The notes beneath the pieces are model-generated. The model worked only from the letters and a program-made list of their open reading frames with translations. It had not been told where the DNA came from and did no database searches. A program made the position numbers and the translations under genes. A DNA stretch of 63,864 nucleotides, counting the filler, from Caldilineae bacterium (GTDB lineage Bacteria > Chloroflexota > Anaerolineae > DTLA01), in NCBI GenBank assembly GCA_037446815.1. It is 5 parts of 5 records of this genome, joined end to end, with 100 filler letters (N's around TTAATTAATTAA, not from the genome) between each part and the next. Parts side by side here need not be neighbours in the genome. Positions count along the whole stretch, not along the records: positions 44,635 to 59,116 come from JBBIHX010000064.1; 4 more parts are not named here. One strand, written 5' to 3'. Numbering within the stretch: the stretch's first letter is position 1; the number at the start of each line of letters is the position of its first letter. Below are positions 1-63,864 of the stretch, piece after piece.

Positions 1-81
1 CCCGGCGGGCGAGGGAGCATAGCCCTCGCCCCAGCCCTCTCCCGGCAGGCGAGGGCGTACCGCCTGCGGCTCAGCATGACA
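1..81. repeat. REP-like mosaic: CCCTC(A/G)CCCC-type palindromes plus GGCTCAGCATGACA half-repeat
   Basis: ccctcgccccagccctctcccggcaggcgaggg matches units at 15065-15150, 44635-44870 and 63832-63864. Confidence 0.75.
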
Positions 82-107
82 GAATGGGGAGGCGGCGCGC
101 GGGACAG

Positions 108-131
108 ACCAACACAAGATGGAACCGAATC
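108..131. mobile_element. Isolated terminal inverted repeat (right end) of the 150-bp MITE family
   Basis: accaacacaagatggaaccgaatc is the reverse-complement match of the end seen at 14757-14780. Confidence 0.75.
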
Positions 132-146
132 CTGTCCCGCGCAGCG

Positions 147-175
147 TTGACATCTGACATGAGTTATGATATTAT
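147..175 (+). promoter_or_regulatory. sigma70-type promoter
   Basis: TTGACA-17 bp-TATTAT with extended TG. Confidence 0.75.
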
Positions 176-238
176 GTAAGAGATCTTTGCAGCAGGTGGC
201 CTATCGCTGACCAGACTGTGGAAAGGAGTGCAAACACC

Positions 239-610
239 ATGACCAGATCGCGCACTGAATTGATGGTCAGTCGGCTCAGGGACCTACAGGCAAGCACGCC
301 CGACATTGAGGCTTCCGCCGTTGTGAGCGTGGACGGGCTCATCATGGCCTCTGCGCTTCCGGCAGATGTGGAGGAGGATAGGGTATCCGCCATGTCGGCG
401 GCCATGCTCTCCCTGGGCGAGCGAATTGCCGGGGAGTTGGGTCGGGGCTTGTTGGAGCAGGTCTACATCCGCGGCGCGCAGGGCTATGTCTTCCTCTCCG
501 CGGTCGGCGAGGACGCCGTGCTTACCGTGTTGGCGCGGAAGGACGCGAAACTCGGCCTCATCTTCCTGGACATGCGTCGCGCCGCAGAAGATCTAGCCAA
601 ACTGCTGTAG
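239..610 (+). CDS. Roadblock/LC7 domain protein (MglB-like)
   Basis: SAVVSVDGLIMAS...SAMSAAMLSLGERI...LGLIFLDM pattern; RBS AAAGGAG before ATG 239. Confidence 0.85.
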   Translation: MTRSRTELMVSRLRDLQASTPDIEASAVVSVDGLIMASALPADVEEDRVSAMSAAMLSLGERIAGELGRGLLEQVYIRGAQGYVFLSAVGEDAVLTVLARKDAKLGLIFLDMRRAAEDLAKLL

Positions 611-645
611 CCAGGCGCCTTTCACTCTCGGAGTCAATCGCAGGT

Positions 646-689
646 GGGGAGTCCCGACCGTTCGGGTTGGGCTCCCCGTTCTTTGTGCG
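646..689 (+). terminator. GC-rich hairpin with T-rich tail between the roadblock gene and pyrG
   Basis: ggggagtcccgacc-gttc-gggttgggctcccc followed by gttctttgt. Confidence 0.5.
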
Positions 690-700
690 TAACTTGCTAG

Positions 701-2326
<1,626 letters not shown>

Positions 2327-2379
2327 GGCAAATCGGCAACACTATCGTTGCGGTTTGTGTCTTCGTGTAAGCAAGACCA

Positions 2380-2458
2380 CACCGCGGAGGACCCAGAGAC
2401 CGCAGAGGGATTCAGAATGTACTTTGTTACTCCGCGCGCTCTGTGTCTCTCCGCGGTG
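2380..2458. repeat. Imperfect palindrome of the CGCAGAG / CTCCGCG type
   Basis: caccgcggag...ctccgcggtg; related copy at 20366-20431. Confidence 0.55.
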
Positions 2459-2570
2459 GGCAAAGCGGCCCCAAGATCGGCCAACACGCAAGAGTGAAAG
2501 CATCGCGTTGGCAATTCGCCCCACGTCGGACGCCTCACGTTGGACGCGAGATGCTTCGCCGCTTCGCGAA

Positions 2571-3527
2571 TCAGGGCAGGCTTCGCCGGAAGTGGGCCAC
2601 CGTCTGGCGCAGCCCCTCTTCCAGCGACACCGACGGCGTCCAGCCCAGTTCGCGGCGCGCTTTGTCGGCGTTGAGGAAACTGCGAAACACGTCGCCCGGC
2701 CTGGGGGGATCGTAGCGCGGCTCCCGCGCATAGCCGGTGATGGACTTCATCATGGCGAACAGGGCATTGACCGTCGTCCCCTGCCCGCACCCGATGTTGT
2801 ACGCCTGCCCGTCGCCGCGCGTCAGGGCCAGCACCGCGGCGCGGGCGCAATCCAGCACGTACACGAAGTCGCGCTCCTGCTCGCCGCTGCCGTAGATGAC
2901 CACCTGCTCGTCGTCCAGCATCCGCTGGGTGAAGATGGCGACGACGCCCGCCTCGCCGAAGGGGTCTTGTCGCGGGCCGTACACGTTCGCCAGGCGGAGC
3001 ACCGTATAGGCAAGGCCGTGCACCTGCCGATAAAAGTACAAGTAGTGCTCCACCGTGTGCTTGCTCACGCCGTAGGGCGACAGGGGCATGATGGGGTGCT
3101 CTTCGTCGCAGGGAAGGTACTGCGGCTCGCCGTACAGCGCCCCGCCGGTGGAGACGTACACGAACTTACCCACGCCCGTTCGCACGCTCTGCTGCAGGAG
3201 GTTGACGGAGCCCAGGATGTTCACGGCGGCATCGCGGGCGGGGTCGGCCACGGAGACGGGCACCGAAGCCTGCGCGGCCAGGTGCACCACCGCCTGCGGG
3301 CGCACCGCGTCAAACACCGCTGCCAGGTCGGGCGAGCCGATGTCCGCCAAGAAGAACTGGGCCTGAGGGTTCACGTTCTCGCGGCGGCCCGTGCTCAAGT
3401 TGTCCACCACGGCCACCGCATGCCCTTGCTCCACCAGCAGGTCTACGACATGGGAGCCGATGAACCCTGCTCCACCGGTTACCAGCACGCGCTTGTGGCG
3501 GCTGTCTTCTGTATCGTGCAATTGCAT
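2571..3527 (-). CDS. NAD-dependent epimerase/dehydratase (UDP-glucose 4-epimerase-like)
   Basis: VLVTGGAGFIGSH, YGVSK, NVYGPRQ. Confidence 0.9.
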   Translation of the reverse strand: MQLHDTEDSRHKRVLVTGGAGFIGSHVVDLLVEQGHAVAVVDNLSTGRRENVNPQAQFFLADIGSPDLAAVFDAVRPQAVVHLAAQASVPVSVADPARDAAVNILGSVNLLQQSVRTGVGKFVYVSTGGALYGEPQYLPCDEEHPIMPLSPYGVSKHTVEHYLYFYRQVHGLAYTVLRLANVYGPRQDPFGEAGVVAIFTQRMLDDEQVVIYGSGEQERDFVYVLDCARAAVLALTRGDGQAYNIGCGQGTTVNALFAMMKSITGYAREPRYDPPRPGDVFRSFLNADKARRELGWTPSVSLEEGLRQTVAHFRRSLP

Positions 3528-3640
3528 ACGGTTCGCTCCCCTTCTTGCAATATGTAGAGCACATTGTCAATTCGCGCGATGGCTGGCGCGCGGGACGCAT
3601 CGCGTGGGGCAAATTGCCCTACCGATGGGGCACAGGTCGC

Positions 3641-3955
3641 TTACTGCACGGCATCCACAAGCCACGCCAGGTAATCAGGGCTACCGTCCGCGACGGGCAC
3701 GGCGATGACCTCGGGCACTTGGTACGAATGCAGCGCCTTGACGCGCCGCATGAGATCGGGCAAGCGGGCGTCCGTCGTCTTGATGATGAGCAGAACCTCG
3801 GAATCCTGCTGCACCTGCCCTTCCCATCGGTACACCGACACGATGGGCGAGACGATGTTCACGCAGGCCGCGAGGCGCTCTTCCACCAGCGCGCGGGCGA
3901 TGCGCGCGGCCTCGTCGGTTGTCGCTGCGGTAACGAATGCAATCATCGGCTTCAT
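3641..3955 (-). CDS. cutA: Divalent-cation tolerance protein CutA
   Basis: LAACVNI, SVYRWEG, LHSYQVPE. Confidence 0.93.
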   Translation of the reverse strand: MKPMIAFVTAATTDEAARIARALVEERLAACVNIVSPIVSVYRWEGQVQQDSEVLLIIKTTDARLPDLMRRVKALHSYQVPEVIAVPVADGSPDYLAWLVDAVQ

Positions 3956-3985
3956 GCGTCTGCTCCTGATGTTACGAGAGGGGGT

Positions 3986-6589
3986 TCATCGTCGCGGCCA
4001 GGCGGCGGGCAGTCCTCGGCCCTCGGCCAGGATGCGCTGCACCAGCGCCTTCTCCTCTTCGCGGCTGCTCACCTCGCCGTCCAGCCGCGCGGCCAGCACC
4101 GCCGCGAGGATGTTCTTGTACAGCGGCCCGGGCGACAGCCCCATGGCCTTCAAATCGTGGCCCGTGATCTCGGGGCGGACATGCCGCAGGCGGAGCACGT
4201 AGTCGGCCACCCGTTCCCGCACCACGTCGGTGGAGGCGGCGTACCACAGCAACTTCACCGCGTCCAGGGGCGACGCGTCCAGGATGCGGCAGATTTCGCT
4301 GGGCTTCATGGCGCGCCGGGCCAGTTGCTCCTCGCCGGCCCGCAACTGCGCCGTCGCCATCAGCAGGTCGGCCAGTTGGCGGCGCAGGCGGAACCGTTCC
4401 GCGAACGCGGACAGTTCGCGCTCGGACAGGCGGGCCGTCAGGAGCGCCAGGTAGCCGTCGCGCAGCGCATCGCCGGCGGGCTTGTCCCCCCACGGCGGAA
4501 CGTCCTCGCGCAGGCGGCGGAATCGCTCCTGGAGCCACGAATCGCACACCAGGCTCGGCGAGATGTGGCGCAGAATCCCCAACGCTTGCAGGCGGCACAG
4601 GATATCCTCGGGCACTTGCTCCTCCAGGATGAGGAGCAACTCGTGGAGGATGCGCGGCCCGGAGACCTTGTCCAACAGGTCCACGGCGTTGCGCAGCAAC
4701 TCCTCGGTGCGCGGCTCCATGTGGAACCCCATGCGCGTCTCAAAGCGGGCGGCGCGCAGCATTCGGGTCGGGTCCTCCACGAAACTCAGGCTGTGGAGGA
4801 CGCGAATGACCTTACGGTTGAGGTCTGCCTCGCCGCCGTAGAAGTCCAGCAGTTCACCGAAGTGCTCCGGGTCCACGCGGATGGCAAGGGTGTTGATGGT
4901 GAAATCGCGGCGATGCAGGTCCAACTTGATGGAACTGCGCTCCACCGTGGGCAGGACGGTCGGCTCCTCGTAGAACTCGGTGCGCGCTGTGGCGAAGTCA
5001 ATGTTGCCGGGGAACTCCGGGGCGCCGTTGGGAATGCCCTCCAGGAGCCAGTTGGCCGTCTTGAACTGGGTATGCACGCGCACTTTGCCGCCGATGCGCC
5101 GCGCCAGCCTGCGGGCCAGTCGTATGGCGTCGCCCTCCACCACGAAGTCTATGTCAAAGTTGGGGATGCCGAGGAGCAGGTCGCGCACGAACCCGCCCAC
5201 CAGGTAGGCCGTGGCCTGCATCTCGTCGGCCTCGCGCCCCACTTCCTGGATAAGGCGCAGCAACGACGGCGGCAGCGACTGGGCGAGTTTGGCCGCGATT
5301 TCGGCTCGGCGGGGGGAGGGCGGCACAGACCACAGTTTCAGCAGGTCCGTGCGCGTTACGATGCCGATGACCTCGCCATCGCGCACCACCGGCACCTGCC
5401 CCACGCGGTGCTCCGCCATCACCTGGCGCAGTTTCTCCACCGGATCGTTCGGCGACACGGCCACATCTCCGGCCACCATGTACAGGCGCACGGGAGCGCC
5501 GCCGAGTTTGTGGTGCAGGGCCCGATCCACCTCGCGCCGCGTCAGAATGCCCACAATCTTCCCGCGCTCCACGACCGGAAAGCCCTCGTGGCCGTAGCGC
5601 GTCATGAGGTCTGCCGCCTCGGCGATGGTGGTGTCGGGGCTGACCGTGTGAACGCCGTAGGACATGATTTCGCCGACGGTAACGGCGGGCATGACGCGCT
5701 TTTTCAGGTACGCCACCAGCGCGTCCTTGACCTCCCCCGCCGACTGCCCGCGCACCAGTGCCGCGGCGGCTCGGCTGTGCCCACCCCCGCCGAAGAACGC
5801 CGTCGCCTCGGCCACGTTGACGGCGTCCGAACTGCTCCGCGCCACAATTTGCACGTGCTCGTCCATCTGCACGATGACGAACAGCGCGTCGGGGTCAAGC
5901 AAGTCCCGCAACTTGTGCGCGAGGGTGGAGATTTCCTCCACGTACTCAGGGACGGTGGCGGTGGCAATGGCTATCACCTGCCCCCTGAGTTCCAGAATCT
6001 CGCTGTTCTGCACCAGTTGGTCGTACAGGCTCCGTTGCCGCTCGCTGAGCGGATAGCGCAGGTAGCGGTTGACGACCTCCAGGTTCGCGTGCCGATCCAG
6101 CAGCCACGAAGCGGCCCTGGCATCCCGCGCCGTCGTCGTGAGATAACTGAGGGAGCCGGTGTCCTCGTAGATGCCGAGCAGAAGCAGCGTTGCCTCAATG
6201 GGCGAGATGGGCACCAGCGCCTGCGACACTTGCTCCACCAGGAGCGTCGTCGTCGCGCCGGTTTCCGCCGAGGAGAATGCAACGGTGTCCGGCAGACCCT
6301 CGCTGCGCGGGTGATGGTCAATGATCTCTATTCGGGTGTTCTTGCCCATGCCCCGCAACGTGGGAATCGTCTGGGTGTCCACGAGGATGAGACGCGATAT
6401 GGGCTTTCGCGGGAGGTCTTCGGCGTGCCAGAACGGGAGTTGCTCCCAGTAGAGGGTAACGAAGTCCTGCACGTTGCGGTTCAGCCGCCGCGGGAGCACC
6501 GGCGTGGCGCGCGGGTACAGTTTGGACGCCGCCAGGAGCGACGCCAGCGCGTCAAAGTCCGTGTTTTCGTGCGTTGCGATGATTTCCAT
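3986..6589 (-). CDS. DHH-DHHA1-CBS-tRNA nucleotidyltransferase (A-adding/CCA-type)
   Basis: THENTDFDA, DHH, GGGGH, CBS pair, GGFVRD-DID, RRDFTIN, EDPTR. Confidence 0.9.
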   Translation of the reverse strand: MEIIATHENTDFDALASLLAASKLYPRATPVLPRRLNRNVQDFVTLYWEQLPFWHAEDLPRKPISRLILVDTQTIPTLRGMGKNTRIEIIDHHPRSEGLPDTVAFSSAETGATTTLLVEQVSQALVPISPIEATLLLLGIYEDTGSLSYLTTTARDARAASWLLDRHANLEVVNRYLRYPLSERQRSLYDQLVQNSEILELRGQVIAIATATVPEYVEEISTLAHKLRDLLDPDALFVIVQMDEHVQIVARSSSDAVNVAEATAFFGGGGHSRAAAALVRGQSAGEVKDALVAYLKKRVMPAVTVGEIMSYGVHTVSPDTTIAEAADLMTRYGHEGFPVVERGKIVGILTRREVDRALHHKLGGAPVRLYMVAGDVAVSPNDPVEKLRQVMAEHRVGQVPVVRDGEVIGIVTRTDLLKLWSVPPSPRRAEIAAKLAQSLPPSLLRLIQEVGREADEMQATAYLVGGFVRDLLLGIPNFDIDFVVEGDAIRLARRLARRIGGKVRVHTQFKTANWLLEGIPNGAPEFPGNIDFATARTEFYEEPTVLPTVERSSIKLDLHRRDFTINTLAIRVDPEHFGELLDFYGGEADLNRKVIRVLHSLSFVEDPTRMLRAARFETRMGFHMEPRTEELLRNAVDLLDKVSGPRILHELLLILEEQVPEDILCRLQALGILRHISPSLVCDSWLQERFRRLREDVPPWGDKPAGDALRDGYLALLTARLSERELSAFAERFRLRRQLADLLMATAQLRAGEEQLARRAMKPSEICRILDASPLDAVKLLWYAASTDVVRERVADYVLRLRHVRPEITGHDLKAMGLSPGPLYKNILAAVLAARLDGEVSSREEEKALVQRILAEGRGLPAAWPRR

Positions 6590-6619
6590 TACCCCGTTCC
6601 CCGTGGAAGCGCCCGCGCC

Positions 6620-6920
6620 CTGGTATTGCGAGCGGAGCCCCTCGGTTTACGAGATTCCTCGCGGCTCCGCCGCTCGGAATGACAGGCCCTATGCTGGCAT
6701 TGCGAGCGGAGCGCAGCCTTTCGGTTTACGAGATTCCTCGCGGCTCCGCCGCTCGGAATGACAGGCNNNNNNNNNNNNNNNNNNNNNNNNNNNNNNNNNN
6801 NNNNNNNNNNNNNNNNNNNNNNNNNNNNNNNNNNNNNNNNNNNNNNNNNNNNNNNNNNNNNNNNNNTCGCGGCTCCGCCGCTCGGAATGACAGGCTGTAT
6901 GCTGGCGTTGCGAGCGAAGC
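6620..6920. repeat. Tandem array of about 79-bp units containing a GTCATTCCGAGCGGCGGAGCCGCGAGGAATCTC-type repeat, interrupted by an N gap
   Basis: tcggtttacgagattcctcgcggctccgccgctcggaatgacaggc at 6642 and 6721; third copy ends near 6895. Confidence 0.8.
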
Positions 6921-6952
6921 CACCCCTCGCAGGCGCGTCGCCGTCGCCTCGG

Positions 6953-7003
6953 ATTATAGCGGCAAGGACAGCCGTTGACAAAGCCGACAGCCGAGGGTAT
7001 AAT
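6953..7003. promoter_or_regulatory. Overlapping divergent sigma70 promoters
   Basis: + TTGACA(6975)-17-TATAAT(6998); - TTGTCA(6981)-17-TATAAT(6958). Confidence 0.7.
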
Positions 7004-7041
7004 CCGCGACACGTTGACCGGTTCCAGGTCGGGAGGTACGA

Positions 7042-8748
7042 TTGCGTCTCCGCGGCAAGAAGGTTCTCACGATAGCCTTGTTGCTGGCCGTGCTCCTGGG
7101 TGGGGTGGCCGGCATGGCCCGCACCCTGGAGGACTACCGCCAGGCGTTGCAGTCATCGGGCGTGCAGCCGACGCCGCCCCGCACCGTCCACAACACCGAC
7201 GTGAACCCCTACGGCGCCAATTTCTTCCTGGCCCGCGAAGTGGAACTGTGGAAGCGCGAGAAGACCGTCCAGATGGCCGCCGCGGCGGGCATTCGCTGGG
7301 CCAAGCAGCAGTTCTCGTGGGAGGAGATTGAGCCGCGCAAGGGGGATTTCCGCATCCCCGCCACGGGCGAGAGCAGTTGGGGCAAGTACGACCAGATTGT
7401 GGACCTGTTCCTGCGGTACGGCATGGAGGTCATCGCCCGCCTGGACCGCCCGCCCGACTGGACGCGCCAGGACAACACCCTCAAGGAGCGCCCGCCCGAT
7501 AACTTCGCCGACTACGGCAACTTCGTGTACGAATTCGTGCGCCACTTCAAGGGCCGCATTCACTACATCCAGATTTGGAACGAGCCGAACATCTACCCCG
7601 AATGGGGCGAGCGGCCGGTGGACCCCGCTGCGTATGTGGAACTCCTGAAGATCGCCTATCTGCGCGCCAAGGAGGCCGACCCCAACATCGTGGTGCTGAG
7701 CGCGCCGCTGGCCATCACGCTGGGCGAGCCGCACCCCGAGCCCGGCAAGTGGCGCTCCATGAGCGACCTGCAATTCCTGGAGGAGATGTACCAGGCGGGC
7801 GCGAAGGACTACTTTGACATCCTCTCGGCCAACGCCTTTGGCATGAGCCTGCCGCCCGAGGACCCGCCTGACCCGAACAAACTCAACTTCTCCCGCGTGG
7901 TGCTCCTGCGCCAGATTATGGAGAAGTACGGCGATGGCCAGAAGGCCGTGTGGTTCAACGAGTACGGCTGGAACGCCGCGCCCGAGTCGTTCCCGCTGGG
8001 GGCGCTCATCTGGGGGCGCGTGGACGAGGAGACCCAGGCGCAGTACACCGTGCGCGGGATTGAAATGGCCCGCCAGCAGTGGCCGTGGGCGGGCGTCTTC
8101 TGCATCTGGTACTTCCGCCAGGTGGGGCAGTACCCGGCAGACGAGGCCGCCTACTACTTCCGCTTGGTGGACCCCGACTTCACGCCGCGCCGCCTGTACT
8201 ACGCCATCAAGGAGGTCGCCACGGCCCTGCCGCCCGCCGGCCCGGGCACCCACGAGGAGACCAGTCCGGCGGTGCAGCGCGACGGCGGATGGGAACGCAT
8301 CCTTGCGCCGCAGGTGAGCGGGGGCGGCTACCTGGAGGCTTCGGCGGCGGGCGCGTCGCTCACGTTCACGTTCATGGGCCAGATCGTGAGCCTGGTGGTG
8401 CACAAGTCGCCCTATGCAGGGCGGCTGTGGGTGGCGCTGGACGGTCGGAACGCTCCCGGGCTCCTTGTGGACGAACAGGGACACTCGTACATAGACCTGC
8501 ACAGCAACAGCGATGTCTGGACGGAGATGCCGGTGGTGCGCGATGCGGGGAGCGGAACCCACACGCTGCAACTGACCGTGGCTTCGCAGGCGGATCCGGC
8601 AGCGACGGGCGCGAAATGCGGCATTGATACGTTTGTGGTGCGGGCGGCTCCCACGCCGAGTTTCCCCTACGTGCCGCTCGGGGCGTTCGCCCTCATCGCG
8701 GCGGTGGCGGTCGTGGGCCTGGCGCGCGCGGTTAGGAAAAGCCGGTAG
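7042..8748 (+). CDS. Secreted, membrane-anchored clan GH-A glycoside hydrolase (GH5/GH39-like)
   Basis: N-terminal signal, IWNEPN acid/base, FNEYGW nucleophile, C-terminal TM helix with basic tail; RBS GGGAGG and TTG start. Confidence 0.75.
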   Translation: MRLRGKKVLTIALLLAVLLGGVAGMARTLEDYRQALQSSGVQPTPPRTVHNTDVNPYGANFFLAREVELWKREKTVQMAAAAGIRWAKQQFSWEEIEPRKGDFRIPATGESSWGKYDQIVDLFLRYGMEVIARLDRPPDWTRQDNTLKERPPDNFADYGNFVYEFVRHFKGRIHYIQIWNEPNIYPEWGERPVDPAAYVELLKIAYLRAKEADPNIVVLSAPLAITLGEPHPEPGKWRSMSDLQFLEEMYQAGAKDYFDILSANAFGMSLPPEDPPDPNKLNFSRVVLLRQIMEKYGDGQKAVWFNEYGWNAAPESFPLGALIWGRVDEETQAQYTVRGIEMARQQWPWAGVFCIWYFRQVGQYPADEAAYYFRLVDPDFTPRRLYYAIKEVATALPPAGPGTHEETSPAVQRDGGWERILAPQVSGGGYLEASAAGASLTFTFMGQIVSLVVHKSPYAGRLWVALDGRNAPGLLVDEQGHSYIDLHSNSDVWTEMPVVRDAGSGTHTLQLTVASQADPAATGAKCGIDTFVVRAAPTPSFPYVPLGAFALIAAVAVVGLARAVRKSR

Positions 8749-8850
8749 CGCCAATCGGGCAGCCCGGCAGGGGCAGCGCCCGCCGCCTTCGGGAGAATGA
8801 CTGCACCCACAGACGGCGGATGGCCAATCGCTGACCGCTGACTGCTATTC

Positions 8851-9633
8851 CTACTTGAACCTCCCCACCACCACCTTCCCCGCCAACTCCTCCGCGCTCA
8901 TCTTCGCGGCGCGGTCTTTGGGGACGCAGAGGGTCTTGTACCGCTCCAGAAGGGCCACGGGGTCGGCCAGTTGGTTGCGGCGGCCCCATTGCGTCGGGCA
9001 CGGGCTGAGCACTTCCACAAAAGCGAACCCCTTGTGCAGCAGCGCCTCCTTCAGCGTGCGGATGAGCGGGCGGATGTGATAGACCGACCAGCGGGCGACG
9101 AACGACGCCCCCGCTCCTTCTACCAGTTTGCACAGGTCAAAAGGCGGCTCCTCGTTGCCCTGCGGCGTGGTGGCGGTGATGGTGCCGATGTCGGTGGTGG
9201 GCGTAACCTGGCCGCCGGTCATGCCGTAGATTTGATTGTTGGCGCAGATGACGGTCATGTCCAGGTTGCGACGGGCGGCGTGAATCAGGTGGTTGCCGCC
9301 GATGGCCGCGATGTCGCCGTCGCCCCCGATGACGACGACGTTCAGGTCGGGGTTGAACAGCGCCGCGCCGGTGGCGAAGGCGACGGGCCGCCCGTGGGTC
9401 GTGTGGAGCGTGTCGGCAGCGAAGTGCGGGCTGGGAATCCACCCCGCGCACCCGATGCCCGACACGAACAGCATTCGGGACACATCCAGCCCCAGTTCGT
9501 CCACAGCGCGCAGGATGGCGCCCATGAGGATGCCATGCCCGCACCCGGGGCACATGGTGGAGGGGAACACCTCCGGCCGAATCAGCGCGCGGATGGATTC
9601 AGTGGTTGCCGTCTTCGTGCTCATCGCAGCCAC
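8851..9633 (-). CDS. 2-oxoacid:ferredoxin oxidoreductase beta subunit
   Basis: CPGCG, SGIGC, GGDGD-GGNH (TPP motif), YGMTGGQ, SPCPT. Confidence 0.92.
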   Translation of the reverse strand: MAAMSTKTATTESIRALIRPEVFPSTMCPGCGHGILMGAILRAVDELGLDVSRMLFVSGIGCAGWIPSPHFAADTLHTTHGRPVAFATGAALFNPDLNVVVIGGDGDIAAIGGNHLIHAARRNLDMTVICANNQIYGMTGGQVTPTTDIGTITATTPQGNEEPPFDLCKLVEGAGASFVARWSVYHIRPLIRTLKEALLHKGFAFVEVLSPCPTQWGRRNQLADPVALLERYKTLCVPKDRAAKMSAEELAGKVVVGRFK

Positions 9634-11045
9634 TCCTTCATGACGGCCCAGATTTCGTCGGGCGCGATGACTTCGCCGTCGGTCTTGCCGAATCCGCGCG
9701 CGTCGGGGATCACGCGCTGGACCTCGCGGAGCATCTGGCCGCGGTTCATCTCGGCCACCAGGACGCGCTCGCTCCGCGCGGCGACGTCGCGCAGCGCCTG
9801 GGATGGGAACGGCCAGACGGTGCGCGGGCGGAACAGCCCCACTCGATGCCCGTCCTCGCGGGCCATGCGCGCCGCGCCCAGCGCCGATCGCGCCGTGAAC
9901 CCAAAACTTACCAGCAGCATGTCCAGTCGCTCATCCTCGCACAGGTACGTCTCGCTCGCCACGATTTCGTCCAGGCTGTCGGTGATCTTGGTGCACAGGC
10001 GCTCGGTGAGTTCGGCCTGGGCCTTGGCGCTGGACGTGCGGCGGTAGCCCCAGGCGTCGTGGGTGGAGCCGGTAACGAGGAGGCGATGCCCCTCGCCGAA
10101 AACGGGCATGGGCGGCACGGGCTTGCCGCCGAAGGGCGGTTCTCGGTCCGTCGGGCCGATGCGGTTGAAGACGCGCACCTCCGGCGGGATGGTCAGGTTC
10201 TCGCGCAGATGCCCCACGCCTTCGTCGGCCAGCAGAATCACCGGCACGCGGAACCGCTCGGCCAGGTTGAAGGCGCGGATGGTCTCGGTGTACATCTCGG
10301 CAACGGACCACGGCGACAGGGCGATGATCTCGTAGTCGCCGTGGGCGCCCCAGCGGACCTGCATGTAGTCGCCCTGGCCAGGGCGCGTGGCCTGGCCGGT
10401 GCTGGGGCCGGCGCGCTGGACATCCACGATGACCAGCGGCGTCTCGGTGATGATGGCGTAGCCGAGGTTTTCCAGCATGAGGCTGATGCCCGGGCCGCTG
10501 GTGGCCGTCATGGCCTTTGCGCCCGTCCAGGCCGCGCCGATGCACGATGCGATGGACGCGATCTCATCTTCCATCTGGGCGAAGACGCGCTTGCCGGGCA
10601 ATTCCGCGAAGCGCGCGCAGATGCGCTCCATGATCTCGCTGGCCGGCGTAATGGGGTAGCCTGCGTAGAAGTTGCACCCCGCGGCGATGGCCCCCTCGGC
10701 GCACGCCTCGTCGCCCTGCATGAAGTGCGGCCCGGGCGGGAGCGGCGACGGGACAGTCGTCCAGCCCTGGGGCAGTGGGCGAGGCGACGGGCCGGCCACA
10801 GGCGCACCCGCGGGTTCCGCGCCGGCCGCGCTTCTCGCCTCGTCGCCCGAGACGGCGATGGCCAGGTCGGGGCACAGGAGTTCGCACTGGCGGCACACGG
10901 TGCAGTCGCCGGGCCGCGCCGCGACAACCGGGTGAAACCCGTGGTCAAACGATTGCTGGTCTATCTCCAGCACATGGCGGGGGCACACGCTGACGCAGAT
11001 GTAGCACCCCTTGCACCAATCCCGATTTATGACGATTTCCGGCAT
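9621..11045 (-). CDS. 2-oxoacid:ferredoxin oxidoreductase alpha subunit with fused N-terminal 2x[4Fe-4S] (delta-like) domain
   Basis: CKGCYICVSVCP and CTVCRQCELLCP, then YAGYPITP, TATSGPG, QRAGPSTG; start taken at MPEIVIN. Confidence 0.88.
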   Translation of the reverse strand: MPEIVINRDWCKGCYICVSVCPRHVLEIDQQSFDHGFHPVVAARPGDCTVCRQCELLCPDLAIAVSGDEARSAAGAEPAGAPVAGPSPRPLPQGWTTVPSPLPPGPHFMQGDEACAEGAIAAGCNFYAGYPITPASEIMERICARFAELPGKRVFAQMEDEIASIASCIGAAWTGAKAMTATSGPGISLMLENLGYAIITETPLVIVDVQRAGPSTGQATRPGQGDYMQVRWGAHGDYEIIALSPWSVAEMYTETIRAFNLAERFRVPVILLADEGVGHLRENLTIPPEVRVFNRIGPTDREPPFGGKPVPPMPVFGEGHRLLVTGSTHDAWGYRRTSSAKAQAELTERLCTKITDSLDEIVASETYLCEDERLDMLLVSFGFTARSALGAARMAREDGHRVGLFRPRTVWPFPSQALRDVAARSERVLVAEMNRGQMLREVQRVIPDARGFGKTDGEVIAPDEIWAVMKEWLR

Positions 11046-11111
11046 GTCCTCTGGTCCTGCACCGCACACTGTCGTTGCGGGTTGTGTTTTTCTGTAAGCC
11101 CCGCAAGGGCG

Positions 11112-11168
11112 GGTCTGTAGGGGCGGGTCCGAGGTAGGGGCGGGTCTGAGACCCGCCCCTACAGACCT
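11112..11168. repeat. GTAG-type REP palindrome
   Basis: gtaggggcgggtctgagacccgcccctac plus a partial upstream copy. Confidence 0.75.
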
Positions 11169-11201
11169 GCCCCTACCCTGTGTCTCTCCCCCGTGCAACT
11201 T

Positions 11202-12395
11202 CTACTTCCGCAGGCGCTTGCGGAGTTCCTCGGTCAACGCCGGCACGATTTGGAACAGGTCGCCCACGATGCCGTAGTTGGCCACCTTGAAGATGGGGGC
11301 CTCGGGGTCCTTGTTGATGGCCACGATGATCTTGGACGTGCCCATTCCGGCCAGGTGCTGGATGGCGCCCGAAATGCCGCAGGCGATGTACAGGTCGGGG
11401 CGGACGGTGCGGCCCGTCTGGCCCACCTGGTGCGCGTAGGGAATCCAGCCAGCGTCCACGGCCGCGCGCGAGGAGCCGACGGCCCCGCCCAGCACCTCGG
11501 CCAACTCGCGGAGCGGCTTGAACCCCTCCGGCCCGCGCACGCCGCGCCCGCCCGACACGATGATCTTGGCGTCGGCCAGGTTGACCTCGCCCTCCTCCAC
11601 GATGAAGTCCACCACCTTGGCCGCGATCTGGTCCTCGGTCATCACCGGCGGGACTTTCACGATTTGGCCCTGGCGGCTGGAATCCGGCTCGGGCATCTCA
11701 AACACGCGGTGGCGCACCGTCGCCATCTGCGGCCGGTAGTTGGGGCAGATGATGGTGGCCATGATGTTGCCGCCGAAGGCCGGGCGAGTCTGGCGCAGTA
11801 GTTTGGTCTCCGGGTCAATATCCAGCCCCGTGCAGTCTGCCGTGAGGCCGGTGTGGACTTCGGTCGCCACGGCGCCGGCCAAATCGCGGCCTCGGGCGCT
11901 GGCCCCCAGCAGGAAGATTTCCGGCTTGTACTGCCGCACCAGGTGCACCAGTTGCTTGGCGTAGGGCGCGGTGCGATACACGCCCAGCGACGGGTCGTCC
12001 ACCAGGAAGACGCGGTCTGCACCGTAGTAGATGGCCTGTTGCGCGATGCCGTCCACGTTGTGGCCTAGAACACAGGCGGTGAGGGTCGTGCCTAGGCTGT
12101 CGGCGATCTTGCGGCCCTGGCCCATCATCTCCCACGAGATGCTGCACGCCTCGCCTCGGAACTGCTCCACCCAGACCCAGACGCCCTGGTAGGCGCTGAT
12201 GTCTTCCTCGCCCCTGCCCCGCTCGGGGAGGCTGAGGGCTTCCACAGGGCAGACCTCCAGGCACGCGCCGCAGGCGGTGCACTTGTCGTCCACCGCGGCC
12301 TTGTCGTCCTCCATGCGGAGCGCGCCAAAGGGGCAGGCCGCCACGCAGGCCCCGCAGCCGATGCAGGTTTCGGTGTCAATGATCAAGAGTGCCAT
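11202..12395 (-). CDS. etfA: Electron transfer flavoprotein alpha subunit with N-terminal ferredoxin domain
   Basis: [53 protein letters not shown]. Confidence 0.93.
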
Positions 12396-12404
12396 GACAG
12401 CCTC

Positions 12405-13205
12405 CTATATCACTTTCTCTTGAAGCAGCAGGTCGGCCAGTTTCGCGGCCTGCTCCTGGGGCGATTCGCCCTCAATCATCACGATTTGCCCGCTGCGGGG
12501 CGGCGGATTGAACACGCGCACCACCTGGGTTGGCGAGCCTTTCAGCCCCAGCAGGTCCGGTTTGGCGTCGGGCAGGTCCGCTGCCGTCCAGACGGGGATT
12601 TCCGTGCGCGTGGCCCGCCGAATGCCCATGATGGTGGGGTAGCGTGGCTGGTTGATGTCCTTGACCACGGTGAGCAGGGCGGGCAGGCGCGTCTCCACGA
12701 CCTCGCGGCCCTCCTCCAGGAGCCGCTCCACGCGGATACGCTTGGCCTGGAAGTCAATCTCCTGAATCTTGAACACATACGTGAGTTGCTCAATGTCCAA
12801 CTGTCGGGCGATGCCTGGGCCAACCTGGCCAGTGTCTCCGTCAATGGCCTGCTTGCCGCAGAGGATCACGTCAAAATCGCCGATTTTGCGGATGGCATTG
12901 GCCAGCGTGTAAGCAGTGGCCCACGTGTCCGAACCTGCGAAGGCGCGGTCGCTGAGGAGAATCGCCTGGTCGGCGCCCATGGCGATGGCCTCTTTCAGCG
13001 CCTCCTTGGCCTGGGGCGGGCCCATGGAGATGACCGTAACCTTGCCCCCGAACTTCTCGCGCAGGCGCAGGGCCTCCTCAATGGCGTAGGTGTCAAAGGG
13101 GTTGACGATGCTCGGGACGCCCTCGCGGATGAGCGTCCCCGTCTCAGGGTTCACCTTCACGTCTGTGGTGTCGGGCACCTGTTTGATGCAGACAATGGCG
13201 TGCAC
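12405..13205 (-). CDS. etfB: Electron transfer flavoprotein beta subunit
   Basis: VCIKQVPD, NPFD, GKQAIDGDTGQVG, GSPT; GTG start with RBS AGGAGG. Confidence 0.93.
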   Translation of the reverse strand: MHAIVCIKQVPDTTDVKVNPETGTLIREGVPSIVNPFDTYAIEEALRLREKFGGKVTVISMGPPQAKEALKEAIAMGADQAILLSDRAFAGSDTWATAYTLANAIRKIGDFDVILCGKQAIDGDTGQVGPGIARQLDIEQLTYVFKIQEIDFQAKRIRVERLLEEGREVVETRLPALLTVVKDINQPRYPTIMGIRRATRTEIPVWTAADLPDAKPDLLGLKGSPTQVVRVFNPPPRSGQIVMIEGESPQEQAAKLADLLLQEKVI

Positions 13206-13250
13206 GCTGTCCCTCCTTTGCTGGGAATGAATGGGATGGGGTAGCCCAGA

Positions 13251-13320
13251 GCCATCAGCAATCAGCCTTCAGCCATCAGTGAATGCACGCTGAGGGCTGA
13301 ACGCTGAAGGCTGACCGCTC
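13251..13320. repeat. Inverted 7-nt periodic repeat (TCAGCnn)n...(GCTGAnn)n
   Basis: tcagcaa tcagcct tcagcca / gctgagg gctgaac gctgaag gctgacc; half copy near 8813-8847. Confidence 0.65.
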
Positions 13321-13321
13321 G

Positions 13322-14542
13322 CTATGCTTCTCTTTGCCACTCCTCGGGATCGTAGGCGGGCAGTTCGCACCGAAGCGGCTTATCGCTGCGGTATCCCAGG
13401 GCGTACTGGGCTTGCATGAGTTGCTGAATCTCCTTGGAGCCTTCGTAGATGACCGCGCCCTTGGAGTTGCGCAGGTACCGCTCCACGTCGTACTCATCGG
13501 AGTAGCCATAGGCCCCGTGGACTTCCACGGCGTCGTCGGCGCACTCAAACGACGATTGCGTCGCGAACCACTTGGCCAGGCCCGTTTCGCGCGTGCTGCG
13601 GATGCCCTGATTCTTGAGCCAGCCTGCGCGCAGGTACAGCAGGCGCGCCGCCTCGTATTTCAGCACCATGTTGGCGATCATCTGCTGGACGAGTTGGTGC
13701 TGGCCGATGGGGACGCCGAAGGTCTGGCGCTCGTTGGCGTACTTGACGGATGCCTCCAAGCAGGCGCGGATGAGGCCCGTTGCCCCCGCCGCCACCGTGT
13801 AGCGGCCGTTGTCCAGGCAGGACATGGCGATGCGGAACCCCTCGCCCTCCAGGCCCAGCATGTTCTCGGCGGGCACGGGGACGTCGGTCATGGAGATGAA
13901 GCCGGTGTTGCCTGCGCGGACGCCCAGTTTGCCGTGGATGGTGCCGGTCTCCAAGCCGGGCCAGCCGCGCTCCACGATGAACGCGGACATGCCCGTGTGG
14001 TCGCGCGCACGCTTCTTCTCCATGTCCGTCCAGGCGAAGATGAGGAAGTGGTCGGCCACGTCCGCCAGCGAAATCCACATCTTCTCGCCGTTCAGAATCC
14101 AGTGGCCGCCCTCGCGCCGCGCCGTGGACTGGATGCCGAGGACATCCGACCCCGCCGCCGGTTCCGTGAGGCCGTAGGTGGCGATCTTCTGGCCCATGGC
14201 CTGGGGAACGAGGTACTTCTGCTTCTGCTCTTCGGTACCCCATTGCAGGAGGCCCAGGCTGTTGAGGCCCACGTGGACTGACATAATGACCCGCGCCGAG
14301 GTGTCCACGCGCTCCAACTCCTCGCAGGTCAGGCCCAGCGAGATGTAGTCCATGCCCGCGCCGCCGTAGCGGACGGGGATGCAGATGCCGAGGATGCCTT
14401 GGGCAGCCATCTTGGGCAGGATGCTGCGGTCAAAGGTGTGCTTGCGGTCGTTCTCCTTCACGGTGGGGGCGATCTCGCGTTCGGCGAATTCGCGCACCAT
14501 CTTCTGTACCATCAGGTGCTCTTCCGACAGGGTAAAATCCAT
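13322..14542 (-). CDS. Acyl-CoA dehydrogenase
   Basis: [44 protein letters not shown] before MDFTLSEE. Confidence 0.93.
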
Positions 14543-14712
14543 CAAGCGCCTCCTCGTTCCGGCGAGCCCGTGCGGCGGAAACAGACAAGGGCGAGGCATT
14601 TGTAGCAGCAGGCGGGGGAACATGCTGCGCCTGCCGACAACTGCTTCGCCCGTATGGGATTGCGCCCTTGCACGTCCGAGACCTCCGTGGGCTCTGGCCT
14701 GTTGTTGGGCTC

Positions 14713-14741
14713 ATTATATCACGGCGCGCAAAATGAAACAA
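14713..14741 (-). promoter_or_regulatory. Probable promoter of the acyl-CoA dehydrogenase-etf operon
   Basis: TTGTTT-17-TATAAT with extended TG. Confidence 0.6.
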
Positions 14742-14756
14742 GTGGGCGCGGGGCAG

Positions 14757-14906
14757 GACTCGGTTCCATCTTGTGTTGGTGAACCGTAGGCGCACTCTCC
14801 TCGTGTGTCATTGCGAGCGGAGCGAAGCAATCCCACGCCCCGGAGATTGCTTCGGGCACTGCGTGCCCTCGCAATGACAGCCACCCGCAGACGCTGGAAC
14901 CGAATG
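14757..14906. mobile_element. 150-bp MITE copy
   Basis: TIRs gactcggttcca.../...tggaaccgaatg; 8-bp flanks cggggcag / cggggcgc. Confidence 0.85.
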
Positions 14907-14919
14907 CGGGGCGCCATCG

Positions 14920-15019
14920 NNNNNNNNNNNNNNNNNNNNNNNNNNNNNNNNNNNNNNNNNNNNTTAATTAATTAANNNNNNNNNNNNNNNNNNNNNNNNN
15001 NNNNNNNNNNNNNNNNNNN
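14920..15019. other. Artificial scaffold linker (N44-TTAATTAATTAA-N44)
   Basis: Six-frame stop linker inside N run. Confidence 0.95.
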
Positions 15020-15370
15020 CGGCAATGACGTGCGACGCACTTTCGGAAGTGCGTCGCACGTTGCCCCTCACCCCGCCCTCTCCCGCCCCGGCGGGCGAGG
15101 GAGCGTAGCCCTCACCCCAGCCCTCTCCTGCCCCAGCGGGCGCGGGGGCACTTGTGTCATTCCGAGCGGCGAAGCCGCGAGGAATCTCGCCCCAGCCCCT
15201 CCCGCTGGGGCGGCGAGGGGGCGTCGTCCCTCACCCCATATCTCTCCCAGCGGGCGAGGGAGCGGGGCTCTGTCATTCCTGAAGCGCGAAGCGCCGAGGA
15301 ACCTCGTGGGGCAAATTGTCAATTTGCCCCACTCTGCCCAATCCGTGCAATCCGTGTTATCCGTGGATAC
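15020..15370. repeat. Dense mosaic of at least five palindromic repeat families
   Basis: acgtgcgacgcac...gtgcgtcgcacgt; three ccctcacccc units; two tgtcattcc...gaggaa units; gtggggcaaattgtcaatttgccccac; atccgtgcaatccgtgttatccgtggat. Confidence 0.8.
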
Positions 15371-15539
15371 GGCCCTGGCGGCTGCTGGCGGATGTTGAGG
15401 CCGAGTCCCGCACGCTCCCTCGGTGGCCGAAAACCCGGCCTGCGAGTATAATAGCCTGGGCGCGGGAACCCTGCCCCAAGCCGGCGCGTCAGGATGATGG
15501 AGGCCCGCGCACGTTGCGCATGGGCCGGCGCGATGGGAG

Positions 15540-17570
15540 GTGAGGACGGTGTTTCGCAGGGGTGTGGCCGGGTTCGTGATGGGGACGGCGCTTGCGCTGG
15601 CGCTTGTGCTTGCGCCGGTGCCCCTTCGCGCCGCCGACGGGGGCTGGCAGGCGCAGTATTGGAGCAACCGCTACCTGTCGGGCGCGCCGTCGCTTGTGCG
15701 TGCCGAGAACGCCGTGAGTTTTGAGTGGGGGTTCGGCTCGCCCGGCGCCGGAATCCCCGCGGACAACTGGTCGGCGCGGTGGACTAGGTCGGCGACGTTC
15801 GCCGCAGGCTGGTATCGGTTTCGCACCTTCACCGACGACGGCGTCCGTGTCTGGGTGGACGGCAAGGCGGTCATTGACCAGTGGTTTGACATGCCCGGCG
15901 TGGCCAACACAGGCGACATCTACCTGACCGCCGGCGCGCATACGATCACGATGGAGTACTACGAGCACACCGGCTGGGCGCGCGCCTATCTCTCCTGGAC
16001 GCGCTTCTCGGGCGAGCCCGAATACACGGGATGGAAGGGCGAGTACTTCAGAAACCGCAACCTCTCGGGCGATCCCGCCTTCATCCGCGATGACCCCAAG
16101 GTGGAGTTTGATTGGGGCTGGGGAGACATGTACCCTGGCGTTGGCCTCGGGACGGACGACTTCTCCGTGCGGTGGACGCGGCGCATGCGGTTTGACGCCG
16201 GCTACTGGCGGTTCACGGCCACCGTCAGCGACGGCATCCGCATCTACGTGGACGGCCACAAGGTGGTGGATTCGTGGCGGGAGCAGGAGACAACGTCCGT
16301 CAGCGGCGATGTCTTCCTCACGGCGGGCGAGCATGAGGTCAAGGTGGAGTACTTTGAGGGCCGAGGGCGCGCCATCGTGCGGGTGGACTGGGAGCGGGTG
16401 TCGGCCCCGCCGCAGCCTTCGCCCACGCCCGCGTACACCCACTGGAAGGGCGAGTACTTCGCCAATCGGTACTTGTCGGGCTTGCCGGCCCTCGTGCGCA
16501 ACGATGCGGACGTTCGCTTCAACTGGGGGCTTGGCTCCCCCGCGGCCGGCATCCCCGACGATGGATTCTCGGCCCGATGGACGCGCGCCCTCTCGTTCGC
16601 GGCGGGCACGTACCGCTTCTACGTCCGTTCCGACGACGGCGCGCGCCTTTGGGTGGATGGGCAACTGGTGGTTGACCGCTGGCACGATCAGGCGGCCACA
16701 ACGCACTATGGCGACATCGCCTTGAGCGCGGGTTTGCACGCCATCCGCCTGGAGTACTACGAGAACGCGGGTTTCGCCGAGGTATCACTCTGGTGGGAGC
16801 CTGTGGCCGTGGGCGGCGGCTGGCAGGCGGAGTACTACAGCAACACGGCGCTATCGGGCGCGCCCGCGTGGAGCACGTCGGTGTCGGAGGTTCGGTTTGA
16901 CTGGGGCGATGGCAGCCCTGGGCCGGGCGTGGCCGCCGACCGATTCTCGGCGCGATTCACGCTGTCGGCCCAATTCGCCGCCGGCCTCTACACGTTCCGC
17001 ATGCGGTCCGACGACGGGGTTCGCCTGTGGGTAGACGAGCAACCGGTTTTGGATCGCTGGGTGGTGCGCTCCGCGACCGATGATGAAGTGGCGCTGTATC
17101 TCTCCGCGGGCGAGCACCGCATCCGACTGGAGTACTTTGAGGATGTCGGCCTGGCCGAATTGCGCCTGTCGTGGGAGAAGCGCGAGGATGCGGCCATCAC
17201 CGCGTGGAAGGGCGAGTATTTCGCCAACCCCTGGCTCATCGGCTACCCGACCGTTACGCGGCAGGAGGCCGCTGTGGATTTCAACTGGGGCACCGCCTCG
17301 CCCGCGCCTGGCATCCCCGCCGACAACTTCTCGGCGCGTTGGACGCGTACGCTGGTGCTGCCCGCCGCGCGGACACTGACCTTCTCGCTGCGCACGGACG
17401 ACGGCGCACGCCTGTGGGTGGATGGGGTGCTGCTCCTAGACCGCTGGTATGACCAAGTAGCCACGACGACGCACACCGCCCAGGTTGCGCTCCCCGCAGG
17501 CGCGCACACCATTGTGCTGGAATACTACGAGCACGGCGGCCTTGCGTCGGTGTGGCTGAGTTGGCCGTAG
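15540..17570 (+). CDS. Secreted protein of five tandem PA14-type domains
   Basis: Signal peptide; five repeats of W(Q/K)(A/G)(Q/E)Y..N..L.G.P ... FS.RW ... DDG.R.WVDG ... EYYE. Confidence 0.85.
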   Translation: MRTVFRRGVAGFVMGTALALALVLAPVPLRAADGGWQAQYWSNRYLSGAPSLVRAENAVSFEWGFGSPGAGIPADNWSARWTRSATFAAGWYRFRTFTDDGVRVWVDGKAVIDQWFDMPGVANTGDIYLTAGAHTITMEYYEHTGWARAYLSWTRFSGEPEYTGWKGEYFRNRNLSGDPAFIRDDPKVEFDWGWGDMYPGVGLGTDDFSVRWTRRMRFDAGYWRFTATVSDGIRIYVDGHKVVDSWREQETTSVSGDVFLTAGEHEVKVEYFEGRGRAIVRVDWERVSAPPQPSPTPAYTHWKGEYFANRYLSGLPALVRNDADVRFNWGLGSPAAGIPDDGFSARWTRALSFAAGTYRFYVRSDDGARLWVDGQLVVDRWHDQAATTHYGDIALSAGLHAIRLEYYENAGFAEVSLWWEPVAVGGGWQAEYYSNTALSGAPAWSTSVSEVRFDWGDGSPGPGVAADRFSARFTLSAQFAAGLYTFRMRSDDGVRLWVDEQPVLDRWVVRSATDDEVALYLSAGEHRIRLEYFEDVGLAELRLSWEKREDAAITAWKGEYFANPWLIGYPTVTRQEAAVDFNWGTASPAPGIPADNFSARWTRTLVLPAARTLTFSLRTDDGARLWVDGVLLLDRWYDQVATTTHTAQVALPAGAHTIVLEYYEHGGLASVWLSWP

Positions 17571-17573
17571 CGG

Positions 17574-20063
17574 CTAGGCGCCAGCGGGCGCGGCGATTTC
17601 GCATACGGTGAACGCGCCCGCCGCAACGCGGGCCACGCCGTCCTCCCACGCGCACTCCGCCGCCCGGCCGTCCACGCGCACCGTCGGGCAAGCGCCCAGC
17701 CCGTGGATGATGACCTCCACGCCGGAATAAGGCGGCTGGAACGCGCCCTCACGATGCCAGCGGAGGGTCCAGCCTTGCTCCGTCGGCTCCAGGGCGAAAC
17801 GGCTCAATCGGAAGACGCCGTCCTTGTGTGCCCATCCCTCGCCCTCGTCCTCGTACAGCAGGCTCTCGCCGACGCCCGGGAAGACGTGCAGCGTCAGCGG
17901 GTCAGGCGGCCGCTCGCCCACGTACTGCATCACGGGCCCGTTGGGGATGACGCTGCCCGCGCGGGCCAACAGCGGCAAGTGGCCCAGCGGCGCGTCTACC
18001 TCCACCGTCGCAGGTCCCTCGTGCGGCCGCCCGCTCCAGAAATCGTACCACCGACCAACGGGCAAGTACACGCGGCGCCGCGTCGCGCCTTCTTCCAACA
18101 CGGGCGCCACCAGCAGCGCATCGCCGAACAGGAACTCATCCTCCAAGCGGTGGGTGGCGGGGTCGTGCGGAAAGGCCAGGAACAGGGGGCGCATCATGGG
18201 CAAGCCCGTCTGGCTGCACTGCCAGAAGGCGGTGTAGATGTATGGGAGCATCTGATAGCGCAGTTCTATGGCCGCGCGATTCAGGCTCTCGTAGGGTTCG
18301 CCGTGCACCCAAGGCTCCTGATCCTTTGTCCAGACGGCGGTGTGATTGCGGAAGAACGGCGTGAAGACGCTCAACTGGTTCCAACGCACCAGGAGTTCGG
18401 GCGACGGGCTTCCGTTGAACCCGCCGGTGTCGGGGCCGGTGAACGCCACGCCCGACAGGCCCAACGTCAGCACCATGGGAATCACGTTGGCCATGGACGG
18501 CCAGTCGGAGCGGTTGTCGCCGGTCCAGTGGCTGCCGTAGCGTTGCAGGCCCGCCCAGCCCGACCGCGAGATGACCAGCGTGCGGCGCTCCGGCCGCAGG
18601 CGACGCAGGCCCTCGCACGAGCCGCGCACCATGAGCATCCCGTACACGTTGTGCGCCTGGCGGAAGTCCGCGCCCTGCCCCTCCCAGTCAAATCGCACGC
18701 AGTCGGGCATGGTCTCCGGCCCTGCGCCGAAGATGGCCGGCTCGTTCATGTCGTTCCAGAACCCGTCCAGGCCCACGTCCAGCAGCGCCTTGTACTGCTC
18801 GCCCCACCAGGCCCGCGCGTCGGGCTTGGAGAAATCGGGGAAGTAGCACAGCCCAGGCCAGACCGGCCCGTTGAACAGCGTCCCATCGGGATACTTGCAG
18901 AACACGTCGCGCGCCAGCCCCGAGCGGCAGACCGGATACTTGCGGTCGGCCTTGATGCCCGGATCCACCATGCCCACGACCTTGAACCCGCGCTCGTGCA
19001 GGTGGCGCACCAGGCCCGGCGGGTCGGGGAAGCGCTGCGGGTGCCACGTGAAGCAGCGGTAGCCGTCCATGTAGTGGATGTCCAGGTGGATGGCGTCGCA
19101 GGGGATGCGGCGGGCGCGGAACTCGCGGGCGATTTCGCGGACGCGGGCGTCGGGGTAGTAACTCCAGCGGTTCTGATGGTAGCCCAGCGCCCACAGCGGC
19201 GGCAAGTCCATGCGGCCGGTCAGGTCCGTGTACTGGCGCAGCACGTCGGCGGGGGCCGGCCCGGCGAAGAAGTAGTAGCGCAGTTCGCCGCCATCGGCCT
19301 CCAGCCGCAGCGTATGGGGATCGGCGGCGCCCACGTCGGCGATGGCGCGGTACGAGTTGTCAAAGAGCACGCCCCAGGCGCGGCCTTCGCGTAGCACCAT
19401 GTAGAACGGGATGCTCATGTACAGCGGGTCGTCGCCCGGGCCGTAGCCGTTGCAATCAAAGTTGTACAGTTCCACGCGCAGGCCGCGCTTGTCCAGCGGC
19501 AGGGCCTTCTCGCCGAAGCCGTACACGTGCGCGTCGGCGGGCAAGGCGCGGGCCAGCGCCACCCGCTCGCCCGCCCACGACATGGGCGCGGCGTCGGCGT
19601 CCAGGGCACGGCCGTCGGGGGTCAGGAAGCGAATGCGGGCATCGCCCTTGCCGACTTCCACGCGCAGCGCGGCGGTACGCAGCACGATGGCGTCGGGGGT
19701 CTCCTCCGCCGAGACTTCGCACGCGGGCCACGCCGCATCGTCGCGGGCCAGCGCGTAGGAGAACGGCGGGGGAAACCGCCGGTCGGGCCGCAGCCGCACG
19801 CGCACGATGTCCGGCGATAGGGCCGCGACCTGCACGTCTGCCCGCTCGCACGACAGGGTGAGCGCGGCGCCGTCCGTCCGCCACCCGCGCACCGCGCCCG
19901 GCGACGCCCAGGGGAGAGCGGCCTGTGGCCTGGCGGCGTGACGGCGGCATCCCCACCACTTGCGGAGCGGGTAGACGGCGGCCTGCAGGACGACGCCTGC
20001 GCCCAGGGTCTTGACGGAGCGCAGAAGTCGCGCAACGGGGAGTTCGCGCTGGGATTCGGACAT
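17574..20063 (-). CDS. GH31 alpha-glucosidase
   Basis: WALGYHQNRWSY, LDIHYMD, FWNDMNEP nucleophile, WTGDN, FFRNH; RBS AGGAGG. Confidence 0.92.
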   Translation of the reverse strand: MSESQRELPVARLLRSVKTLGAGVVLQAAVYPLRKWWGCRRHAARPQAALPWASPGAVRGWRTDGAALTLSCERADVQVAALSPDIVRVRLRPDRRFPPPFSYALARDDAAWPACEVSAEETPDAIVLRTAALRVEVGKGDARIRFLTPDGRALDADAAPMSWAGERVALARALPADAHVYGFGEKALPLDKRGLRVELYNFDCNGYGPGDDPLYMSIPFYMVLREGRAWGVLFDNSYRAIADVGAADPHTLRLEADGGELRYYFFAGPAPADVLRQYTDLTGRMDLPPLWALGYHQNRWSYYPDARVREIAREFRARRIPCDAIHLDIHYMDGYRCFTWHPQRFPDPPGLVRHLHERGFKVVGMVDPGIKADRKYPVCRSGLARDVFCKYPDGTLFNGPVWPGLCYFPDFSKPDARAWWGEQYKALLDVGLDGFWNDMNEPAIFGAGPETMPDCVRFDWEGQGADFRQAHNVYGMLMVRGSCEGLRRLRPERRTLVISRSGWAGLQRYGSHWTGDNRSDWPSMANVIPMVLTLGLSGVAFTGPDTGGFNGSPSPELLVRWNQLSVFTPFFRNHTAVWTKDQEPWVHGEPYESLNRAAIELRYQMLPYIYTAFWQCSQTGLPMMRPLFLAFPHDPATHRLEDEFLFGDALLVAPVLEEGATRRRVYLPVGRWYDFWSGRPHEGPATVEVDAPLGHLPLLARAGSVIPNGPVMQYVGERPPDPLTLHVFPGVGESLLYEDEGEGWAHKDGVFRLSRFALEPTEQGWTLRWHREGAFQPPYSGVEVIIHGLGACPTVRVDGRAAECAWEDGVARVAAGAFTVCEIAAPAGA

Positions 20064-20140
20064 GGCATCCCTCCTGTACGGGCGGTCTCGCGGGGATAAT
20101 ACCACGGCGCGGGCGCGCGGGGCAAACCGGGGGCAGACGT

Positions 20141-20290
20141 CATTCGGTTCCAAAGTCTGTTGGTAGCCGTCATTGCGAGGGCACGCAGTGCCCGAAGCAA
20201 TCTCCGGGGCGTGGGATTGCTTCGCTTCGCTCGCAATGACACACGAGGAGAGTGCGCATGCGTTTCACCAACACACGATGAAACCGAATC
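20141..20290. mobile_element. 150-bp MITE copy
   Basis: cattcggttccaaagtctgttggt...accaacacacgatgaaaccgaatc; flanks gcagacgt / gccgacgg. Confidence 0.85.
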
Positions 20291-20312
20291 GCCGACGGTC
20301 ATTGCAAGCGAA

Positions 20313-20473
20313 GCGATTCCGTGAGACCTTATCCGCGAATAACACGAATCTACACGAAATAGAGACACCGCAGAGGCGGAGAGGGCGCAGAGTTTTAACC
20401 CATTCTCCGCGGTCTCTGCATCTCCACGGTGCGGGAGAGGCGATTTCGTGAGACCTTATTCACGAACAACACG
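20313..20473. repeat. 34-bp direct repeats flanking CACGAAT-type and CGCAGAG-type repeats
   Basis: gcgattccgtgagaccttatccgcgaataacacg versus gcgatttcgtgagaccttattcacgaacaacacg. Confidence 0.65.
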
Positions 20474-20476
20474 CGC

Positions 20477-21757
20477 CTACCCCGCCCTCCGCGCGAGGAG
20501 GACGCGGTCCGCGCTCAGGGCCACCTCTAGCCGCTCGCCGTTCCGCACCACATATGTGGGGATCTGGTGCAGCGCCAGTTCCGCCAGCAGCGGCTCGCTA
20601 TCGGGCGCCTCGCCGAAACTGCTCGGCACCACATGCACCGCAATGGCCCGCAGCCCCCGCCGCTGCAGATGATTCAACACCTGCACCCAGCGCAGGTCCG
20701 TGGACGGGGTTACTACGATGACCGAGGTGCCGCGCGGCAGGCTCATCCCCTCGGCGGCCAGCACCTGGGCCAGCGGCACTTGCCCCCGCGACCGGATGAC
20801 GGCCAGCGTCTCCATGATTTTGGTCAGTTGGCGGTCGCCGCGGTCCGGCTGGATGAACTCGCGGTGGGACGATTGGGCAGCGAGGCCCACGGCGCGGTTG
20901 CGCCCGAGAAAATGCTTCGCCAGCGACGCCGTCGCCGCGACGACGTACTCCTCGGTGCTGGGTTCCAGGACGCGCGGGCCTTCCTTCAGCAACACGGCGG
21001 GCACGGCCCACGCGTCCGCTGCCTCGGCCACCTTGCCCGTGTGCACCCCACTGTGCATGTCGGGGAAGAGCCACACATCGGCCAGGGGGTCCAGTTCAAA
21101 CTCTTTCACGATGAGGCGGCCCGTGCGGGCGGTGGACTTCCAGTGGATGCGGCTGAAACTGTCGCCGGGCTCGTAGTCGCGGACGCCGGCCACGTTGGTC
21201 GTGATGTGGTGCGTCTTGCGGCGCAGGGCGTCGCCGCCGGGGAGTTCGCCGCTTGGCGGGAGAAACGCCGGCAGGTCCACCGCATACGGGTACACCACCA
21301 CCGACGCGGTCGCCTCCACGCGGCGCGTGATGCGGAACAGCCCAAAGGCGTCGCCGCTGGTGAGGTCCACGGGCCCCAGGCGAAATCGCCCGCGCCGATA
21401 GCACATGGTGCGCACGGTCCAGCCCCGCCTGCGCCGCGGCCCCAGCGACGTAACCACGCGGCTGGGGCGGTGGCCGGGCAATTCGGACAGGTCGCGCACC
21501 TCCAGCCAGAGTTTGGGCACCAGGCTGGTGTTGCGGACGGTGAAGCGTTCTTCAATATAGCGGCCCACCTGCGAGCGGTGGGCGGGCGTATGCCGAATGA
21601 ACTCCACCGACCGGGCGCCGCCCCGCGCCCAGGCGTAGGAGACCGCAACCGTGAGCGTAACCACGTAGGCGATTTGGTCGTATAGCGGCTGTGTCGTGGT
21701 GATGGCCACGACGAGGGCCGCCGCCACAACCAGCAGGATGCTCACCGTGCGCTTCAC
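20477..21757 (-). CDS. DUF58 domain protein
   Basis: RRGRF, DAFGLF, GVRDYEPGDSFSRIHWKSTAR, LIVKEFE. Confidence 0.88.
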   Translation of the reverse strand: MKRTVSILLVVAAALVVAITTTQPLYDQIAYVVTLTVAVSYAWARGGARSVEFIRHTPAHRSQVGRYIEERFTVRNTSLVPKLWLEVRDLSELPGHRPSRVVTSLGPRRRRGWTVRTMCYRRGRFRLGPVDLTSGDAFGLFRITRRVEATASVVVYPYAVDLPAFLPPSGELPGGDALRRKTHHITTNVAGVRDYEPGDSFSRIHWKSTARTGRLIVKEFELDPLADVWLFPDMHSGVHTGKVAEAADAWAVPAVLLKEGPRVLEPSTEEYVVAATASLAKHFLGRNRAVGLAAQSSHREFIQPDRGDRQLTKIMETLAVIRSRGQVPLAQVLAAEGMSLPRGTSVIVVTPSTDLRWVQVLNHLQRRGLRAIAVHVVPSSFGEAPDSEPLLAELALHQIPTYVVRNGERLEVALSADRVLLARRAG

Positions 21758-21758
21758 G

Positions 21759-23513
21759 TCAGCCTGCCTTCGGCTCCGAGCGCGTCGCCTTGCGAGCGAG
21801 GCCGCGCAGGAGCACCGCCGCCGCCGCGGGCACGTTCAGTTTGGCCCAGCCCAGCGGCAGTTCCAATTCGCTCTTCTCGCAGACGGTGGAGATGTTGGCG
21901 CTGTCCACCTGGGGCTTGAGCGCGCGCAAAAGTTTGGCCCGCAGCGCCGCGTCGGTCATGCTCATGATGTCGTCTATCTGCGCAATGAGTCGTCGCGCCT
22001 TGTGGATGCGCTTCTCCGTGGCCTCGCCCACGGCGCGCGGGATGATGCCCGCCTCCATCTTCAAGCGGTTCAGGGCGAGGCCCGCCGCGTAGGTGCTATC
22101 CACGATTTCGTCGCGGTTCATCCATCGGGTCTCGTAGTTCAGCACGTACTTCCACGACGGCTGCACCAGCGCCTGGCGGTGCTCCTCCACGGTGCGGCAC
22201 AGCAGGCGGTATCCGTGCGCCTCGGGATTCTCAAACACCTCGCTCCCAGGGTCCAGGAACGGCGCCAGGGGCGAGATGAACGGGATGAGGCGGCGGCTGG
22301 GCCCGTTGTCCACGTCGTGAACCAGATGCCGGCAGTACTCCGCCGTGCCGAGCACGGAATCGTAGGTCTGCTTGGGAAGGCCGATCATGAAGAAGACGTC
22401 CAGCCGCTCGCACCCCGCCTCCAGCGCGTACTCCATGGTCTTCTCCATGGCTGCCGTCGTGTAGGGGCGGCCAAACGCCTGCCGCACCTCGTCGTCGTGC
22501 GACTCCAGCGAGACCTCCAGCGTCCAGTGGGGCAGGCTGCGGCCCACCAACTGCATGAACTCCCGCGACGCCGGCTCAAACAACTCCAGGATGACCGGAT
22601 TGGGGAATCCCTTGACAGCGGATAGAAATGCCTCGGCGTAGTCCATGCCGGGCTGGCGGATGTCGCCCAGGACGAACACGGGGCCCTTGCTGAAGCGGCT
22701 GATGCTGCGAAGGTCCTGGGCCAGGTCGGACGGGGAGCGGTAGGCCGGGCGCTGGCGCTGGTGCAACTGCTCAAAGGCCTGGGCCGACCCGCCGCACGTC
22801 TTGCAGCCGTAGGTACAGCCGCGGCACGTCAGCGCCGCCGTGATGGGGTAATCCAGCCAGTGCCGGAACGGGATGGCGCTGGCCAGGTCGCGGTACCGAG
22901 CCACGCTGCGGATGACGTAGGAGTAATCCAGCAGGACGTGGTCCAGCGTGTCGGGCGAGAAGCCGATGGGGTTGGCGTGCACGCGGCCATCCGGCCCGCG
23001 CCACGTGAGATTGTCCACATCGGCCAAATCCCCGCCGTCGCGCAGGGTCGTCATCAACTGGCGCATAGGCTCCTCGGTGGAATCGCCGCGCACGACGAAG
23101 TCCACCTCCGGGTACTCCGCCAGCAGTTCGCGGTGGAAGTAGGTGCTGGAGAATCCGCCGAAGACGACCGGCGTATCCGGATGGTGTTTCTTGATCAGGC
23201 GCGCCACCTCTATCGCGCCGTGGGCGTGGGGCATCCAGTGCAAATCAATGCCGAACGCCCGCGGGTTGAGCGAGCGGATCATCGCTTCGGGGTCAAAGCG
23301 CCGTTCCCGCAACATGCGCACCGCCAGGTTCACGATGCGCACGCGAAACCCGTGGCGCTCCAGGTACTCGGCGATGGTGGTGAACCCGATGGGATACATC
23401 TCAAAGACGGGCGTGGACGGCACCAGGTCGCTGACCGGCCCGTATAGGATGGATTCCTTGCGGAAGTCGTACACGCTTGGGGCATGCAACAAGACGAGGT
23501 CAAGGCGAGACAT
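21759..23513 (-). CDS. B12-binding radical SAM protein (TIGR04190-like)
   Basis: LLHAPSVYDFR..FEMYPIG N-terminus, DLHWMPH, CTYGCKTC (CxxxCxxC). Confidence 0.85.
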   Translation of the reverse strand: MSRLDLVLLHAPSVYDFRKESILYGPVSDLVPSTPVFEMYPIGFTTIAEYLERHGFRVRIVNLAVRMLRERRFDPEAMIRSLNPRAFGIDLHWMPHAHGAIEVARLIKKHHPDTPVVFGGFSSTYFHRELLAEYPEVDFVVRGDSTEEPMRQLMTTLRDGGDLADVDNLTWRGPDGRVHANPIGFSPDTLDHVLLDYSYVIRSVARYRDLASAIPFRHWLDYPITAALTCRGCTYGCKTCGGSAQAFEQLHQRQRPAYRSPSDLAQDLRSISRFSKGPVFVLGDIRQPGMDYAEAFLSAVKGFPNPVILELFEPASREFMQLVGRSLPHWTLEVSLESHDDEVRQAFGRPYTTAAMEKTMEYALEAGCERLDVFFMIGLPKQTYDSVLGTAEYCRHLVHDVDNGPSRRLIPFISPLAPFLDPGSEVFENPEAHGYRLLCRTVEEHRQALVQPSWKYVLNYETRWMNRDEIVDSTYAAGLALNRLKMEAGIIPRAVGEATEKRIHKARRLIAQIDDIMSMTDAALRAKLLRALKPQVDSANISTVCEKSELELPLGWAKLNVPAAAAVLLRGLARKATRSEPKAG

Positions 23514-23522
23514 GGGCGATGG

Positions 23523-24479
<957 letters not shown>

Positions 24480-24602
24480 GGCAAAGCCCTTTCGTTGGCT
24501 TGGGGCGGAGAAGGCTCGCCCCGTTAGCATTATACCGGAAACATCCGGCGGGACAATTTCATGTACCCAGGATACCCCAGAAGCCCCGCGGCGGTTCAGC
24601 CA

Positions 24603-25607
24603 TCAGCGGCCCCGCGCCACCTTCACGGCGAAGGACTCCAGCGTGTCGTCATAGCGCACCCACACGCGGGCCAGGTCAAACACCGAAGGGGAAGCCTGCA
24701 CCGTTCCCGACCGCAGCGTTACCGCGCCGACGTACCCTTCGCTTCGCAGGATGTCTATCACCTGCCGATTGTAGGTGCCGAATGGATAGGAGAACAGGCG
24801 CGGGCGCTTGCCGGTGTGTTGCTCTATGGCGTCCCCGGCCTTGCGCACCTCCTGCGCCAGTTCCTCCACCGACAGGTGCGTGAGCATGGGGTGGCTGTAA
24901 CTGTGCGACCCCACGTCCATCCCCGCGCGGCTCATCTGCGCCACCTGCGCCCAAGTCATGTAGGCCGGATACTCGTCATCAATGGGTTTCGGGTTGATGA
25001 AAAACGTGGCCGTGAAGCCGTACTTCTGCAACAGCGGGAAGGCGACCACCACGTTATCGCGGTAGCCATCGTCAAAGGTGATGGCGACAGCCTTGGGGGG
25101 CAGGATCGCCTCGCCTTGGAGATAGCGGATGATGTCGTAGACGCTGACCGACTCGTAGCCCTGCTCTTTCAGATAGCGCAACTGCTCCTCAAACCGCGCG
25201 GGCGACACCGCGTAGTCGCGACGGCTGGCGTCCGCATCCTCCGGCAGGTCTGTGATGCGGTGGTACATCAAGATGGGCACAGGCGCGGTCTGGCCGTGGC
25301 CCGACGTTGTGGCCAGCGCGGTCGGGGTTGCCGTCGGCGGGAGCGTCGCCGTTGGCGAAGGCGTCGGCGTGTGCGTTGGCGTCGCCGTCGGCGCGGGCGT
25401 CGCGGTGGGCGTGCAGGTAGGCGTCGGGGTTGGCGCTGCGGTGGCGGGCATTGGCGCCGTGGGTCGCGGGGGCGAAGCAGCGGGCGTGCACGCCGCCGTC
25501 GCCGCCGGCACCAGCGCCGCGATGAGGGCCATGCGGATGAGCCACGCCGCCCGCGTAGCGCCCGCCGAGCGCCCATGACCGTCTGCGTGCGCGCGGGTTA
25601 TTGACAC
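24603..25607 (-). CDS. Polysaccharide deacetylase (CE4) lipoprotein with Pro/Thr linker
   Basis: Lipobox-like TAAC, ILMYH, ITFDDG, HSYSH, FSYPFG; RBS AGGAGG before GTG. Confidence 0.85.
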   Translation of the reverse strand: MSITRAHADGHGRSAGATRAAWLIRMALIAALVPAATAACTPAASPPRPTAPMPATAAPTPTPTCTPTATPAPTATPTHTPTPSPTATLPPTATPTALATTSGHGQTAPVPILMYHRITDLPEDADASRRDYAVSPARFEEQLRYLKEQGYESVSVYDIIRYLQGEAILPPKAVAITFDDGYRDNVVVAFPLLQKYGFTATFFINPKPIDDEYPAYMTWAQVAQMSRAGMDVGSHSYSHPMLTHLSVEELAQEVRKAGDAIEQHTGKRPRLFSYPFGTYNRQVIDILRSEGYVGAVTLRSGTVQASPSVFDLARVWVRYDDTLESFAVKVARGR

Positions 25608-25629
25608 AGCCCCTCCTGTCTGCTATAAT
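25601..25629 (+). promoter_or_regulatory. Consensus sigma70 promoter
   Basis: TTGACA-17-TATAAT. Confidence 0.75.
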
Positions 25630-25673
25630 GTTCGCAATTCCGCAAGGTCTGCGACTCGTTGGGAGGAGACGCC

Positions 25674-26030
25674 ATGACCAAAGCCGACAAGATGATTTGG
25701 GCCATTGCCATCGCGCAGTTCATCCCGACACTGATGTTCCCGCCCGCGGTACTGGGCAGCGCCAAAATCACCGTGCTCATCCTGCCCATCGTGCTGTTTG
25801 CACTGCTGGGCTGGGGTCTCGTGCGCCGCCGCCCGTGGGCCCTCACCATGAGCATCTTCGTGCAGGGGTTCAACGTCATCATTCGCGTGCTCATGCTCCT
25901 GCCCCGCGTGGTTGTGAAAGGAACGCTGGACGTGGGATGGCTCGTCTCCAGCATTCTTGCCATCGCCCTGTCCCTTGTGTTCTTGTTGCTTCTGGAGAAG
26001 CCCGACGTACAGATTGCCATCACGGCCTAG
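25674..26030 (+). CDS. Small four-TM membrane protein
   Basis: Hydrophobic helices, RBS GGAGGAG, own promoter. Confidence 0.75.
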   Translation: MTKADKMIWAIAIAQFIPTLMFPPAVLGSAKITVLILPIVLFALLGWGLVRRRPWALTMSIFVQGFNVIIRVLMLLPRVVVKGTLDVGWLVSSILAIALSLVFLLLLEKPDVQIAITA

Positions 26031-27474
26031 CATCCCCTTCCCTTGCCCGGCTCCATTCCAAGATCCGCTCCCAGCGAGAGCGGATCTTCTGTAATTCATC
26101 AGGGGCATCGGGCACTTCGCCGTAATGCGAGCGCACGTAGGCGTCGGTGATGGCCCGCAGGTCCTCCGCAAGTTCCGGGAATGCCGGCGCCAGCGCCTGG
26201 AAGAATTCGTAGGGCGTCTGGGATTCCTTGCGCGGGTGGCCCATCTCGGCGGCCCACCGCAGGAGGTTCGCGTAAATCCAGCGGATGGACACGGCCGCCC
26301 GAAATCGCTTGCCCAGGCCGAACTCGCCCACCGTCTTCAGCAGGGCCGCCGCCCGATCCAGGCCCGCCCGCAGCGTATTCAGAAGCCCAGGCTCGGATGG
26401 CGCGGCTGTGCGGTCAATCTCACGCTCCTCCTGGCGTCCCGTCGCCGCGGCGGCCCGCACCCTGCGCACCGAGAACGCCACCAGCGCCAAGACGCCTAGG
26501 ATGAACAGGCCCACGACGAAGTACTTGAGCGCGTCCAAGTAGGGCGGGGGTGGCGCGGGCGTCTGGGGCAGGAATCCCGGCGTCGCCTCCGGCACCGGGG
26601 TTGTCGCGGGCACCTCCGCCGGCATCAGCGACCGAAAGAACCGCACGAACCAGTCCAGCAGCGGCTGCAAGAGCCAGAAAAGCGCCTGCGCGATGAGGAG
26701 CGCCGCCGCTTCCAGTATGCGCCACAGCGGGGCCAGCGCGCCCAGCGCGGCGCTGATGTTGCCCACCGTGAGCAGTTGGGCGGCGAGAACCGACAGAAGC
26801 AGCACGGCGGCGATGGCCCCCAGCGTGGACGCGACCCAGAACGGCGTGGATGCCTTCCCGCCGGATTCGGGCTGGAGTTCCAGGTCGTACACGCGGCCCA
26901 CGCCCACGGCGAGAAGGCCGAAGAAGAAGAACACCACGGCGAACCCGAGGATGGGAACCCGCCAGCCCACAAGGGAAGACAGGGCGGCGTTCCACATGAG
27001 GAGCGCAATGCCCGCGCGGAAACTGAACCCGACGCGCTCAAAGGTGTGCTCCCGCGTGCCCAGGGTCAGCCCGCGCCACCACAGGAAGAATGCCACCAGG
27101 AGCAGAATCAAGTCGGCGGGAATCGCCTCCGAGATTCCGGCGAAGCGTTGCCCGACCTGCGCCAGCCACGCCGCAAGGGGGATGCCGCGTGGGTACAGGT
27201 GAACCCGCACCGCCAGCACGCCCGACGCCAGCCCCAAGGCCATGACGACGACGGACACGGCCCTGGGCGCCACGTTCAGGCGATTCATCCCCTTGACCAG
27301 GAGCGCGACCAGCAGCAGGGCCGCGAAGACGCCCAAGCCCAGTTGCACCGCGGGATGGCGCGGCGCGAACGGGCGGATGAGAAACAGTACCCAGGGCGAT
27401 ACCCACGCCGCCTCCATCGCTACCAGCGACGCATCCAAGACGGCCCGCTTCCAGTCCACACCGCGCCCGCTCAC
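26020..27474 (-). CDS. Multi-TM membrane protein with C-terminal DUF4129 domain
   Basis: IRWIY...SQTPYEF...ITDAYVRSHYG; GTGA overlap with upstream DUF58 gene. Confidence 0.8.
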   Translation of the reverse strand: MSGRGVDWKRAVLDASLVAMEAAWVSPWVLFLIRPFAPRHPAVQLGLGVFAALLLVALLVKGMNRLNVAPRAVSVVVMALGLASGVLAVRVHLYPRGIPLAAWLAQVGQRFAGISEAIPADLILLLVAFFLWWRGLTLGTREHTFERVGFSFRAGIALLMWNAALSSLVGWRVPILGFAVVFFFFGLLAVGVGRVYDLELQPESGGKASTPFWVASTLGAIAAVLLLSVLAAQLLTVGNISAALGALAPLWRILEAAALLIAQALFWLLQPLLDWFVRFFRSLMPAEVPATTPVPEATPGFLPQTPAPPPPYLDALKYFVVGLFILGVLALVAFSVRRVRAAAATGRQEEREIDRTAAPSEPGLLNTLRAGLDRAAALLKTVGEFGLGKRFRAAVSIRWIYANLLRWAAEMGHPRKESQTPYEFFQALAPAFPELAEDLRAITDAYVRSHYGEVPDAPDELQKIRSRWERILEWSRAREGDARP

Positions 27475-28706
27475 GGCTGCGCCTCCACTTCGCGCAACTG
27501 CCACAGCGGCACCTCCACCACGGGGCGCAGCGACACCGTGTATGCCGGAATCCCCTGCAGGCGGGTGGTATCCACCGGGGTGTCCACGGCCACGAGGGCC
27601 ACCTTGCGCCCTGCCGCCCGCAGCCCCAGCAGCGACGCCATCAGGCTCTCGGACAGGATGCCCGTGATGACGACCAGCGTCGCGCCCCACGGCAATTTGG
27701 GCGACTCCGTCTCCAACAGGCGCTCTATCCGCGACGTGGAGAAGGCCGTTACCGCCGCTAGCGCCTCCAACATATGCATCAGGTGATCCGGGCTTCGGCT
27801 GGGGAGCACTTTCAGCGGCTGATCCGAGCGGGGCAGGCTGCCGTTCGCCAGCAAGCCCACCATGTGCTTCTGCTCCACGGCGAAGGATGCGATGGACGCC
27901 GCCACGCTGACCACCTGCTCCAGGAGCACGGGATCGCTGCCCTGGAGCGGCTCGGGCAACGTGTTGACGTTCAGGAAGAGGATCCACTGCGGGCTTGTCG
28001 TCGGTTCGTACACCTTCACCTGGAGCCGTTGCTGCCGCGCCGACGCTTTCCAGTGGATGTGCTTCTGCCCGTCGTAGGGCTGGTGATCGCGGACGCCCAC
28101 GGCGCGGCTGGGGTCGGCGAAAAGCGGCTCCTCGGCCTTGGCATTGCCAAACGGATCTTTTGGGGGCAGGCCCAGCGCCTCCAGCGGCAGGACTTGCGGA
28201 TAGATAATCAACGTGTCTTCCCTCTCGTCCACTGCCGACGCGCTAAAGAGTCCGAAAACATCGCTCGCCTGCAACCGCACGGGCCCCAGCGTGTAGAAGC
28301 CGCGCTGCGCGCAGGCCAGGCGGAAGCGCCGCGTTACCCGCTCGTGCCAGCGCAGGGAGTACAGGTTGACCAGATAGCCGACCGTCTCCTTGTGGGAGGG
28401 TGCCAGCGTATCGCCGATGAGGGGGACGGCTACCGGCAGTTCATCCTCGGCCTTCAGCCATGCCACGGGGAGCCGTTTGCCGTTCGTTACCCGAACGGTG
28501 AGCACAATCTCCTCGCCGACGAAGGCGCGGCGCTCGCTCAACTCCCGCCGATAGACGACGCCGCGCAGGACATAGCGGTTCCACAGCCAGGCCACCGCAA
28601 TCACCGTGAGGAGCACGGTGGACATGATGACCAGCGCGTCCTGGCGAAACAGCACGCCCAACAGGCCGAAGACGAGGGCCAGCGCAATCCACGCGTCGTT
28701 GAACAT
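27471..28706 (-). CDS. DUF58 domain protein
   Basis: QRGFY, DVFGLF, GVRDHQPYD...IHWKASAR, VKVYEP. Confidence 0.88.
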   Translation of the reverse strand: MFNDAWIALALVFGLLGVLFRQDALVIMSTVLLTVIAVAWLWNRYVLRGVVYRRELSERRAFVGEEIVLTVRVTNGKRLPVAWLKAEDELPVAVPLIGDTLAPSHKETVGYLVNLYSLRWHERVTRRFRLACAQRGFYTLGPVRLQASDVFGLFSASAVDEREDTLIIYPQVLPLEALGLPPKDPFGNAKAEEPLFADPSRAVGVRDHQPYDGQKHIHWKASARQQRLQVKVYEPTTSPQWILFLNVNTLPEPLQGSDPVLLEQVVSVAASIASFAVEQKHMVGLLANGSLPRSDQPLKVLPSRSPDHLMHMLEALAAVTAFSTSRIERLLETESPKLPWGATLVVITGILSESLMASLLGLRAAGRKVALVAVDTPVDTTRLQGIPAYTVSLRPVVEVPLWQLREVEAQP

Positions 28707-29642
28707 CTACTGCTCCACGGGCACCGGCACCGACTCCACGATCTCGGCCAGAATCTGCTCGGGCCTGCGCCCGCGCAATCGGGTCTGCGAACTGATGATG
28801 ATGCGGTGGCCCAGGACAAAGGGCGCGAGATACTTCACGTCGTCGGGCAGCACAAAGTCGCGCCCGCGGATGGCCGCCAGGGCCTGCGCCATGTGGTAAA
28901 GGGCCAGCGTTCCGCGCGGGCTTGCGCCCAGCATCACGGCCGAATGCTCGCGGGTCGCCCGGACGATGCGAACCACGTACCCGCGCACGGACTCCTCCAC
29001 GCGCACTCGGCGGACGGCATCGCGCAGGGCAACCCAGTCCTCGGCGCGCATCACGGGCTGAAGGCGCTCCAACGGGTCTTCGCGCTCAAATCGCAGGAGA
29101 ATCTCATTCTCCTCTTGCTCCGTCGGATACCCGAGGGCGATTTTGATGAGGAATCTATCCACCTGCGCCTCGGGCAGGGGGAAGGTGCCCTCCAGTTCAA
29201 TGGGGTTCTGCGTGGCGAGGACGAGGAACGGCCGCGGCAGTGGATAGGTAACGCCGTCCACCGTAATCTGTCGCTCCTGCATGGCCTCCAGCAGGGCCGA
29301 CTGGGTGCGCGGCGTGGCGCGGTTGATCTCGTCGGCGAGGAGGATTTGGGACATGACCGGCCCAGGGCGGAACTCAAACTCCTGCTTCTTCTGGTTGAAG
29401 AAGGAGATGCCCGTAACGTCGCTGGGCAGCAGGTCTGGGGTGAACTGCAAGCGGCTGAAGGTGCAGCCTGCGGAGCGGGCCACTGCCTTGGCCAGCGTCG
29501 TCTTGCCGATGCCGGGCACGTCTTCAATCAGCACGTGCCCCTCGCACAGCATGGCCGCCAGGAGCAACTCCACCGTCGCCCGCTTGCCGACGATCACAGT
29601 ATCCACGTTGTCCAGCACGCGGGTCATCGCCTCGTGAATCAT
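28707..29642 (-). CDS. MoxR-family AAA+ ATPase (second paralog)
   Basis: [37 protein letters not shown]. Confidence 0.93.
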
Positions 29643-29721
29643 GCCCACCTCCGCACAGGGTCGTATTTGCGCACATGCAGTATACCACCGTCTGGGGCTA
29701 CCGCAAGAAGCGGGGGTTTTC

Positions 29722-29749
29722 GATTCGGTTCCAAAGTCTGTTGGCACCT
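29722..29749. mobile_element. MITE left end truncated at scaffold end
   Basis: gattcggttccaaagtctgttgg. Confidence 0.75.
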
Positions 29750-29849
29750 NNNNNNNNNNNNNNNNNNNNNNNNNNNNNNNNNNNNNNNNNNNNTTAATTA
29801 ATTAANNNNNNNNNNNNNNNNNNNNNNNNNNNNNNNNNNNNNNNNNNNN
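29750..29849. other. Artificial scaffold linker
   Basis: N44-TTAATTAATTAA-N44. Confidence 0.95.
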
Positions 29850-29924
29850 ATGTGCAGCGGCGCCCCACCTATGGTACAATAGCGCGGCTTCGCACAGCCC
29901 CAGCCATCGCACAAGGAGCACACA

Positions 29925-31142
29925 ATGACCCACAACGCAGCCGCTGCGCCATCGCGTCCACAACCCACCGCCCGCCTCATCGCCGTGAGCCTGGGCACCC
30001 GCCTGCTGGTGGACACGGCCAAGCAGATGTTCGGCCCCTTCCTGTCCATCTTCGCCGCCGGCATGGGCATGGACATCGTCGCGCTCGGCAAACTCCTCGG
30101 CGCGCGCAACGCCGTGGGCATCACGGCCCCCATCTTCGGCGCGCTGGCAGACCGCTTCGGCTATCGGCGCATCCTCCAGGCCGAACTCATCATCTCCGGC
30201 GCAGGGATGCTCCTCATCGGCGCGGGGAAGTCGCCGCTGGCGCTCACGCTGGGCATGCTCATCACCGGAGTGGGCACAGCGGCCTTTGTCCCCTCGCTCC
30301 AGGCCTATCTGAGCGCGCGCCTGCCCTACGACCGTCGGGCGCGGGGCCTGGGCATTGTGGAGTACGCCTGGGCGCTGTCCAACCTCGTCGGCCTGTCGGC
30401 GATGGGCTACCTGATTCAAGGGGCAGGCTGGCGCGCGCCGTTCGTCATCCTCGGCGCAGGCATCATCTTGTCTGCGGCCCTGTTCCACACCGCGCCCGAA
30501 GTCGCGCCCGACCGCGGCGATGCGCAGCCCATCCGGGGGCGCGGGCTTGGGCTTCGCGCGTGGGCGCGGCGGGCCGTGGCCATTCGCTCCAACGGCGTGT
30601 CCGCGTGGGCCAGCATCTTCGTGATGGGGCTTCTGGTCCTGGCGGGGATGAACGTCTCCATGGTGTACGGCGCATGGCTCCAGGCAGACTACGGCCTGGA
30701 CGCGGCGGCCCTGGGCGCTACGGCCGTCGTTGTGGGCGCGGCAGACCTGACCGCCAGCGTCCTGGTGAGCGCCGCCGCCGACCGGTGGGGCAAGCGACGG
30801 AGCGTGCTGGGCGGGCTGATCCTGTCCCTCGCTACCTACGCCCTGCTGCCGGTGCTCAACGTCGGATTGGCCCCCGCCCTGGCAGGCATCGCGCTCATGC
30901 GCTTCGCCTTTGAGTTCTCCATCGTCAGCCTGATTGCCCTGCTGAGCGAGCAAGCGCCCGACGATCGCGGCAAGGTGTTGTCCCTGGGCGCGGTGCTGGG
31001 ATTGGCCGGGGCCAGCGTGGCCAGCATCACGGGGCCGTGGGCGCTCACGCGCCTGGGTGTGGCCGGCCTCTCGGGCATCTCCCTGGCCGCAACCGCCGGG
31101 TGCATCGCCATTGTCGCCGCATGGGTGAGGGAGAAAGCGTGA
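29925..31142 (+). CDS. MFS transporter
   Basis: GALADRFGYRR motif A, ADRWGKRR, about 12 TM; RBS AAGGAG. Confidence 0.88.
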   Translation: MTHNAAAAPSRPQPTARLIAVSLGTRLLVDTAKQMFGPFLSIFAAGMGMDIVALGKLLGARNAVGITAPIFGALADRFGYRRILQAELIISGAGMLLIGAGKSPLALTLGMLITGVGTAAFVPSLQAYLSARLPYDRRARGLGIVEYAWALSNLVGLSAMGYLIQGAGWRAPFVILGAGIILSAALFHTAPEVAPDRGDAQPIRGRGLGLRAWARRAVAIRSNGVSAWASIFVMGLLVLAGMNVSMVYGAWLQADYGLDAAALGATAVVVGAADLTASVLVSAAADRWGKRRSVLGGLILSLATYALLPVLNVGLAPALAGIALMRFAFEFSIVSLIALLSEQAPDDRGKVLSLGAVLGLAGASVASITGPWALTRLGVAGLSGISLAATAGCIAIVAAWVREKA

Positions 31143-31150
31143 GGATACTT

Positions 31151-31975
31151 ATGTCAACTCTTGCAACACGACTCTCCTGCAGAGGCACGCACGCGGGCGC
31201 CAGGCGTTGTCGCGCCGCGGTGGCCCTCGTCATCGCCGTCTTCATCCTCCTCCCCGCCTGCCAGCCCGCGCCGGGCCCTACCCCTGCGCCCCCCGCGGCC
31301 ACGCCGGAACGCACGCTCCCATGCCTCCTCCCCACCCCGCCCGCGGGACCGGGTTCCGCCTGTACGCCCGCCCCCCGCGACCGATGGACGCGGGCCACGG
31401 TCATCAGCATCACCGACGGCGACACCATCCGGGTGCGCATCGGCGGCGAGACCCGCAGCCTGCGCTACATCGGCATGGACACGCCCGAACGCAACCAGCC
31501 TGGCTATCAGGCCGCCACCGACGCCAACGCGCGCCTAGTCGCCGGGCAGGTCGTGTACCTGGAACGCGATTGCCGCGACGATGACGGAGAGCGCCTGCTC
31601 CGCTACGTATGGCTGGCCGACGGGCGCATGGTCAACGAGGAACTGGTGCGCATGGGCGTTGCGCTGCCGGTGCGGTACCCGCCGGATACGCGCCACCACC
31701 TGCGCTTGGAGGCTGCGGCGCGGGAAGCGTGGGCAGCCCGACGCGGGTTCTGGGACGGCGGGGCCGACGCCTTCCCCTACGCCATGGTCGTGGTCAACGC
31801 GCTGGCCGTCCACACGGGCCCTGGCGACGCACAGTCCATCAAGGGCTCATTTATGTGCGGCGACGCCCTTGCCGTGTACGGCCGCACCGCCGACGGCGCG
31901 TGGCTTCAGGTGCGCGGGCCAGACCACACCGGCGGCTGGGTGCGCGCCGACGGGGTGCAAACCGCCGCGCCATAA
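31151..31975 (+). CDS. Thermonuclease (SNase) family lipoprotein with C-terminal SH3-like domain
   Basis: LPAC lipobox, ITDGDTI, RYIGMDTPE, RLLRYV, NEELVRMG; tail VYGRT..G.WLQV...GWV. Confidence 0.8.
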   Translation: MSTLATRLSCRGTHAGARRCRAAVALVIAVFILLPACQPAPGPTPAPPAATPERTLPCLLPTPPAGPGSACTPAPRDRWTRATVISITDGDTIRVRIGGETRSLRYIGMDTPERNQPGYQAATDANARLVAGQVVYLERDCRDDDGERLLRYVWLADGRMVNEELVRMGVALPVRYPPDTRHHLRLEAAAREAWAARRGFWDGGADAFPYAMVVVNALAVHTGPGDAQSIKGSFMCGDALAVYGRTADGAWLQVRGPDHTGGWVRADGVQTAAP

Positions 31976-32006
31976 TCCGCCACCACAACAACGGCCTCGC
32001 CGCAGA

Positions 32007-32759
32007 TCACAGTCCTGCGCCCGGCCTCGCCAAGGTAACAAGCCGCACACCAAGCCGATGTATCTGGCGGAAGCCCGCGTCCTGCGAGACGCCCTTCACC
32101 ACGGCGGCCACATCGTCCACCACCGAGCCGGATAGGTAATGCACGCCATGCCGGAAGAGCACCGGCGACAGGGGCGTCGTAGGCCCCAGAACCAGAACCT
32201 GTGCATCCGGCCGCCGGAGGCGCATTAGGCTCTCAAAGGTGCCATTCAGCAGCGTCGTCCCTGTGAGCGCCACGACATCGGCCTGGGGAATCACCTGCGC
32301 GGCAGCCGACGCCGGCACGTCGCCAGCGCGGGGCTGGAGTTCCAGCACCCATAGTTCCCCGACGCTCTCGCGCAGGCGCTCCACGAACGGGAAGTGGCCC
32401 ACAAGCGCCACTTTGCGGTTGCGGCCCAAGTCCGAAATGATCGCTTCGGCATTGAGTTCAACCGCCCCCTCCAGATACAGCGGCAACAGGGCGTTGATGG
32501 CAGCCATCCCGATGCTGCTCCGCGGCGGGCAGCCAGCGAGGGCCATGGCTGCCAGTTCCCGGGCAGGCATGTCCAGCAGATGACCTGCCTGCGGCACAGG
32601 CGGCTCAGCGTCGTTGTGCGCGCCGTACAGCGTGGACGCGAGGCCGCAATGCACAACGCCCTCCACCTCGGCGACGACAGCCGTCCAAAAGACCCCTACA
32701 CGCACGTCCAGGATGCGCCCTTCTTGTACTTCGCGCAGCAAGTCTTGGATGATTTGCAC
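32007..32759 (-). CDS. DUF364 / Rossmann-like putative metal-chelating protein
   Basis: GLASTL, SIGMAAINALL, VGHFPF, GTTLLNGT, LGPTTP; the longer ORF start lies inside the MITE. Confidence 0.8.
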   Translation of the reverse strand: MQIIQDLLREVQEGRILDVRVGVFWTAVVAEVEGVVHCGLASTLYGAHNDAEPPVPQAGHLLDMPARELAAMALAGCPPRSSIGMAAINALLPLYLEGAVELNAEAIISDLGRNRKVALVGHFPFVERLRESVGELWVLELQPRAGDVPASAAAQVIPQADVVALTGTTLLNGTFESLMRLRRPDAQVLVLGPTTPLSPVLFRHGVHYLSGSVVDDVAAVVKGVSQDAGFRQIHRLGVRLVTLARPGAGL

Positions 32760-32834
32760 GGGGCACGCCCCCTTCGGCAAGTGTGGCCCCATCACAGAGC
32801 GCATCCTCGCCGCCGTCAAATGGGAGCCTTGTCG

Positions 32835-32984
32835 AATTCGGTTCCAAAGTCTGTTGGTAGCTGTCATTGCGAGGGCGCGGAGCGCCCGAAGCAATCTCCG
32901 GGGCGTGAGGTTGCTTCGCTTCGCTCGCAACGACACACGAGGAGAGTGCGCCTACGGTTCACCAACACAAAATGGAACCGACTC
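32835..32984. mobile_element. 150-bp MITE copy
   Basis: TIRs present; flanks ccttgtcg / ccctgtcg. Confidence 0.88.
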
Positions 32985-33078
32985 CCCTGTCGTCCGCGCC
33001 ATGCCTCCGGAGAGCAAAGCCACTACCCCACTCGTGGGCGAGTCCAAAGGCCCGCCCGCGCGGCTCCAGGACAGAGGA

Positions 33079-34005
33079 TCAGGCCCCCTTCAGATGTTCA
33101 TCCAGCCATGCGAAGACTTTGTCCACGTTCTCCGGCGCTTCAAAGCGGGGATCGGCGTGCGTGGCTCCCTCCAGCAACTCCAGCCGAACCTTGTCCTGCC
33201 CGATGGCCTTCGCCAAGGCGGCGGCCAGCGTGATGGAAGATTGCACCGGCACGGTGGCGTCGGCGGTGCCGTGCTGGAGGAAAAAGGGCGGCGCGGCGGG
33301 CGTGATGTACGTCGCCGGGTTGGCCGCCCGCACCCGCTCGGGCACCTTCGTGATCTGCTCACCCAGCAACAGCGACTCGGGCGAGTTCGGCCCGCTGTGC
33401 TCCATCCCAGGCGTGGGCCCAAGCCCCGATTCCGCCAACTGCTCGTCCATCGCGAGGAAGTCGGTCGGCGGGAACCACGCCACGACGGCCTGAACATGGC
33501 TCGGCTCCTTCGGATTGCCCAGGTCCAGGTCCTCCAACTCCCGAACGCCCGCGCTGGTCCCCAACATGGCCGCCAGGTATCCCCCCGCCGACCCGCCCCA
33601 CGCCGCGATGCGATCGGGGTCAAAGCCATACCGAGCGGCATTGGCCCGAATCCAGCGCACCGCCGCCTTGACATCGTGAACCAGCGCGGGGAACTTCGCC
33701 TCCCAACTCAGCCGGTAATTCACCGCGACGACCGCGTACCCGCGCTTCAACCCCTCCAGCATGGGCTGCACCTGCATGTCGCCCTTGTCGCAGCCCATGA
33801 ATGCCCCGCCGTGGATGGACACAATCACCGGGAACTGGCCGTCTCCCTCATCCGGAAGGTAGATGTCCAATTTCTGCGCGGGCGAAAGCGATGCATAGGG
33901 AATGTCCAGGTACTTGCGCCGGATGTGATCCGTCTTTGCGGGCCCATGGGGATCCGGCATCGCAGCATGGGGACCGGGCCCGACGGGAATGCTCCTCTGA
34001 ATCAT
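33079..34005 (-). CDS. Alpha/beta hydrolase (HSL-like esterase)
   Basis: IHGG, GGSAGG nucleophile, HGTAD, GATH; RBS AAGGAG. Confidence 0.88.
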   Translation of the reverse strand: MIQRSIPVGPGPHAAMPDPHGPAKTDHIRRKYLDIPYASLSPAQKLDIYLPDEGDGQFPVIVSIHGGAFMGCDKGDMQVQPMLEGLKRGYAVVAVNYRLSWEAKFPALVHDVKAAVRWIRANAARYGFDPDRIAAWGGSAGGYLAAMLGTSAGVRELEDLDLGNPKEPSHVQAVVAWFPPTDFLAMDEQLAESGLGPTPGMEHSGPNSPESLLLGEQITKVPERVRAANPATYITPAAPPFFLQHGTADATVPVQSSITLAAALAKAIGQDKVRLELLEGATHADPRFEAPENVDKVFAWLDEHLKGA

Positions 34006-34062
34006 CTTTGCGCTCCTTCTATGGCTGTATGATTCGCAGTGATTCAACCTTCACCGTGCGGG

Positions 34063-35073
34063 CTAGTGCTGCGCCGAAACGCGCGCTACGCTCTCCCTGG
34101 CCTTCCGCCGCTTCTGGTACATGTCAAACCCCACGGCAACCAGGAGAACCGTCCCCTTCACCACATTCTGATAGAAATCGGGCAATCCGGCCAACTGCAT
34201 CGCGTTGTTCAGAACGCCGATGATGAGGACGCCCGTAACCAGGCCGAAGATAGTCCCCTCGCCGCCCATGAAACTCACGCCGCCCAGCAGAGCCGCCGTA
34301 AGGCAGTCAAACTCAACGCCCTGCCCCGTGAACACCTGGCCCGAGAACACCCTGGACAGCAGCAGAACCGAGGTGATGGCGGACGCGAACCCGCAAATCG
34401 CGAACGTAACGATGCGCATCCGGCTGATGTCAACCCCCGCGAGGCGGGCCGCCTCCGGGTTGCCTCCCATCGCAAACACGTACCGGCCGAAGTACGTGCG
34501 GGTGAGCACGAAGTTGCCGATGAGGGCCACCGCGATCATGATGAGCACGGGGATGGGGATAGGCCCCACGTACCCCTGCCCGAACACCTTGAAGGAATTG
34601 GGCAGGCCGATGATGTTCTTGCCATCCGCCACGATGTATCCCAGGCCCTTGTAAATCGTCGCCGTGCCCAGCGTGATGATGAGGGGATGAATCTGGAGTT
34701 TCACGCTCAGAACCCCGTTCACCGTACCCAGAAACGTCCCCATGAACAGGCAAAACAGGATGGCCAGCACCGGGTTCACATGATAGCGGGCCATCAGAAT
34801 GGCCAACACGATATTGGTGAACACGATCTGCGACCCGATGGACAAGTCAATCGCGCCGGAGATCATCACGAACATGATCCCCACGGCGCTAATGGTGGAA
34901 AAGGAGACCTGCCGCACCATCAAGGTCAGGTTCTTCACCGTGAGAAAATTCGGCGAAACGAAGGTGAAGATCGTCCCCAGAGTGAGGAGAATCAGCAAGG
35001 GAGCGTATTTCCTTGCGAACTCGCCCGCGTTCCGGTACACGCTTCCCGCACCAGACCGTATCTTGCTCTCCAT
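34063..35073 (-). CDS. Sugar ABC transporter permease (RbsC-like)
   Basis: IDLSIGS, TYFGRYVFAMGGNPEAARLAG. Confidence 0.9.
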   Translation of the reverse strand: MESKIRSGAGSVYRNAGEFARKYAPLLILLTLGTIFTFVSPNFLTVKNLTLMVRQVSFSTISAVGIMFVMISGAIDLSIGSQIVFTNIVLAILMARYHVNPVLAILFCLFMGTFLGTVNGVLSVKLQIHPLIITLGTATIYKGLGYIVADGKNIIGLPNSFKVFGQGYVGPIPIPVLIMIAVALIGNFVLTRTYFGRYVFAMGGNPEAARLAGVDISRMRIVTFAICGFASAITSVLLLSRVFSGQVFTGQGVEFDCLTAALLGGVSFMGGEGTIFGLVTGVLIIGVLNNAMQLAGLPDFYQNVVKGTVLLVAVGFDMYQKRRKARESVARVSAQH

Positions 35074-35088
35074 GTAGCGCGCCTCCAC

Positions 35089-36576
35089 TCAGTGCGACCC
35101 TGACGCAAGGTCCAGGATATAGTTCTGGCTGAACTGGTCTCGCTGCACTTCGCCGGCGAACTCGCCCTCGCACAGCACCACGATCCTATCCGACATCCCC
35201 AACAACTCCTGCATGTCGGAAGAGATCATGATAATCGCGATGCCATTGTCGGCCAGTTCACGCATCAGTTTGTAAATCTCCTGTTTGGTGCCGACATCAA
35301 TTCCCTTGGTAGGCTCATCAAAAATGAGAATGTCGGACTCCGCAGCGAGAGATTTCGCCAGGACGACTTTCTGCTGATTGCCGCCGCTCAAGTTCTTGAC
35401 CCGCTGGTCAAGGCTCGGCGTCCGTATGTCCAGACGCTCTTTGAACTTCTGGGCAATCGCATGCTCCGCCTTCGTATCCACCAGCCCCCGCCGCGATATT
35501 CTCCGAATGATGGGGAAACAGATATTCCACTTGACGCCCATTTCCAGGAAAAGCCCGTGGCCCTTCCTGTCCTCCGGCAGCAAGCCGATGCCGTGACGGA
35601 TCGCATCGGCGGGAGACTTGATGCGCACGCGCTGGCCGTCCACCAGAATCTCGCCGCGCTCAGCGGGTGCTGCTCCGAAGATCACCATGGCCAACTCGGT
35701 GCGGCCCGCGCCCACCAAGCCGGAGAGGCCGAGGATTTCGCCCTTCCGCACCGAAAAGGAGATATCCCTCACGCCGTTGCCCGTCAGGTTCCGGACCTCC
35801 AGGGCAACTTGCGATGGCTCGCGTGTCCTGGCGGGGTAGGTCTCGGTGAGTTCCCTTCCCACCATCATGCTGATGAGTTCCTTGCGGTTCGTCTGCGACG
35901 TGTTCTTGGTCCCGACATACCGACCGTCTCGCATCACACTCACTCTGTCCGAGATTCGGAAGACCTCTTCCAGGCGGTGCGAGATGTAGATGACCGTAAC
36001 CCCCCTCTGTTTCAATTGCTCAATGATGTCAAACATATGCTCCACTTCGGCAACCGATAGGGGAGCGGTAGGCTCGTCCATGATGAGAATGCGAACATCC
36101 TTGGACACGGCCTTGGCGATTTCAACCAGGCGCTGCTGCGCGGGCGACAAGTCGCGCACAAGCGCATCGGGGTCTATCGTGATGTTCAGTTGTCTGAAGA
36201 TGTCGCGCACCCTGGCCCGAACGGCCTTGAAATCCACCAGGTACCGCCCGCCAACCTTGTCTCCCAGAAAGATATTCTCGGCCACCGACAGCGGCGGGAC
36301 GAGGTTGAATTCCTGGTGAATGACCTCTATGCCAAGACTGCGCGCGAGGTGCGGCGTCATTCTGGAATGCTCCTGCCCGTTGACGCAGACCGTGCCCCCA
36401 TCGGGGTCTATCGCGCCGGAAACCACCTTGACCAGCGTGGATTTGCCGGCGCCGTTCTCGCCGAGAAGCGCGTGCACCTCGCCCTTCCTGAAGTCCAGCG
36501 AGACGCGATCAAGCGCCAATACGCCCGGATAACGCTTCACAAGATTTCTGAGCGATAATACCACATCGGCTTCCAT
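35089..36576 (-). CDS. Sugar ABC transporter ATP-binding protein (RbsA-like, two NBDs)
   Basis: GENGAGKST, LSGGNQQK, FDEPTKG. Confidence 0.92.
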   Translation of the reverse strand: MEADVVLSLRNLVKRYPGVLALDRVSLDFRKGEVHALLGENGAGKSTLVKVVSGAIDPDGGTVCVNGQEHSRMTPHLARSLGIEVIHQEFNLVPPLSVAENIFLGDKVGGRYLVDFKAVRARVRDIFRQLNITIDPDALVRDLSPAQQRLVEIAKAVSKDVRILIMDEPTAPLSVAEVEHMFDIIEQLKQRGVTVIYISHRLEEVFRISDRVSVMRDGRYVGTKNTSQTNRKELISMMVGRELTETYPARTREPSQVALEVRNLTGNGVRDISFSVRKGEILGLSGLVGAGRTELAMVIFGAAPAERGEILVDGQRVRIKSPADAIRHGIGLLPEDRKGHGLFLEMGVKWNICFPIIRRISRRGLVDTKAEHAIAQKFKERLDIRTPSLDQRVKNLSGGNQQKVVLAKSLAAESDILIFDEPTKGIDVGTKQEIYKLMRELADNGIAIIMISSDMQELLGMSDRIVVLCEGEFAGEVQRDQFSQNYILDLASGSH

Positions 36577-36602
36577 TCGCCACCCACCGTAGCAAAGAGG
36601 GT

Positions 36603-36629
36603 TGGTGGGGGGCCCTTCGCCCCCCACCA
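36603..36629. terminator. Intercistronic hairpin after the SBP gene
   Basis: tggtggggggc-ccttc-gccccccacca, 11-bp stem. Confidence 0.55.
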
Positions 36630-36668
36630 TTGAGCAGATGACCCGGCGATAAGTCGCCGCTTACAACC

Positions 36669-37694
36669 CTAGTTCTCGCACTTGATGGTTACGAGCGGAT
36701 CCAGCGTCTCAGCCGGGAACGGCTGCCCGGTAATCATCTTCTTCACCAGTTGGTACGTTCGCTGGGCCAGATCTTCCGGGCCGCCGCCGATGGCCACCGC
36801 GCCCCGATAGGGATCCTTGCAGCCCTGGATGAGAGGGATGTTCTCGGGGTTCACGTCGCCAGAGAAGACCGCGTACTTATCCAGGTTGTTCGGCGCATAG
36901 GCGCGAATGGCCTGAGAGACACCCATGGCGCCCGAGTCGCCGATGACGAGGAACACCTTCACGTTGGGGTACGCCGTGAAGATATTCTCCGCCGCGCTCA
37001 CGCCCGCCGTAATCGTGGCATTGGGGACATCCACGAACGTTACCAGTTTCGCCTTCGGGCAACTCTCAATCGTGCGGAAGCCATTGGTGCGCTTCTTCAT
37101 TTCCGGCGCGGTCTCTGTGCTCATGATCGCGACTTCAACGCTCTTGTCTGGGGCATCGGGGTAGGTCTTGTTGATGAACTGGCACGCCATCTCGGCCGCC
37201 AACTTCCCGATTTCAAACTGGTCCGTGTGCATGTAGGCGTCATAAGGCCCCTGTTCGTCCACGGGCACGCCCAGGACCTTGATGCCTGCCTTCTTCGCCT
37301 GCTCCACAGCACTGATGACGCCCACCGGGTCCACCGACATCACGATGAGCCCATCCACGCCCATGGAGATGAAGTTCTCAATCTGGTTGTACTGTTTGGC
37401 CGCGTCGCCATCGGCGCTGGCTACGAGCACCTCCACTCCGTCCGCCGCGAAGAGTTCCTTCACGCGCGTCGTCAGCGCAGACAGAAACGCGTTCGCCGCA
37501 TCCGGAATGCAGTAGCCCACGCGCAATTGCTTCTGAGGCGGCGTAGTGGGCGCAGCGGTTGGCGCCGCCGTAGGGGCAGCGGTGGGCGCGGCCGGTTTGG
37601 CGGTAGGCGTGGGCGTGGCCTTGGCCCCGCACGCCGACAGAAGCGTCGCCAGGACGAGCAGCAGCGCAGCGACCGTGTAGAACCTCTTGTTCAT
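36669..37694 (-). CDS. Sugar ABC substrate-binding lipoprotein (RbsB-like)
   Basis: LSAC lipobox, PT/PA linker, NAF...Q..QIENFI..GVD. Confidence 0.88.
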   Translation of the reverse strand: MNKRFYTVAALLLVLATLLSACGAKATPTPTAKPAAPTAAPTAAPTAAPTTPPQKQLRVGYCIPDAANAFLSALTTRVKELFAADGVEVLVASADGDAAKQYNQIENFISMGVDGLIVMSVDPVGVISAVEQAKKAGIKVLGVPVDEQGPYDAYMHTDQFEIGKLAAEMACQFINKTYPDAPDKSVEVAIMSTETAPEMKKRTNGFRTIESCPKAKLVTFVDVPNATITAGVSAAENIFTAYPNVKVFLVIGDSGAMGVSQAIRAYAPNNLDKYAVFSGDVNPENIPLIQGCKDPYRGAVAIGGGPEDLAQRTYQLVKKMITGQPFPAETLDPLVTIKCEN

Positions 37695-37855
37695 CTTTAT
37701 CCTCCTTCGGATGCGAAACTTGAACTTCTGCGGGTCTTCTGTTGTGGGAAATGGTCAACGGAATCTAGAGCGGACTTACGATCACCTCCTTTCGCCCTAG
37801 GCTGGGCTGTCCCAAGGTGTTCACACGCATGCGCCTGGGATAGCATCGGTTGTCT

Positions 37856-37915
37856 TGTAGCATGAAATATAAATTCACCATGCAATATTATATCACAGCC
37901 CCAGCGAATTGTCAA
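37856..37915 (-). promoter_or_regulatory. Promoter of the ABC operon with candidate operator repeats
   Basis: TTGACA(37915)-17-TATAAT(37892); catgaaata / catgcaata repeats 18 bp apart over the start region. Confidence 0.65.
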
Positions 37916-38102
37916 GACCCCGCCGCTGGCCAAGACATCACCGGCACAAGCAACGGCCTCAGGGTCCTGGAGTTCCTCGCCGCGTTGGCACTCCTCGCCA
38001 GCGCCGCGCTCAGCCCATCCTTTCTTGGCCAGCGCGCAAACGTGTGCTAGAATGCGGAGCGCCCGCGTGTACACGTCGGGACTATGGGGTGGTGAGCGGC
38101 AG

Positions 38103-38885
38103 ATGAAAGACCCTTCCATGTACAACGTACGGGCCATTGACCGGGCCTTGCGGATTCTCTCCTGTTTCAGCGACAACTCGCCCGAGATGTCCATCGCGGA
38201 GATCGCGTCAGCCGTCGGGCTTCCGAAGCCGACCGTCCTCCGCATCCTGGCCACCCTCACGGACGGCGGCTACGTGGAACGCATCGCCGACAGCGACAAG
38301 TATCGCCTCGGCCCTCACCTCATCACCCTCGGCATGAGGGTTATCGGACGCCTGGAGGTCCGACGCCAGGCCATTCGGTACATGGTGGCGCTAGAGGAGC
38401 GTTTTGAGGAAACCTGCGACTTGAGCGTGTTCGTGCAAGAGTCACTGCTGTGCATTGACGTGGTGCAAAGCCGCCGCACTCTGCGCATCGCGGCCGGCCC
38501 TGGGTACCGGTCCCCACTACACTGCACCGCCAGCGGCAAGGCTTTCCTCGCCAACCTGTCGGCAGACCGGCTGGCTCAATTCCTCGCCCGCCCGCTCCCT
38601 CGCTACACACGCACGACCATCACATCGCCCGAGCGCCTGATGGCAGAACTGGAGCAAGTGCGGGCACAGGGATACGCCTGTGATGACGAGGAGTTCAACG
38701 AGGGAATCCGCGCCGTCGCCGCCCCCATCCGAGACGCTTCGGGCGACGTGATCGCCGTACTGGGCGTGCCGGGCCCCGTTGAGCGCATGACACCCCAGCG
38801 CATGACCGAGATCGCCCAGGCGCTCGTGGAGGCCGCCAACGCCATCGCGGCCCGCATGGGCGTGGCATCCCGCATGGTAAAATGA
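38103..38885 (+). CDS. IclR-family transcriptional regulator
   Basis: RAIDRALRIL HTH, LHCTASGKAFLA, GYACDDEE, AVAAPI. Confidence 0.92.
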   Translation: MKDPSMYNVRAIDRALRILSCFSDNSPEMSIAEIASAVGLPKPTVLRILATLTDGGYVERIADSDKYRLGPHLITLGMRVIGRLEVRRQAIRYMVALEERFEETCDLSVFVQESLLCIDVVQSRRTLRIAAGPGYRSPLHCTASGKAFLANLSADRLAQFLARPLPRYTRTTITSPERLMAELEQVRAQGYACDDEEFNEGIRAVAAPIRDASGDVIAVLGVPGPVERMTPQRMTEIAQALVEAANAIAARMGVASRMVK

Positions 38886-38922
38886 GGGTCCTGCCCTATC
38901 CGCGCAGACGGGCCCAAAAACA

Positions 38923-38957
38923 ACGTGCGGCGCACCTCACAAGATGCGCCGCACGTC
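38923..38957. repeat. ACGTGCG(A/G)CGCA palindrome between convergent genes
   Basis: acgtgcggcgca...tgcgccgcacgt; relatives at 15028, 53606, 59365. Confidence 0.65.
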
Positions 38958-38975
38958 GGTCTCTCGGCACCCGAA

Positions 38976-40868
38976 TCAGGCCACTACCGGAAACTTCTCC
39001 GGCGGGATGACGTCGCCGTGCTCCTGTCGGGCCTTCTCAAGCCTCGCGATTTCCGCCTCGGCCACCTGGAACAGAACCGGCGGGGTGCCGGTTACTTTCG
39101 TGCGGTAAATCTCCATCACGCGCCGCGTCTTCGCCAGGAACTGCGGAACCCGCAGCGAGAACTGCTTCACGTAGTCCGCGTGCGTGTACTCCTTGCCATG
39201 CACCTCTTTGAACAACCGCCGCAAATCCTCGTACTTCGGGATGTATCCCACCGGCGTCTGGATGGCGCCCACATCCCCGTGCACCCGCAACTCCATCCAC
39301 TTCAGCCAGATGGCCTTGTCGGTCTTATCGTTCAGCCACTTGCCGGTCTCCAAGTCGCGCAGGAAGTAGTTCACGCCGAAGATGGCAGGCGGATGGGTCA
39401 GCCCCTTGCCGAAATCCAGGTTCATCCCCACGTACCGCCCGATGGGCACCGACAGGAAGTCCAGGTTGGACATGGGATTGAACTCGCGCACGCCTTCCTT
39501 GCCCAGGGTCGCCGCCGTCGTCTCGGATTCCAGGAAAGCGCCCATGGTAACAATGCCGTGCTCCCAGTCAAAGGCTTGGCGCACCGGCATCCACGTGTCC
39601 GAATCGCGCCCGCCGTAGATGAACCCGGCCGGTTCCACGCCCTCCGGGTCATGCAGGCGCGGGCTCACGTTTTCCAGCAGGCTGAGGTCCAGGGTGAAGC
39701 GCGCATTCTTGTGCGAGGGCGGGATTTCTTTGCCCTTGGCGTCCTTTTTCCCCTTCCACCACTCGCCCGAATGGTTGTACCCCTTCTCGGGCACGGGGCC
39801 ATCCTTGCCGTTCCAGTACACCGTGCCATCCTCGCACAGCAGGACGTTGGAGAAGATGATCTCGCCCGGCCTGTGCAGCGCCTTCCACACAATGATGTCA
39901 TCCACCGAGTTGATGCCCTCAATGATGCCGAACATCCCCTTTTCCACGTTCACGGCACGCACCCGCCCGTTCTTCTTGAACAGATACGCGATGTCGTCGC
40001 CCAGGATGGTCTCGCCGGGAATCATGGCTGTAGACGTCTTGCCGCACATGGAGGGGAACGCGCCGGTGAAGTAGGTTACGCGCCCGGCCGGCCCATGCAC
40101 GCCCATGAGGAGCATGTGCTCGGTGAGCCAGCCTTCCTTCTCGGCGCGGAAGATGGCCAGGCGCATGGCCAGTTTCTTCAGGCCGATGGTGTTGCCGCCG
40201 TATTGCGTGTTGGTGGAGTACACAGTGGCGTTCTCGTTGTCAATGTACATCCGGCGCAGATGCAGGTTCTTGGAATTCTTCCGCTCGTCCAGTTCCCCCT
40301 CGGAGTGCACGAACCGGAAGAAGCGAGCCTTCTCCCCCAGCCGCCGCCAGTCCTCGTAGCCGGAGCGGTACAGCAGATGCTCGCTGTGGGCCACGTAGGG
40401 CGAATCGGTAATCTGCACCGCCGGTATGGAGAACTCGGAGTTGGTCGGCCCTAGGGTGAAGAACAGGACGTACATGGTCCGGCCCTTCATGATGTCCTTG
40501 AGAATGCCGTGAATCTCCGCCAGCCCCTCCTCCTTGTCCATCGCGCCGATGTCCGGGCCTAGGTCCACCCCCGGCGGCAGGAGGAATTTGGTGTGCTCCT
40601 TATCGCGCCCCTGGTCATCGTAATGCTCGTAGTGAAGCGTATGGCCGGGCACTTTCAGCGGCCGTTCCTCCCCGCTGCGAATCGCCTCCTGGCGGATGAA
40701 CTCGCGGTCCTCCGCCGAGTCGGTGCACACGAAAACCTTGCCCGGGTTGCACAGTTCCACATACTGCGCGACGAACGCGTGGAGGTCCGGGTTGTGAATG
40801 GCTGCGAGCCTCTCGTAGGCCTCGGGGCTCAGCCGCGGCTTGACGCGATCCAAAGATTTGCTGTCCAT
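38976..40868 (-). CDS. pckG: GTP-dependent phosphoenolpyruvate carboxykinase
   Basis: YGGNTIGLKK, EHM, FPSMCGKTSTAM, GDDI, HKNARFT, SETTAA. Confidence 0.93.
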   Translation of the reverse strand: MDSKSLDRVKPRLSPEAYERLAAIHNPDLHAFVAQYVELCNPGKVFVCTDSAEDREFIRQEAIRSGEERPLKVPGHTLHYEHYDDQGRDKEHTKFLLPPGVDLGPDIGAMDKEEGLAEIHGILKDIMKGRTMYVLFFTLGPTNSEFSIPAVQITDSPYVAHSEHLLYRSGYEDWRRLGEKARFFRFVHSEGELDERKNSKNLHLRRMYIDNENATVYSTNTQYGGNTIGLKKLAMRLAIFRAEKEGWLTEHMLLMGVHGPAGRVTYFTGAFPSMCGKTSTAMIPGETILGDDIAYLFKKNGRVRAVNVEKGMFGIIEGINSVDDIIVWKALHRPGEIIFSNVLLCEDGTVYWNGKDGPVPEKGYNHSGEWWKGKKDAKGKEIPPSHKNARFTLDLSLLENVSPRLHDPEGVEPAGFIYGGRDSDTWMPVRQAFDWEHGIVTMGAFLESETTAATLGKEGVREFNPMSNLDFLSVPIGRYVGMNLDFGKGLTHPPAIFGVNYFLRDLETGKWLNDKTDKAIWLKWMELRVHGDVGAIQTPVGYIPKYEDLRRLFKEVHGKEYTHADYVKQFSLRVPQFLAKTRRVMEIYRTKVTGTPPVLFQVAEAEIARLEKARQEHGDVIPPEKFPVVA

Positions 40869-40928
40869 GATCTCTTTCTCCCTATGTGTGATGTCCAGTC
40901 TGCCATGAAGCGGGATTGAAGCGAGGCT

Positions 40929-42281
40929 TCATTCCATCTTCGCTTCGCCTGGATTGTACTCCTTTTCACGAATTCCGTCAACGTGGGCGGGTGCCTGTGA
41001 GTCGCGCGGCACATGCAGACGCCGCAGGAACCCATCGGGTAGTTGCAGGCCCAGATGGTGCAGCCGCGCCGTGCGCCGATGCGGCAGCGGCTGAACCACC
41101 ACCGCGGCCAGCACCCCGATTCCCACAGCCAGCACAGCCGCCGCGGCGAAAGGCATGCGGAGCCCCCACGCGCTGGCCAGAGACGCGCCCAGCATCGGCC
41201 CCAGCGTGTTGCCCGCGGAGTTGGCCGACGCGCTCAGGCCGTACACCGCCCCCTGCTGCTCGCGACGCACCGTGCGCGCGAGGATTGCATTCGCCGCCGG
41301 GATGAGGCCGCCGACGAACAGCCCCATCCCCAGGCTCGCCACAAGAAAGACGCCGAACCCGGGCGCAGCCGCCTGAACCGCATACGAGAGGGCCGCGCCT
41401 CCCGCGCACACCAGCAGAATGCGCTGGTACCCCACGCGGTCCGCCAGCCGCCCCATGAGCAGCGCCGAGACCGCGCCTGCCGTCGCCGCCCCGGCCAGCG
41501 CCAGGCCCGTCGCCGCGTTCACGCCCGCAGGCTCCCGCCGCAGGAAGTCCACGAACAGCGGCAGCATCACGCGGGCCAGCGAATCGGCCAGGTTGGCGCT
41601 GGCCATGACCAGAATCGCCCCGAGCACGGGCAACGAATGCGCCACCAGGCGCGCCCCTTCCACCACGCCGTTGGAGTGAGCGGCGCGCACAGGGCGGCGG
41701 AACCGGTCGCGCACCATCAGCAGGACGACCGCCGCGCCGCCTGCGCTGAGCAGGCCGCTCACGGCAAACGCCCACCGGTACCCCACCAGGTCGGCCACGG
41801 CCCCGCCCACCAGCGGCCCCACGGCCCCGCCCGCGCTGGACGCCATCTGAATCACGCCCAGCCCAAACGCCACGCTCTCCAGCGGGACAAAGGCCGACGT
41901 GAGGGCAAAGAACGCCGGCGTGATGCCCGCCAGCGCGCCTTGAAAAATCCGGGCGACGAACAACTGTTGCACGCTCCCCACCAGCGCCATTGCCACAAAC
42001 GTTACTGCAATCCCCAGCGCCGCGCGGACGGTGTTCCACTTGTGCCCCATCCGGTCGGACAGCGCGCCCCAAAACGGAAACAACAAGAACGAGGCCGCCG
42101 ACCCGCCCGCAGCCAGCAGCCCCGACCAAAGTTCCACCTGATGCAAGTCCATTACGCCGAGTTCGCGCACGTAGAGGGGCAGGAACGGGATAGAGGCGTT
42201 CCATCCCACGATGCACAGAAACTGAGCCACCGCCGCGGCGGCCAGGTTGGATTTCCACTTCGTCGCTGTGTCCGTTTGCAT
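40929..42281 (-). CDS. MFS transporter (MdtG-like)
   Basis: PFLPLYV, WGALSDRMG, GRLADRVG. Confidence 0.85.
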   Translation of the reverse strand: MQTDTATKWKSNLAAAAVAQFLCIVGWNASIPFLPLYVRELGVMDLHQVELWSGLLAAGGSAASFLLFPFWGALSDRMGHKWNTVRAALGIAVTFVAMALVGSVQQLFVARIFQGALAGITPAFFALTSAFVPLESVAFGLGVIQMASSAGGAVGPLVGGAVADLVGYRWAFAVSGLLSAGGAAVVLLMVRDRFRRPVRAAHSNGVVEGARLVAHSLPVLGAILVMASANLADSLARVMLPLFVDFLRREPAGVNAATGLALAGAATAGAVSALLMGRLADRVGYQRILLVCAGGAALSYAVQAAAPGFGVFLVASLGMGLFVGGLIPAANAILARTVRREQQGAVYGLSASANSAGNTLGPMLGASLASAWGLRMPFAAAAVLAVGIGVLAAVVVQPLPHRRTARLHHLGLQLPDGFLRRLHVPRDSQAPAHVDGIREKEYNPGEAKME

Positions 42282-42340
42282 AGCCGTCCCAGCCGATTAT
42301 ACGCCGCCGCGCCGGTTTGGGCGAATTGCGCGCCCGCGCC

Positions 42341-42516
42341 GACTCGGCTTCATCCTATGTTGGTGAATCGCATGAACACTCTCCTCGCGTGTCATTGCGA
42401 GCGAAGCGAAGCAATCCCACGCCCCTGCTGTCACTGCGAGCGAAGCGAAGCAATCCCACGCCCCGGAGATTGCTTCGGGCGCTCCGCGCCCTCGCAATGA
42501 CACGCCCCTGCTGTCA
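42341..42516. mobile_element. Decayed MITE copy with internal duplication and one end missing
   Basis: gactcggcttcatcctatgttggt end; gtca(t/c)tgcgagcgaagcgaagcaatcccacgcccc duplicated. Confidence 0.75.
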
Positions 42517-42692
42517 TGGCGAGCGACAGGCGCCGTGCGAGGCGGTTTCGCTTCGCCCCCGCAATGAAACGGCGGGGCAAAACACCTGATTTTGGCGGCC
42601 AGCCGCAGTGGAGTACAATCACGCGCGCGTCGGTGCCCATAGCCACGCTCCAGGGAGTCCGGCGCACGAAAACCCAGCAGAGGAGCAATGTT

Positions 42693-43394
42693 ATGATCGC
42701 ACTCAACACCTGGCTACCGTTCACCTCAAGCGCCGTCAGCCTCATCTTCGCGATCCTTGTCTTTCGGCGCTACCTTCGGCGGAAGGGCCTGCACCTGCTT
42801 CTGTGGGGTGTCGGGCTCATCTTCTACGGCATCGGCGGCTTCTGCGAAGGATATTACGGGGCCTTCGGGTGGAACCCGCTGGTCTTTCGGCTGTGGTACC
42901 TCTTCGGTGCCATCCTGGTTGCCGCATGGTTGGGACAAGGAACCGTGTATCTACTTGCACGGCGCAAGTGGGCACATGCGCTGATGATCGTGTTAGGGCT
43001 TGCCTCGCTGTACGCGGCCTACCGCGTCTTCAGTGCAACGTTGGACCCCAGCCTCATGACCACCAGCCTGCACACGGGCAGCGAACTGAGCGGCCATGCC
43101 ATCGTTACGCCCGGCGTGCGCCTGCTCACACCCTTCTTCAACTCCTACGGCACATTCACGTTGGTGGGCGGCGCCATTTACTCCGCGTACATCTTCTGGC
43201 GCAAGCGCGTTCTCAAGCACCGCGCCATTGGCAACGTGTTCATCGCCGTGGGCGCGATTCTCCCCGCCTTCGGGGGCACGTTCAGCCGATTCGGCATTCC
43301 GGGCGCGCTCTATATCACAGAGTTCCTCGGCGCGGTTCTCATGTTCATAGGTTTCATCCGCGCCACCACGCCCATGGGCAAGGAATCGCACTAG
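42693..43394 (+). CDS. Multi-TM (about 7) membrane protein of unknown function
   Basis: Hydrophobic helices; RBS GAGGAG. Confidence 0.75.
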   Translation: MIALNTWLPFTSSAVSLIFAILVFRRYLRRKGLHLLLWGVGLIFYGIGGFCEGYYGAFGWNPLVFRLWYLFGAILVAAWLGQGTVYLLARRKWAHALMIVLGLASLYAAYRVFSATLDPSLMTTSLHTGSELSGHAIVTPGVRLLTPFFNSYGTFTLVGGAIYSAYIFWRKRVLKHRAIGNVFIAVGAILPAFGGTFSRFGIPGALYITEFLGAVLMFIGFIRATTPMGKESH

Positions 43395-43455
43395 CCGCCG
43401 GTAGCCGACCCAGGGAGGGGCCGGCCTTGGCCAACCTCCCGGAGGTCGGCTGCCG

Positions 43456-44343
43456 TTACCGCGCCCAGTCCAGCGACATCACCGGCAGCCAGACACGCCT
43501 CTCGGACTCTGGCTCGCGCGTGGGCGACGGGCCGGGCGTGTTTGTCGGGCGGCGCGTGAAGGTTGCCGTGGGCGTCGCGCTGGCGGTCGCCGTTCTCGTG
43601 GGCGTGCTGGTGGGCCGGCGTGTGGCGGTCGGTGTCCGCGTGGCCTTTGGCGTGTGCGTGGGTGTCGGCGTACGCGTCCTCGTGGGCGTGCGCGTGGGCG
43701 TGGACGTGGGATAGGCATACACCACATGCAGGTATGGTTTCCCCGACCCTGCCTCGCTGCTGTAGAAGGATCGCCAGCCCTGTACGCCCTCCTCATCGCC
43801 GCTGAGCAGCATCATGCCATAGTTGGCGTATGATCCGTCGTACCACCCGCGCACCAACTCGGTAGCATTCCAGGAGCGCCAGCCATCCGATTCTCCCACC
43901 ACGGTTGACGCAGAGGGCTCACTGGTGGCCGGGCGGCCGTTCCAGGTGACCGATTCTGACCACAACTGCGCGATCCGCCTCATGACGATGCTCACGCTGG
44001 CGGCGCCGACGTGATCATACTGATACAGGTACAACGTCGCCGATTGGATCACTATGCCCGATGGCAAATCCAGATCAAATAGGAGCAACGATCGATAGCG
44101 GTAGGGCCACGAGGTCGTGCCTACATGAAGATGAACATCGTCGGGCCAGCTGGAGTTGGGAAAACTCCTGTTGATATAGGCATCCGCCACCGGTTCAGAA
44201 TCCTGTTAGAGGCTGGCAACGGATATAGGCGCGGACGCTGACCCGTTCCCGCCCGTCTCCTGCCCCGAGGCCATCCCAAACCCCAACGCGGCCTGCGCCG
44301 CGCAGATCACAATCGTCCAGATAAGCAACGTCCTGGCTCTCAT
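43456..44343 (-). pseudogene. Secreted DNRLRE-type beta-domain protein with in-frame TAA at 44206-44208
   Basis: RBS AAGGAGG, ATG 44343, signal peptide MRARTLLIWT..., TAA, then in-frame [12 protein letters not shown]...RSLLLFDL...SATLYLY...NYGMML...PYLHVVY and PT linker. Confidence 0.7.
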
Positions 44344-44489
44344 TCCTGGCCTCCTTCCTGCTATCAGGGCGCGGTGAAGGATCTACGGAAGGGGCGGAAT
44401 GAAGGCCAGGAGGCAGCAACGGGCTTCGCCGCTCACCCCAGAAAACCTGCGGTCGGTGAGTGTGCGATGCGGGATTTGCCTGCATGTAC

Positions 44490-44518
44490 ATTGTATCACA
44501 ATCTTCACCCGCTGTCAA
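44490..44518 (-). promoter_or_regulatory. sigma70 promoter for the DNRLRE gene
   Basis: TTGACA-17-TACAAT with extended TG. Confidence 0.65.
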
Positions 44519-44534
44519 CGGCTCCGCCGATGAG

Positions 44535-44634
44535 NNNNNNNNNNNNNNNNNNNNNNNNNNNNNNNNNNNNNNNNNNNNTTAATTAATTAANNNNNNNNNN
44601 NNNNNNNNNNNNNNNNNNNNNNNNNNNNNNNNNN
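44535..44634. other. Artificial scaffold linker
   Basis: N44-TTAATTAATTAA-N44. Confidence 0.95.
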
Positions 44635-44870
44635 CCCCAGCCCTCTCCCTGTGGGCGAGGGGGCGTGGCCCTCACCCCGGCCCTCTCCCTGTGGGCGAGG
44701 GAGCACGGCCCTCACCCCGGCCCTCTCCCTGTGGGCGAGGGGGCGTGGCCCTCACCCCGGCCCTCTCCCGGCGGGCGAGGGAGCACGGCCCTCACCCCAG
44801 CCCTCTCCCGGCGGGCGAGGGGGCGTGGCCCTCACCCCAGCCCTCTCCCGGCGGGCGAGGGGGCGCGGCC
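44635..44870. repeat. Tandem array of at least six 40-bp CCCTCACCCC-type palindromic units
   Basis: ccctctccc at 44641, 44681, 44721, 44761, 44801, 44841. Confidence 0.9.
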
Positions 44871-44884
44871 GCGCGGGGCCGTTT

Positions 44885-44913
44885 TTGACACCGCACGGCT
44901 TTGGGCATATACT
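44885..44913 (+). promoter_or_regulatory. sigma70 promoter of the ABC exporter operon
   Basis: TTGACA-17-TATACT. Confidence 0.7.
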
Positions 44914-45017
44914 TTGCCCCGCTAAATAATCTGTGCAGCCCGCGAGAGCCCGCCGCGTACCGGCCTCCCTCGCAAGGTGGAACCCGCTGCACTTCGCACG
45001 CGAGGAAAAGAGCGTCT

Positions 45018-47258
45018 ATGCTGCGACTTGCCCGATATCTCAAACCGTATGTGCCGTTCATCCTGCTGGCCATCGCCCTGCTGTTCGTGCAGGCCAACGC
45101 TGACCTGGCCCTGCCCGACTACATGTCCCGCATCGTCAACTACGGCATCCAGCAGGGCGGCGTGGAGAACGCCGTGCCCGTCGCCATCCGCCAGAGCCAG
45201 ATGGAGCGGCTGGCGTTGTTCCTGAGCGCCGAGGACAAAGCCCTCGTCCTGTCCCACTACACGCTGGTGGCCCAGGATTCGCCCGACTACGACCGGTACG
45301 TCAAGCAGTATCCTGCCCTCGCCAAGGAGCCCATCTACGTCCGAAACCCGATGGGCAAGGCCGAGGAGGCCGCGCTGAACCCCATCATGGGCAAGGCGCT
45401 GGTCGTCGTCTCCGGCATTGAGCAATTCATGGCCGATCCGAGCAAAGCCGCGGCTATGGGCCAGACGCTGGGGTTTGACCTGAGCCGCCTGCCCCCTGGC
45501 GTGGACGTCTTCGCCCTGCTGGGAAGGTTGCCCGAGGCCCAGTTGGCCCAGATGAGCGTGGCCATCAACGAGCGATTCGCCGCGCTGGGCGAAAGCATGG
45601 TCAACCAGATGGCCGTGCGCGCCGTGAAGGCCGAGTACGACGCGCTGGGCATGGACACGGGCAAACTCCAGACGGCCTACATCCTGCGCACAGGTGGAAC
45701 GATGCTGCTCATCTCGCTCCTGTCCATCACGTGCGCCATCATCGTCGGCTTTCTGGCCGCGCGGACCGCGGCGGGGGTCGCCCGCGACCTGCGCCGAGCG
45801 GTGTTCCGCAGGGTCATGAGTTTCACCAGCGCCGAGTTTGACAAGTTCTCCACCGCGTCCCTCATCACGCGCTCCACCAACGACGTTACGCAGGTGCAAA
45901 TGGTGGTGATGCTGATGATGCGCATGGTCTTCTACGCGCCCATCATCGGCATCGGCGGCGTGATTCGGGCGGTGGACAAGAGCGCCAACATGTGGTGGAT
46001 CATCGCTGTGGCCGTCATCGTGCTCCTGGGGCTTGTGTTGACGGTGTTCTCCATCGCGCTCCCGAAGTTCAAGGCCATGCAGCGGCTGGTGGACCGACTG
46101 AACCTCGTCGTGCGCGAGAACCTGTCGGGTATGTTGGTCATCCGCGCGTTCAACAAGCAGCGGGTTGAGGAAGCGCGATTTGACGAGGCGAACCGAGACC
46201 TGACGCAGACCACCCTGTTCGTCAACCGCGTCATGGTAGTCATGATGCCGGTGATGATGCTCATCATGAACGGCCTGTCGCTTACCATCATCTGGGTTGG
46301 AGCGCACCAGGTGGCCGCGTCCACCATGCAGGTGGGCGACATGATGGCCTTCCTCCAGTACGCCATGCAAATCGTCTTCTCGTTCCTGATGCTGACCATG
46401 ATGTTCATCTTCCTGCCGCGGGCGGCGGTGTCCGGCGACCGCATCGCCGACGTGCTGGAGACCCAGCCCGCCATCCGCGACCCCGAGCAGCCCAAATCGT
46501 TCAAGGAGCCGTTTGAGGGCACGGTGGAGTTCTGCCATGTGCACTTCCGCTACCCCAACGCACTGGAGGATGTGCTGCACGACATCAGTTTCGTGGCCAA
46601 GCCTGGGCAGACGACCGCCTTCATCGGCTCCACGGGTTCGGGCAAGTCCACGATTATCAACCTGATTCCGCGCTTCTACGATGTAACGTCGGGCGCTATC
46701 TACGTGGATGGCGTGGACATCCGCGAGGTGCGCCAGAGCGACTTGCGCGCCAAGATCGGGTACATTCCTCAGAAGGGCATCCTGTTCTCGGGCACCATTG
46801 ACAGCAACCTCCGATTTGCCGATGACGATGCCGACGACGAGACCCTTCGCCAGGCGGTGGAAGTGGCCCAGGCGGGCGAATTCGTCTTCGCGACGCCAGA
46901 CGGCCTGGCGACGGAGATTGCCCAGGGCGGCGCGAACGTGTCGGGCGGCCAGAAGCAGCGCCTGTCCATCGCCCGCGCCCTGGTCAAAAAGCCGCCCATC
47001 TACATCTTTGACGACAGTTTTTCGGCGCTGGACTTCAAGACCGACGCCGCGTTGCGCAGGGCGCTGAAGGAGATCACGCGAGATAGCACCGTGTTCATCG
47101 TTACCCAGCGCGTTTCCACCATCATGAACGCGGACCTGATCATCGTCCTGGACCAGGGGCGAATCGTGGGCAAGGGCACCCACCGCGAACTGATGGAGAC
47201 GTGCGAGGTGTATCGCGAGATCGCCCAGTCGCAACTCGGCAAGGAGGACGTGGCATGA
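45018..47258 (+). CDS. Heterodimeric ABC exporter subunit 1 (degenerate site) with long extracytoplasmic insertion
   Basis: GSTGSGKST, VSGGQKQR, Walker B IFDD, switch Q. Confidence 0.9.
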   Translation: MLRLARYLKPYVPFILLAIALLFVQANADLALPDYMSRIVNYGIQQGGVENAVPVAIRQSQMERLALFLSAEDKALVLSHYTLVAQDSPDYDRYVKQYPALAKEPIYVRNPMGKAEEAALNPIMGKALVVVSGIEQFMADPSKAAAMGQTLGFDLSRLPPGVDVFALLGRLPEAQLAQMSVAINERFAALGESMVNQMAVRAVKAEYDALGMDTGKLQTAYILRTGGTMLLISLLSITCAIIVGFLAARTAAGVARDLRRAVFRRVMSFTSAEFDKFSTASLITRSTNDVTQVQMVVMLMMRMVFYAPIIGIGGVIRAVDKSANMWWIIAVAVIVLLGLVLTVFSIALPKFKAMQRLVDRLNLVVRENLSGMLVIRAFNKQRVEEARFDEANRDLTQTTLFVNRVMVVMMPVMMLIMNGLSLTIIWVGAHQVAASTMQVGDMMAFLQYAMQIVFSFLMLTMMFIFLPRAAVSGDRIADVLETQPAIRDPEQPKSFKEPFEGTVEFCHVHFRYPNALEDVLHDISFVAKPGQTTAFIGSTGSGKSTIINLIPRFYDVTSGAIYVDGVDIREVRQSDLRAKIGYIPQKGILFSGTIDSNLRFADDDADDETLRQAVEVAQAGEFVFATPDGLATEIAQGGANVSGGQKQRLSIARALVKKPPIYIFDDSFSALDFKTDAALRRALKEITRDSTVFIVTQRVSTIMNADLIIVLDQGRIVGKGTHRELMETCEVYREIAQSQLGKEDVA

Positions 47259-49189
47259 GCGTATCCGGCGGCAACTTCTCGGAGAGACGCACCCCTTCGT
47301 CGGAGCGCAGGCCGTTCTTCGGGCCGGGCGCGCCTGGAGGACGCGGCCCGATGTTTGGGCCAGGGCCACGCGGCGGGCACGGCCCTATGGGCATGATGCG
47401 CGGCGAAAAGCCCCGCGATTTCAAGGGCACCATGCGGAAACTCATCCGGTATCTGGGAACCTACAAGATTTCCATCGCCGTCGTAATGCTGTTCGCGGTG
47501 GCGTCCACCATCTTCTCCATCGTCGGCCCCAAGATTTTGGGCAAGGCCACCACCAAACTGTTTGAAGGTGTGATGGCCCAGATTGCCGGCACAGGCACCG
47601 GCATTGATTTTGAGTACATCGGGCATATCCTGCTCACGGTGCTGTTCCTGTACCTGTTGTCGGCGCTTTTCGCCTACATCCAGGGCTGGATCATGTCGGG
47701 TGTGTCGGCGAACATCACGTACCGCTTCCGCAGGGACATCGCCGCCAAAATCAACCGCCTGCCGCTGCGGTACTTTGACCGCACGACGCACGGCGAGGTC
47801 CTGTCCCGCGTAACCAACGACGTGGACACGGTGAACCAGACGCTGAGCCAGAGCCTGACGCAGATGATTACATCCGTAACGACGCTCGTCGGCGTGCTGG
47901 CCATGATGTTCTCCATCAGTTGGCAGATGACCCTGGTGGCGCTGCTGATGGTGCCCCTGTCGCTGGTCATCATCGGCATCGTCATCGGGCGCTCCCAGCG
48001 GTATTTCAAGCGCCAGCAGGACTACCTCGGGCATATCAACGGGCACATTGAGGAGACCTACGGCGGGCACGTGGTGGTCAAGGCCTTCAACGGCGAGGCG
48101 AAGAGCGTCCAGAAGTTTGACGGCCTCAACGACGTCCTGTACGACTCGGCGTGGAAATCGCAGTTCCTGTCGGGCATGATGATGCCGGTGATGGGATTCG
48201 TGGGCAACCTGGGGTACGTGGGGGTGAGCATCCTGGGCGGGTACCTGGCGGTGCGGGGCGCCATCACCGTCGGCGACATCCAGGCGTTCATCCAGTACGT
48301 GCGGTCGTTCACCCAGCCCATCACGCAGATCGCCAACATCTCCAACGTGTTGCAACAGACCGCCGCGGCAGCCGAGCGCGTCTTTGAGTTCCTGGCCGAG
48401 GAAGAGGAGGCGCCCGATACGGCCAGCCCCGTGCGCCTGGATGACGTGAAAGGGCAGGTGGAGTTCCGCCACGTGCGTTTCGGCTACAATCCGGACAAGG
48501 TAGTCATCAAGGACTTCTCGGCCCTCATCCGGCCGGGCCAGAAGGTGGCCATCGTGGGGCCAACAGGCGCGGGCAAGACGACGCTGGTCAAACTGCTGAT
48601 GCGCTTCTACGATGTGGACAGCGGGGCCATCCTGGTGGACGGGCACGACATCCGAGACTTCACCCGCGAGGATTTGCGCAAGATGTTCGCCATGGTGCTG
48701 CAGGACACATGGCTGTTCAACGGCACCATCATGGAGAACATCCGCTACGGCAGGCCCGACGCGACCGACGAGGAGGTCATCGCGGCGGCGCGCGCGGCTC
48801 ACGTGGATCACTTCGTGCGCACCCTGCCCGAAGGGTACAACATGGTCATCAACGAGGATGCGTCCAACATCTCGCAGGGGCAGATGCAGTTGCTCACCAT
48901 CGCCCGCGCCATCCTGGCCAACCCCAAGATTCTCATCCTGGACGAGGCGACCAGTTCGGTGGACACGCGCACGGAGATGTTGATTCAGGATGCGATGTAT
49001 CGGCTCATGGAGGGGCGCACGGCGTTCATCATCGCGCACCGTCTGTCCACCATCCGCAACGCCGACCTCATCCTGGTCATTCGGGATGGCGACATTGTGG
49101 AGCAGGGGACGCAGGAGGAGTTGCTGGCGCGCAACGGGTTCTACGCCGAACTGTACTACAGCCAGTTTGAGCGGGTGGAGGTGGCGTAG
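47255..49189 (+). CDS. Heterodimeric ABC exporter subunit 2 (TM288-like)
   Basis: GPTGAGKTT, ISQGQ, ILDE, AHR; ATGA overlap with subunit 1. Confidence 0.9.
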   Translation: MSVSGGNFSERRTPSSERRPFFGPGAPGGRGPMFGPGPRGGHGPMGMMRGEKPRDFKGTMRKLIRYLGTYKISIAVVMLFAVASTIFSIVGPKILGKATTKLFEGVMAQIAGTGTGIDFEYIGHILLTVLFLYLLSALFAYIQGWIMSGVSANITYRFRRDIAAKINRLPLRYFDRTTHGEVLSRVTNDVDTVNQTLSQSLTQMITSVTTLVGVLAMMFSISWQMTLVALLMVPLSLVIIGIVIGRSQRYFKRQQDYLGHINGHIEETYGGHVVVKAFNGEAKSVQKFDGLNDVLYDSAWKSQFLSGMMMPVMGFVGNLGYVGVSILGGYLAVRGAITVGDIQAFIQYVRSFTQPITQIANISNVLQQTAAAAERVFEFLAEEEEAPDTASPVRLDDVKGQVEFRHVRFGYNPDKVVIKDFSALIRPGQKVAIVGPTGAGKTTLVKLLMRFYDVDSGAILVDGHDIRDFTREDLRKMFAMVLQDTWLFNGTIMENIRYGRPDATDEEVIAAARAAHVDHFVRTLPEGYNMVINEDASNISQGQMQLLTIARAILANPKILILDEATSSVDTRTEMLIQDAMYRLMEGRTAFIIAHRLSTIRNADLILVIRDGDIVEQGTQEELLARNGFYAELYYSQFERVEVA

Positions 49190-49268
49190 GGGGGCGGCGC
49201 GGAACGGGCCGGGCGGGGGCAGAGCGACTCGGGTTCAAACTGCCCGGCCTGCCTCACGCCGCTCCCTT

Positions 49269-49380
49269 TCCGCGCAATCCGCGCCATCCGTGGATGCAAC
49301 CCTGGAGATGCTCCGCCTTCGGCTCAGCATGACATAATGGGCCTGTCATTCTGAGCGGCGAAGCCGCGAAGAATCTCGTA
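49269..49380. repeat. Repeat mosaic (ATCCGCG-type plus inverted GTCAT(T/G)CTGAGC pair)
   Basis: tccgcgcaatccgcgccatccgtggat; ggctcagcatgaca...tgtcattctgagcggcgaagccgcgaagaatctc. Confidence 0.7.
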
Positions 49381-49486
49381 GAGCAANNNNNNNNNNNNNN
49401 NNNNNNNNNNNNNNNNNNNNNNNNNNNNNNNNNNNNNNNNNNNNNNNNNNNNNNNNNNNNNNNNNNNNNNNNNNNNNNNNNNNNNN

Positions 49487-51199
49487 CTACTGGACAAACA
49501 GAGGCACGAAGCGAAACTGCGTAACGTCCACCAATCCCCGATCCGTCAGTTTCAGGGACGGGATGACCGGCAGCGCCAGAAAACTCAGCGCCGTGAACGG
49601 GTCGCGCAAAGCCGACCCCATGTCCGCCGCGGCGTGCAGCAACTCGCGAAACGCCCCGCCCACCTCCTCCAGCGGCCGGTCCGACATGAGGCCGGCGATG
49701 GGCAGCGGCAACTCCGCCCGCACCTCCCCATCCTGCACCGCCACCAGCCCCCCGCGCATCTCCACCATCCGCTCCAGCGCCACTTTCATATCCTCGTCGC
49801 TGGCCCCTACCAGGATGATGTTGTGGGAGTCGTGGGCCACCGAAGAGGCGAGCGCGCCGCGCTTCAGCCCGAACCCGTGCACGAACCCCAGCCCCACGTT
49901 GCCGGTGGCCTGATGGCGCTCTACTACGGCGATCTTCAGCACATCGCGCTCCGTGTCCGAAACGGCGAACTCGCCGTCGGTTTTCGGCTCCATGATGAGT
50001 TGCTGCGTTACGATCTGGCCGGGGATGAGTCCGATGACGCGGATGCGGTTTCCGCGGGCGGGGACCGCAAAAGAGATGCTCGGCGGGTGCACGTTCATGG
50101 AACTGCGCACGATGGCCGGGTTGTGGGGCGACAGGGTGCCGACAAAGCGCCCGCGCTCGGCCACAATCTGCCCGCCGCGCAGCACCTTCAGGATGCGGAA
50201 GTCCATGAAGTTGTCAAAAACCACCAAATCCGCGCGCCACCCGGGTTTGATGCCGCCCCGGTCCGAGAGGCCAAAGTATTCCGCCGGGTTCAACGTCGCC
50301 ATCTGGATGGCGGTGATGGGGTCCAGCCCGCTGGCGATGGCCGTGCGGATGATGCTGTCCAGGTGGCCCTCCTCCAGCAACTCCAGCGGGTGGCGGTCGT
50401 CGGTAACGAACATGCAGCGGCGGGCCGTGGCGGGCGTAACCAACGGCAGGAGGTCGCGCAGATTGCGGGCCGTAGACCCCTCGCGGATCATGATGTACAT
50501 GCCGTTGCGCAGTTTCTCTTTGGCCTCCTCCAGCCGCGTGCATTCGTGGTCCGAACCCACGCCTGCGGCGATGTAGGCCATCAGGTCGCGGCCCGAAAGG
50601 CCCGGGGCGTGGCCGTCAATCCGCTTGCCCGCGCCCGCCCGCACCTTGGCCATCACCGACGGCTCGCGGAACAGGACGCCCGGGTAGTTCATCATCTCGC
50701 CCACGCCTTGCACCCAGTTCTCCTTCAGCAGAAGCGCCAAGTCCGACGGCAAGATGCGCGCGCCCGACGTCTCCATGTCTGTCGCCGGCACGCACGAGGG
50801 CACCATCACGTACACGCTGAAGGGGTTGCGCTTGCTGGATTCCAGCATGTACCGAATGCCGTCAAACCCCAGCACATTGGCGATCTCATGGGGATCAATG
50901 ACCACGGATGTCGTTCCATGAGGCAGCACGGCCCGCGCGAATTCGGGCACGCGCAACATGGAACTCTCAATGTGCACGTGGCCGTCAATGAACCCAGGGC
51001 AAACGTATGCGCCGTCCAGGTCTATCTCCACCTTGCCGCGGTAGTCGCCCAGGCCAGCGATGCGCGTGCTGGCGATGGCGATGTTGGTAACGTGAATATC
51101 GCCCGAGAAGACGTTCACTACCCGCGCGTTCTTCAGCACCAGGTCGGCCTCGTCCTCGCCGCGCGCGATCCGAATCAAGTCCTCCAGCGTAATCGCCAT
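49487..51199 (-). CDS. ade: Adenine deaminase
   Basis: DGHVHIESS, DPHEIANV, GEMMNYPG, DGHAPG, SDHEC, VAHDSHN, LPIAGLMS; alternative GTG start at 51205. Confidence 0.95.
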   Translation of the reverse strand: MAITLEDLIRIARGEDEADLVLKNARVVNVFSGDIHVTNIAIASTRIAGLGDYRGKVEIDLDGAYVCPGFIDGHVHIESSMLRVPEFARAVLPHGTTSVVIDPHEIANVLGFDGIRYMLESSKRNPFSVYVMVPSCVPATDMETSGARILPSDLALLLKENWVQGVGEMMNYPGVLFREPSVMAKVRAGAGKRIDGHAPGLSGRDLMAYIAAGVGSDHECTRLEEAKEKLRNGMYIMIREGSTARNLRDLLPLVTPATARRCMFVTDDRHPLELLEEGHLDSIIRTAIASGLDPITAIQMATLNPAEYFGLSDRGGIKPGWRADLVVFDNFMDFRILKVLRGGQIVAERGRFVGTLSPHNPAIVRSSMNVHPPSISFAVPARGNRIRVIGLIPGQIVTQQLIMEPKTDGEFAVSDTERDVLKIAVVERHQATGNVGLGFVHGFGLKRGALASSVAHDSHNIILVGASDEDMKVALERMVEMRGGLVAVQDGEVRAELPLPIAGLMSDRPLEEVGGAFRELLHAAADMGSALRDPFTALSFLALPVIPSLKLTDRGLVDVTQFRFVPLFVQ

Positions 51200-51256
51200 T
51201 TGCACCCTCCTAGATTAGCACAAAGCGACCTCGTGGGGTCGCCTTGTTGCCTCCTG

Positions 51257-51406
51257 GAGTCGGTTTCATCTTGTGTTGGTGAACCGTAGGCGCACTCTCC
51301 TCGTGTGTCATTGCGAGCGAAGCGAAGCAATCCCACGCCCCGGAGATTGCTTCGGGCACTGCGTGCCCTCGCAATGACAGCCACCAACAAACTTTGGAAC
51401 CGACTC
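51257..51406. mobile_element. 150-bp MITE copy
   Basis: gagtcggtttca...tggaaccgactc; flanks gcctcctg / gcctccct. Confidence 0.88.
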
Positions 51407-51460
51407 GCCTCCCTCTCCCACTCGCACCCCCGCGTGCGACGCCACTGACCTTTCCAGGCC

Positions 51461-52339
51461 CTACCCCCGGCCGAACAGGCGCTGCCAAAACCCCCTCCGT
51501 GCGGCCCGCTGTGCCGGCGCCTGCGCGGGCAGCGATAGGCCGGGCAGATAGTTTGCCGCCGGCGCATCGGGAATCACGCGAACCCTGCCGGCCTCCAGCG
51601 CGAACGCCGGCGTGTCGCGCAGGATGTGCTCCAGCGGCATGGGCGGGCAGGTGTCGTGATAGATGCGCCTGGAGACGAGGGCGGGCATGAGCCGAAAGAG
51701 CGGATACGGCCTGCGCTTTCTGGCCAGGAGTTCCCGCGCGGCCTGGGCCACCTGCGCGTCCCGTCCGGCGACCCGCTCCGAGTCCTGGCGGCCTGCGGGT
51801 TCCAGAAACGCGTGGTAAATCCCCTCTTCGCCGTCCGTTACCTCAAACAGGAGGCTATCGCCGGCGCGGCACTCCATGTCCTGAAACCACTGGGCCAGCG
51901 CGTAAGATGGGGCGATGCCCGCCGCGCCCTCGTCAAGCCACAGGATGGGCTGCGAGAATAGCGGCCCCTGCTCCAGATACAGGTGGCAGGGCCGAGCAGC
52001 GGCGTGGCGCGGCGCGAATAGAAACGGGAACAGGATGTAGCACGCGTCCGGCCCGAGCCGCAGAGACCCCTCGTCCAGTTCCCGCTGCGACAGGATGTGG
52101 CGAACCGTCGCGCCCTTGACGAACCAGAGCACCCAGGCGTAGTGATCGTCGCCCACGGGCACCACCAGGGGGCTGTTGCGCAGGGCGTTGCGCACGGTGC
52201 GGGCCGGCTGAGCCACGGGCCGCACGGGCATGTCCAGGACTGCGGCAAGGACATCGGCAAAGGACAGGGGAGCATCGGCCGGACGCAGGGCGTCGCACAC
52301 AGCCCGCGCGTATGAGATTCGCCGCTCCGCCCGTGTCAT
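51461..52339 (-). CDS. Hypothetical protein
   Basis: RBS GGAGG, co-oriented downstream of the flavin oxidoreductase gene, plausible composition. Confidence 0.65.
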   Translation of the reverse strand: MTRAERRISYARAVCDALRPADAPLSFADVLAAVLDMPVRPVAQPARTVRNALRNSPLVVPVGDDHYAWVLWFVKGATVRHILSQRELDEGSLRLGPDACYILFPFLFAPRHAAARPCHLYLEQGPLFSQPILWLDEGAAGIAPSYALAQWFQDMECRAGDSLLFEVTDGEEGIYHAFLEPAGRQDSERVAGRDAQVAQAARELLARKRRPYPLFRLMPALVSRRIYHDTCPPMPLEHILRDTPAFALEAGRVRVIPDAPAANYLPGLSLPAQAPAQRAARRGFWQRLFGRG

Positions 52340-52356
52340 GCCATTCCTCCGATGGT

Positions 52357-53355
52357 CTACGCCTGCGACGAGAGCACCCGTCGCGCCTTGGCCACCCAGT
52401 CGGGGTCGGCCAATTGCGCCCGCCCCACGGCGATGAGGTCCACCAGCCCGTCGCGTATGACGCGCTCCGCATAGTCGGGATCGCGCACGTTGCCCACGCC
52501 GATGGTGGGGATTCCGGCGGCGCGCCGCACCCTTGCCGCCAACAGAACGAAATAGCCCTGTTCGGTGAATCGGTCTCGGCCCGATCCTCCCAGGCCGCCC
52601 GACACGTCCAGGATGTCCACCCCCGCGCCGGCCAGAATCGGCGCGATGCGTTCGGCGTCGTCGGCGGTGATGCCGCCCGGCGTCAGGTCATCCGCCCCGA
52701 ACCGGTACAGCACCAGCATCGCCTGGCCGACGGCCTCTCGCACGGCGCGGATGACCTCGCAGGGGAATCGCAGGCGGTTTTCCAGCGAGCCGCCGTAGTC
52801 GTCGGTGCGGCGGTTGGTAACGGGGGACACGAACTGCCCCAGCAGGTAGCCATGCGCGCCGTGAATCTCCACCGCGTCAAAGCCGGCCTGCTGGGCGCGC
52901 CGCGCCGCATCGGCATAGTCGCGGGTGAGTTGCTGAATCTCCTCCCGCCGCAGCGCCCGCGGGGTCTCGGCGTCGCCGGGAACGGGGAGCGTCCACGCGC
53001 TGATGGGCTGGGCGCCGATGAGGTCGCGGGTTGTGCGCGCGCCGGCGTGAGTGATCTGAAGGCAGGCCACCGCGCCCGCCGCCTTGATGGTCTGGGCCAG
53101 CCGCGCCAAGCCGGGCACCAGCGTGTCGTCGTACACGCCCAACTGTCGGTCTGACATGCGGCCGTCGCGGCGGATGTACGTATGCTCCACGATGAGCAGG
53201 CCAGGCCCGTCCACGGCGATGGCCTCGTAGTGGCGCAGGTGCCAGTCGGTAACCTCGCCGCGCGGGGTGGCCCGCTCCGTCGCAATCGGCGGCATGACGA
53301 TGCGATTTCTCAGGCGGGTGCCTCGCACCTCCAAGGGATCAAACAGACTCGCCAT
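52357..53355 (-). CDS. NADH:flavin oxidoreductase (Old Yellow Enzyme family)
   Basis: LRNRIVMPP, EIHGAHGYLL, RRTDDYGGSLENR; RBS AAGGAGG. Confidence 0.92.
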   Translation of the reverse strand: MASLFDPLEVRGTRLRNRIVMPPIATERATPRGEVTDWHLRHYEAIAVDGPGLLIVEHTYIRRDGRMSDRQLGVYDDTLVPGLARLAQTIKAAGAVACLQITHAGARTTRDLIGAQPISAWTLPVPGDAETPRALRREEIQQLTRDYADAARRAQQAGFDAVEIHGAHGYLLGQFVSPVTNRRTDDYGGSLENRLRFPCEVIRAVREAVGQAMLVLYRFGADDLTPGGITADDAERIAPILAGAGVDILDVSGGLGGSGRDRFTEQGYFVLLAARVRRAAGIPTIGVGNVRDPDYAERVIRDGLVDLIAVGRAQLADPDWVAKARRVLSSQA

Positions 53356-53374
53356 AGCGCCCCTCCTTGGAAGC

Positions 53375-53403
53375 ATTATAGCGTCTCCTGCCGTGGGCGT
53401 CAA
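53375..53403 (-). promoter_or_regulatory. sigma70 promoter
   Basis: TTGACG-17-TATAAT. Confidence 0.7.
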
Positions 53404-53415
53404 TGGGTGCAGCAG

Positions 53416-53682
53416 GATTCGGTTCCAAAGTCCGTTGGCGCGCACTGTCATGATGAGCGTAGGGGCAACGCATGCGTCGCCCCAAAGGGCGAAGAATCCC
53501 GTAGAGCAAATTGCCAAATTTGCTCTACTTTGCCCAATCCGTGCCATCCGTGGATACAACGCCGGAGATGCTTCGCCTTCGGCTCAGTATGACAGGGGGA
53601 GGACAACGTGCGACGCACGTGAATGCCCTCACCCCAGCCCTCGCCCGCCGAGGCGGGAGAGGGGGCGCTTGTGTCATTCCGG
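53416..53682. repeat. MITE left end followed by a mosaic of GTAG-, ATCCGTG-, GTCAT- and CCCTC-type repeats
   Basis: gattcggttccaaagtccgttgg; gtaggggcaacgcatgcgtcgcccc; gtagagcaaattgccaaatttgctctac; ggctcagtatgaca; ccctcacccc. Confidence 0.75.
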
Positions 53683-53772
53683 TGGACACAATGCGCCCGT
53701 TGCGGAATGGCCCGCCTTGTGCACCTGCCCAGGCGAGGCTATAATAAGGCCAACTCGGCAAGGAGGATTGCC

Positions 53773-54144
53773 GTGGACGGAAGACAATTCACCGTGGGCG
53801 CAATCGTGTTCGCCCTCATCTGTTGGCTGACCCTGGCGGCGGTGGTCGTGGGGTTCTCGCCCGAAGAGCCGCTCATCTACCTGTTCTACGCCCTGCTGGG
53901 CCTCGGCGTCAGCAGCACGCTGATGCCCATCGTGTACTACCTGCACGTCCGATTCGGCGACGGCAGGGAGAACCCGCGCTGGTTCCGGTACATCCGCCAG
54001 AGCCTTTGGGTCGGCGCGCTGGCGGCATTCTACCTGTGGCTCAACACCCTGCGCGCGCTCAGCGTGCCGGCGCTTCTGCTCGGCATCTGCATCGCCGCCC
54101 TGGTGGAACTGATTATCCTGCGCCCAGCCAAGACGGAGGGATGA
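53773..54144 (+). CDS. Four-TM membrane protein directly upstream of selA
   Basis: RBS AAGGAGG and GTG start; four hydrophobic segments; stop 1 nt before selA ATG. Confidence 0.75.
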   Translation: MDGRQFTVGAIVFALICWLTLAAVVVGFSPEEPLIYLFYALLGLGVSSTLMPIVYYLHVRFGDGRENPRWFRYIRQSLWVGALAAFYLWLNTLRALSVPALLLGICIAALVELIILRPAKTEG

Positions 54145-54145
54145 T

Positions 54146-55534
54146 ATGGCCGACAAGAGCGCGTTGGAAGCCCGCCTGCGCCAACTTCCCAGCGTGGATC
54201 GGCTGCTCCAGGCCCCGCCGGTACAGGAGTGGATTGTGGCGTTCGGCCACGATTTGGTCGCCGAGGCGATTCGCGAGGCCCTGGACGAAGCGCGGGGCCG
54301 CGTGCTGGCGGGGGAGGAAACGCCCCCTGCGGCCTCGGTGCTGGCGGCTGCCGGCGCGCGTCTGGAGAGCATGGTAACGCCCACGCTGCAGCACGTGATC
54401 AACGCCACGGGCGTCGTCATCCACACCAACCTGGGCCGCGCCCCGTTGAGCCGCGCCGCGCGCGAGGCGATGGAGCGGGCCGCCCGCGGGTACACGAACC
54501 TGGAGTTTGACCTGGAGGCGGGCACGCGCGGGTCTCGCTACGTCCACGCCGTGGGGCTCCTGAAGCGGCTGACGGGCGCCGAGGACGCCCTCGTGGTGAA
54601 CAACAACGCGGGCGCGGTGCTGCTGGCCCTGAGCGCCCTGGCGGCGGGCCGCGAGGTCGTCATCTCCCGCGGCCAACTGGTGGAAATCGGGGGCGGATTT
54701 CGCATCCCCGACGTGATGCGCCAGAGCGGCGCGCGCCTGGTGGAAGTCGGCACCACCAACCGCACGACCGTGAAGGATTACGCCGGGGCCATCTCGGCGG
54801 AGACCGCGCTCCTCCTGCGCGTGCACACGAGCAACTTCCGCATCATCGGGTTCACGCACCAGCCGAGCCTGGCCGAACTGGTGGATTTAGGCCACAGCCG
54901 CGGCCTGTCGGTGATGGATGACCTCGGCAGCGGCACGCTGCTGGACACGGCGCAGTACGGCCTGGCCCACGAGCCGATGGTGCAGGAGAGCATCGCGGCG
55001 GGTGCGGACGTGGTTACCTTCAGCGGCGACAAGTTGCTGGGCGGGCCTCAGGCGGGGTACATCGTCGGCAGGCGCGACCTCATCGCCCGGATGCGGACGC
55101 ACCCGCTCACCCGCGCGCTGCGCGTGGACAAAGTGGCCATCGCGGGGATTGAGGCCACCCTGCGGCACTACCTGCTCAACGAGGCCACGCGCGAGGTCCC
55201 CGTCTGGCGCATGATCGCGACGCCCGCCGACACGCTGCGCAAGCGGGCGCGGGCCTGGGCGCGGCGATTGGCGGCTGCGGGCCTGGACGCGACCGTCATC
55301 CGCGGGCAGTCCACGGTCGGCGGGGGCTCCCTCCCAGGCGAGACGCTCCCCACCTGGCTGCTGGCCCTGGCGGTTCCTTCGCCCGATGGATTCGCCCGTG
55401 CGCTGCGCATGGGCAAGCCCGGCATCGTGCCGCGCATTGAAGAGGATCGCCTGCTGTTTGACCCGCGCACGGTCATGCCCGACGAGGACGAGGCGCTGCT
55501 CAAAGGCATCCTCGCGGCGTGGAGCGCCCTCTAG
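54146..55534 (+). CDS. selA: L-seryl-tRNA(Sec) selenium transferase
   Basis: VINATGVVIHTNLGRA, VNNNAGA, SRGQLVEIGGGFR, EVGTTN, FSGDKLLGGPQAG, GGGSLP. Confidence 0.97.
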   Translation: MADKSALEARLRQLPSVDRLLQAPPVQEWIVAFGHDLVAEAIREALDEARGRVLAGEETPPAASVLAAAGARLESMVTPTLQHVINATGVVIHTNLGRAPLSRAAREAMERAARGYTNLEFDLEAGTRGSRYVHAVGLLKRLTGAEDALVVNNNAGAVLLALSALAAGREVVISRGQLVEIGGGFRIPDVMRQSGARLVEVGTTNRTTVKDYAGAISAETALLLRVHTSNFRIIGFTHQPSLAELVDLGHSRGLSVMDDLGSGTLLDTAQYGLAHEPMVQESIAAGADVVTFSGDKLLGGPQAGYIVGRRDLIARMRTHPLTRALRVDKVAIAGIEATLRHYLLNEATREVPVWRMIATPADTLRKRARAWARRLAAAGLDATVIRGQSTVGGGSLPGETLPTWLLALAVPSPDGFARALRMGKPGIVPRIEEDRLLFDPRTVMPDEDEALLKGILAAWSAL

Positions 55535-55546
55535 CGGCGCGGCTGG

Positions 55547-56503
55547 CTAGGGCTTGGCCAGCGAGTCCAGCCACGCGCGGATTTCGGGATCGTCGGCGAA
55601 GTCCGCGCCCAGGGCAATCGTCTTGCCGCTGTACGATACGACCTCTCCCGCCTCGTTGACGTGCAAGGTCAATTGCCCAATCCACTCGCCCTGGTAGCCC
55701 GCCTGGACGAGGATCGTGCCATGCGTGGGCTCGCGAAACGGCTCGGGCAGCAGCACGCCCGGATTGCCGCCCACAATCGCGGCAATGCCCGGAACACTCG
55801 CGGCGAGTTCCCGGTCCTGCTGGAACCCCAGATTTGAGCAGACGATGATGATGTCGGCCTGGCCGGCCAGGTCCGACATGGTGCGGCGCACCGATTCCAC
55901 CGGGTCTGCGACCAGCACCGGCACGCGATTGCCCGGCGGCAGAAACGCCAGCAGGTTCTTGCTGGTAACCCCGATGACCGCAACGCGGTGCCCGGCCATC
56001 TCCTTGATGACATAGGGCCGCGCGAACAGCGTGTTGGTGCCGCCCACGTACACATTCGCCGAGAGCACAGCAAACCGCGCCTCGCCCATGCGCGCCTTGA
56101 TGATGTCAGGCCCCCAGCGGAAGTCCTGATCGCCCAGGGTCATGGCGTCGTACCCCAGGCGGTTCATGCCCTCAATCATCACCGCGCCTTCGGTGGAGGC
56201 GGTAAGCAACTGGTCGGTCGTGAGCGCGTTGCCGGCATCCAGCAGGAGGACGTGGGGATACTGCTCCCGCGTCTGACGGATAAAGGTGGCCCGACGGGCC
56301 AACCCGCCCTTGGGGGGCCGTCAGCCGCATGGCTCGGTGAAGCCGCGCACGTCGTTGGTGTGCAGGATGACGAGGTCAAAGGCCTGGGGCGACTGGGTGG
56401 GCGTCGCCGTGGGAGCAGGGGTTTGGGAGCCGCTCCCGCAGGCTGACAGCAGCAGCGCGGCGGCCACAAGCAGCACGATGGCGCGAAGCAGGGTTCTACG
56501 CAC
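55547..56503 (-). CDS. Putative selenoprotein lipoprotein, UshA/5'-nucleotidase N-terminal-like fold, Sec at UGA 56323-56321 (C-G-U)
   Basis: Two track ORFs in one frame: ...ILHTNDVRGFTEPCG-TGA-RPPKGGLARRAT...LLDAG; LSAC lipobox; downstream hairpin; adjacent selA. Confidence 0.82.
56273..56324 (-). promoter_or_regulatory. Candidate bacterial SECIS element
   Basis: CTGACGG pairs with CCGTCAG; inner stem TGGCCC-GTC-GGGCCA with loop G about 26 nt after UGA. Confidence 0.6.
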
Positions 56504-56536
56504 GTTGGCTCTCCCTTGCCAAAAGGTGTGGCTGGA

Positions 56537-56565
56537 ACTATACGACAGAGGCGCGAGGGTGTCAA
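56537..56565 (-). promoter_or_regulatory. sigma70 promoter of the selenoprotein gene
   Basis: TTGACA-17-TATAGT. Confidence 0.7.
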
Positions 56566-56580
56566 TTCGGCTTCGGGCGC

Positions 56581-56730
56581 GACTCGGTTCCAAAGTCTGT
56601 TGGTATTTGTCATTGCGAGGGCGCGGAGCGCCCGAAGCAATCTCTGGGGCGTGAGGTTGCTTCGCTTCGCTCGCAACGACACATGAAGAGAGTGTACATG
56701 CGGTTCACCAACGCAAGATGAAACCGACTC
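56581..56730. mobile_element. 150-bp MITE copy with perfect 8-bp TSD
   Basis: tcgggcgc | gactcggttcca...tgaaaccgactc | tcgggcgc. Confidence 0.92.
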
Positions 56731-56743
56731 TCGGGCGCGCATT

Positions 56744-56968
56744 CCCTCACCCCAACCCGCTCCCGCCACGGCGGGCGAGGGGGCGATGGGGCCATTCTGA
56801 AGCGCGGCGCGAAGCCCCCCATCCGCGCCATCCGCGTTATCCGTGGATCCTCTCCTGCGGGGGACCACCGGCTGGTCACCCCGATGTGCTCGCAACCGTC
56901 ATTCTGCGCGGCGAAGCGCCTCAGAATGACAGTTCGTGTAACCGCGAATAGCACGAATCTACGCGAAC
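56744..56968. repeat. Repeat mosaic
   Basis: ccctcacccc unit, atccgcgccatccgcgttatccgtggat, gtcattctg...cagaatgac, cgaatagcacgaatctacgcgaa. Confidence 0.7.
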
Positions 56969-57111
56969 AGGACCGGTATCCACGCATGACACACATCGGG
57001 CGGATAGTGGGGATGCGCGATTGCTGCGGGGACAGGATCTTGCGCGCAAGCCCGATGGGTGCTACAATCGGGCGGCTTCGCTCGGAGCAATGGCGCGCAA
57101 GGAGGAAGATC

Positions 57112-58218
57112 ATGAAGAAGATGTTCATCGTCGGCCCCGTGGATGTCTTTGACGACGTGCTGGCCGTGATGGGCGAGCAGGTCATAGCCCATTACGGGGA
57201 TGACTTCGTGCGCCTCTACACCGATACGCAGAACCTGCTTCGCCACGTCCTGGGCGCTTCGGGGGATGTCTTCCTGATGTCCGGGCCCGGGACGGCGGGC
57301 CTGGACGCCTGCATGGGCAGCCTGCTGCGGACGGGCGAGAAGGTGCTCATCCCCGTCAGCGGCTTCTTCAGCGATCGCCTCGTCGCTGTGGCGAAGGGGT
57401 CGGGGCTGGAGCCCGTCGTGGAGGAATTTGAGTGGGGCACGCCGGTAGCCCCCGAGCGGCTGCGAAAGCGGCTTGCCGGCGACAAGGGCATTGCGGCCGT
57501 GGCCTTCGTGCACCATGAAACCTCCACGGGCGTCCTCAACCCGCTGGAGGAGATCGTCGGCGCGGCCCACGACTTCGGCGTGCCGGTCATCGTGGACGCC
57601 GTGGCGTCGGCAGGCGGCGTTCCGGTGGACGTGGACCGCCTGGGGATTGAGTTTCTGGTAACCGTGGCGAACAAGGCGTTGGAAGCGCCGCCCGGCCTGT
57701 CCATCGTCTCGGTGAGCAAGCGGGCGTGGGAGTTGATGGACAAAGGCGGCCCGCGCAATCACGGCTGGTACCTGGACCTGCGCACCTGGCGCGACTACGC
57801 CACTCGGTGGGCCGACTGGCACCCCTTCCCCGTTACGCTGCCCACCAGCGTCGTGCGGGCGTTGCACGTCGCGCTGCTCCGCATCCAGCGCGAGGGGCTG
57901 GATCACCACTTCGCCCGATTCGCCAGGGCCGCCGAGCAGGTTCGGCAGGGACTTCGCGAGATGGGGTTCTCCATGCTGGTGGAGGGGCGCTATGCGTGCC
58001 CGGTGGTGTCGGCGGTGCGGGCGCGGCCCGAGTTCCCGGTGTCCGAGATGGCCGCCTATCTGGAACGCGAGCGCGGGCTCATGATCGCAGGCGGCATCGG
58101 CCCGCTCAAGGGCAAGATCTTCCGCATCGGGCATATGGGCAAGGCCACGACGCAGGAGTACATTGACGAATTGCTGGCAGCGGTGCGCGACTTCTTGCGA
58201 CTCAAGGGATTGGCGTAG
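57112..58218 (+). CDS. Class V PLP aminotransferase (alanine-glyoxylate/serine-pyruvate type)
   Basis: VHHETSTGVLN, IVDAVAS, ANKAL, FRIGHMG; RBS AAGGAGG. Confidence 0.9.
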   Translation: MKKMFIVGPVDVFDDVLAVMGEQVIAHYGDDFVRLYTDTQNLLRHVLGASGDVFLMSGPGTAGLDACMGSLLRTGEKVLIPVSGFFSDRLVAVAKGSGLEPVVEEFEWGTPVAPERLRKRLAGDKGIAAVAFVHHETSTGVLNPLEEIVGAAHDFGVPVIVDAVASAGGVPVDVDRLGIEFLVTVANKALEAPPGLSIVSVSKRAWELMDKGGPRNHGWYLDLRTWRDYATRWADWHPFPVTLPTSVVRALHVALLRIQREGLDHHFARFARAAEQVRQGLREMGFSMLVEGRYACPVVSAVRARPEFPVSEMAAYLERERGLMIAGGIGPLKGKIFRIGHMGKATTQEYIDELLAAVRDFLRLKGLA

Positions 58219-58257
58219 CCGATTCCGACACCGATTGGGGGGCCAAACGCGGCCCCC

Positions 58258-58980
58258 TTATGATTTGCGCCTCCCGATGCTCGCGGCGACGCGGTCCACC
58301 CACGCCTCCAACCGTCGGCGGTAGGCGAGCACGGGCACCGCGAGGCCCAGCGCACCCGCCCCCAACGCGGCCCATTGTCCCGCAGTCAGGCTGGCCGACA
58401 CATGGCCCATCCATGCGGAAGCCAGCAGGCTTGGGAATCGCCCGATGGCCGCCAAGAGCATCAGCAGCGCGATGGGGACATTGGTCAGGCCCGCCAGGAT
58501 GCTGATGGAGTCGTCGGGCACGAAGGGGAGCAGGAACAGCAGGAAGAATGTCGCCGGCCCGGCGCGCTGCACCAGGGCGTCAAATCGGGCCAGGTGCGCG
58601 GGCGGCACGACGCGTTCCACAAACGGCCTCCCCAGTTTCCGCGTCAGGCTCATCAAGACCCACGCCCCCAGCAGGACGCCGATGAGGCTGTACACCGTGC
58701 CCCAGAGCGGGCCGAACAGGTAGCCGGAGACCAGCCCCACCACCTGGCCGGGCAGCGGCGCGAGGACCACCTGCGCGGCCTGCAACGCGATGAGGGCGAG
58801 CGGCCCCGCCCACCCGAACGCCGCCACCCATTGGCGGAGCCTGTCCTGCTCGGAGACGAGTTCCAGCAGGGGCCGCCAGAAGCGAAGGAGCAGCGCGGCC
58901 ACCACGAGCACCGCGATTCCCCACGCGGCCACCCGCAGGGCGCGCTTCGTCCACCGAGGGGCTTCCTGTCGTGTGTCCAT
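58258..58980 (-). CDS. TVP38/TMEM64 (DedA/VTT) membrane protein
   Basis: QVVLAPLPG, GYLFGPLWG, LLPFVPDD, AGLT. Confidence 0.85.
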   Translation of the reverse strand: MDTRQEAPRWTKRALRVAAWGIAVLVVAALLLRFWRPLLELVSEQDRLRQWVAAFGWAGPLALIALQAAQVVLAPLPGQVVGLVSGYLFGPLWGTVYSLIGVLLGAWVLMSLTRKLGRPFVERVVPPAHLARFDALVQRAGPATFFLLFLLPFVPDDSISILAGLTNVPIALLMLLAAIGRFPSLLASAWMGHVSASLTAGQWAALGAGALGLAVPVLAYRRRLEAWVDRVAASIGRRKS

Positions 58981-59062
58981 GCCTGTAGTGTAAAACGCGG
59001 GGCGGCATGTCGTCAACATCGGGCTGGCAGGGCGAGGCCCCGCGGGCAGGGCCGCCTGGATC

Positions 59063-59116
59063 GAGTCGGTTCCAAAGTTTGTTGGTGGCTGTCATTGCGA
59101 GGGCACGCAGTGCCCG
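59063..59116. mobile_element. MITE left part at scaffold end
   Basis: gagtcggttccaaagtttgttggt...gtcattgcgagggcacgcagtgcccg. Confidence 0.8.
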
Positions 59117-59216
59117 NNNNNNNNNNNNNNNNNNNNNNNNNNNNNNNNNNNNNNNNNNNNTTAATTAATTAANNNNNNNNNNNNNNNNNNNNNNNNNNNN
59201 NNNNNNNNNNNNNNNN
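59117..59216. other. Artificial scaffold linker
   Basis: N44-TTAATTAATTAA-N44. Confidence 0.95.
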
Positions 59217-59289
59217 TGCTTCGCTTCGCTCGCAACGACACACGAGGAGAGTGTCCTTGCGCTTCACCAACACGAGATGAAACCGACTC
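59217..59289. mobile_element. MITE right part at start of next scaffold
   Basis: ctcgcaacgacacacgaggagagtg...ccaacacgagatgaaaccgactc. Confidence 0.8.
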
Positions 59290-59527
59290 CGAGCCGTTGC
59301 GGGCCAGGCAACTTCTTGGGGTTGTATCCACGAATAACACGAATCTACACGAATAGGCCACGGACGACGCGCCTCGGAGGTGCCTCGCACGTTGTCCCCC
59401 ACTCGCCTCCCCCAGCGTTTCCTATCGCGGCCGCCGGTGTTTACAGATGCGAGCGATTCCGCTATACTCGCCCCACCGTTGGGTGGTAGTCTGTCCGTTC
59501 TTCGCACACGCTGAGGAGGAAGGTCGG

Positions 59528-60957
59528 ATGAAGAAAATCCACTGGTACGACTACATCACGGTCAACATCTACTGGCTCGGCTTGACCACGGTCTCCCAGA
59601 GTTTCTCCATCATCATCCCGCTCATCGTGCAGCGGTTCGTTACCGCGGAGGAACAGGGCGGGGCCTACGGCACGATTCGTCTGTATACCCTCATGGTGGC
59701 CCTTCTCGCCCAGGCCCTGTTCGGGATGCTCTCCGATCGCAGCACCTTGCGATGGGGACGCCGCCGCCCGTTTATCTTGCTGGGCACGCTAGGCAACATC
59801 CTGGCCATCATCGCCGTTGGGGCCTCTCCCTCGTACTGGTTCCTGTTCGGAGCACTGGTCTTCTCGCAGATCGCATCCAACGCGGCCCACGGCGCGGAGC
59901 AAGGTCTCATCCCCGACCTGGTGCCCGAGGCGTATCGGGGGCGGTTTTCGGGCGTCAAGGCGATGATGGACCTGCTGCCGGTCATCATCGTCGCCCTGAC
60001 GGTTGGCCCGCTGGTAGCCAAAGGCCAGATGTGGACGGGCATTTTCATTGCGGTGGGCATCCTATTCACGGCCATGGCCATCACCATGCTGGTGCGCGAG
60101 GAGCCGCTACGGGAGCCGCCTGGCCCCCTGAACTGGGAGCCGTTCCTGCGACTCGTGGCCATGACGGCGGTCTTCCTGCTGATCATCCTGGGCCTGGGGG
60201 CGGCGGCGCGGTGGGTAGGCACGCAGGTGGTCGGAGTGCAGTCGGTGCCGCTGCTCATGCTCATCATGGGCGCGGTGGGGGCGCTGGCCATCGCGGGGGC
60301 GGTGATTGTGGGCGTATGGGCTAGTGTCCGCATCAGCATCGGCGGCGAAAATGCGCGGCGCTATCCCTCGTTCGCATGGTGGGTAGTGAACCGTTTGGCC
60401 TTCCTTGTCGGCACGACGAACCTCTCCGGGTTCGCCGTCTACTTCCTTCAGTCGCGGTTGGGCTTCCCGGGCGAAACGGCGGCCAAACCCGCGTCGCAGT
60501 TGATGATGGTGGTGGGCATCCTCATCCTGCTGTGCGCACTGCCCAGCGGGTGGCTGGCCGACCGCGTCGGGCGCAAGCGGCTGGTGGCGGCGAGCGGCAT
60601 CATCGCAGCGCTGGGCGCGCTGGTGCTCATCCTCGCCCCCAACATGACGGTCATCTACGTCGGCGGGTGCATTGTCGGCGCGGCCACGGGCATGTTCTTC
60701 ACCACCAACTGGGCGCTGGGCACCGACATCGTGCCCAAGGAAGAAGCCGGCAAGTACCTGGGCATCTCCAACCTGGCCGGGGCAGGGGCAGGAGCCGTCG
60801 GCGGATACATCGGCGGCCCCATCGCGGACTACTTCACCAAGAACGTCCCGCAATCGCCGGGCATCGGCTATGTGCTCATCTTCGCCATCTACGGGTTCAT
60901 GTTCCTGGTGTCGGCCCTCGTCCTGACGCGGGTCCGGGAGGAGTGGAAGGCGAAGGC
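59528..60957 (+). CDS. MFS transporter (3' end runs into N gap)
   Basis: GMLSDRSTLRWGRRRPF, GWLADRVGRK; RBS GAGGAGG. Confidence 0.85.
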
Positions 60958-61057
60958 NNNNNNNNNNNNNNNNNNNNNNNNNNNNNNNNNNNNNNNNNNN
61001 NNNNNNNNNNNNNNNNNNNNNNNNNNNNNNNNNNNNNNNNNNNNNNNNNNNNNNNNN

Positions 61058-61206
61058 CCCTCACCCCGGCCACTCGCTGCGGGCGAGGGAGCGTCCCCCT
61101 CACCCCAGCCCTCTCCCGACGGGCGAGGGTGTGGTCTGTCATCCTGTGGGGCGAAGCCCCGAAGAATCTCACCCCCTACCCGCGCAATCCGCGCAATCCG
61201 TGGATA
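61058..61206. repeat. Repeat mosaic
   Basis: Two ccctcacccc units, tgtcatcctg...gaagaatctc, ccgcgcaatccgcgcaatccgtggat. Confidence 0.7.
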
Positions 61207-61228
61207 CAATCCCACGGGACGCTTGGCT

Positions 61229-63190
61229 TCACGCGGAGGAGGCCGGAGGGCTGCCGTGCGGTCGCGCCCGGATGGCGTCCTTCTCCATCGCCACCAGCGC
61301 CTTCGCCACTTCCTCTATCGCCACGCGCTGCTTTCGGTACAGGTCCGACTCGCTCATGGACAGTTTGCGGGCGATGTCGCTGGTCTTCTGGCGCTGGATG
61401 AACTTCATCTCCAGGATGTTGTACAGCAGCCAGTCGGGCGCGGTGAACGACCGCTCGCCCGCAGGCCGCAGCATCTCTACCGCCTGGATGAGCATCTGAC
61501 GCAGCGCCTTCGCCGGATTCCCATTCGGCTCCTCCGTGGCTTGGCTCACCACCCGCAGTTGCGTCAGCGGGTTGCGCGTGAGTTTCGGCCCGCCCCACAG
61601 TTGGCTCAGGGCGTCCTTGACCGCCTGGCGAAACTCGGCAGCCTCCGCATCCACCCGCAGCGACGGGATGGGGGACGCTGTAGCGTATCGCGGCTCGGTG
61701 CCCCACCGCTGAATCTGTTGAATCTCCGGGGCGATCTGCTTGAGCGCCGTGAAGACCGTCTGCTGGAGCAAGCGGTCTTCCAGCGCGATCTCGGCCCGGC
61801 TCACCATCCCCTCCAGCGCCGCGATTTCCTCCTCGGCCAGCGGGTAGATGCGCGCCTCAATCCCCAGGACGCCGAGCACCGTTTGGCGGTCCTTGGAGCG
61901 GAGGGGAATCAGCCAGTAGCCGTCCTGCTCTCGGAAATTGTCGCGGCGCAGCGACAGCCGCTTGCCGTTGTGCGTGGGAGCATCGGGCGACGAAAGGACC
62001 CAACTGCCGGGGTCCAGATTCCGCAAGCACGCCTGCACCTTCGCGGCAGAGCCGCACGCCGCCTCAAGCCGCAGCCCCCCATTGCTCAGGAGGGCCACGA
62101 ACCCGCCGCCCACGCGCAACTGCTCGCACATGGTCGTGAGGATGTTTTCCAGAAACTGCGCCAAGTCGCTGCTGGTCAAGAGCCGATTGTCCAACTCCTG
62201 CAGCCACACAATCTCTTCCCTGTCCTGGCGGTAGATGAGCCGGTCAATGAAGGGTTTGCTCACGTTGATGAGCACCTGGAGGACGACGATGAGGCCCGTT
62301 ACCGAGAAGACCAGGAACGTCTCGCGGGGCAGGCCTAGGAGCCGTTGCGTATCCGGCGTGAGCAGGATGAGCGCCAGGACGCACGTGCCGACGAAAGGCC
62401 CGCGCAGCAGGTAGTGAATCAGGCTATGCTTGATAACGCGGTCGGGCGTCAGCGCGCCGAAGTACGCGACGGCATAGCCCATTACCACAATCATGAGCGA
62501 CACGGCCACGTTGCCCACGAATAGCAGGCTTTCCAGCGCCAGTTGCACCAGCGGGTCCGGGGGCAGGCTGGCCACGAGGAGGTACGGGAACGCGCCCAGC
62601 GCGGGGGCGATGAACGCCACGGCGAGGTAGGTCATGCGCCGACGGGTGGCAGGCGTGAGCGCGCGCAGCCGCGCCTGCTGGATGTTGCGCGCCCCCGTCA
62701 GCGTCGCAATGACAAAGTACAGCGCGAACAGCCAGAACAGAGGGCCGGCTTGCAGGTGGGCAAGGTTCGGATAGGTGCCCTGGCTGCGCACAACCAGGTC
62801 CGAGAAGAGCACCGCCCCCAGCGTGAGCGCGCCCAGACCATAGCCCACCACCACCCGCATCCGGCGGGGGCGGGACGCGATGCCCGTGGTGCGCGCCAGC
62901 GCGTCCGAGAAATGCAGGTACGCCGCCGGAACGAACGCGATCCCCAGCCACTGAAACCGCAACCAGCCCTCAATGGCGCGGGGGACCTCCACGTTAGCCA
63001 CCATCACATCGCCGCAGTACACGACGGCGACGAACAGCAGCAGCGCCGAAAACGCCCGCGCCACGGCATTGCGGAAGTTATGGCCCAAGACGTAGGCCAC
63101 CAGCGAGAACGCGGTCAATACGATCGCCGAAGCGACCGTTAGGTTGATAGAAGAAAGCACTTTCAGAACGAATTGCAAGTCAGGCGACAC
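61229..63190 (-). CDS. Membrane sensor-regulator: HisKA_7TM-like N-terminus, GAF-like middle, C-terminal HTH
   Basis: Multiple TM (WLRFQWLGIAFVPAAYLHF); C-terminal DIARKLSMSESDLYRKQRVAI; no kinase motifs. Confidence 0.75.
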   Translation of the reverse strand: MSPDLQFVLKVLSSINLTVASAIVLTAFSLVAYVLGHNFRNAVARAFSALLLFVAVVYCGDVMVANVEVPRAIEGWLRFQWLGIAFVPAAYLHFSDALARTTGIASRPRRMRVVVGYGLGALTLGAVLFSDLVVRSQGTYPNLAHLQAGPLFWLFALYFVIATLTGARNIQQARLRALTPATRRRMTYLAVAFIAPALGAFPYLLVASLPPDPLVQLALESLLFVGNVAVSLMIVVMGYAVAYFGALTPDRVIKHSLIHYLLRGPFVGTCVLALILLTPDTQRLLGLPRETFLVFSVTGLIVVLQVLINVSKPFIDRLIYRQDREEIVWLQELDNRLLTSSDLAQFLENILTTMCEQLRVGGGFVALLSNGGLRLEAACGSAAKVQACLRNLDPGSWVLSSPDAPTHNGKRLSLRRDNFREQDGYWLIPLRSKDRQTVLGVLGIEARIYPLAEEEIAALEGMVSRAEIALEDRLLQQTVFTALKQIAPEIQQIQRWGTEPRYATASPIPSLRVDAEAAEFRQAVKDALSQLWGGPKLTRNPLTQLRVVSQATEEPNGNPAKALRQMLIQAVEMLRPAGERSFTAPDWLLYNILEMKFIQRQKTSDIARKLSMSESDLYRKQRVAIEEVAKALVAMEKDAIRARPHGSPPASSA

Positions 63191-63219
63191 AGAGCCCGCT
63201 CCGGTCTCACCCCGCTAGC

Positions 63220-63750
63220 CTACCGCAGCGGCAGGATGAAGAACAGCCGAATCCCCTGGTTCACCGCCAACTGGTCGCTGTAGCCGCAGAAGGCGAACCC
63301 CTGCCGCTGCAAAAACGTGATCGCGGGGTGGTTGTTGGTCTCGGTCTCGGCCAGGATGCCGCTCACTCCCTGCTCCCGCGCCCATGCCGCCACCGAGGTT
63401 AGCAGGGCGCTCCCCACCCCCTTGCGGCGATGCGGCGTGTCCACCACCAGATGGCGGATGCGCGCCACCGGCTCCGATGGAACCAGGGGCATGTTGAGGA
63501 ATCCGAGAATCTCCGCCCCGTTGTCCGCCACGACGAAGCATTCATCCTGCTGCCAGCAGGTCAAGAGGCCCGTTTCCAGTCGCGGAACCCGAATCTGCGC
63601 GGTGCGCGGCAGGCGAACCGTCCGGAACGTAACCGAGATTTCGCCGCCGCGGGAACGCTCTTCCACCTGCCACACGTAGTCGGTGGAGTACGAACGGTCC
63701 ATCTCCATGCACGCATTCAAGTCCAAGAGTTCCGCACGGCGAATGCGCAT
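63220..63750 (-). CDS. GNAT N-acetyltransferase (streptothricin acetyltransferase-like)
   Basis: LVVDTPHRRKGVGSALL, ETETNNHPAITFLQRQGF. Confidence 0.85.
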   Translation of the reverse strand: MRIRRAELLDLNACMEMDRSYSTDYVWQVEERSRGGEISVTFRTVRLPRTAQIRVPRLETGLLTCWQQDECFVVADNGAEILGFLNMPLVPSEPVARIRHLVVDTPHRRKGVGSALLTSVAAWAREQGVSGILAETETNNHPAITFLQRQGFAFCGYSDQLAVNQGIRLFFILPLR

Positions 63751-63831
63751 ACGCCTCTCCAGGTCTGGGTTGTTGATACTCTCATTGTAGCATCGCAGCG
63801 GCGAAATGGCAAGCGCAGCGCAGGCGACACA

Positions 63832-63864
63832 CCCTCGCCCGCCGGGAGAGGGCCGGGGTGAGGG
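63832..63864. repeat. CCCTCACCCC-type palindrome (reverse orientation)
   Basis: ccctcgcccgccgggagagggccggggtgaggg. Confidence 0.7.

Follow-up and report, generated by a model that had tools for sequence, protein, structure and literature searches.

A 150-bp sequence recurs beside promoters in a Chloroflexota genome, and the copy at 56581-56730 raises the question of what this sequence is and how it came to lie at the same distance from one promoter after another. The original prediction was a non-autonomous MITE inserted with an 8-bp target-site duplication at a fixed 15 bp from sigma70 -35 boxes. Our analysis makes it very probable that the copies are a promoter-targeted MITE family, mobilised in trans by the transposase of an IS of ~1.52 kb and placed by the sigma70-type promoter. 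Bacterial MITEs are short, non-coding, intergenic sequences with terminal inverted repeats, a target duplication, IS-derived ends and strong secondary structure.

The window, i.e. the whole stretch of DNA that was analysed (63,864 nt), had been read as continuous DNA, a reading that has to be abandoned. It consists of five scaffolds placed end to end (1-14919, 15020-29749, 29850-44534, 44635-59116 and 59217-63864) with artificial linkers of 100 nt, N around TTAATTAATTAA, between them; gaps internal to the scaffolds are also present. The source is a metagenome-assembled genome of 3.19 Mb (93.6% complete, smallest contig 2019 bp). The copies at 29722, 59063 and 59217 look partial merely because contig ends cut them, and their flanks across the linkers are meaningless. 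MITE insertions account for the breakage of such assemblies at promoters.

Copies of the element in the window

The features of the 56581 locus are as follows (positions in the window; the strand is given where one is assigned).

56581..56730: full MITE copy, the main finding (nhmmer full-length match C64:11948-12096, and the sequence itself)
56573..56580: left 8-bp target-site duplication, tcgggcgc (8/8 match with the right copy)
56731..56738: right 8-bp target-site duplication, tcgggcgc (8/8 match with the left copy)
56560..56565, minus strand: -35 box (TTGACA) of the host promoter, which reads outward; distance to the copy's end 15 nt
56537..56542, minus strand: -10 box (TATAGT) of this promoter; spacer 17 nt, distance to the copy's end 38 nt
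55547..56503, minus strand: gene downstream of this promoter, with a signal peptide of the lipoprotein type; codon 61 is an in-frame stop (translation)

The ends of this copy are ~24-bp inverted repeats composed of GAnTCGGTTYCA, five variable bases and TGTTGGT, and its interior is a long imperfect hairpin of GTCATTGCGAG...GAAGCAATC modules (DNA fold of -32.5 kcal/mol, z -3.4). The product of the downstream gene appears to resemble a metallophosphatase or 5'-nucleotidase, as read from its translation (no database match). The other copies in the window are listed below.

14757..14906: full copy in opposite orientation, with scaffold C60 ending 13 nt away; 8-mers 6/8; left outward promoter with TTGTTT (15 nt) and TATAAT (38 nt)
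20141..20290: full copy; 8-mers 6/8; left outward promoter with TTGCCC (15 nt) and TATTAT (39 nt)
32835..32984: full copy; 8-mers 7/8; TTGACG on the left at 15 nt
51257..51406: full copy in opposite orientation; 8-mers 6/8; -10-like box on the left at 37-39 nt, poor -35
108..131: terminal inverted repeat of a different ~175-bp family with the same ends; right promoter with TTGACA at 147-152 and TATTAT at 170-175
29722..29749: copy truncated where scaffold C62 ends; left promoter with TTGCGG (15 nt) and TATACT (37 nt)
42341..42500 (end approximate): one-ended remnant in which an internal module is duplicated and the second inverted repeat is absent; left promoter with TTCGCC (15 nt) and TATAAT (39 nt)
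53416..53600 (end approximate): one-ended remnant of a related family; left promoter with TTGACG (12 nt) and TATAAT (35 nt)
59063..59116: left part of a copy truncated where scaffold C64 ends
59217..59289: right part of a copy truncated where scaffold C201 starts

Five full and six partial copies had been predicted, and all eleven positions carry a terminus of the inverted repeat. Each of the five full copies measures 150 bp with the predicted agreement of its flanking 8-mers, and the distance between the end and an outward -35-like hexamer is exactly 15 nt at 131, 14757, 20141, 29722, 32835, 42341 and 56581, and 12 nt at 53416. The reading of two groups needs amendment. At 51257 the -10-like box is present at the predicted distance, and the promoter there is only -10-like. 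Among the six partial copies, 108-131 belongs to another family, three are contig-cut, and 42341 and 53416 are one-ended remnants. The 8-mers flanking the halves at 59063 and 59217 are unlike each other and do not support a single shared element.

Target duplication, promoter offset and empty sites

Across the genome, 577 termini match the repeat core with at most one mismatch, vs 0 for the reversed control pattern, and the predicted family extends well past the window. nhmmer recovered 159 full-length copies, 129 of them exactly 150 bp long, with the ~24-bp inverted repeats conserved at ≥90% at most positions; sister forms of ~175 bp and ~358 bp occur beside this main form. With a median identity of 92.7% to the consensus, the copies are not young. 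A lone terminus in C41 has a non-MITE interior and no adjoining transposase.

The 8-bp duplication is readily seen in the 145 copies with clean flanks, the two 8-mers agreeing at 8/8 positions in 64, 7/8 in 31 and 6/8 in 17 (at least 6/8 in 112/145); the shifted control never reaches 6/8, and the signal spans exactly 8 positions. The same sites are hit repeatedly: among 153 end-to-start adjacencies between copies, the gap is exactly 8 bp in 23, 7 bp in 4, 9 bp in 2 and 10-59 bp in none. A search of Rfam with the MITE sequence gave no match, and no transposase was found in the assembly itself, in line with the non-autonomous element that had been proposed. The element has the properties of a MITE, namely small size, terminal inverted repeats, no coding capacity, a duplication with empty sites that hold a single 8-mer, and ends common with a transposase-bearing IS.

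In 187 of the 493 non-tandem flanks (38%) an outward sigma70-like promoter places its -35 box 13-17 nt from the end of the element, 135 of them at exactly 15 nt, against a promoter-call rate of 0.33% at 20,000 random genomic positions, which excludes chance as the source of the predicted fixed offset. Elements have been flagged as promoter-targeting when >20% of their sites show a promoter, according to the accessible text of Guerillot et al. 2014 (PMC3942029); a promoter 13-17 bp from the junction is found here in the 187/493 flanks. The calls fall to 0-6 per offset outside 14-17, with a minor mode of 11/493 flanks in which the -35 box lies at 3-7 nt. The unselected profile of the 493 flanks has T at 51-52% at positions 15 and 16 (background 17%), and the 8 duplicated positions carry no information. 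In promoters with 18-nt spacers the -35 box stays at 15 in 18/24 cases. TTG is found at offset 15 in 37/145 left flanks and 37/145 right flanks; there is no orientation bias, and either end faces the promoter, as had been claimed. These counts support the promoter as setting the insertion position at single-base resolution and in either orientation.

A promoter is called on at least one side at 97/151 analysable sites and on neither side at 54/151 under the criteria used. By crude ORF and GC3 rules, an outward ORF with coding-type GC3 bias lies within 40-300 nt in 127/186 promoter-side flanks vs 116/282 other flanks.

Empty sites with a single 8-mer, which the original prediction had named as a check, are found for three of the full copies. 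The site orthologous to 51257 is empty with one 8-mer in 4/4 same-genus genomes. The site of 32835 is cleanly empty with one 8-mer in 1/4 (G004), the other three relatives being uninformative there (diverged, rearranged, or at a contig end). For 56581, a 182-nt metagenome contig carries tcgggcgc once, with the right flank directly after it and no MITE; this contig has a depth of 2.4 and a right side, of 35 nt, that falls within another repeat, and the runs X3 and X4 are possibly one data set filed twice. Metagenome runs X1 and X2 gave no contig spanning the 56581 insertion site. At the orthologous gene in 4/4 same-genus genomes, which have no MITE there, the -35 box of the 56581-site promoter is conserved, and so is the -10 box, as a TATACG-type box on the displayed strand. 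The element is mobile with an 8-bp target duplication, and the promoters predate the insertions.

The partner IS and its transposase

Inverted pairs of MITE-type ends 1521-1545 bp apart occur in two other genera of the class, and 50 loci include 29 full ISs of 1514-1611 bp, nearly all in Chloroflexota MAGs. The ends of this partner IS share 13-15/15 specified bases with the MITE repeat core, and its IRL and IRR differ in the central five bases in the same way as the two MITE ends do. Its duplications are 8/8 in 12/21 scorable cases. Promoter calls cluster near its ends with a looser spacing, the modes lying near 5 and 13-17 nt (only 47 flanks). A candidate second mode ~10 nt closer to the promoter appears in two other genera.

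The partner IS encodes a 427-433-aa transposase with an N-terminal zinc ribbon, in which D170, D233, E353 and C254-x2-H257 are invariant in 23 sequences. The p-MULT transposases are described in the accessible text of PMC3942029 as having a DDE triad, with a C/D-x2-H motif following the second D and a long helical insertion preceding E. In the partner transposase C254 lies 21 residues after D233, vs 11-19 in that text, and D233 and E353 are 120 residues apart, inside its range of 99-138. Pfam Transposase_mut (PF00872) matches at 24-28 bits (cut-off 21) over only ~60 residues, and placement in the Mutator superfamily is suggested by such weak HMM matches. The AlphaFold model from the 23-sequence alignment is poor (mean pLDDT 50.8) and does not confirm the fold; a PDB sequence search with the transposase gave nothing below E 0.19.

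The original prediction had expected an IS256-, ISLre2- or ISKra4-like transposase bounded by the same inverted repeats. A candidate Mutator-superfamily enzyme so bounded does occur in other Chloroflexota, and it falls short of the cut-offs of all three families. For ISKra4 (NF033572, cut-off 205 bits), the partner transposases P0001 and P0002 have no match at E≤1 and one of 9 relatives scores 15.4 bits, while positive controls from the same class reach 205-312 bits. For ISLre2 (NF033529, cut-off 200 bits), P0001 and P0002 have no match and two of 9 relatives score 16-22 bits. IS256 (NF033543, cut-off 150 bits) gives 26-63 bits for the partner transposase and its relatives; the best sub-threshold family models are IS256 (up to 63 bits) and ISH6 (50). 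By profile comparison with hhalign against 10 ISKra4 transposases, the N-terminal 130 columns match (85% probability, E 6.7e-6), and in this match the conserved P-L-D of the ISKra4 set aligns to an Asp-free stretch of the partner family. The signature motif of promoter-targeting transposases has a conserved Asp between domains N1 and N2 (accessible text of PMC3942029).

As predicted, a transposase bounded by these repeats lies elsewhere. In the assembly itself, searches with Pfam Transposase_mut and NCBIfam ISKra4 found no transposase, and a partner-protein search together with blastn and tblastn using the 29 ISs and the protein found nothing beyond termini. A multicopy 1.5-kb IS could simply be missing from the assembly, since this is 93.6% complete with a smallest contig of 2019 bp. 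As no autonomous copy or fragment occurs in this assembly or in 4 same-genus genomes, mobilisation in trans is argued from the common ends, and the mobiliser is probably an IS family absent from this assembly. A zinc-ribbon ORF of 347 aa in a same-genus genome (G003) has a weak N-terminal match. ISKra4 loci were tried as mobilisers: no ISKra4 transposase was found in the order (5 genomes, one genus), the class has a match in 123/301 genomes (30 above cut-off), and the 12 best loci of the class were fetched, 0/12 with the MITE inverted repeats.

Promoter targeting by TnGBS, ISLre2 and ISKra4 elements is already known. The likeness to TnGBS/ISLre2 that had been drawn stands as far as Mutator-like promoter targeting goes (a Mutator-superfamily DDE transposase and insertion 15-17 bp upstream of sigmaA -35 boxes). 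TnGBS/ISLre2 elements insert in a single orientation, their IRR adjoining the promoter, whereas the MITE, with its equal numbers of left and right ends facing TTG, has no such bias; the host phylum here is Chloroflexota and the ISLre2 model is unmatched. These elements, which include members of 1.1-52 kb with cargo, are almost confined to Firmicutes (accessible text of PMC9208149). The closest published behaviour is that of the ISKra4 group (p-MULT 4; ISKra2/4/5/6 and others), which has a putative sigmaA promoter 13-17 bp from the inverted repeat, inserts in both orientations when its two repeats are nearly alike, and comes partly from Chloroflexi, as described in the accessible text of Guerillot et al. 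2014. The same text gives p-MULT elements 8-9-bp direct repeats and 18-39-bp inverted repeats whose terminal base is C; here there are an 8-bp duplication and ~24-bp repeats ending ...GAnTC-3'. The MITE and its partner IS share with the ISKra4 group this spacing, the free orientation, the repeat lengths, the terminal C, the small one-gene IS and the Chloroflexi membership. They differ from it in that the element here is a 150-bp non-coding derivative at hundreds of copies, and in a partner transposase that does not match the NCBIfam ISKra4 model and is alike in its N-terminal part only. IS256 (p-MULT 1) resembles the partner IS in being the best curated model, in its 8-bp duplications and in the N-terminal four-cysteine zinc module of some members, and differs in that the partner scores far below the 150-bit equivalog cut-off; the accessible text of PMC3942029 reports that IS256 inserts at random and is not enriched at promoters. 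A literature search with most subscription journals outside its reach found no MITE described at a fixed promoter distance. What is new is the MITE form, its scale and a transposase lineage that is probably distinct.

Mechanism, alternatives and meaning

In the proposed mechanism, the MITE and its sister forms would each consist of the IRL-type and IRR-type ends of the ~1.52-kb IS around a captured palindromic repeat module. Encoding nothing, it would be moved in trans by the 427-433-aa Mutator-superfamily DDE enzyme, and an 8-bp duplication would flank each insertion because the transposase cuts with an 8-bp stagger. The target would be picked by its place relative to a sigma70-type promoter rather than by the sequence at the cut; the element end would settle 15 nt upstream of the -35 hexamer, with the -35 and not the -10 as the ruler, and either MITE end can face the promoter. 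The putative promoters would keep their function after insertion, and because the promoter survives, the same spot could be hit again, giving head-to-tail arrays with a common 8-mer.

Other explanations can be set against the same observations. If insertion were random and selection purged the harmful copies, the preference for positions upstream of promoters would be only apparent; intergenic sites upstream of genes are the least harmful ones, 54/151 sites lack a promoter call and the copies, at a median identity of 92.7%, are no recent arrivals. Such purging cannot yield single-base precision, with 135 of the 187 calls at exactly 15 nt, nor does it fit 23 tandem junctions at exactly 8 bp and none at 10-59 bp, and we regard it as highly improbable. 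The same low credence goes to the 150-bp unit being a conserved host cis-regulatory module (operator, enhancer or insulator) or carrying its own outward promoter, with no transposon involved. The fixed promoter distance, the strong structure and the large share of promoters concerned would suit a module of this kind. The -35 and -10 boxes, on the other hand, fall beyond the conserved unit, where the copies otherwise have unrelated DNA, the same promoters exist in relatives without the unit, and the 8-bp duplications, insertion in both orientations and an IS that combines these ends with a transposase all speak for transposition; as an origin of the copies the module is refuted by the empty sites.

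Two further alternatives concern the enzyme. What the transposase reads at the promoter is probably bound RNA polymerase or sigma, and not the DNA alone. That it recognises promoter DNA itself (the TTG of the -35, or bent or easily melted DNA) is the less likely course, though one deserving some weight: the spacing is anchored on the -35 hexamer, the strongest signal lies at T, T and G, and it is the N-terminal DNA-binding part that matches ISKra4 in hhalign. Bare TTG is too common to account for a correctly spaced -10 in 187/493 flanks, and the mode ~10 nt closer (two other genera; 11/493 flanks) suggests docking on one helix face beside a bound protein; neither point is decisive. Slightly less credible again, and in our judgement unlikely, is that the mobiliser is an ordinary ISKra4 or ISLre2/TnGBS member whose transposase is not new. 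The behaviour described above is that of the ISKra4 group as given in the accessible text of PMC3942029, the hhalign probability is 85%, and ISKra4 transposases are common in the class. Against this, P0001 and P0002 lack ISKra4 and ISLre2 matches at E≤1, their distant full-length relatives reach 15 and 16-22 bits with these models vs up to 63 bits with IS256 and 50 bits with ISH6, and none of the 12 ISKra4 loci has these inverted repeats.

The preferred reading, a MITE family mobilised in trans and placed by the promoter, can be widened, and here we are more tentative, holding the wider version possible and somewhat short of an even chance. The transposase would belong to an unclassified Mutator-superfamily lineage confined to Chloroflexota and docking at promoters, an ability otherwise known only from TnGBS, ISLre2 and ISKra4, and by model scores this lineage would be nearer IS256 and ISH6 than ISKra4 or ISLre2. 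Its distances from the -35 may be quantised (15 nt here, and ~5 nt, i.e. one helical turn closer, in two other genera), as expected of contact on one face of promoter-bound RNA polymerase. The MITE, at the upstream edge of at least 168 sites, would replace the DNA upstream of about -50 and may act as a shared insulator or terminator.

Promoter-guided transposition is a rare case of a bacterial transposase apparently reading the transcription machinery and not DNA sequence. Here one element provides hundreds of independent insertions with a single-base offset, the -35 as ruler, free orientation and repeated site use, a large-scale sign that a transposase can use promoters as landing marks, typically 15 bases before the promoter. 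The 427-aa transposase and its 24-bp ends make a compact system for finding the part of RNA polymerase or sigma that is contacted. For uncultured Chloroflexota the MITE copies double as promoter annotation, each pointing at a -35/-10 pair. With 577 termini, ~one element per 11 kb, a single structured 150-bp sequence abutting -50 of many promoters raises the question of global effects on transcription; if the wider reading is true, this sequence common to many promoters may serve as an insulator or terminator.

Window copies and genome-wide duplication

The 63,864-base window consists of five scaffolds from one metagenome-assembled genome (3.19 Mb, 265 contigs, 65% G+C, 93.6% complete, smallest contig 2019 bp), and its DNA is not continuous. 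The scaffolds are joined by 100-nt N linkers around TTAATTAATTAA, and more 100-N gaps lie within them. The largest repeat family in the window (D1, 33 copies) consists of N linkers only.

Features of the window and of its genome
1-14919, 15020-29749, 29850-44534, 44635-59116, 59217-63864: scaffold pieces
6767-6866, 14920-15019, 29750-29849, 44535-44634, 49387-49486, 59117-59216, 60958-61057: artificial 100-nt N runs, some around TTAATTAATTAA (scaffold joins or gaps)
44635-44910; also 1-75, 15087-15268, 53625-53681, 56743-56799, 61075-61149: G+C-rich repeat CCCTCACCCC...GGCGGGCGAGGG
20302-20358, 20429-20485, 59297-59353: short repeat GTTGTATCCACGAATAACACGAAT...
56321-56323, minus strand: in-frame stop, codon 61 of ORF 55547-56503
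Contigs C86:5033, C93:305, C117:7110, C121:412, C172:381, C236:244, C248:2283: ~358-bp composite unit

The inverted repeat predicted at eleven window coordinates is present at all eleven, and the five full MITE copies are each 150 bp, with 8-bp flanks matching at 8/8 (56581), 7/8 (32835) or 6/8 positions (14757, 20141, 51257). The contig continues for 13 nt beyond the full copy at 14757. Six further copies had been described as partial; all carry termini, but those at 29722, 59063 and 59217 are truncated by contig ends, those at 42341 and 53416 are one-ended remnants, and 108-131 is one end of a different ~175-bp family that has the same ends. The MITE repeat is clearly a point at which assembly of this genome breaks.

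Searching the genome with an nhmmer profile built from the five window copies gives 568 matches, including 159 of full length and 129 of exactly 150 bp. Allowing up to one mismatch, the repeat core is present 577 times, against 0 for the reversed control pattern. The elements are mobile and generate an 8-bp stagger. The 8-bp flanks were compared in the 145 full copies whose 70-nt flanks are clean.

Match between the two 8-bp flanks (copies of 145)
8/8: 64
7/8: 31
6/8: 17
5/8: 7
4/8 or fewer: 26

The signal is exactly eight positions wide, and the next 8 nt outward, used as a control, never match above 5/8. The copies are of moderate age, their median identity being 92.7% when compared with the consensus and 88% between pairs.

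Several other repeats accompany the MITE. An internal module (GTCATTGCGAG...GAAGCAATC and complement; 56608-56681 in the window), located inside every MITE copy, is an independent small palindromic repeat. In the same-genus relatives G002 and G003 most MITE matches span positions 27-101 only, often as tandem arrays with a period of ~80 bp (e.g. G002:C22:117468-117794 and G002:C56:85399-85957), and the palindromic unit seems to have been captured by the MITE. In the ~358-bp composite mobile unit, the 150-bp MITE is joined to an unrelated 210-bp segment that has an outer inverted repeat of its own, and the whole is flanked by an 8-bp duplication (e.g. attgtcat at C117). The G+C-rich repeat, partly in 40-bp tandem copies, often adjoins MITE ends; the short repeat GTTGTATCCACGAATAACACGAAT... 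directly adjoins them on two scaffolds and also occurs in G002 (locus L068). Elsewhere in the window, a long ORF at 15540-17570 with five internal ~390-bp repeats (families D10-D15) looks like a tandem-domain surface protein.

Promoter offset and repeated targeting

In the window, seven element ends (131, 14757, 20141, 29722, 32835, 42341 and 56581) have a -35-like hexamer at exactly 15 nt on the outward side, as originally proposed; the 53416 copy is off-register (hexamer at 12 nt), and for 51257 the only box is -10-like (37-39 nt). Genome-wide, 493 flanks were analyzed without selecting a side, once 23 close to contig ends and 61 abutting another element had been excluded. Their profile shows no base information at the eight duplicated positions, T at 51-52% at positions 15 and 16, G at 44% at 17, and a TAnnnT-type signal at 38-43. 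Promoters were called with -35 matching at least 3/6 and -10 at least 4/6 (with A2 and T6), a sum of at least 8 and a spacer of 16-18. By this rule 187/493 flanks have a -35 at 13-17 nt, compared with 0.33% of 20,000 random genomic positions, and in 135 of the 187 it lies at exactly 15 nt. The -35 box is the ruler, because it stays at 15 nt in 18/24 promoters with an 18-nt spacer.

Collapsing arrays gives 168 sites, 151 of them analysable.

Promoter calls at the 151 sites
One side: 93
Both sides: 4
Neither side: 54

Either end can face the promoter, TTG lying 15 nt from 37 left and 37 right ends. An outward ORF with coding-type GC3 bias follows 127/186 promoter-side flanks versus 116/282 other flanks in a crude test. 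Promoter activity may be preserved after insertion.

Promoters are also targeted repeatedly. Of 153 end-to-start adjacencies between elements, 23 are separated by exactly 8 bp, four by 7 bp and two by 9 bp, and no gap falls at 10-59 bp. The 8-bp gaps imply that neighbours share the duplicated 8-mer, the outcome expected if a surviving promoter is targeted again. Arrays spaced by 8 bp also account for a secondary flank peak, "TTG at 27", which is the neighbouring element's inverted repeat. Element-8 bp-element junctions occur on contigs of metagenome runs X1 and X2 as well; in these, circle junctions could in principle be an alternative to arrays.

A different register is found in G251 and G249, from other genera of the class, where loci L079, L087, L089, L091 and L105 have the same ends with TTGACA 4-5 nt away and the -10 at 27-28 nt. 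Flanks of this type make up 4/9 and 2/5 in the two genera (read by eye); in the MITE-bearing genome -35 calls at 3-7 nt account for 11/493 flanks. The TTGACA register of the two genera is about one helical turn closer; the numbers are small, and such a second docking register would favour protein contact. The target is probably recognised by way of RNA polymerase or sigma bound at the promoter, not as bare DNA.

Empty sites and promoter age

The order comprises five genomes of a single genus, and the four relatives carry 11-62 termini each versus 577 in the MITE-bearing genome. The MITE burst appears later than the split from these sampled relatives. The orthologous site of copy 51257 is empty in 4/4 relatives, with contiguous flanks and a single 8-mer. 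That of copy 32835 is clean with a single 8-mer in G004, and in the other three is diverged, rearranged or at a contig end. At the 56581 locus the gene, -10 box and TTGACA are conserved without the element in 4/4 relatives; the DNA beyond differs, precluding comparison of the 8-mer. The promoters thus predate the insertions. A 182-nt contig from runs X3 and X4, which are perhaps one data set, leads from the left flank of 56581 through one 8-mer to the right flank with a one-base T-run difference; it has 92% identity over 145 nt and depth 2.4, and is lightly weighted because its 35-nt right side falls within another repeat. Promoter distances are not random, and the empty sites that allow comparison have the single 8-mer, so the original prediction withstands the refuting conditions set for it; the pattern is real, and its interpretation is supported.

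The lipoprotein-type gene downstream of the 56581 promoter has an in-frame stop after ...TEPCG, which may reflect a pseudogene, an error in the assembly or codon recoding.

The probable partner IS and its transposase

The transposase had been placed elsewhere, and the assembly encodes no candidate partner transposase. Across 301 genomes of the class, some other genera have 9-96 matches to the repeat core, and in two of them inverted end pairs 1521-1545 bp apart (one with a perfect 8-bp duplication) have one ORF between them, 427-433 aa long. Scanning each species through one genome gives 50 loci, nearly all in Chloroflexota MAGs (labelled Anaerolineae, Chloroflexia, Caldilineaceae, Dehalococcoidia, Limnocylindria or Chloroflexota); three are short contigs in bins of other phyla. 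Complete ISs at 29/50 loci (1514-1611 bp) have ends that match the MITE core at 13-15/15 positions and differ from each other in the central five bases, as the two MITE ends do. Duplications are 8/8 in 12/21 scorable ISs, and promoter calls cluster within 30 nt of the ends, with modes at ~5 and 13-17 nt (47 flanks). An IS with the same ends thus exists in other genera, and this family may mobilise the MITE. The transposase is abundant in metagenomes, with 1698 clusters at E<=0.001; the 120 best lie, by rough estimate, mainly on ~1.5-kb contigs. A multicopy IS takes this form in short-read assemblies, and a bin whose smallest contigs are 2 kb would therefore lack it. In G003 (C144, locus L017, 1456-2499), an ORF of 347 aa encodes an N-terminal zinc ribbon and lies close to a degenerate match to the inverted repeat. 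Its resemblance to the beginning of the partner transposase is weak (35% over 88 residues); it may encode a second transposase.

The partner transposase has an N-terminal zinc ribbon and matches Pfam Transposase_mut at 24-28 bits (cut-off 21) over a short stretch only. With NCBIfam, P0001 and P0002, two such transposases, give sub-threshold scores for IS256 (33-38 bits) and ISH6 (27-38 bits), and no match to the ISKra4 and ISLre2 models at E<=1; the best scores of more distant full-length relatives are IS256 63, ISH6 50, ISKra4 15 and ISLre2 22 bits. It thus falls short of the model cut-offs for the ISKra4, ISLre2 and IS256 families. Compared by profile with ten genuine ISKra4 transposases from its class, it aligns (85% probability, E 6.7e-6) over the N-terminal part only, the zinc ribbon and the helix region as far as the first catalytic Asp. 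The invariant residues D170, D233, E353 and C254-x2-H257 largely fit the layout given for all prokaryotic Mutator-like transposases (PMC3942029). The AlphaFold model is of unusable quality, and no solved structure related by sequence was found.

According to Guerillot et al. (2014, PMC3942029), insertion of TnGBS/ISLre2 elements is oriented and falls 15-17 bp upstream of sigmaA -35 boxes. The same study describes 13 ISKra4-group ISs, some from a Chloroflexi genome, with the same targeting, both orientations when the repeats are nearly alike, 8-9-bp repeats and a terminal C. As described there, the ISKra4 group behaves like the elements here, which differ in being a MITE, in scale (577 termini, about one element per 11 kb) and in a transposase that falls short of the ISKra4, ISLre2 and IS256 cut-offs. 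A full-text literature search covering few subscription journals found no paper on promoter-targeted MITEs. Promoter-guided Mutator-like transposition is already known; here it takes a MITE form and involves a distinct transposase lineage.
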